From the NCBI GenBank assembly GCA_025450725.1, contig JANWLQ010000087.1, positions 14 to 24,013 of the forward strand: a stretch of DNA of 24,000 nucleotides, in the 5' to 3' direction. Made by a program: the position numbers and the translations under genes. Below, in pieces: positions 1 to 24,000 of the stretch (positions are counted from its first letter, which is position 1; the number at the start of each line of letters is the position of its first letter). The stretch comes from Terriglobales bacterium (lineage in GTDB: Bacteria > Acidobacteriota > Terriglobia > Terriglobales > SCQP01). The notes under the pieces were generated by a model, which saw nothing but the letters and a program-made list of their open reading frames with translations, was not told where the DNA came from and searched no databases.

Positions 1-1
1 G

Positions 2-97
2 GGCGCGGGCGGCACCGCTCACTGTAAGTCCGCGCTCCCCTCCGCCGGGGCCGACACCCAAACCCTCGCACTCACCCTGGCGCTGCAGGATTTTTAG
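2..97 (+). CDS. 3' end of an ORF entering from the left edge (frame 2), ending at TAG 95-97. Probably the same surface-protein gene as 98..547
   Basis: Frame 2 is open from the window edge and reads ...TQTLALTLALQDF* up to TAG at 95-97. The same frame continues open immediately afterwards. Confidence 0.3.
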   Translation, partial: GAGGTAHCKSALPSAGADTQTLALTLALQDF

Positions 98-547
98 TTG
101 AGCGCGCCGGTGCCGCCGCCGCTCCGCGCCGGGCAATCGGCGACCGTTACCTTGACCTTGAGTCCGGTCAACGGCTACCGAGCCCCAATCACTTTCTCCT
201 GCGCCGGCGCACCGCCGCTCGCCACCTGCACTCTCTCGCCGTCGGCGATCGTGCTCGGCCCGACCGCCGCGACAACGGTGGCCTTGCTGCTCGCCACCGC
301 TCCGCAGCCCTTTGCGGCGTGGCTGCTCCTGTTGCTGCCCGCCTTTGCCATCCCGAAACGGCGCAGGCTGGCGTGCATGGCTTTGCTGGCGCTCGCGGCG
401 GTGTCGCTCTCGTGCGGAGGGTCGCCGTCGCCTGCCATACCGCCCCCGGCGCCCTCCACGCCCGCCGGCAGCTATCAACTTACGGTGACGGCGACGGATG
501 GGACGCTACGGCACACCGTAGTCGTCCCTGTGTCTGTTACCAATTGA
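98..547 (+). CDS. hypothetical exported/cell-surface protein, Ig-like repeat unit with an internal hydrophobic/basic segment
   Basis: 149-aa ORF starting at TTG. LRAGQSATVTLTLSP...ITFSCAGAPPLATCTLSP and ...TPAGSYQLTVTATDGTLRHTVVVPVSVTN match my memory of the Ig-like repeat units of large Acidobacterial surface proteins. A hydrophobic helix plus KRRR is followed by a second hydrophobic stretch with the lipobox-like LSCGG. Confidence 0.4.
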   Translation: MSAPVPPPLRAGQSATVTLTLSPVNGYRAPITFSCAGAPPLATCTLSPSAIVLGPTAATTVALLLATAPQPFAAWLLLLLPAFAIPKRRRLACMALLALAAVSLSCGGSPSPAIPPPAPSTPAGSYQLTVTATDGTLRHTVVVPVSVTN

Positions 548-548
548 A

Positions 549-1742
549 TCACTCGCTGCTGAGTTGGGCGGTGATGGTGCCCCAGCTTACGCTGGCCTCG
601 ATCTGTACCGGCAGGTGGCGGGCGTCGTCGCTGAACCAGATCCACAGTTTGCCGGGGCGCTGAAACACGGCGCTGCTGAACAGGGTCGGCACGGCGCGCA
701 CGCAGTTGAAGCTGCCCGCCGGCACCCGCACCGTTTCGCGCAAGTCAACCGCCACCTGTACGGTGCTCGTCGCGCCGCCCTCATTCACCGGAAAGCGATA
801 GCTGTCGCCCACGCGCAGGGGCAAGGTGCGCGCGTACGCCAAGGCGCCGAGCAAGTCCATCACGCAACCGGTGGTGGGCTTGATTTCGTGTTTCGGCCGC
901 GGCGGCTTCTGGGTTGGGTCAACCTCGTCGAGCACCAGTTGCTTGAGCGGGGCGTTGTAGCGAATGTGGGTTAAACGATGACGCCGCCCCTCGACGGTGT
1001 CGTTGTCCACCGCCGTGGTGCAATGAGAGGTGGCGTCATAGTCGGTATGCATGCTGTCGCGCACCGGATAGAAAATACTAATCAACGAATTGGCATCGGC
1101 GGTAAATCGCACCTGGCCGTCGCTGAAAACGAGGCTGGCGGAGCCGGCGGGCAAGAGGCGCCAGTGGGCGGTGTAGTGCAGCGTTCCCTCGGGAGTGGGC
1201 GCCGGCGACTGCGCCACAGCTTTCACAGCCAAAAGCAGGAACAACGCCAGAAACCCGATTAACGCCTGGTACTCGCGGTGGCGGCGGTAGAGGGCGAGCG
1301 AAAACCGGCCACGGTCGTCGCCGCGGCGCCTGCGCGCGCGCGGAATCAACCTCGGCACGCGCGCGCTGTAGGCGGCAAACGCATCGCCGAAGCGTTCGGC
1401 CAGGTAGCGCTCCTCCGCCTTGATCACGGGCAGATAAACGGCGAGCAGGCACCCCAGCGCGGCGACGCCCAGCCAAACCTGGTTGGCGGCGATCAGCAGC
1501 CCCAAAGCCAGCAAGGCGCTGCCCAGGTAGAGCGGGTTGCGGGTATAGCCGTAGGGTCCGGTCGTTGCCAGCGCGTCGTTCTTGCGAATGTGCCCGGAGG
1601 CGCTGGCGCGCAGCGCCAGGCCGGCAAGGCCGACCGGCAGTCCACCCGCCAGGCTGCGCCAGGTGGGGTGGGCAAACACGACCAGCGCCACCGCCGCGGC
1701 GAAGCCCAGCGGCACGCGCCAGCGCTGCAGGCGCGTGCTCAC
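549..1742 (-). CDS. fusion protein: N-terminal ICMT/PEMT-like membrane methyltransferase domain plus C-terminal DUF3108 domain
   Basis: N-terminal part has GPYGYTRNPLYLG and EERYLAERFGDAFAAYSARVPRLIP, hallmarks of the isoprenylcysteine carboxyl methyltransferase-like family. C-terminal part (GTLHYTAHWRLLPAGSASL ... KLWIWFSDDARHLPVQIEASVSWGTITAQL) matches the DUF3108 pattern. GTG start overlaps the upstream stop by 4 bp (GTGA, 1739-1742). Confidence 0.75.
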   Translation of the reverse strand: MSTRLQRWRVPLGFAAAVALVVFAHPTWRSLAGGLPVGLAGLALRASASGHIRKNDALATTGPYGYTRNPLYLGSALLALGLLIAANQVWLGVAALGCLLAVYLPVIKAEERYLAERFGDAFAAYSARVPRLIPRARRRRGDDRGRFSLALYRRHREYQALIGFLALFLLLAVKAVAQSPAPTPEGTLHYTAHWRLLPAGSASLVFSDGQVRFTADANSLISIFYPVRDSMHTDYDATSHCTTAVDNDTVEGRRHRLTHIRYNAPLKQLVLDEVDPTQKPPRPKHEIKPTTGCVMDLLGALAYARTLPLRVGDSYRFPVNEGGATSTVQVAVDLRETVRVPAGSFNCVRAVPTLFSSAVFQRPGKLWIWFSDDARHLPVQIEASVSWGTITAQLSSE

Positions 1743-2779
1743 GCGTTCTGCCGCGCTCCGCGCAACAACTCACCGCAGGCGGATACGACTTCCTCGGGTG
1801 TAATCGCGAGCATCGCCGGCGAGTAAGTCGAGCGCCGGGCGTAGCTCGTGACCTCCGATTTGCGAATCACGCGCGCGCGCGGCGAATAGGGGCCATTGCG
1901 CGCCGGGTCGGTGGGCCCGAAGAGCGCCAGGGTCGGCGTGTCGAGCGCGGCCGCGAGCTGCAGCGGGCCAGTGTCGCCGCCGATCACCACCTGGGCGCGG
2001 CGCAACACGGCGGCCAGATGCGGTACGTCGCCGGAAAAAATGCGGGCGCGGATCTGGTTGGCGCGCCGAGAGGCGTCATCCATGTCGCGCTCGCCCGGTC
2101 CGCGGTTCAACACCGCCGCCAGGCCGTGGCGCTGCTCGAGCATTTCCGCAACGGCGCCATAGCGTTCGCTGGGCCAGCGCTTCGACGCCCAGCCTCCGCC
2201 GGGCGAGAAGAAGGCAAAGGGGCCAATGTTGTTGGAGCTGATCCAGGCATCCACCTCGGCCTCGACGGCGGCGGGCACGTTGACGGGAAACCGCATCACG
2301 CGCCGCAAGGGACCGAGCACCGGGGTAAGCGCTTCGGTCACGTCCAGCATTTGCTCGACGATGTGCGCCGAATGCGGGGCCACCTGATGGGTGTAGGCGA
2401 AACCGGCGCCGCGCTCACGCAGCGAACCGGGGGCGAAGCCGACCCGCTGCGCCGCGCCCGAGAACCAGGTCACCACCGCCGACTTGATCGTGCCTTGCAG
2501 ATCGTGCGCCCAATCGGCGCCGAAACCGCGCACGTGGCGCAAGTCGCGCCGGGTCGCGCTCCAGCGATGGGGACGGCGCCGCAGTCCATGACTGTCCACC
2601 GTGAACACTTCGTCAACATCGGGGTTTTTGGCAACAAGCGGCAGCCACTTTTCCTCAACCACCCAGGCCAGCCGCGCCTGCGGGTAGCTGGCGCGCAAGC
2701 TCGCGGCGACGGGCAGCGCATGCACAATGTCTCCCAAGCTGCTGAGCTTCACGATCAGAATGCGCGCCGTGGTCGGCAT
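1739..2779 (-). CDS. glycosyltransferase family 9, ADP-heptose:LPS heptosyltransferase (WaaC/WaaF-like)
   Basis: ILIVKLSSLGDIVHALPV near the N-terminus and GGDTGPLQLAAALDTPTLALFGPTDP near the C-terminus are typical GT9 motifs. Sits in an operon with the ADP-heptose synthesis genes. Confidence 0.85.
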   Translation of the reverse strand: MPTTARILIVKLSSLGDIVHALPVAASLRASYPQARLAWVVEEKWLPLVAKNPDVDEVFTVDSHGLRRRPHRWSATRRDLRHVRGFGADWAHDLQGTIKSAVVTWFSGAAQRVGFAPGSLRERGAGFAYTHQVAPHSAHIVEQMLDVTEALTPVLGPLRRVMRFPVNVPAAVEAEVDAWISSNNIGPFAFFSPGGGWASKRWPSERYGAVAEMLEQRHGLAAVLNRGPGERDMDDASRRANQIRARIFSGDVPHLAAVLRRAQVVIGGDTGPLQLAAALDTPTLALFGPTDPARNGPYSPRARVIRKSEVTSYARRSTYSPAMLAITPEEVVSACGELLRGARQNA

Positions 2780-2794
2780 TGTTTAAAGTATCGC

Positions 2795-3274
2795 TTACTT
2801 TGCCCGCAGGCGGGCGAGAAGCGCCTGGGTCGAGTGGTCCTTTGGATCGCCGACAATCGCCACTTCGACGCCCAATTCCCGCGCCACCGCCGCTTCGGGA
2901 ACAGTGGCGGCGGTGTAATCGGTGCCCTTGGCGTGCACGTCGGGGCGCAAGGCGCGTAAGAGCGGCTCGACCGACAGCTCGTCGAAAATCGTAACCGCCG
3001 CAACGCCGCGGACCGCCGCGACCAGGGCGGCGCGGCCGCGCTCATCTAATATTGGCCGGCCTTCGCCTGTCAGCCGGCGCGTGCTTTGGTCTGAGTTTAC
3101 CGCCACAACGAGCCGCGCGCCGAGCGCCGCCGCGCCTTGCAGGTAGCGCACATGCCCGACGTGGAGGATGTCAAAGCAGCCGTTGGCAAGGACGATCCGC
3201 TCGCCGCGCGCGCGCCAATCCCGAGCTTGCGCGACCAAGTCGGGACGCGCAAGAATCTTGCGCTCACTCGCCAC
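2795..3274 (-). CDS. hldC: D-glycero-beta-D-manno-heptose 1-phosphate adenylyltransferase (RfaE domain II type)
   Basis: 159-aa cytidylyltransferase-like protein with GCFDILHVGHVRYL (HxGH nucleotidyltransferase motif). Overlaps the hldA 3' end by 11 bp. Confidence 0.85.
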   Translation of the reverse strand: MASERKILARPDLVAQARDWRARGERIVLANGCFDILHVGHVRYLQGAAALGARLVVAVNSDQSTRRLTGEGRPILDERGRAALVAAVRGVAAVTIFDELSVEPLLRALRPDVHAKGTDYTAATVPEAAVARELGVEVAIVGDPKDHSTQALLARLRAK

Positions 3275-4238
3275 TGCGCCTCAATTCCGCGAGGCTGCAC
3301 GTGGCGGTTCCTGGCTTCATCACCACCACGCCAGCGGCGCGGTTCGCCAGCGCGGCGGCTTGGAGGCCATCGGCGCCGGCAGCGAGCGCGGCGGTGAAGA
3401 CGGCGATTACGGTATCGCCGGCGCCGGTCACATCCAGCGCCCGGTCGCTGCCCACAATGCCGAGATGCCGGGTTGGCTTACCCGGCTCGAAGAGCGCCAT
3501 ACCGTCTCGGCCACGAGTGACGAGCAGGTGCTCGCAACCCAGGGTGCGGCGCAGCTTCCGCCCGGCGCGTTCGAGGACGGTCAGATCGCCGTTCACGGCG
3601 ACGTTTTCGGCCGCCTCGAGTTCCGCTTCGTTGGGCGTCGCGGCGTTCAGGCCGCGGTACGCGCCCACGGCGAAACGCGCGTCGGCGGCAATCAAGGCGC
3701 GCGGCATTTTGGTCCGCAGCGCGCTCACGGCCGCCGGCCCGACCGCGCCGTAGCCGTAGTCGGCGATGAGAATGCCGTTGGCGGCACGCGCGGCGCGTGC
3801 CACGGCGGCAGCCAAGCGCGCCTGGTCGCGCGCGCGCATCGGTTCGGGCTCGCGATCCATGCGCACCACCTGCTGCGGGGAGGTATGGGCATGATGCGCC
3901 AAGATGCGCGTTTTGGTGGGCGTGGCCCAGCCGCGCAAGGTCACCACGTGTCGGGTATCGATTCCAGCCTTGGTAAAGGCCCGGAGCAGCAGATGGCCGG
4001 GCTCATCGTCGCCGACCGCGCCCACCAGGCGGACCCTTACGCCCAAGGCGGCCAGATTCATGGCGGTGTTGCCGCCTCCGCCGGGAACCACACTGCGCGT
4101 GCGCTGCTTGAGGATGAGTACGGGAGCTTCGCGCGATACGCGGGCGATCTCGCCGGCTAGGAATTCGTCGGCGACGAGATCGCCCCAGACGGTGATCGCC
4201 AGCTTGGGCAGGCGCGTGACTATTGCTTCAGTATCCAT
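3264..4238 (-). CDS. hldA: D-glycero-beta-D-manno-heptose 7-phosphate kinase (RfaE domain I type, PfkB family)
   Basis: 324 aa. VSREAPVLIL, GGGGNTAMNLAALG and the C-terminal DVTGAGDTVIAVF PfkB signature. Lies between gmhB and hldC. Confidence 0.85.
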   Translation of the reverse strand: MDTEAIVTRLPKLAITVWGDLVADEFLAGEIARVSREAPVLILKQRTRSVVPGGGGNTAMNLAALGVRVRLVGAVGDDEPGHLLLRAFTKAGIDTRHVVTLRGWATPTKTRILAHHAHTSPQQVVRMDREPEPMRARDQARLAAAVARAARAANGILIADYGYGAVGPAAVSALRTKMPRALIAADARFAVGAYRGLNAATPNEAELEAAENVAVNGDLTVLERAGRKLRRTLGCEHLLVTRGRDGMALFEPGKPTRHLGIVGSDRALDVTGAGDTVIAVFTAALAAGADGLQAAALANRAAGVVVMKPGTATCSLAELRRSGE

Positions 4239-4747
4239 TCCACCGCCTCAAGCGCATTGGCCGCTTCGAAATCCACCGGACATTGGCCGCTCTCGCGCCC
4301 GCCATAGCCGGTCCTGACGAGAACCCCGCGGGCTCCTACAGCATGGGCCAGGGCCACATCGTGGCACCGGTCGCCGATCACCCAGGATCGCTCCAGGTCG
4401 AGATCCAACTCGCGCGCCGCCTGACGCACCATGCCGGGCTGTGGCTTGCGGCACTCGCATCCGCCATCGGGAGCATGCGGGCAGTAATAAATGCCATCGA
4501 GCGAAGCCCCGGCCTCGCGCAACCGCTCGCGCAGGATCCGGTGGAGACTTTCGACGGCAGTACTGTCGAAGTAGCCTCGCCCGACGCCCGCCTGGTTGGT
4601 CACGACTACGGCGGCGAGACCAGCTTGGTTGACCAGTCGCACTGCCTGGGGAGTGAAGCCAAAAATGTGAAAATCTTCCACTCGACCGGCGTACCCCACC
4701 TCCTCATTCAAGGTGCCATCGCGGTCAAAAAATACGGCTGGTCGCAT
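4220..4747 (-). CDS. gmhB: D-glycero-D-manno-heptose 1,7-bisphosphate 7-phosphatase (HAD-IIIA)
   Basis: FFDRDGTLN HAD motif I, VVVTNQAGVGRGYF, the zinc-binding YYCPHAPDGGCECRKPQPGM segment, and IGDRCHD motif. Confidence 0.85.
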   Translation of the reverse strand: MRPAVFFDRDGTLNEEVGYAGRVEDFHIFGFTPQAVRLVNQAGLAAVVVTNQAGVGRGYFDSTAVESLHRILRERLREAGASLDGIYYCPHAPDGGCECRKPQPGMVRQAARELDLDLERSWVIGDRCHDVALAHAVGARGVLVRTGYGGRESGQCPVDFEAANALEAVEWILKQ

Positions 4748-4820
4748 CGCCCATACATTCTAAGCCGGCGCTGCTCAATTTGTTGTGAATTCCCGCAGCT
4801 TCCTTGGTTTAATAGAGGCA

Positions 4821-6281
4821 ATGCTCTCGCGTGTTTTTCGGGTTCATTTCGTCGGCATAGGCGGCATCGGCATGAGCGGCATCGCGGAGGTTCTGCTGGT
4901 GCAGGGATGGCCGGTTTCCGGCTCCGACACGCGGCCCTCGCCGATCACCAGCCGGCTGATGGAGATGGGCGCGCGCATCGTGATCGGGCACGCGGCGGCG
5001 AATCTGTGTGACGCCGAGGTGGTGGTGACGTCGAGCGCGGTTGCGGCCGACAATCCCGAGGTCGTCGCCGCGCGGGAGCGGCAGATTCCGGTGATTCCGC
5101 GGGCGGAGATGCTGGCCGAGTTGATGCGGCTTAAATTCGGCATCGCGGTGGCGGGCATGCACGGCAAGACCACGACAACTTCGATGATTGCCACCGTGCT
5201 CGCCGGGGTTGGGCTTGACCCGACGGTGATCGTCGGGGGGCGGCTGGACAGCATTGGTTCGAATGCGAAGTTGGGCACCACGCAGTACCTGGTCGCGGAA
5301 GCGGATGAAAGCGACCGGTCGTTTCTTCAACTCTCGCCCATTGTTGCCGTCATCACCAATCTTGATCGCGAGCATCTTGATTGCTACAGCGGACTCGGCG
5401 ACATTCAGGACGCCTTCGTCGCCTTCGCCAACCGGGTGCCGTTTTACGGCACGGTTCTGGTCGGCGCGGAAGACGACGCCACACGGGCCATCCTGCCGCG
5501 GCTGCGGCGGCGGACGCTGGTGTATGGCACAAGCGACGATGCCGACCTGCACGTGGCGGCCACGGAGTTCGACGGGGGCGATTCGCGGTTTCGCCTGACC
5601 TGTTCGGCGGCCGGTTGTCATTTACTCGGGACGCGCGCGCGCGCCGATCTGGGGACGTTTATGGTGCCGCGCCCGGGGCTGCACAGCGTGCTGGACGCGA
5701 CGGCGGCAATCGCGGTGGGCCTGCTGCTCGGGGGCGAATTGGAAGCGGTGCGCGCGGCCATCGGCAACTTCCGGGGCGTGGACCGGCGCTTTCAGATCCG
5801 CGGCCGGGTGGGTGACGAGGCGAGCGGTATCACCGTGGTTGACGACTACGGGCATCACCCCACCGAGCTCGCCGCCACGCTGGCGGCGGCGCGCCAGTAT
5901 CAGGCCAAATCGAAGGGGCGAGTGCTCATGCTGTTCCAGCCGCATCGCTACACGCGAACGTTTCACCTCATGGAGGAGTTCGCCGCGACGCTGGCGCGGG
6001 CGGACCAGGCTTGGCTGCTCGACATTTACTCCGCCGGCGAGCCGCCGATCGAGGGCATTCACTCGAGCCGCCTTGCCCAACGGGCCAACGAACAGCACGG
6101 CGGGAACGTGGCCTATCTGCCTGACGCCGAAGCGGCTATCGCGGCGATTGCCGCCGCCGCGCGGCCCGGCGATCTGATTCTGACCCAGGGCGCGGGCAGC
6201 GTCTCCGGCCTTGGAGAGAAACTGCTGCAGGCGTTGACGGTCGGGCATGCGGCGAGCGCGCTGCAGACTTCCAGCCTATGA
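4821..6281 (+). CDS. murC: UDP-N-acetylmuramate--L-alanine ligase
   Basis: HFVGIGGIGMSGIAEVL, VAGMHGKTTTTSM (P-loop), DDYGHHPTE. ATG at 4821 preceded by AGAGG is preferred over the track's GTG at 4785. TGA overlaps the ftsQ ATG (ATGA, 6278-6281). Confidence 0.92.
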   Translation: MLSRVFRVHFVGIGGIGMSGIAEVLLVQGWPVSGSDTRPSPITSRLMEMGARIVIGHAAANLCDAEVVVTSSAVAADNPEVVAARERQIPVIPRAEMLAELMRLKFGIAVAGMHGKTTTTSMIATVLAGVGLDPTVIVGGRLDSIGSNAKLGTTQYLVAEADESDRSFLQLSPIVAVITNLDREHLDCYSGLGDIQDAFVAFANRVPFYGTVLVGAEDDATRAILPRLRRRTLVYGTSDDADLHVAATEFDGGDSRFRLTCSAAGCHLLGTRARADLGTFMVPRPGLHSVLDATAAIAVGLLLGGELEAVRAAIGNFRGVDRRFQIRGRVGDEASGITVVDDYGHHPTELAATLAAARQYQAKSKGRVLMLFQPHRYTRTFHLMEEFAATLARADQAWLLDIYSAGEPPIEGIHSSRLAQRANEQHGGNVAYLPDAEAAIAAIAAAARPGDLILTQGAGSVSGLGEKLLQALTVGHAASALQTSSL

Positions 6282-7261
6282 AACCGAAGCCGGACGCAGC
6301 ACTTCCCGATTCCTTGCACGAGCCGCCCCTGGACGAACCGCTCGAGGGGGAGGGCGAACTCGCCGACGATCCGGGGTACCGTCGCCGCGCCACGCCGGTG
6401 CGGGTGCGGCAGAAGCGCAGCGGCAACGTCGTCAGCCAATGGAAACGCCTGCGCAAGCCGATTCTTCTGTCCAGCCTGGGGCTCGGAATCACCTTCGCGG
6501 GGTACGCGCTGCTGTTCCGCAGTACGTGGTTTGTGCTGGCGGGTTCGGACCAAATCTCGATCAGCGGCGCGGTCGAGACCGACCCGGCGCGCGTGTTGTC
6601 GGTGTTCGCCTCCGACTATGGGCGGAATGTGTTTTTCATTCCCCTTGCCGAGCGCCGCGATTCGCTGGCGGCCATTCCCTGGGTGCAAACGGCGGCGGTC
6701 ATGCGCATCTGGCCGGCCCGCATCGTGGTGCGGTTGCGCGAGCGCACGCCGGTGGCGCAGGTCAGGGTGGGCGACCATCTGCAACTGGTGGACGGGGCAG
6801 GAAGCATTCTTGATCCGCCGGCGGCGAGCGCGGCCAACCAGCATTTTGATTTTCCGGTGATCACCGGCCTGGCTGACACAGCGGCGCATCGCGCCCCGCA
6901 AATGCGGTTGTATCAGGCGTTCATGACCGCGGTCGCCGGGCACGCCGCCGACATTTCCGAGATTGATCTCAGCGACGCCAGCAACGTCAAGGCCCGGGTC
7001 AGCCTTCCGGGGCACCCGAGCCAGACGGTGCTGCTGCAACTTGGCGATCGGAATTTCGAACAGCGCTACGGACTGTTCCTCTCGCAAGCGCAGACCTGGC
7101 TGGACAAATACCCAACCCTCGCCGGCGTGGACCTGCGCTACGACGGCGAAGCCATTGTGGACCCGGGCGTTCCGGTGGCCACTCCGTTGCCCAAGCCGGT
7201 GGCAAAGCCGTTGACCAAGCCGGCGACTAAGCCGGCTACTGGACCGAAGGTCAGACACTAG
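6278..7261 (+). CDS. ftsQ: cell division protein FtsQ (POTRA domain), with a long charged N-terminal tail and a KP-repeat C-terminal tail
   Basis: One TM helix (ILLSSLGLGITFAGYALLF). POTRA-like ISISGAVETDPARVLSVF...NVFFIPLAERRDSLAAIPWVQTAAVMRIWPARIVVRLRERTPVA. Located between murC and ftsA. Confidence 0.8.
   Translation: MKPKPDAALPDSLHEPPLDEPLEGEGELADDPGYRRRATPVRVRQKRSGNVVSQWKRLRKPILLSSLGLGITFAGYALLFRSTWFVLAGSDQISISGAVETDPARVLSVFASDYGRNVFFIPLAERRDSLAAIPWVQTAAVMRIWPARIVVRLRERTPVAQVRVGDHLQLVDGAGSILDPPAASAANQHFDFPVITGLADTAAHRAPQMRLYQAFMTAVAGHAADISEIDLSDASNVKARVSLPGHPSQTVLLQLGDRNFEQRYGLFLSQAQTWLDKYPTLAGVDLRYDGEAIVDPGVPVATPLPKPVAKPLTKPATKPATGPKVRH
7193..7240 (+). repeat. 12-bp in-frame tandem repeat x4 (AAGCCG at 7193, 7205, 7217, 7229) encoding KPVA-KPLT-KPAT-KPAT at the FtsQ C-terminus
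   Basis: AAGCCG recurs with an exact 12-bp period, read directly from the sequence. Confidence 0.8.
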
Positions 7262-7264
7262 GCC

Positions 7265-8455
7265 ATGCATTTCGCCACTCTCGATCTCGGCACCGCGCAC
7301 ACCACGCTTCTGCAAGTGCAATTGGAGAACGGCGTGATGCAGTACCGCGGGCACGTCACCGTTCCCAGCCAGGGGATGAAGAAGGGAAACGTGGTCGCGC
7401 CGCAGGCGGCGGCGGCGGTGATGCAGTCGGCGGCGGCGGAGCTGGAGCGGCAGACGGGTGTCGCCATCGAGCGCGTCTTCCTTTCGCTCACGGGGGCGCA
7501 GGTCAAGGGCATCGGCAGCCAAGCCGGCATTTCGCTCACTTCGCGCAGCCGCGAAGTGACGCGCGAGGACGCGCGACGGGTGCTCGATCTGGCCCGCTCG
7601 ATTTCGCTTCCCGATGACCGGCAGATACTGCACGTCATCCCGCAGGAGTTCGTGCTCGACCGGCAGTCGGGCATTCTCGAGCCGGTGGGCATGCTGGCTT
7701 CCCGGCTCGAAGCGCGGATCTACGCTGTCACCGTCGCCGCCGGGTTGAAGGACAACCTGGTGCTCGCCGCCAATCACGCCGGTCTCGAAGTGCACGAGCT
7801 GATCTTCGCGCCGCTGGCGCTGGCGGAAGCGTCGCTCAGCGCCGAGGAACGCCACGCCGGCGTGGCCGTGGTGGATCTGGGCGCGGGCACGACCGGCATT
7901 GCCGTGTATTCGAACGGCAGCCTGGCGCATGCGTCGGTGATACCGGTGGGGGGCGATCACATGACCAACGACATCGCGATCAAGCTCTCGACGACGCTGC
8001 CCGAGGCGGAGCGCATTAAGTGCGACTTCGGCGCGGCCACGCTCGCCTACGCCGGCGACAACCCGTCGGTCGAGGTGCCCGCGCCCGCCGACCGGCCGCC
8101 CCGGTTGGTACCGCACCGGCTGCTGTGCGAGTGCATCGAGTTTCGCGCCCAGGAATTGATCCGGCTGATTCAGGCGGAACTCTCGCGGGGCGGGCCGCTG
8201 GGGGCGGGAGTGTACATTAGCGGCGGGGCGAGCCGGCTGCAGGGATTCGTGGACCTGCTGCAAGCCAGCATCGGGATCGTGACGCGTCCGCTGGCGGCGA
8301 TTCTGATCGAAGGCATGCCGGACATCTTCGCCGAACCCGAGTACGCCTTCTCGGTCGGCGCCTGCTACTACGCCCACCGCCTGCTGGCGCGACAGCCGGT
8401 GGAGGCGACGATTTGGGAGAAACTGCGTTCTAAATGGGCCGCGCTGGGCAACTAG
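7265..8455 (+). CDS. ftsA: cell division protein FtsA (actin-like ATPase)
   Basis: LDLGTAHTTLL (phosphate 1), VVDLGAGTTGIAVY (phosphate 2), IPVGGDHMTNDIA, ISGGASRL. C-terminal amphipathic WEKLRSKWAALGN. Confidence 0.9.
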   Translation: MHFATLDLGTAHTTLLQVQLENGVMQYRGHVTVPSQGMKKGNVVAPQAAAAVMQSAAAELERQTGVAIERVFLSLTGAQVKGIGSQAGISLTSRSREVTREDARRVLDLARSISLPDDRQILHVIPQEFVLDRQSGILEPVGMLASRLEARIYAVTVAAGLKDNLVLAANHAGLEVHELIFAPLALAEASLSAEERHAGVAVVDLGAGTTGIAVYSNGSLAHASVIPVGGDHMTNDIAIKLSTTLPEAERIKCDFGAATLAYAGDNPSVEVPAPADRPPRLVPHRLLCECIEFRAQELIRLIQAELSRGGPLGAGVYISGGASRLQGFVDLLQASIGIVTRPLAAILIEGMPDIFAEPEYAFSVGACYYAHRLLARQPVEATIWEKLRSKWAALGN

Positions 8456-8457
8456 AG

Positions 8458-8480
8458 GGCGCAGTTCAGCGCCGGATTTT
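8458..8480 (+). terminator. weak intrinsic-terminator candidate after ftsA
   Basis: GGCGC(8458-8462) agttca GCGCC(8469-8473), then GGATTTT (T-run 8477-8480). Short stem and short T-run. Confidence 0.25.
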
Positions 8481-8520
8481 GACCGTTCGGTGCCGATAAC
8501 GGCCATTCACAGCAAGTGCT

Positions 8521-8549
8521 TTGCCAGCCAGGGTGCGGACAACTAGCAT
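8521..8549 (+). promoter_or_regulatory. sigma70-like promoter candidate for the radical SAM gene
   Basis: TTGCCA (8521-8526), 17-nt spacer, TAGCAT (8544-8549), in a locally low-GC stretch. Leaves about 45 nt of leader before ATG 8602. Confidence 0.3.
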
Positions 8550-8601
8550 CAAACCTAGGAAGTTGCAGAACTGCGACACGGCATATCCATCAGGCATATC
8601 C

Positions 8602-10347
8602 ATGGGCACACAAACCTTCGCTCCCGAAACTTTCGCACCCGCCAAGCGTGGTGACTTCACCGTACTTCAACCGGAAACCACCCACTCGGGCTCGCGCATC
8701 GAGGCCATACATAAAGGACTGCCGAAGATCACGCAGTCGCTCTGCCCCGATTGCACGCGCGTAATTGAAGCGCGCGAGTTCGAGGAGAACGGGGCCGTCT
8801 TCATGGAGAAGACCTGCCCGACGCACGGCTACTTCCGCGACAAGATCTATGCCGACGTGAAGCTCTATTTAAAGATGGAGCAGTGGTACTTCGGGGACAA
8901 CCGCGGGTTGTCGAACCCCGCGATTCCGAGCGCGACGCGCTGCCCCGACCAGTGTGGACTGTGCTCGATGCACACCAGCCACACCGGCCTGGCCAACGTG
9001 GACTTGACCAACCGCTGCAATCTGACCTGCCCGGTCTGCTTCGCCAACGCCAACGCGGCCGGCTACCTGTACGAGCCGAGCTTCGACCAGGTGCGCAAGA
9101 TGCTACAGGCGCTGCGCAACGAGCGCCCGGTGGCGGGACGCGTGGTGCAGTTCTCCGGCGGCGAGCCGACCATCTACCCGCGCTTCCATGACGCGGTGGC
9201 GCTGGCCAAGGAAATGGGTTTCAGCCACATCCAGGTCGCGACCAATGGCGTGATGTGGAACGACCTCGAGTTCTGCGAGAAGGCCCGCGACGCGGGTCTG
9301 CACACGCTGTACCTGCAGTTCGACGGCGTCTGCGACGACATCTACAAGCGCACCCGCGGCGAGTCGCTGTTCGACAAGAAGCTGAAGGCGATCGAGAACG
9401 TGCGCAAGGCCGGGATCATGAAGATCGTCTTCGTGCCCACCATCGTCAAGGGCCTCAACGATCACCAGATCGGCGACATCATCAAGCTGGCGCTCGATAA
9501 CATTGACGTGGTCAGCGGCATCAGCTTCCAGCCGGTGACGTTCACCGGACGCATTTCCCGCAAGGAGCTGGAGGCCAAGCGCTTCACGCTGGCCGACGTG
9601 GCGCACGCGGTTCACGAGCAGACGGGCCTGGCCGATCCGTACAACGATTGGTTCCCGCTCGCTTGCGTGACGCCCTTCTCGAAGCTGATCAGCGCGCTGC
9701 GCGGCGAAGAGACGACCTCGCTGAGCTGCCATCCGCACTGCTCGATGGGCACCTACATGTTCGTGGATCAGAAGACCAAGCAGGCGATTCCGGTGACCCG
9801 CTTCGTGGACGTCGGCAACATGCTGCAGGACATTGACAACCTGGCGCGGAGCGCGGAGAAGGCGCGGTTCAAGTTCTTCAGCAAGGTGAAGACCTGGAAC
9901 TCGCTGCAGAAGCATTTCCACGCCGAGCGCGCGCCCGAGGGCTTGACGTTCACGCGCTTCCTGCAGACACTGCAGGGCATGACCGACAAGAGCTACGGCC
10001 GCGGGTCGGACGCCGAGAGCGGCTTCGTTTACAAGACCCTGATGGTCGCGGGGATGCACTTCATGGATAGCTACAACTACGACGTGGAGCGGGTGAAGCG
10101 CTGCATTATTCACTACGCGGCGCCGAACGGGTTGATCTATCCGTTCTGCACCTACAACTCGGGCCCGGTGTACCGCGAGAAGATCGAGAAGAAGTACTCG
10201 ATGCCGTTCGACAAGCAGTTGACGACGATGCAGATTCCGAATGGCGGGCAGACGACGCAGGTCGCCGGCGATGCCGCGAAGAACGCACCGGCGGGGCTGC
10301 CTATTCTTAATGCCGCCCCCCAGAAGACGGGCTGCTGCTCTAACTAA
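8602..10347 (+). CDS. multi-cluster radical SAM enzyme, tetraether lipid synthase (Tes/GDGT-MAS)-like
   Basis: CPDC...CPTH zinc-ribbon/rubredoxin-like motif (from 8743). CPDQCGLC (8941-8964). Canonical radical SAM CNLTCPVC (9016-9039). FSGGEPT. Downstream Cys pairs (CHPHC, CIIHY...FC). ATG 8602 is preferred because the track's 8521 TTG start lies on the predicted promoter. Confidence 0.85.
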   Translation: MGTQTFAPETFAPAKRGDFTVLQPETTHSGSRIEAIHKGLPKITQSLCPDCTRVIEAREFEENGAVFMEKTCPTHGYFRDKIYADVKLYLKMEQWYFGDNRGLSNPAIPSATRCPDQCGLCSMHTSHTGLANVDLTNRCNLTCPVCFANANAAGYLYEPSFDQVRKMLQALRNERPVAGRVVQFSGGEPTIYPRFHDAVALAKEMGFSHIQVATNGVMWNDLEFCEKARDAGLHTLYLQFDGVCDDIYKRTRGESLFDKKLKAIENVRKAGIMKIVFVPTIVKGLNDHQIGDIIKLALDNIDVVSGISFQPVTFTGRISRKELEAKRFTLADVAHAVHEQTGLADPYNDWFPLACVTPFSKLISALRGEETTSLSCHPHCSMGTYMFVDQKTKQAIPVTRFVDVGNMLQDIDNLARSAEKARFKFFSKVKTWNSLQKHFHAERAPEGLTFTRFLQTLQGMTDKSYGRGSDAESGFVYKTLMVAGMHFMDSYNYDVERVKRCIIHYAAPNGLIYPFCTYNSGPVYREKIEKKYSMPFDKQLTTMQIPNGGQTTQVAGDAAKNAPAGLPILNAAPQKTGCCSN

Positions 10348-12680
10348 CGCTGGTACTTTAGCTTTGGAACGGCGTGCGGCGCGATGTGGCCGTGCGCCGT
10401 TTCTTTTTGCTCGAAGGCGTAGGCCATTCCCACCAGTTCGGCATCGCTCCAAGCCCGGCCCATGAGTTGAATGTCCACCGGATTGCCGCGGGCGTCGGCG
10501 CCGGCGGGAAAGGCAATGGTGGGCACGCCGTTGGCTGCGCTGGGCGTGTCGCGACGGCCGAAACTGGCGCGGTCGCCGCCGCCGTCGTTCACGCTGATCT
10601 CGCTGAGCAGTCCCGGGTAGACGATGGCGTCGACCCCGGCGGCATCCATCCATGCCTTGACCGCCGCTTGCCGCTGCCGCCGGAAGGCGCGTTTGGCTTC
10701 GATCTCGGCGGGGGTCATGCGCGGCGCGGGCGGTTGTTGGCAGGCGCTGGCCGGCTCGCGGACGTAGGCGATTTTCTTTTGGGAACAGGCCACGTCAACG
10801 GCGGTGTGTATGGCAAAGCCTTGGAGCGCTAGCTCCGGGTGCTGGTCAATGTACTGCATCCAGCCCTCGGAGACAACGTCGCCGGATGAGGTATCGCGGG
10901 TCCGCGGCAGCGCGGCCGCGGACATGTCCACAATAGTGGCGCCAGCGGCAGTCAGGTATTGGAGCGCCGCTTTTTCGGTGGCGAGCACACCGCCAGGCTC
11001 GTCGCTGGTGCCAAACGGATCAACCCAGGCGGCGGTTATGTAGCCAATGCGTTTTCCGTTGAGCGCATTGGGAGAAAGAACGGTGCGCCAGTCCTTGGGA
11101 ATATGCGCGTCGGCGTCGGCGGTCGCCGGGTCGGCGGGGTCGGTTCCGGCGACGGCGGTGAGCATCGCGGCCAGGTCGGGCACGGAGCGCGCCAGCACGC
11201 CGCCGCAATCGGTCATCCACACCAGCGGCATGATGCCCGCGCCGCTTTCGAGACCGTCGGTGCCGCGCAACGTGACCAGGCTGGCGGCGCTGGCCGGGCC
11301 ATAGAGCGAGTCGCCGGTCTGGGTGCCGAGGGCGGCAGCGGCGAAGCTCGCGGCAACGGCCACCGCGGAACCGCCACTCGACCCCAGGGCCGAGCGCGAA
11401 GGGTCATAGGCGTTCCAGACCTGGCCCCAGGCGTCGTTGGAGTAGAACCCGCTGGTCGCATACTCTTCCATCGCAGCTTTGCCCAGGATGACCGCTCCGG
11501 CGGCGCGCAAACGCGCGACCTGGGTGGCGTCGCGGGTTGGACGAAAGCCGGCGAAGGTCAAGCTGCCGTTGGTGGTGGCCATGTCGCGCGTGTCGTAGAG
11601 GTTCTTGACCGCGATGGGGACGCCAAGCAGCGCGGCATGGCTGCCCGCCTTGCGCGCGGCATCGGCGGCGCGGGCCTGCGCCAGCGCGTCGGCGGCGACA
11701 ATCTCGAAGGAGTGCAATCCAAACTGGCCGCGGTCATAGGCGGCGATGCGATCGAGGTAGGCTTGCACGATGGCGACCGACGTGGTCTTGCCGGATTCCA
11801 TGTCGCGCTGCAGCTCGGCGATTGACTTCTCGACCACGTCGTAACGCGAGCTCGTAGTCGCGGGCGGGACCGGCGGGGGCGGCGGCCGCGGCACGAGCAC
11901 GGCCGAATGATCGGGGCAAGGCAGTTGAAAATTGGCGATGGAACATTGCTCAGCCACGCTCAACCCGGCCACGTCGGGAGCGGCTTGCAATCTCCGGCCG
12001 GTCTCGGCCACCTCCGCCGGCTCGGCCACGATTACGAAGTGGAGCAGCGAGCGACTTTGACCGGGCGGCACGACGAGGTGATTGACGAAGGCGGGAAAAT
12101 CGCTTTCGTAGCCGCTGGTCGCGAGCGGCGTGTGAAAGGGATCGTCAAGCCAGTCGCCGCGAAAATCGAAGCTGCCGGCGATTGTCGCCTGCTGGTCTGG
12201 CATGGCGGCTGCGCCCGGTCTGCCGGCCGGACTACTGGTTTGACCGCCAAAGGCGGCGGCAAGGTTGATGGGCGCGCGGGTGGTGTTGGTAAACGTGTCG
12301 AGCCAGCGCCCGTAATTCGATTCGCGGCGAATCACGATTGAGCGGGTAATCGCGACGCCGCCGAGCATTACGGCAGCCGTGCTGGCGAAGCTATCGGTGC
12401 CATCGAAGCGAAGGCCGAAGCCGCGCATAACCAAGCCGTTATGAGGGTCGGCATTCTTCGTCACACTCACGCGTAATCCGGCGTAACCGTTGAGCCCTGT
12501 AGTGTAGGCGCCCTTCTGGCCCGCATCGCTTTGGGTGGCGCGAATGCTGCCGGTATCAACACCTGGCGGCGATGCATCCTGAATGCCCCAGTAACCCGCC
12601 TTGGCGTGGACGTAGTTGAACCCGGCCAGCATTAGCGCCGCAATCACGCCGACGCCGAGTATAGGGCGGCGCAGGCTCAC
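10344..12680 (-). CDS. secreted amidase-signature (AS) family amidase with an uncharacterised about 250-aa N-terminal domain and a Pro-rich linker
   Basis: Sec-type signal peptide MSLRRPILGVGVIAALMLAGFNYVHA|KA. Linker PRPPPPPVPP. AS core with PIAVKNLYD and GSSGGSAVAVA (about 11367-11384). GTG start overlaps the upstream permease stop (GTGA, 12677-12680). Confidence 0.85.
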   Translation of the reverse strand: MSLRRPILGVGVIAALMLAGFNYVHAKAGYWGIQDASPPGVDTGSIRATQSDAGQKGAYTTGLNGYAGLRVSVTKNADPHNGLVMRGFGLRFDGTDSFASTAAVMLGGVAITRSIVIRRESNYGRWLDTFTNTTRAPINLAAAFGGQTSSPAGRPGAAAMPDQQATIAGSFDFRGDWLDDPFHTPLATSGYESDFPAFVNHLVVPPGQSRSLLHFVIVAEPAEVAETGRRLQAAPDVAGLSVAEQCSIANFQLPCPDHSAVLVPRPPPPPVPPATTSSRYDVVEKSIAELQRDMESGKTTSVAIVQAYLDRIAAYDRGQFGLHSFEIVAADALAQARAADAARKAGSHAALLGVPIAVKNLYDTRDMATTNGSLTFAGFRPTRDATQVARLRAAGAVILGKAAMEEYATSGFYSNDAWGQVWNAYDPSRSALGSSGGSAVAVAASFAAAALGTQTGDSLYGPASAASLVTLRGTDGLESGAGIMPLVWMTDCGGVLARSVPDLAAMLTAVAGTDPADPATADADAHIPKDWRTVLSPNALNGKRIGYITAAWVDPFGTSDEPGGVLATEKAALQYLTAAGATIVDMSAAALPRTRDTSSGDVVSEGWMQYIDQHPELALQGFAIHTAVDVACSQKKIAYVREPASACQQPPAPRMTPAEIEAKRAFRRQRQAAVKAWMDAAGVDAIVYPGLLSEISVNDGGGDRASFGRRDTPSAANGVPTIAFPAGADARGNPVDIQLMGRAWSDAELVGMAYAFEQKETAHGHIAPHAVPKLKYQR

Positions 12681-15088
12681 TCGGCGCGTAACGCGACGCG
12701 GGGGTCGGCGTGGGTGGCGCGCTGGGCCGGGGCGAGGGCGGCGAGCAGCGCGACGAACAGGACGGTCGCGGCCACGACGGCGAGGACGCCGAAATTCACG
12801 GGCTGCACTTCAAAGAGCATGCTGGCCAGTAGACTACCACCGGCGGCGGCGGCGGCCAAGCCGATTGCCAATCCGATGAACACTGGCTTGAGACCCTGGC
12901 GCAAGATTAACCCGCGCAACTGGCCGGGCTCGGCGCCGAGGGCAAGGCGAATGCCGAGCTCGGGCAGGCGCTGCGTGACCGCCTGCGCAACCAGCGCATA
13001 GAGACCGAGCGCGGCGAGAATAAGCGCCAGCACGCCGAAGCAGATCAGCAGCGTCAATTGGAACCAGCGCGGGGCGACGAGTGCGGCTTGGAGATTCGAC
13101 AGGGGCAGGACCGCGCTCAGGGGCGCGATTGGCTCGATGCGATGAATGACGCCGGCGAGCGCGCGGCTTAAATCATCCGGCGTGCGGTTGGATCGCACCA
13201 CGAGCGTAAAGCGGGTCATGGGATACGAGCCGGCGGTTTCATAGATCACCGGCGGCGGTTGCCGATCGAGCGCGGTGCGCGCGTCGGCCGCAACGCCGAC
13301 TACGGTCACCGTTCCTGAATTCACTTTGAGCGGGTGGCCAACGACTTGCATAGGTTCGTGCTCCAACTCCGGCCACAATGTGCGCAGCGCGGTTTCTGAG
13401 ACCACGATGTTACGATCGGGCGGATCGCTCCAACTTAGATCACGCCCAGCGAGCAGGGGCATTCTCATGGTGTCGAAATATCCGGGAGCGACAAAGCGCA
13501 CATTCACCTCGGGCTGTTGATTGTTCGCATAAGCCTTGCCGGGAACACTGGCGCCATCGACCCACGTCTCGCCCTGCAAGGGCAAGTGGGTGGTGAGGGT
13601 GGCGGCGCTTACGCCGGGCAGGGTGGCGGCGGTGGTCGCGACTTGTTGCAAGTGTTGGAGGCGCAATTGCGGTGTGGCGGCGCCCAGGTGCAGCACGGTG
13701 CTAGCGGTGCGCTCGGAGCTGAAACCGACCGGCACTTGCAGCAAGCGATACAGGCTCATGCCGAGCAGGCCGACGGTGGCGAGGAGCACGGCGCACAACC
13801 CGACCTCAACGGCGATCACAGCGCTGCGCGCGCGGAGAGAAGCGCGATCGCTGGCGCGGCTCGCCTTCAAGTGCGCCTGGGGATCGCTGCGCCAGAGCCA
13901 CAGGGCCGGAACCAGGCCACAGCCAAGGCCGGCGAGGACGGCGATGGCCAGTGAAAACGAGAAAACCATCACGTCGAGATGTATATCGTTGACGCGGGGC
14001 AAGTCGGCGGGCGCAGCCGCCAAGAGGCCGCGCAAACCGGCGGCCGCGGCGAGCAGGCCAAGGCCGCCGCCGACCAGCCCGAGCAGCAGGTTCTCCATGA
14101 GCAAGGTGCCGGCCAGGCGTTGGCGGCTGGCGCCCAGGGCGAGGCGAATCGCCCATTCGCGGCGGCGATCGGCGGCTTTGGTCACGCTCAATCCGCCCAG
14201 ATTCACGCAGACAATTAACAGCAACGCGCCGACGCCGGCGAGCAGCATCCAGAGGCCGCGCTCGGCCGGGGCGACGATTTCGTTGGGCAGCTGATCCACG
14301 ATGGCGGTGAGGTGGGCGGTGCTATGAGCGCTTCGCGCCAGATTGGCTTCGATGACATTCATCTCCGCCTTGGCGGAGGCGATCGAGACACCGGGGGCGA
14401 GGCGCGCGATCACCATATAGTTAAAATCGGAAAACGGATCGCTAATTCGTTCATCGGCGCCAAACCCGAGCGGGTAAAAGAATTGAGGCGAGCGGGTCGG
14501 GTACATCGGGCCAAGCTCGGGTCCTTCCAAGTGAAAGTCGGGCGGCAGTACGCCGACGACGGTGCCGTGCACTCCAACAGCGCCGATCGACTGCCCTATG
14601 ACAGCAGGGTTCGCGCCGAACGCCTTGCGCCAGAGGGCATCGGTGATGATGACGGGGGGAAGGGTGGATTTTTCCTCGCCTGCGACAAAGGTCCGTCCCA
14701 GTTGGGGGCGGGTTTCGAGAATCGAAAAAAGGTTGGGCGTCACATGAGCGCCATCGATCAATTGGGGCTGGCCCGCAGTGACCAGGGTCATGCTCGACGG
14801 CTGGCTGGCGGCGATGCCGGTGAAGGAGTGCAACTGCTGCCAGGCAATGAACTCGGCCGGATTAACGAACCAGCGGAAGAGGGGATCGCTGGGCGGATGG
14901 TCGGGCAGGTCCTGCCCCAATCGGACCAAACCGCCAGGATCGCGGAGCGCCAGGGGCTGCAAGAGTACGCCATTCACGGCGGCGAAAATGACGGTGGTCG
15001 CGCCCACGCCCAAGGCCAGGGTGAAGACCGCGGCCAGGGTATAGCGGCGTTGGCGCAGCAGGTTGCGGGTGAGTTGCCAGAAGCCCAT
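12677..15088 (-). CDS. ADOP-family duplicated FtsX/MacB-type ABC permease (no ATPase gene adjacent)
   Basis: 803 aa. Two FtsX modules, each preceded by a large extracytoplasmic domain. Motifs REWAIRLALGA and LPELGIRLALGA. C-terminal DPRVALRAE. Confidence 0.9.
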   Translation of the reverse strand: MGFWQLTRNLLRQRRYTLAAVFTLALGVGATTVIFAAVNGVLLQPLALRDPGGLVRLGQDLPDHPPSDPLFRWFVNPAEFIAWQQLHSFTGIAASQPSSMTLVTAGQPQLIDGAHVTPNLFSILETRPQLGRTFVAGEEKSTLPPVIITDALWRKAFGANPAVIGQSIGAVGVHGTVVGVLPPDFHLEGPELGPMYPTRSPQFFYPLGFGADERISDPFSDFNYMVIARLAPGVSIASAKAEMNVIEANLARSAHSTAHLTAIVDQLPNEIVAPAERGLWMLLAGVGALLLIVCVNLGGLSVTKAADRRREWAIRLALGASRQRLAGTLLMENLLLGLVGGGLGLLAAAAGLRGLLAAAPADLPRVNDIHLDVMVFSFSLAIAVLAGLGCGLVPALWLWRSDPQAHLKASRASDRASLRARSAVIAVEVGLCAVLLATVGLLGMSLYRLLQVPVGFSSERTASTVLHLGAATPQLRLQHLQQVATTAATLPGVSAATLTTHLPLQGETWVDGASVPGKAYANNQQPEVNVRFVAPGYFDTMRMPLLAGRDLSWSDPPDRNIVVSETALRTLWPELEHEPMQVVGHPLKVNSGTVTVVGVAADARTALDRQPPPVIYETAGSYPMTRFTLVVRSNRTPDDLSRALAGVIHRIEPIAPLSAVLPLSNLQAALVAPRWFQLTLLICFGVLALILAALGLYALVAQAVTQRLPELGIRLALGAEPGQLRGLILRQGLKPVFIGLAIGLAAAAAGGSLLASMLFEVQPVNFGVLAVVAATVLFVALLAALAPAQRATHADPRVALRAE

Positions 15089-15161
15089 AGCGATTTATAC
15101 TCCGCAATGGAGAAAAGGTTGCAAAAACAGTGCTCGCCGGGTGTGCGGGGCGTGCTAGTTT

Positions 15162-15183
15162 GGATATGGTCATGAATATTTCC
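15162..15183. promoter_or_regulatory. AT-rich imperfect 22-bp palindrome upstream of the NRAMP gene (candidate metalloregulator operator)
   Basis: GGATATGGTCATGAATATTTCC is self-complementary at 16 of 22 positions and centred on TCATGA. It lies in the 117-bp divergent intergenic region, 23 bp before GTG 15206. Confidence 0.3.
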
Positions 15184-15205
15184 AGGGAACCTGGCGGGGC
15201 TTTTT

Positions 15206-16513
15206 GTGTCCATTTCCCGCCCCCAATCCGCGACGTCGACGACGCCTGTCAAAGGGTCCGCTAAGCCCCGGGGCCGGCGCGGCCCTGCGTCCATCTGGAA
15301 GTACCGCCTGCTGCCTTTTTTGCTGGTTTTGGGGCCGGGCTTTATCACCGCCAATGTAGATAATGACCCGGGCGGAATTCTGACCTACTCCCAGGCGGGG
15401 GCCAAGTTTGGTTATCTGCTGCTGTGGACGCTGATCCCGACCACGATCGCGCTGATTGTGGTGCAGGAGATGGCGGCGCGGATGGGCGCGGTGACGGGCA
15501 AAGGCCTGTCGGACTTGATTCGGGAGGAGTTTGGTTTCCGGGCGACTTTTTTCGCGATGACCGTGCTCGGCATCGCCGACTACGGCAACATCGTGAGCGA
15601 GTTCAGCGGTTTGGCGCTCGGGATGGGACTGTTCAATATCTCCAAGTACATCGCCGTGCCGGTCGGCGCACTGCTCATATGGCTGCTGGTAGTGAGGGGA
15701 CGGTATCGGAAGGTCGAGCTGATTTTGATCGGGCTGTCGCTGATTTATTTTACATATGCCTTTTCGGCGGTGCTGGCCCATCCCGACTGGATGCTGGCGC
15801 TGAAGGAGACGCTGGTGCCGACCGGGGTCGAGTTTCACGGCGACTACCTGGTGATGGTGATCGGGCTGATCGGCACCACCATCACGCCGTGGATGCAGTT
15901 CTATTTGCAGGCCTCGATTGTGGAAAAAGGCATTGGCAAGAAGGAATACGCACTGAGCCGGTGGGACGTAATTCTGGGGTGCATCATCACCGACGTAGTG
16001 GCGTTCTTCATCGTTGTCGCCTGCAGCGCAACCCTTTACATGCACGGCCACCGCGACGTGACCAACGTGGCCGAAGTGGCGCAGGCACTGGGACCGCTGG
16101 CGGGACGATTCGCGGAACTGCTCTTCGCCATTGGGTTGATCAATGCCGCGCTGCTGTCGGCGGCAATCTTGCCGCTGGCGACGGCGTACAACGTTTGCGA
16201 AGGCCTGGGGTTTGAAAGCGGCGTGGACAAGCGCTTCTCGGAGGCGCCGGCATTCTACGCGCTCTACACGTTTCTGATCGCGGCCGGCGCCGGATTCGTG
16301 CTGATCCCGCGGCTGCCGCTGTTGAAGGTGATCATTTACTCGCAGGTGGCGAACGGCATTCTGCTGCCGTTCGTGCTGGTGTTTATGCTGCTGCTGGTGA
16401 ACCGGGAAGATGTGATGGGCGAGTACCGCAATTCGCTGCTCGGGAACATCATCGCCTGGGGCACGAGCGTGGCCATCGTGGCGCTGACCGTGCTCTGGAT
16501 TTTCACGCTGTAG
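15206..16513 (+). CDS. NRAMP/SLC11-family cation transporter with a non-canonical metal-site (NRMT-like)
   Basis: 435 aa, about 11 TM segments. GPGFITANVDNDPGGILTYSQAGAKFGYLLLW aligns with NRAMP TM1 and GLIGTTITPWMQFYLQ with TM6. GTG start. Confidence 0.88.
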   Translation: MSISRPQSATSTTPVKGSAKPRGRRGPASIWKYRLLPFLLVLGPGFITANVDNDPGGILTYSQAGAKFGYLLLWTLIPTTIALIVVQEMAARMGAVTGKGLSDLIREEFGFRATFFAMTVLGIADYGNIVSEFSGLALGMGLFNISKYIAVPVGALLIWLLVVRGRYRKVELILIGLSLIYFTYAFSAVLAHPDWMLALKETLVPTGVEFHGDYLVMVIGLIGTTITPWMQFYLQASIVEKGIGKKEYALSRWDVILGCIITDVVAFFIVVACSATLYMHGHRDVTNVAEVAQALGPLAGRFAELLFAIGLINAALLSAAILPLATAYNVCEGLGFESGVDKRFSEAPAFYALYTFLIAAGAGFVLIPRLPLLKVIIYSQVANGILLPFVLVFMLLLVNREDVMGEYRNSLLGNIIAWGTSVAIVALTVLWIFTL

Positions 16514-16526
16514 CTTCGGCATTCCT

Positions 16527-19196
16527 CTACTCGTGACGCAGAGCGACGACTGGATCAGCCCCTAGAGCCTGGCGCGCGGCGCTGAAACCGGCGGCCAAGG
16601 CCACCGCCAACAGCAGCAGTGGCACGGTTGTATCAACAATGCCGTCCCATGGACTCACGCCGTAAAGTATGTTCGCGAGGCTGACAGCGCCAGCGGTGGC
16701 GGCGATGATTCCGATGGCCGCACCTGTCGCCGCCCCGGTTAAGACGGGAACCATCGTCTGGCGGAGCAACATACGCATCAGGCCGGCTCGATCGGCGCCG
16801 AGCGCCATGCGAACGCCGAGTTCGTGACGGCGCGCGGCCACCCTGGCCGTGACCATGCCGAAAATGCCGAGCGTGGCCAACAGCAGCGCCAATCCACCGA
16901 GAGCCGCCGACAGCACCGCAGCCACGCGGGTAGGGGCGCGCCAGCCCTCGAGGTTGGACTCCAAGGGACTAACGGTCGCAGCAAGGTTTGGGTCCAACTG
17001 ATGCAACGTGCCGAGGAGAGCGGCCGTCTGGGCATTGCCCGACCAGCGCACCAGCCATTGCACGTCGCGCATCTGCGCCGCGCTTGCGGGCCAGAATACA
17101 TACGGGGCATCCGACACTCCCAAGGAAGAGAGCTGGGCATCGGCAGTAACGCCAATGACGGTCCAGGCGGTTTTGCCGCGGTACAATATGGCGCCGACGG
17201 CGGGCACGCCAGGCCACAGGCGCCGCGCCGCCGCCTGATTGACGATCACGACTTTGGCATCGGCGGCAACCTCGGCGGGAGTGAAGCTTCTTCCGCGCCG
17301 CAGCGCGACGCCGAGCAGGGAAAAATAATCGCCGGAGACGAAGCTGTAATCCAGCTGCAATCTCCGATCGCCGGCACGCGCGCTGACGCCGGTGACCGAG
17401 CGCGAACCACCCAATGGAATGATCGAAGTTTGAGCGGCGCCGCTCACGCCGGCGAGGGTGCGCAGACGTTCGCCAATGCGCCTTTGCAGTAACGCTGCCC
17501 GAACCTGATCATAGCCCGCGGCGGGCAGGTCGAGCGTCACGGCGCTGACCTGGCGAGTGGCAAATCCGGGGTTGACTTCACGGGCGCGGATGAATACGCG
17601 CAGCAATAGCCCGGTTACAAGGAGCAACACCATACAGCCTGCCACTTGTGTGCCCACCAGAATGCCGCGGAGCCGGCCGCCGGAGGGAGGCTGATCAAGC
17701 GATTCCTTCACGGCTAGGTTCAGCTTCGCTCCGGCAACGCGCAACGCCGGAGCCAAGCCGACGAGGCCAACGGTGAGGAGCGACAGCCCGAGAACAAAGA
17801 GCCAAACGCGACTATCGGCGGCAGCGGGGAGGGACAGGTTCAGATCATCGGCACCAACATGCCTGACCACCAAACGCAGCAGCGGCATCGCGGTGACCGC
17901 CGCCACCCAGCCGCCGATCGCGCCTCCAATCGCGGCCAACAGGAAATTCTCGGCCAGGAGTTGGCGAACAATTCTGGCGCGGGTCGCTCCCAGGGCCAGA
18001 CGCATCGCCACCTCCCGCTGCCGGGCCAAACCGCGAGCCAGAAGCAGCGCGGCGAGATTGGCGCACGCCAGAAGCAAGATCATCCCCGTCGCGGCCAGCA
18101 TGACGCCGGCGATTACGTTCAGCGGGGTGCGCATTGATGCCATGGATGCGCGGGTTGCGGGCTCGATCCGCACTGAGGTCAAGCGCCCCGCCTGGCGCGA
18201 GTTCAAACGGGCGGCGATGGTTGCCATGTCGGCCGCCGCCTGGCGCGCAGTGACGCCGGGGCGGAGGCGACCGAGCATGCCCAGCCAACTAAGGTTGTCA
18301 TCGGGAATCCAGTCATGGCCGGCATCGGCGGCCGATTGTTCCTCAATAGGCGCCCAGAACTGGGATGCCACCGCGAGCGTGCCGCCGAATTTCTCCGGCG
18401 CCACGCCCACGACCTCGAACTGAGTATGGTTGAGCGTGAGTTGCCGGCCCAACACCGCGCCGCCGCCCAGTTGGCGCTGCCAAAACTCGTGGCTAATTAC
18501 AAGCACTGGCGCTGGATGGGAACAGTCGGCGGCACTTAGGCCGCGCCCGATGGCGATGGCGACGCCCAGCACAGTGAAGTAGTTGCAACTCACCAACGTG
18601 CCGGAGATCGGGCGCGGCGTTGCTGTCATCCACTCCGCGCTGACCATTGGTTCGTAAGCGGCGAGGCCGCTGAATACGTGGTTCTGGCCTGCGTAGAGCT
18701 GATACTCGGACAGCGAGACAAACGCGGCGTCGTCACGCACGTCGCGGGCGACATCATTACCGTGACTGTTGCGCAGGATCTGGCTCACCGCCATGACCTG
18801 GCTGGGCTGCGCGACCGGCAGCGGACTCAGCACAGCCGCGTCGAACAGCGTGAAGATGGCGGTGTTCATGCCGATGCCCAGCGCCAGCGTGGCGACCGCC
18901 ACCAGCGTGAAAACAGGGGAACGGCGCAAGCCGCGGAAGCCAAAGCGAACATCCTGAACGAACTCATGAAAGTAACGGGCGGTACTCATGTCGTGGCACT
19001 CCTGCGCAATTTGTTCGAAGCCGCCGAAATCTATGCTGGCGGCGCGCCGCGCCTCGTCCTGAGGCATTCCGGCGGCGCGATGCAGCGCCACTTGGCGCTC
19101 CCAATGCTGCCGCAACTCATCCGCCAATTCCCGTTCCCGCCGCCTGCGTCCGAGGAGGGCGGTGAGGAAACTCCAGATCCGCAACGCTAATCGCAC
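16527..19196 (-). CDS. ADOP-family duplicated FtsX/MacB-type permease with N-terminal permease-prefix extension
   Basis: 889 aa. N-terminal RRRERELADELRQHWERQ...GMPQDEARRAA..FGGFEQIAQECHD..FVQDVRFGFRGLRRSPVFT is typical of ADOP proteins that follow a PadR gene. Motifs REVAMRLALGA and RHELGVRMALGA. Ends DPVVALRHE. GTG start overlaps the padR 3' end by 10 bp. Confidence 0.9.
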   Translation of the reverse strand: MRLALRIWSFLTALLGRRRRERELADELRQHWERQVALHRAAGMPQDEARRAASIDFGGFEQIAQECHDMSTARYFHEFVQDVRFGFRGLRRSPVFTLVAVATLALGIGMNTAIFTLFDAAVLSPLPVAQPSQVMAVSQILRNSHGNDVARDVRDDAAFVSLSEYQLYAGQNHVFSGLAAYEPMVSAEWMTATPRPISGTLVSCNYFTVLGVAIAIGRGLSAADCSHPAPVLVISHEFWQRQLGGGAVLGRQLTLNHTQFEVVGVAPEKFGGTLAVASQFWAPIEEQSAADAGHDWIPDDNLSWLGMLGRLRPGVTARQAAADMATIAARLNSRQAGRLTSVRIEPATRASMASMRTPLNVIAGVMLAATGMILLLACANLAALLLARGLARQREVAMRLALGATRARIVRQLLAENFLLAAIGGAIGGWVAAVTAMPLLRLVVRHVGADDLNLSLPAAADSRVWLFVLGLSLLTVGLVGLAPALRVAGAKLNLAVKESLDQPPSGGRLRGILVGTQVAGCMVLLLVTGLLLRVFIRAREVNPGFATRQVSAVTLDLPAAGYDQVRAALLQRRIGERLRTLAGVSGAAQTSIIPLGGSRSVTGVSARAGDRRLQLDYSFVSGDYFSLLGVALRRGRSFTPAEVAADAKVVIVNQAAARRLWPGVPAVGAILYRGKTAWTVIGVTADAQLSSLGVSDAPYVFWPASAAQMRDVQWLVRWSGNAQTAALLGTLHQLDPNLAATVSPLESNLEGWRAPTRVAAVLSAALGGLALLLATLGIFGMVTARVAARRHELGVRMALGADRAGLMRMLLRQTMVPVLTGAATGAAIGIIAATAGAVSLANILYGVSPWDGIVDTTVPLLLLAVALAAGFSAARQALGADPVVALRHE

Positions 19197-19519
19197 CGCA
19201 GCACCAATCCGATGGCGGAGGAGAGGCGTTCCCAGTGGTCGCGTTCGCGTTCCAGGTAGGCGCGCCCAGGACGGGTAAGGGAGTAGAATTTGGCGCGGCG
19301 GTTATTTTCCGAATCGCCCCAAGCCGCGCGCACCCAACCCTGCGCCTCGAGCCGCTGCAGGGCGGGATAGAGGGCGCCCTGGCGAACTTGCAGCACTTCG
19401 CGGGAAACTAGATGGATGCGCTGCGCGATTCCCCAGCCATGCATTGGCTCGAGCGCCAAAATTCGCAAGATCAGCAGGTCCAGCGTTCCTTGTACAAGTT
19501 CTGTGGGTTTGCCCATCAT
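19187..19519 (-). CDS. PadR-family transcriptional regulator
   Basis: 110 aa. GTLDLLILRILALEPMHGWGIAQRI...GALYPALQRLEAQGWV...RRAKFYSLTRPG is the winged-helix PadR signature. Confidence 0.92.
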   Translation of the reverse strand: MMGKPTELVQGTLDLLILRILALEPMHGWGIAQRIHLVSREVLQVRQGALYPALQRLEAQGWVRAAWGDSENNRRAKFYSLTRPGRAYLERERDHWERLSSAIGLVLRCD

Positions 19520-19546
19520 TTCGGCCCAAAACTAGCGGCGCTCTCC

Positions 19547-19587
19547 TGTCAACTATTGACAATAGGCCGACAATGGACAGTTGTCAA
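19547..19587 (-). promoter_or_regulatory. predicted padR-ADOP promoter with overlapping palindromic operator candidates
   Basis: Minus strand reads TTGACA (19587-19582), 17 nt, TATTGT (19564-19559). Perfect inverted repeat TGTCAA-cta-TTGACA at 19547-19561. Second inverted repeat TTGACAA (19556-19562) / TTGTCAA (19581-19587). Confidence 0.45.
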
Positions 19588-19683
19588 GAGGCTCGCCTCC
19601 CTTTGCTCCAACCCGCCGCGACTCCCCACCCCGCAACCCAAAGCGGTTGCGTGGGCCCCGGTCCGCGATGCTGCGTCGCTCCA

Positions 19684-19741
19684 CCCCAGAACGGAAGACG
19701 GTTCTGGGGACCCCGGCCTGGGACCGTCTTCGTGAAGACGG
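19684..19741. other. pair of stable hairpins with a shared 8-mer that allows mutually exclusive pairing
   Basis: CCCCAGAAC (19684-19692) / GTTCTGGGG (19701-19709) with loop GGAAGACG. CCGTCTTC (19724-19731) / GAAGACGG (19734-19741). The first loop's GAAGACG can also pair with CCGTCTTC. Confidence 0.3.
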
Positions 19742-19870
19742 GGTGGCAAATCCGGCGGAATTCGATTGACGGCAGCGGGCCGCCCTTCGGAAATTCGCGG
19801 CCTTCCACCTCGATCTCCTCCTTGAAGGACTCGGTGGCAGCCTGCGACCGGCCGCCCGTGCTGTTGCAAT

Positions 19871-20194
19871 TTATTCATGGCGGAGCGCTACGAGCGGGTC
19901 GTCGTTGGCGGCGCGGCGGGCGGGCAAATAGCTGGCTAATGCTGCCGCGGCTAGCAGCAGCAAGGGGGCGAGGACGAAAACAATGGGGTCGACGCTCACG
20001 TCAACCACCATGGACGACAACAGGCCGGAAAGCATGAGGGCCATTACGACGGTTGCAATGGCGCCGGCGGCGCCGACCCAGATTGCATGGCCGACAATAT
20101 CGCCCACGAGCCTTCGGCGCGTTGCACCCAGCGCCATGTGGATGCCGATCTCGCGGCACCCTCGGGCGACGGCAAGGTCGCGCAGAAGGTGCAT
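19871..20194 (-). pseudogene. remnant of an ADOP/FtsX-family permease, C-terminal about 100 aa only
   Basis: CREIGIHMALGA...ASYLPARRAANDDPLVALRHE aligns with the last FtsX module of both intact ADOP genes (RHELGVRMALGA...DPVVALRHE). No upstream permease sequence exists, because the divergent gene starts 57 bp away. Confidence 0.6.
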
Positions 20195-20251
20195 ACGTCT
20201 TATGATTCCACCGAACGCCCGGAAAGTATTGCTTTGTGGTAACCTCGCGCC

Positions 20252-23200
20252 ATGTCGCCTCGAACTGTTCTTTTTTCACTGGCGGTGCTGGGAGTTTTGG
20301 GCGTGGCCCAGGCTCCGGCGCCGGCTGCCTATAGCCAGATGCAGTATCGCTACATTGGTCCGGTGGGAAACCGAACTGATGCGGTGGCCGGCATTCCCGG
20401 CAATTCCGACATTTACTATGTCGGGTCGGCCTCGGGGGGCATATTCAAGACGACGGATGGCGGCATCCACTGGGCGCCGATTTTTGACGCCGAGCCGGCG
20501 CAATCCATCGGCTCGCTGGCGGTCGCGCCCTCCGACGTGAACACCGTGTGGGCAGGCACCGGCGAGTCGTTCATCCGCAGCCACATTTCGATTGGCGACG
20601 GCATTTATAAATCCACCGACGCGGGCGTGACCTGGCAGCACGTGGGCCTGGACAAGACGGGGCGCATTGGACGCATCGTGATTGATCCGCGCGACCCGAA
20701 CACGGTGCTCGCTTGCGCGCAGGGGACCGACTACGGTCCGCAGCAGGAGCGGGGCGTTTACCGCACGACCGACGGCGGCGCCAACTGGACGCGGACGCTG
20801 TTCGTGGACGAGAACACCGGCTGCAGCGACATCGCCATGGACCCGCACAATCCGCGGATCTTGTTTGCCGGGACGTGGCAGGTTGTGATTCATCCCTGGG
20901 GCCGGAACAGCGGCGGGCCGGGCAGCGGTGTGTTCCGCTCGACCGATGGCGGGGCGACGTGGACGCGGATCGAAGGCCACGGGCTGCCGCGCTCGCCGTT
21001 GGGTAAGATCGGACTCTCCATCGCGCCGAGCGATTCGTCGAGAGTGTATGCGCTGATTGAGACGGGCGATGGCGTTCCGGAGAACGGGGTGCCGACGCAA
21101 CTTGGGCAGTTGTGGAGTTCGAGCAACGGCGGCGAGACCTGGACGATGGTTTCGACCGATCGCGAGATGCGCAGCCGGACGCACTATTACACACGCGATG
21201 CGGTGTCGAGCGACAATCCCAACGAGGTTTACTTTCTGGGGAACTCGTTCACGCGCACGCTCGATGGCGGGCGCACGCTGACGCCGATGCCGGCTGGGCC
21301 GGGCGGCGACACGCACGACATGTGGATTGACCCGACCAACGCCAACCATATCGCGGTGGCGCTGGACAGCGGCATCAGCCTGTCGGTGGACCATGGACGG
21401 AGTTGGAATCACGTGCGGCTGGCCAACGGGCAGATGTACCACGTCACGGTGGACGACCAGATTCCCTACAACGTTTACGGCAACGAGCAGGACACCGGCT
21501 CGTATGAAGGGCCGAGCCGCACCGGCGCAGCGGGCGGGGGCGGACGCGGAGGCGGCGCGGGCCGGGGCAGCTCGATCGCCATGGGCGCTTGGCATACGGT
21601 GGGCGGCGGCGAGGCGGGATTCGCGACGCCGGATCCGAAGGACAACAACATCGTTTGGTCGAGCGGCACGGGGTCGGGATCGATCGGCGGCGTGGTGACG
21701 GTGTACGACCAGCGCAATGGCCAGGAGCGGAACGTCGAGGTGTGGCCGGTGCAAACGGCGGGCGCTCCGGCATCGGCGGTGAAGTACCGCTTCAATTGGG
21801 AATTCCCGATCACCATCTCGCCCTTCGATCACAATCGGGTGTACGTGGGCAGCCAGTTCGTGCACGTGACCACCGACGGCGGCAATAGCTGGCAGGTAAT
21901 CTCGCCCGACCTGACGCTAAATGACAAATCGAAGATGGGCATTTCCGGCGGACTGACGCCGGATAACATTGGCGTCGAGTATGCGGGCGTGGTTTTCTCG
22001 ATCGCGGAATCGCCCAAGCAGCAGGGGCTGATTTGGGCGGGGACCAACGACGGCCAGGTGCAGTTGACCAAAGATGGGGGGAAGAACTGGACCAACCTGA
22101 CCAGCCGCTTGCCCGACTTGCCGGCGTGGGGGACGATTGACAACATCGAGCCCTCGACCTTCGACGTGAACACGGCCTATTTGACGGTGGACCTGCATCA
22201 GATGGACAACCGCGATCCTTTTGTTTACGCGACCCACGACATGGGACAGACGTGGACGAAGATCACGAACGGCATTCCGCATACCGCGCTGAGCTATGCG
22301 CATTGCGTGATCGAAGACCCGGCGCGCCAGGGGCTGCTGTACCTGGGGACCGAGGGCGGGATTTTCGTGTCGTTCGACTCGGGCGCCAACTGGCAGCCGC
22401 TGCAGATGAATCTTCCGCACGCGCCGGTGTACTGGCTGACGCTGCAGAACCATTTTCACGATCTGGTGGTCGCGACCTACGGACGCGGCTTCTGGATTCT
22501 TGACGACTTGACGCCGCTCGAGCAGTACACGCCGGCGGTGGCGAGCGCCGAGAGTCATCTGTTTAAGCCTCGGGACGAGTACCGCTTCCGCGGCGGGGTG
22601 GCGCCGGTGACGGTGACCTACGACGCGAGCGCGGGGCAGAACCCGCCCGGCGGCGCGACGTTTGACTACTACCTGAAGTCGGCCGCGCGCGGCGTGAAAC
22701 TGACGATAAAAGATGCGAGCGGCGCCGAGGTGGCTACGATCACCGGCACCGGACGCGCGGGGATTAACCGGGTTTGGTGGAACCTGCGGACGACGCCGGG
22801 CGCGCTGGTGCGGCTGCGCACGCTGTCGCCGTACGCGCCGGAGCTGACGCTCAACGCCGAGGGATGGCGCGCCGCGCCGAACAACCGCGCCATGAGCATG
22901 CTGGCGCCGCCGGGGACGTACACGGTCACGCTTTCAACCGGTGGTGAATCCCAAAGCTTCAACTTGCTGAAGGATCCGCACTCGACCGGAACGCTGGCCG
23001 ATATCGCCACGCAAACCAAGTTGGCGCGCGCGATCGAAGGCGAGGCGGCGACGGTGACCGAGACGATCAATGAGATGGAGATGATCCGCGCCCAGTTGGC
23101 GATGGTGCGGCAAGCGATGGCGCCGGGCAGCGGTAGCGACCCGCTGCGGACATCGGCCTCGGCGCTCGACACGAAGCTGGTGACGCTCGAGGGCGATCTC

Positions 23201-23485
23201 TACAACACCAAGGCGACGGGCAAGGGCGAGGACCAATGGCGGTGGGAGCCGACGTTGATTGACAAGCTGAGCTACCTGGAGAGCGAAGTCACGAGTTCGG
23301 ACTTCGCCCCGACCACGCAGCAGGTGGAGGTCAACCAGGAACTGGCGCGACAGGTGACCAGTCATCGGCAGCAGTTGAACCAGATCGTCGCGAAAGATGT
23401 CGTGGCGTTCAACGATTCGCTCAAAGCCAAGGGCATCACCGGCGGCGTGATCGCGGCCACGGAAACTGCAGGCGGCAGGCAGTAA
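20252..23485 (+). CDS. secreted sortilin/VPS10-like tandem beta-propeller protein with BNR/Asp-box repeats (GH74-like fold, unknown substrate)
   Basis: Signal peptide MSPRTVLFSLAVLGVLGVAQA. About 10 Asp-box motifs (KTTDGGIHW, KSTDAGVTW, RTTDGGANW, RSTDGGATW, SSNGGETW, VDHGRSW, TTDGGNSW, TKDGGKNW, THDMGQTW, SFDSGANW). Helical C-terminal region of about 200 aa. Confidence 0.85.
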   Translation: MSPRTVLFSLAVLGVLGVAQAPAPAAYSQMQYRYIGPVGNRTDAVAGIPGNSDIYYVGSASGGIFKTTDGGIHWAPIFDAEPAQSIGSLAVAPSDVNTVWAGTGESFIRSHISIGDGIYKSTDAGVTWQHVGLDKTGRIGRIVIDPRDPNTVLACAQGTDYGPQQERGVYRTTDGGANWTRTLFVDENTGCSDIAMDPHNPRILFAGTWQVVIHPWGRNSGGPGSGVFRSTDGGATWTRIEGHGLPRSPLGKIGLSIAPSDSSRVYALIETGDGVPENGVPTQLGQLWSSSNGGETWTMVSTDREMRSRTHYYTRDAVSSDNPNEVYFLGNSFTRTLDGGRTLTPMPAGPGGDTHDMWIDPTNANHIAVALDSGISLSVDHGRSWNHVRLANGQMYHVTVDDQIPYNVYGNEQDTGSYEGPSRTGAAGGGGRGGGAGRGSSIAMGAWHTVGGGEAGFATPDPKDNNIVWSSGTGSGSIGGVVTVYDQRNGQERNVEVWPVQTAGAPASAVKYRFNWEFPITISPFDHNRVYVGSQFVHVTTDGGNSWQVISPDLTLNDKSKMGISGGLTPDNIGVEYAGVVFSIAESPKQQGLIWAGTNDGQVQLTKDGGKNWTNLTSRLPDLPAWGTIDNIEPSTFDVNTAYLTVDLHQMDNRDPFVYATHDMGQTWTKITNGIPHTALSYAHCVIEDPARQGLLYLGTEGGIFVSFDSGANWQPLQMNLPHAPVYWLTLQNHFHDLVVATYGRGFWILDDLTPLEQYTPAVASAESHLFKPRDEYRFRGGVAPVTVTYDASAGQNPPGGATFDYYLKSAARGVKLTIKDASGAEVATITGTGRAGINRVWWNLRTTPGALVRLRTLSPYAPELTLNAEGWRAAPNNRAMSMLAPPGTYTVTLSTGGESQSFNLLKDPHSTGTLADIATQTKLARAIEGEAATVTETINEMEMIRAQLAMVRQAMAPGSGSDPLRTSASALDTKLVTLEGDLYNTKATGKGEDQWRWEPTLIDKLSYLESEVTSSDFAPTTQQVEVNQELARQVTSHRQQLNQIVAKDVVAFNDSLKAKGITGGVIAATETAGGRQ

Positions 23486-23600
23486 GCCGCGGTCGTCGAA
23501 AAAGGGCTCGGAATGTCCAGTTTTCGGCTGGATTTGCAAGCGGCGCTAGCACCGAGCACTTGACGAGGCATGGCTCCCCTACGCGCTCGGGCGCTTCGGG

Positions 23601-23700
23601 GGGCCGGGCGAGAAACTGTCTCGGTGAGACAATTCAACTCCTGCTCTGGATTGGGTTTAGCCCTTTCAGGATGGGTCTGGTAGAGACGACAAGTTGCGCC
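23601..23700. repeat. copy 1 of a paralogous about 100-bp non-coding element (candidate structured RNA or protein-binding module)
   Basis: Aligns without gaps to 23841-23940, with about 72 of 100 positions identical. The core 23606-23670 is about 80% identical. Contains hairpin TGTCTC(23617-23622)-ggt-GAGACA(23626-23631). Confidence 0.6.
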
Positions 23701-23812
23701 GCAGGTTCCTGTATTCTTGCTCGCATCTACCCCAGTGTCGAGATGCGACAGGTTTGGCGGAAATGAGTTTCCGTGTCTCAGTTTTGGCGAGCACTCGAAA
23801 GTGAATTCGCAC

Positions 23813-23830
23813 GAAATTGGGGAAATTGGG
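23813..23830. repeat. perfect tandem 9-mer GAAATTGGG x2, with a third GAAATTG at 23852-23858
   Basis: Read directly from the sequence. Lies just upstream of repeat copy 2. Confidence 0.7.
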
Positions 23831-23840
23831 TTCGATGTGT

Positions 23841-23940
23841 GAGCAGGGCGGGAAATTGTCCGAGTGAGACAATTTAACTCGTGCTCTTGGTTGGGTTTAG
23901 TCCCCTCAGGATACGGTCGGATGGGACGGTAAGCGGTGGC
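23841..23940. repeat. copy 2 of the paralogous about 100-bp non-coding element
   Basis: Offset is exactly 240 bp from copy 1. Identical GGTTGGGTTTAG / TTGGGTTTAG core. Hairpin AATTGTC(23854-23860)...GACAATT(23868-23874). Confidence 0.6.
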
Positions 23941-24000
23941 GCGGAGACGCGCGTAAACTTGTCCTCCGCGGTGTGCCAGTTGGAACCGTCCCATTCGCAT

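Follow-up and report, generated by a model that had tools for sequence, protein, structure and literature searches.

We found that the gene tes (8602..10347, + strand, stop codon included) encodes a 581-aa protein which, as judged by profile, alignment and structural model, is a full-length member of Tes/GDGT-MAS, a radical SAM family of lipid C-C coupling enzymes. The gene comes from a soil MAG of an uncultured member of the Terriglobales, and by the window we mean the whole 24-kb stretch of this DNA that was analysed. Probably, tes specifies a functional Tes/GDGT-MAS enzyme that is transcribed alone and couples the chain ends of iso-branched lipids, giving iso-diabolic membrane-spanning lipids.

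The brGDGTs rank among the proxies relied on most widely for past temperature and pH on land. Which enzyme couples their chains has yet to be proven, and for aerobic Acidobacteria Tes homologues head the list of candidates. In the literature, both the acidobacterial Tes family and the brGDGT idea date back to 2022, when Zeng et al. put forward Tes homologues of Acidobacteria as the synthases of brGDGTs, and close relatives of the protein already carry the NCBI name 'tetraether lipid synthase Tes'. The novelty claimed in the original prediction was thus overstated. What we add is the strong constraint on the gene, its conserved promoter and hairpin, its ftsA-adjacent slot, the Cys-containing bacterial tail, and a paralogue, Tes2, that lacks one auxiliary cluster. 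The locus does not settle the chain-joining question and is no more testable than the genes of cultured Solibacter and Koribacter; it presents a complete and unusually constrained candidate Tes in an abundant uncultured soil Terriglobales lineage, links tes to the cell-division cluster, and gives experiments something concrete to work on in its ligand map, its tail and the contrast of this protein (Tes1) with Tes2.

Family assignment and metal sites

The NCBIfam equivalog NF045702 (tetraether lipid synthase) matched the protein with 590.4 bits (E 2.5e-177), residues 44-535 covering profile positions 2-485 of 486; the curated cut-off is 450 bits and the archaeal MJ0619 scores 744 bits. The match to PDB 7TOL had an E-value of 3.8e-133. 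The AlphaFold model (pLDDT 83.5) was superposed by Foldseek on 7TOL/7TOM with E 2e-53, a target-normalised TM score of 0.92 and an rmsd of 2.5 A over about 510 columns, and the next-best folds reached TM scores of only about 0.3-0.5. The profile score, the 7TOL match and the superposition bear out the original assignment to Tes/GDGT-MAS.

Two other identities were weighed against this evidence. Membership in another radical SAM subfamily, such as the SPASM/twitch maturases, MoaA-like enzymes or the TrsS selenoprotein system, is suggested by weak NCBIfam and PDB matches to MoaA, SkfB, PqqE and NirJ and by the 334 bits obtained with the TrsS radical SAM (seleno)protein model NF045646. However, that model requires 490 bits, the MoaA, SPASM-maturase and cofactor-enzyme matches were limited to residues about 132-320 with scores far under their cut-offs, and the NCBIfam SPASM families, whose cut-offs are 265-650 bits, scored 36-54 bits and aligned with the radical SAM core alone. 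The Pfam search of the protein returned no SPASM domain, and the gap between TM 0.92 to GDGT-MAS and 0.3-0.5 to other folds also argues against such a subfamily; we give it practically no weight, Tes/GDGT-MAS being the best homology found. The protein could also be read as a pterin methyltransferase (7,8-dihydro-6-hydroxymethylpterin dimethyltransferase), since many homologues carry this label at JGI, MJ0619 was first annotated so, and Pfam names the N-terminal domain 'HMPTM zinc ribbon'. Yet Lloyd et al. failed to reproduce the activity and the structure has a narrow hydrophobic lipid tunnel (PMC9433317); the annotation was inherited without a test, is effectively refuted already for MJ0619, and is scarcely credible here. 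The SPASM, MoaA, TrsS and pterin methylase identities were accordingly rejected on profile, structure and literature evidence.

The metal sites were traced in a family alignment of 47 sequences, 21 bacterial and 26 archaeal, in which all 15 published metal ligands, those of the rubredoxin-like iron and of three [4Fe-4S] clusters, were invariant, together with M439, Y459 (MJ0619 numbering) and GGEPT. The predicted rubredoxin-like Cys3His iron domain at the N-terminus (8722..8850, + strand; residues 41-83; Pfam PF23545, E 3.5e-18) contains C48-P-D-C51 and, after 20 residues, C72-P-T-H75; these four ligands are invariant, keep the X2/X20/X2 spacing exactly, and correspond to C9/C12/C33/H36 of MJ0619. 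The N-terminal auxiliary [4Fe-4S] motif (8941..8973, +) reads C114-PDQ-C118-GL-C121 and continues to a conserved His (C114-x3-C118-x2-C121-x2-H124); its cysteines, equivalent to MJ0619 C73/C77/C80, and H124 did not vary in the 47 sequences. Seventeen residues on, C139-NLT-C143-PV-C146 (MJ0619 C98/C102/C105) provides the CX3CX2C motif of the radical SAM core (9004..9492, +; residues 135-297; Pfam PF04055, E 3.4e-27), which includes the GGEPT at residues 186-190 and is followed by ISFQPVTFTGR at 307-317. In the predicted C-terminal auxiliary-cluster and lipid-pocket region (9727..10149, +; residues 376-516), with C376-HPH-C380 and C501...F515-C516, the only invariant cysteines are C380, C501 and C516; their invariance, rather than coordinates, suggests that they ligate [4Fe-4S]C, with M485 (MJ0619 M439) as the putative labile ligand. 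Both M485 and Y505 (MJ0619 Y459) are conserved.

All the motifs originally listed were thus located in the translation and the alignment. The three [4Fe-4S] sites and the mononuclear Cys3His iron site that had been looked for are kept at positions matching the published MJ0619 ligand numbers, and the auxiliary-cluster cysteines, whose loss would have spoken against the assignment, are invariant. Residues specific to the bacterial or the archaeal group came down to two columns (N509/D and Y513/I), a number too small, and too confounded by shared ancestry, to carry an interpretation.

The window protein has the four domains of archaeal Tes/GDGT-MAS (MJ0619, PDB 7TOL/7TOM; MA_1486; Saci_0703), namely rubredoxin-like iron, [4Fe-4S]N, radical SAM core and [4Fe-4S]C. 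Its identity to the crystallised MJ0619 is 40% over about 500 residues, and Q268/R275 of the MJ0619 SAM loop are conserved as Q310/R317. In contrast to the archaeal enzymes, it has a bacterial host that presumably builds its lipids from glycerol-3-phosphate and iso-branched acyl or alkyl chains, and it adds an N-terminal extension of ~40 residues and a disordered Cys-pair tail of 38 residues. It also differs from MJ0619 in having Gly for Cys438 beside the Met ligand and Val/Ile for Cys456.

Genomic setting, transcription signals and selection

Upstream of tes lies a division and cell-wall block (4785..8455, + strand) of murC (4785-6281), ftsQ (6278-7261) and ftsA (7265-8455), identified by Pfam, with no ftsZ next to ftsA. 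The order murC-ftsQ-ftsA-tes is kept in the clade, most members having tes directly after ftsA, and more distant relatives have ftsA-ftsZ at this position, in line with the expectation that tes sits where ftsZ would be. No ftsZ was found in the window by a search that did detect FtsZ in the distant relatives, which served as a positive control. In most clade members, tes is directly followed by a gene for an Nramp Mn/Fe transporter (adjacency in L002, L004-L009, L011-L013, L017, L018 and L088); in the window, Nramp (15206..16513, +; Pfam E 1e-98) is separated from tes by a 4.8-kb amidase and MacB block (10344-15088, - strand).

The statement that no lipid genes flank tes was essentially right. 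The one possible exception, a PEMT-family/DUF3108 gene (549-1742, - strand), is probably unrelated to tes. Neither ger, plsA, elbD and grs genes nor archaeal lipid genes were found within the 24-kb window, and a consistently adjacent lipid-synthesis gene was absent from every lineage examined, including the Bryobacterales, whose tes contexts are mutually unrelated. Envelope genes near tes in the window comprise the dcw cluster and LPS heptose genes.

The tes reading frame extends at most from a TTG at 8521 to 10347 (+ strand), and the ATG at 8602 yields the 581-aa protein. We favoured the start at 8602 because the tes start codons of 12 related loci line up with it, two loci (L002 and L006) have an in-frame stop just four codons 5' of the start, and a conserved -10-like box (8544-8549) lies 3' of 8521; the TTG was ruled out on the same grounds. 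That tes is a real gene is clear, and its third-position GC of 0.87 is the top value among the large ORFs of the window.

A putative promoter for tes (8521..8549, +) consists of TTGCCA (-35), a 17-nt spacer and TAGCAT (-10); of the 12 bases in the two hexamers, 9 agree with the sigma-70 consensus. The sequence CTAGCATC is found once in the window and is invariant in all aligned clade loci, with TTG 17-18 nt 5' of it, and the flanking proteins of these loci are just 42-75% identical. Both the sigma-70-like match and the conservation support the predicted promoter of its own. Further upstream, the ftsA-tes spacer holds two conserved boxes (8461..8509, +), GCAGTTCA (8461-8468) and GCCATTCA (8502-8509), which may be regulator-binding sites; boxes of this GCCRTTC type are kept in 12 clade loci, whereas the spacer around them is not conserved. 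A scan of the whole window gave no Rfam family at threshold that would indicate a regulatory RNA in the tes 5' region. Nineteen nt past the stop codon, the terminator scan located a terminator-like hairpin (10366..10410, +) with a 15-bp GC-rich stem and a U-run (-36.6 kcal/mol, z = -3.3), which overlaps the 3' end of the convergent amidase ORF. Transcription as a single gene would run from the conserved promoter to this hairpin.

For tes, dN/dS was 0.04-0.07 at dS 0.36-0.9, whereas the neighbouring division genes gave 0.2-0.5, so that tes evolves several-fold slower than FtsA or MurC. These values indicate a functional and highly constrained gene under very strong purifying selection, and therefore also argue against recent transfer. 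A recent horizontal transfer was considered as the source of the 93-96% identity and rejected on account of this dS range and the conserved synteny.

Proposed reaction and its rivals

By analogy with the archaeal enzyme, Tes would couple two iso-branched (iso-C15-type) alkyl chains, carried by membrane glycerolipids, at their methyl ends. The products would be diglycerol tetraesters or, should the genome encode an ester-to-ether enzyme at another locus, brGDGTs. In the predicted mechanism, the CX3CX2C cluster would reductively cleave SAM and the 5'-deoxyadenosyl radical would take H from a terminal sp3 carbon; the C-terminal [4Fe-4S], with Met485 as its labile ligand, would then hold the substrate radical in a C-S adduct. 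A second SAM would activate the second chain, which would attack the adduct to form the C-C bond, with electrons probably relayed by the rubredoxin-like iron and the N-terminal cluster. GDGT-MAS was crystallised with its pockets occupied by two phosphatidic acids from E. coli, and its binding of head groups is non-specific (PMC9433317); an iso-fatty acid ends in the same isopropyl group as a phytanyl chain (PMC8941075).

The top bacterial Tes homologues are those of Koribacter and Solibacter (PMC8941075), and S. usitatus, in which Tes homologues are present, makes brGDGTs and brGTGTs (PMC10087280). Culture-level support for bacterial Tes is described in a 2026 paper citing Chen et al. 2025: there, Ca. 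Koribacter versatilis with Tes only is reported as a producer of iso-diabolic tetraesters and S. usitatus with Tes and Ger as a producer of brGDGTs. The caveat of the original prediction that the bacterial activity is not firmly established nevertheless stands, as the activity 'has not been experimentally confirmed' by assay or deletion (PMC11868695, 2025). Moreover, Tes homologues occurred in just 3 of 14 Acidobacteria that produce iso-diabolic acid (PMC13159169); therefore Tes is not the general acidobacterial route.

Alternatively, the same chemistry may serve a different product or substrate, so that no membrane-spanning tetraester or tetraether is made. Intramolecular coupling could close a diacyl or dialkyl glycerol into a macrocycle, in parallel to the macrocyclic archaeol of archaea, or the chains joined could be those of lipid A, hopanoid side chains or alkyl ethers. 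The single active site of GDGT-MAS does yield both macrocyclic archaeol and GDGT (PMC9433317), hydrolysis of a macrocycle would release iso-diabolic acid too, tes lies beside envelope genes (the dcw cluster and LPS heptose genes), and bacterial homologues occur in taxa not known for biphytanyl or brGDGT lipids (PMC11868695, PMC9433317). However, catalytic residues and fold are shared with the archaeal enzyme, nothing specific points to another substrate, and tetraesters, brGTGTs and brGDGTs are reported from cultured Tes-bearing Acidobacteria; we regard this alternative as rather unlikely. Production of archaeal-type isoprenoid GDGTs from archaeol-like diethers would agree with a score above the cut-off of an equivalog trained on archaeal Tes and with the retention of all residues conserved in the archaeal enzymes, but isoprenoid GDGTs are not known from any bacterium (PMC8941075), the window is without archaeal lipid genes, and Acidobacteria of the same class make iso-branched lipids (PMC13159169 and the 2026 paper), which leaves it very unlikely. 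The iso-diabolic-acid/brGDGT function is thus the best-supported reading and a sound candidate role, in keeping with the hypothesis of 2022.

Related proteins and the C-terminal tail

Two cultured acidobacterial strains, Ca. Solibacter usitatus Ellin6076 and Ca. Koribacter versatilis Ellin345 (the latter a member of the Terriglobales), have Tes proteins that belong to the same high-scoring bacterial group as the window protein and share its published functional hypothesis, being proposed synthases of brGDGTs or iso-diabolic tetraesters. Bryobacterales and Solibacter MAG Tes are 70-78% identical to the window protein and score over the NF045702 cut-off. Unlike the Bryobacterales copies with their unrelated contexts, the window gene follows ftsA in the dcw cluster, has its own promoter and encodes a GCCS-type tail.

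A divergent acidobacterial paralogue of about 700 aa, 'Tes2' (L088:7490-9571; L026:5718-7817), resembles Tes in its Zn ribbon and radical SAM domains, radical SAM motif, [4Fe-4S]C cysteines and Met, and in L088 it fills the same ftsA-x-Nramp slot as the window gene. However, it is only 36% identical, scores 312 bits against the cut-off of 450, lacks the [4Fe-4S]N cysteines, has its rubredoxin motif interrupted by an insert, and extends much further at the C-terminus. The reaction proposed for tes is that of the radical SAM enzyme Mss, which in Thermotoga maritima and Thermoanaerobacter ethanolicus makes diabolic or iso-diabolic acids by coupling two fatty-acyl tails. The literature sets Mss apart from Tes as a different radical SAM family: a Tes BLAST finds nothing in the Mss organisms, neither protein retrieves the other by BLAST, and no mss was present in the Acidobacteria surveyed (PMC13159169). 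Expression in E. coli has validated Mss; the function of bacterial Tes is a candidate one.

A bolder proposal, which we consider improbable, is that membrane-spanning lipid synthesis is essential and tied to envelope growth and division, and that the Cys-pair tail of the bacterial proteins is a new appendage for redox chemistry, metal binding or partner docking. Its essential and division-tied part was suggested because ftsZ has left its usual position behind ftsA and in most members of the lineage a Tes-family gene (Tes1 here, the cluster-deficient Tes2 in L088) occupies that slot, with a private conserved promoter, a downstream Mn/Fe transporter and slow evolution; in a more extreme candidate version, the Terriglobales lineage may be without ftsZ altogether.

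The tail itself (10231..10344, + strand; residues 544-581) is confined to bacterial homologues and predicted to be disordered (pLDDT < 50). It ends in the ...KTGCCSN originally noted, that is, G-C578-C579-S-N. Cysteine was present in 44 of 109 bacterial Tes tails, with a Cys pair in 30 of them, and in none of 27 archaeal tails. Within the clade, the tail follows the conserved pattern QTTQVAGDAAK..ALPVLQ..GGC(C/G)S.

Assignment of the protein to the Tes/GDGT-MAS family

The 581-aa protein of the original prediction was found inside an open frame at 8521..10347 (+), starting at ATG 8602, and the third-position GC of this frame (0.87) was the highest among the large ORFs in the window. We favor this ATG because the start codons of 12 related loci align with it, two relatives (L002 and L006) have an in-frame stop four codons upstream of the tes start, and the alternative TTG start is placed upstream of a conserved -10-like box. 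The predicted motifs were all located in the window protein sequence at the proposed spacing: C48PDC51 followed after 20 residues by C72PTH75, C114PDQC118GLC121 placed 17 residues before the radical SAM motif C139NLTC143PVC146, GGEPT (residues 186-190), ISFQPVTFTGR (residues 307-317), C376HPHC380, the C-terminal C501 and F515-C516, and the end ...KTGCCSN.

The protein is a member of the Tes/GDGT-MAS family by four independent lines. Pfam placed an HMPTM-type zinc ribbon at residues 41-83 and a radical SAM domain at 135-297, and the NCBIfam equivalog NF045702 ('tetraether lipid synthase Tes') matched end to end with 590 bits, above its curated cut-off of 450 bits, in agreement with the proposed homology to Tes. 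A better match to another radical SAM subfamily, which would have spoken against that proposal, was not found among the NCBIfam models: TrsS reached 334 bits (cut-off 490), and the SPASM, MoaA and NirJ models fell far short of their cut-offs, matching the core only. We rejected these identities, and membership in a different subfamily appears hardly credible.

The only strong sequence match to a solved structure was GDGT-MAS of Methanocaldococcus jannaschii (7TOL/7TOM; E 3.8e-133, residues 39-539). The AlphaFold2 model, built from a 47-sequence alignment of bacterial and archaeal homologues (pLDDT 83.5, pTM 0.86), superposed on the same structure with E 2e-53, TM 0.92 and rmsd 2.5 A, so that the expected likeness to the GDGT-MAS crystal structure was borne out; the next-best folds (SkfB, MoaA, HydE and viperin; TM 0.3-0.5) had the radical SAM barrel alone in common with it.

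All metal ligands reported in the GDGT-MAS crystal structure (PMC9433317) showed no variation among 47 sequences (21 bacterial, 26 archaeal) and mapped residue for residue onto the window protein, and thus the auxiliary-cluster cysteines, whose absence would have argued against the original prediction, are present. The rubredoxin-like iron site (C9/C12/C33/H36 in the M. jannaschii protein MJ0619) corresponds to C48/C51/C72/H75, the [4Fe-4S]N site (C73/C77/C80 and a His) to C114/C118/C121/H124, the radical SAM cluster (C98/C102/C105) to C139/C143/C146, the labile [4Fe-4S]C ligand Met439 to M485, and the conserved Tyr459 to Y505. Three other C-terminal cysteines, C380, C501 and C516, are invariant, which makes them the obvious candidate ligands of the C-terminal cluster. 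Of the CHPHC motif, predicted as a conserved Cys pair, C380 stood as a candidate ligand and C376 was not conserved.

Proposed chemistry and substrates

The tail-coupling hypothesis for bacterial Tes was put forward by Zeng et al. 2022 and Halamka et al. 2022, and the window protein agreed with Tes in all features open to a check by sequence or structure; therefore we regard the window tes as a member of a known family from an uncultured lineage and not as a new kind of gene. By homology with GDGT-MAS (PMC9433317; review PMC13459092), a first SAM would lead to removal of H from a terminal methyl carbon, the C-terminal cluster would hold the resulting radical in the form of a C-S adduct, and a second SAM would activate the second chain to form the Csp3-Csp3 bond. 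It is probable that the window Tes couples lipid tails in this way into membrane-spanning lipids. The substrates would likely be iso-branched chains of bacterial glycerolipids, since their isopropyl terminus is identical to that of phytanyl (PMC8941075), GDGT-MAS can bind phosphatidic acid from E. coli and does not discriminate between head groups (PMC9433317), and such products occur in cultured Tes bearers: S. usitatus, a Tes-bearing Acidobacterium, has brGDGTs and brGTGTs (PMC10087280), and for the Tes-bearing Ca. K. versatilis iso-diabolic diglycerol tetraesters are cited second-hand from Chen et al. 2025.

The same chemistry with a different product or on a different substrate is rather unlikely. 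Against Tes as the general acidobacterial route, and thus against the main reading, it was present in only three of 14 iso-diabolic-acid-producing Acidobacteria. Mss, the validated bacterial coupling enzyme, which belongs to a family different from Tes, is absent from the Acidobacteria examined (PMC13159169). Readings of the protein as a pterin methylase or as an enzyme of archaeal GDGT synthesis have at best a very slight chance of being correct. For the question of bacterial Tes, coupling of lipid tails included, the window locus is no better test than the cultured strains. What distinguishes this locus is its dcw-cluster position with a private promoter, extreme constraint, a frequent Mn/Fe-transporter neighbor and a bacteria-only tail. 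An essential, division-coupled role with a new functional tail would be a distinctly improbable reading.

Constraint, expression unit and C-terminal tail

Window and clade members (Terriglobales relatives) were 93-96% identical in Tes, 57-71% in FtsA, 42-53% in FtsQ and 68-75% in MurC. The corresponding dN/dS values (Nei-Gojobori) were 0.04-0.07 for Tes (dN 0.02-0.05, dS 0.36-0.9), 0.25-0.37 for FtsA, 0.24-0.49 for FtsQ, 0.20-0.30 for MurC and 0.09-0.19 for Nramp. The substantial synonymous divergence, together with the kept synteny, points to very strong purifying selection on tes and not to recent transfer.

The promoter-like element claimed for the gene was recovered as a sigma-70-like TTGCCA-17-TAGCAT (8521-8549, +), conserved over 12 clade loci in which CTAGCATC is invariant with TTG 17-18 nt upstream. 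Upstream of it are two boxes of the GCCRTTC type (8461-8468 and 8502-8509), spaced by about 41 nt, which may be regulator sites; both are conserved in clade loci, while other spacer sequence and the neighboring proteins have diverged. Starting 19 nt past the tes stop, a GC-rich hairpin with a 15-bp stem leads into a U-run (-36.6 kcal/mol, z = -3.3), and with the conserved promoter-like element this terminator-like hairpin makes tes look monocistronic. The window was free of Rfam families. In the window and in its closest relative, L003, the 5' leader is 40-60 nt shorter and the Shine-Dalgarno is degenerate, whereas the others have AGGAGG. At that place the window carries a short direct repeat (8580-8605; GGCATATCCAT twice with a 3-nt spacer) overlapping the start codon.

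The tail (residues 544-581; 10231-10344) was disordered in the AlphaFold2 model, and the clade keeps it as QTTQVAGDAAK..ALPVLQ..GGC(C/G)S. A variable disordered tail was confined to bacterial homologues: among 109 of them, 44 tails had Cys and 30 a Cys pair, with endings such as GGCCSS, GGCGTC, KKGCGTC..EPELVG and VCCS, and many ended in (E)P(E)LVxG, whereas archaeal tails were short and had no Cys (0 of 27).

Relatives and gene neighborhood

An identical protein is encoded by GCA_036553795.1, to which the window DNA is 99.8% identical, and a near-identical copy differing in two residues (99.7%, tblastn) by DATNFK010000021 ('MAG TPA_asm: Terriglobales bacterium SMAG_U11293'). There are thousands of close homologues, mostly unnamed metagenomic proteins; where names are supplied, they indicate MAGs of Terriglobales, Bryobacteraceae and Solibacter, and NCBI already lists a few as 'tetraether lipid synthase Tes'. 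Clustering at 50% gave 607 family representatives (E up to 1e-30), and identity was 70-78% even to Bryobacterales and 'Acidoferrales' copies. The 3-kb contig L005 (DATNAI010000355.1), with a 95%-identical Tes and Nramp, was assigned to a MAG that bears the betaproteobacterial name Castellaniella sp., most likely through misbinning and not because betaproteobacteria have a real Tes.

Directly ahead of tes lie murC, ftsQ and ftsA (+; ftsA 7265-8455). Acidobacteria farther removed, with FtsA 38-44% identical, have the order murG-murC-ftsQ-ftsA-ftsZ, and an E. coli FtsZ query, which recovered a 54%-identical FtsZ in the two such loci that it covered (L089 and L090), gave none in the window, where 8456-8601 is spacer, or in any clade locus. 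The remark that tes sits where ftsZ would be expected was therefore correct. FtsA identity falls sharply at the clade boundary (loci L088-L093): members have at least 51%, and outsiders no more than 46%. One clade genome (loci L091 and L016) lacks both tes and ftsZ behind ftsA, and its Tes is found elsewhere, beside an FTR1 iron permease (L016, 10033-11034).

Immediately behind tes, related loci repeatedly carry a gene for a metal-ion transporter: FTR1 in L016, and Nramp in L002, L004-L009, L011-L013, L017 and L018. At least nine related MAGs share the order murC-ftsQ-ftsA-tes-Nramp. The window and L003 have an insertion of some 4.8 kb, with amidase and MacB genes, between tes and Nramp. Bryobacterales copies of tes have unrelated neighborhoods with no consistent lipid genes. 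A divergent acidobacterial paralogue, which we call Tes2 (about 700 aa; L088:7490-9571, L026:5718-7817, and upstream of Tes in L044 and L076), is 36% identical to the window Tes and scores 312 bits, under the 450 cut-off; unlike Tes it lacks the cysteines of the N-terminal auxiliary [4Fe-4S] site, and its rubredoxin motif carries an insert. L088 has Tes2 in this same slot between ftsA and Nramp, and some Bryobacterales carry it immediately before canonical Tes.

Upstream on the opposite strand are heptose/LPS-core genes (gmhB-like, hldE-like kinase and adenylyltransferase, GT9 heptosyltransferase), adjoined by a PEMT/ICMT-family methyltransferase-DUF3108 fusion (549-1742, -), the sole lipid-related domain in the window and probably unrelated to tes; in L002 its two domains are separate neighboring genes. 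Downstream follow, on the minus strand, an amidase, two MacB/FtsX permeases with Nramp between them (15206-16513, +), and PadR, and then a BNR/sortilin protein (+). The amidase ORF (10344-12680, -) converges on tes, with a 4-nt overlap at the tes stop codon, and its final ~20 codons pass through the terminator-like hairpin (10344-10410); its 3' end differs in the window, since in L003 tes and amidase are about 320 nt apart. The PadR-family regulator (19187-19519, -) lies upstream of the second permease, and near it an ORF of 107 aa (19871-20194, -), similar to the C-terminus of FtsX permeases and ending ...DPLVALRHE, is probably a gene remnant.
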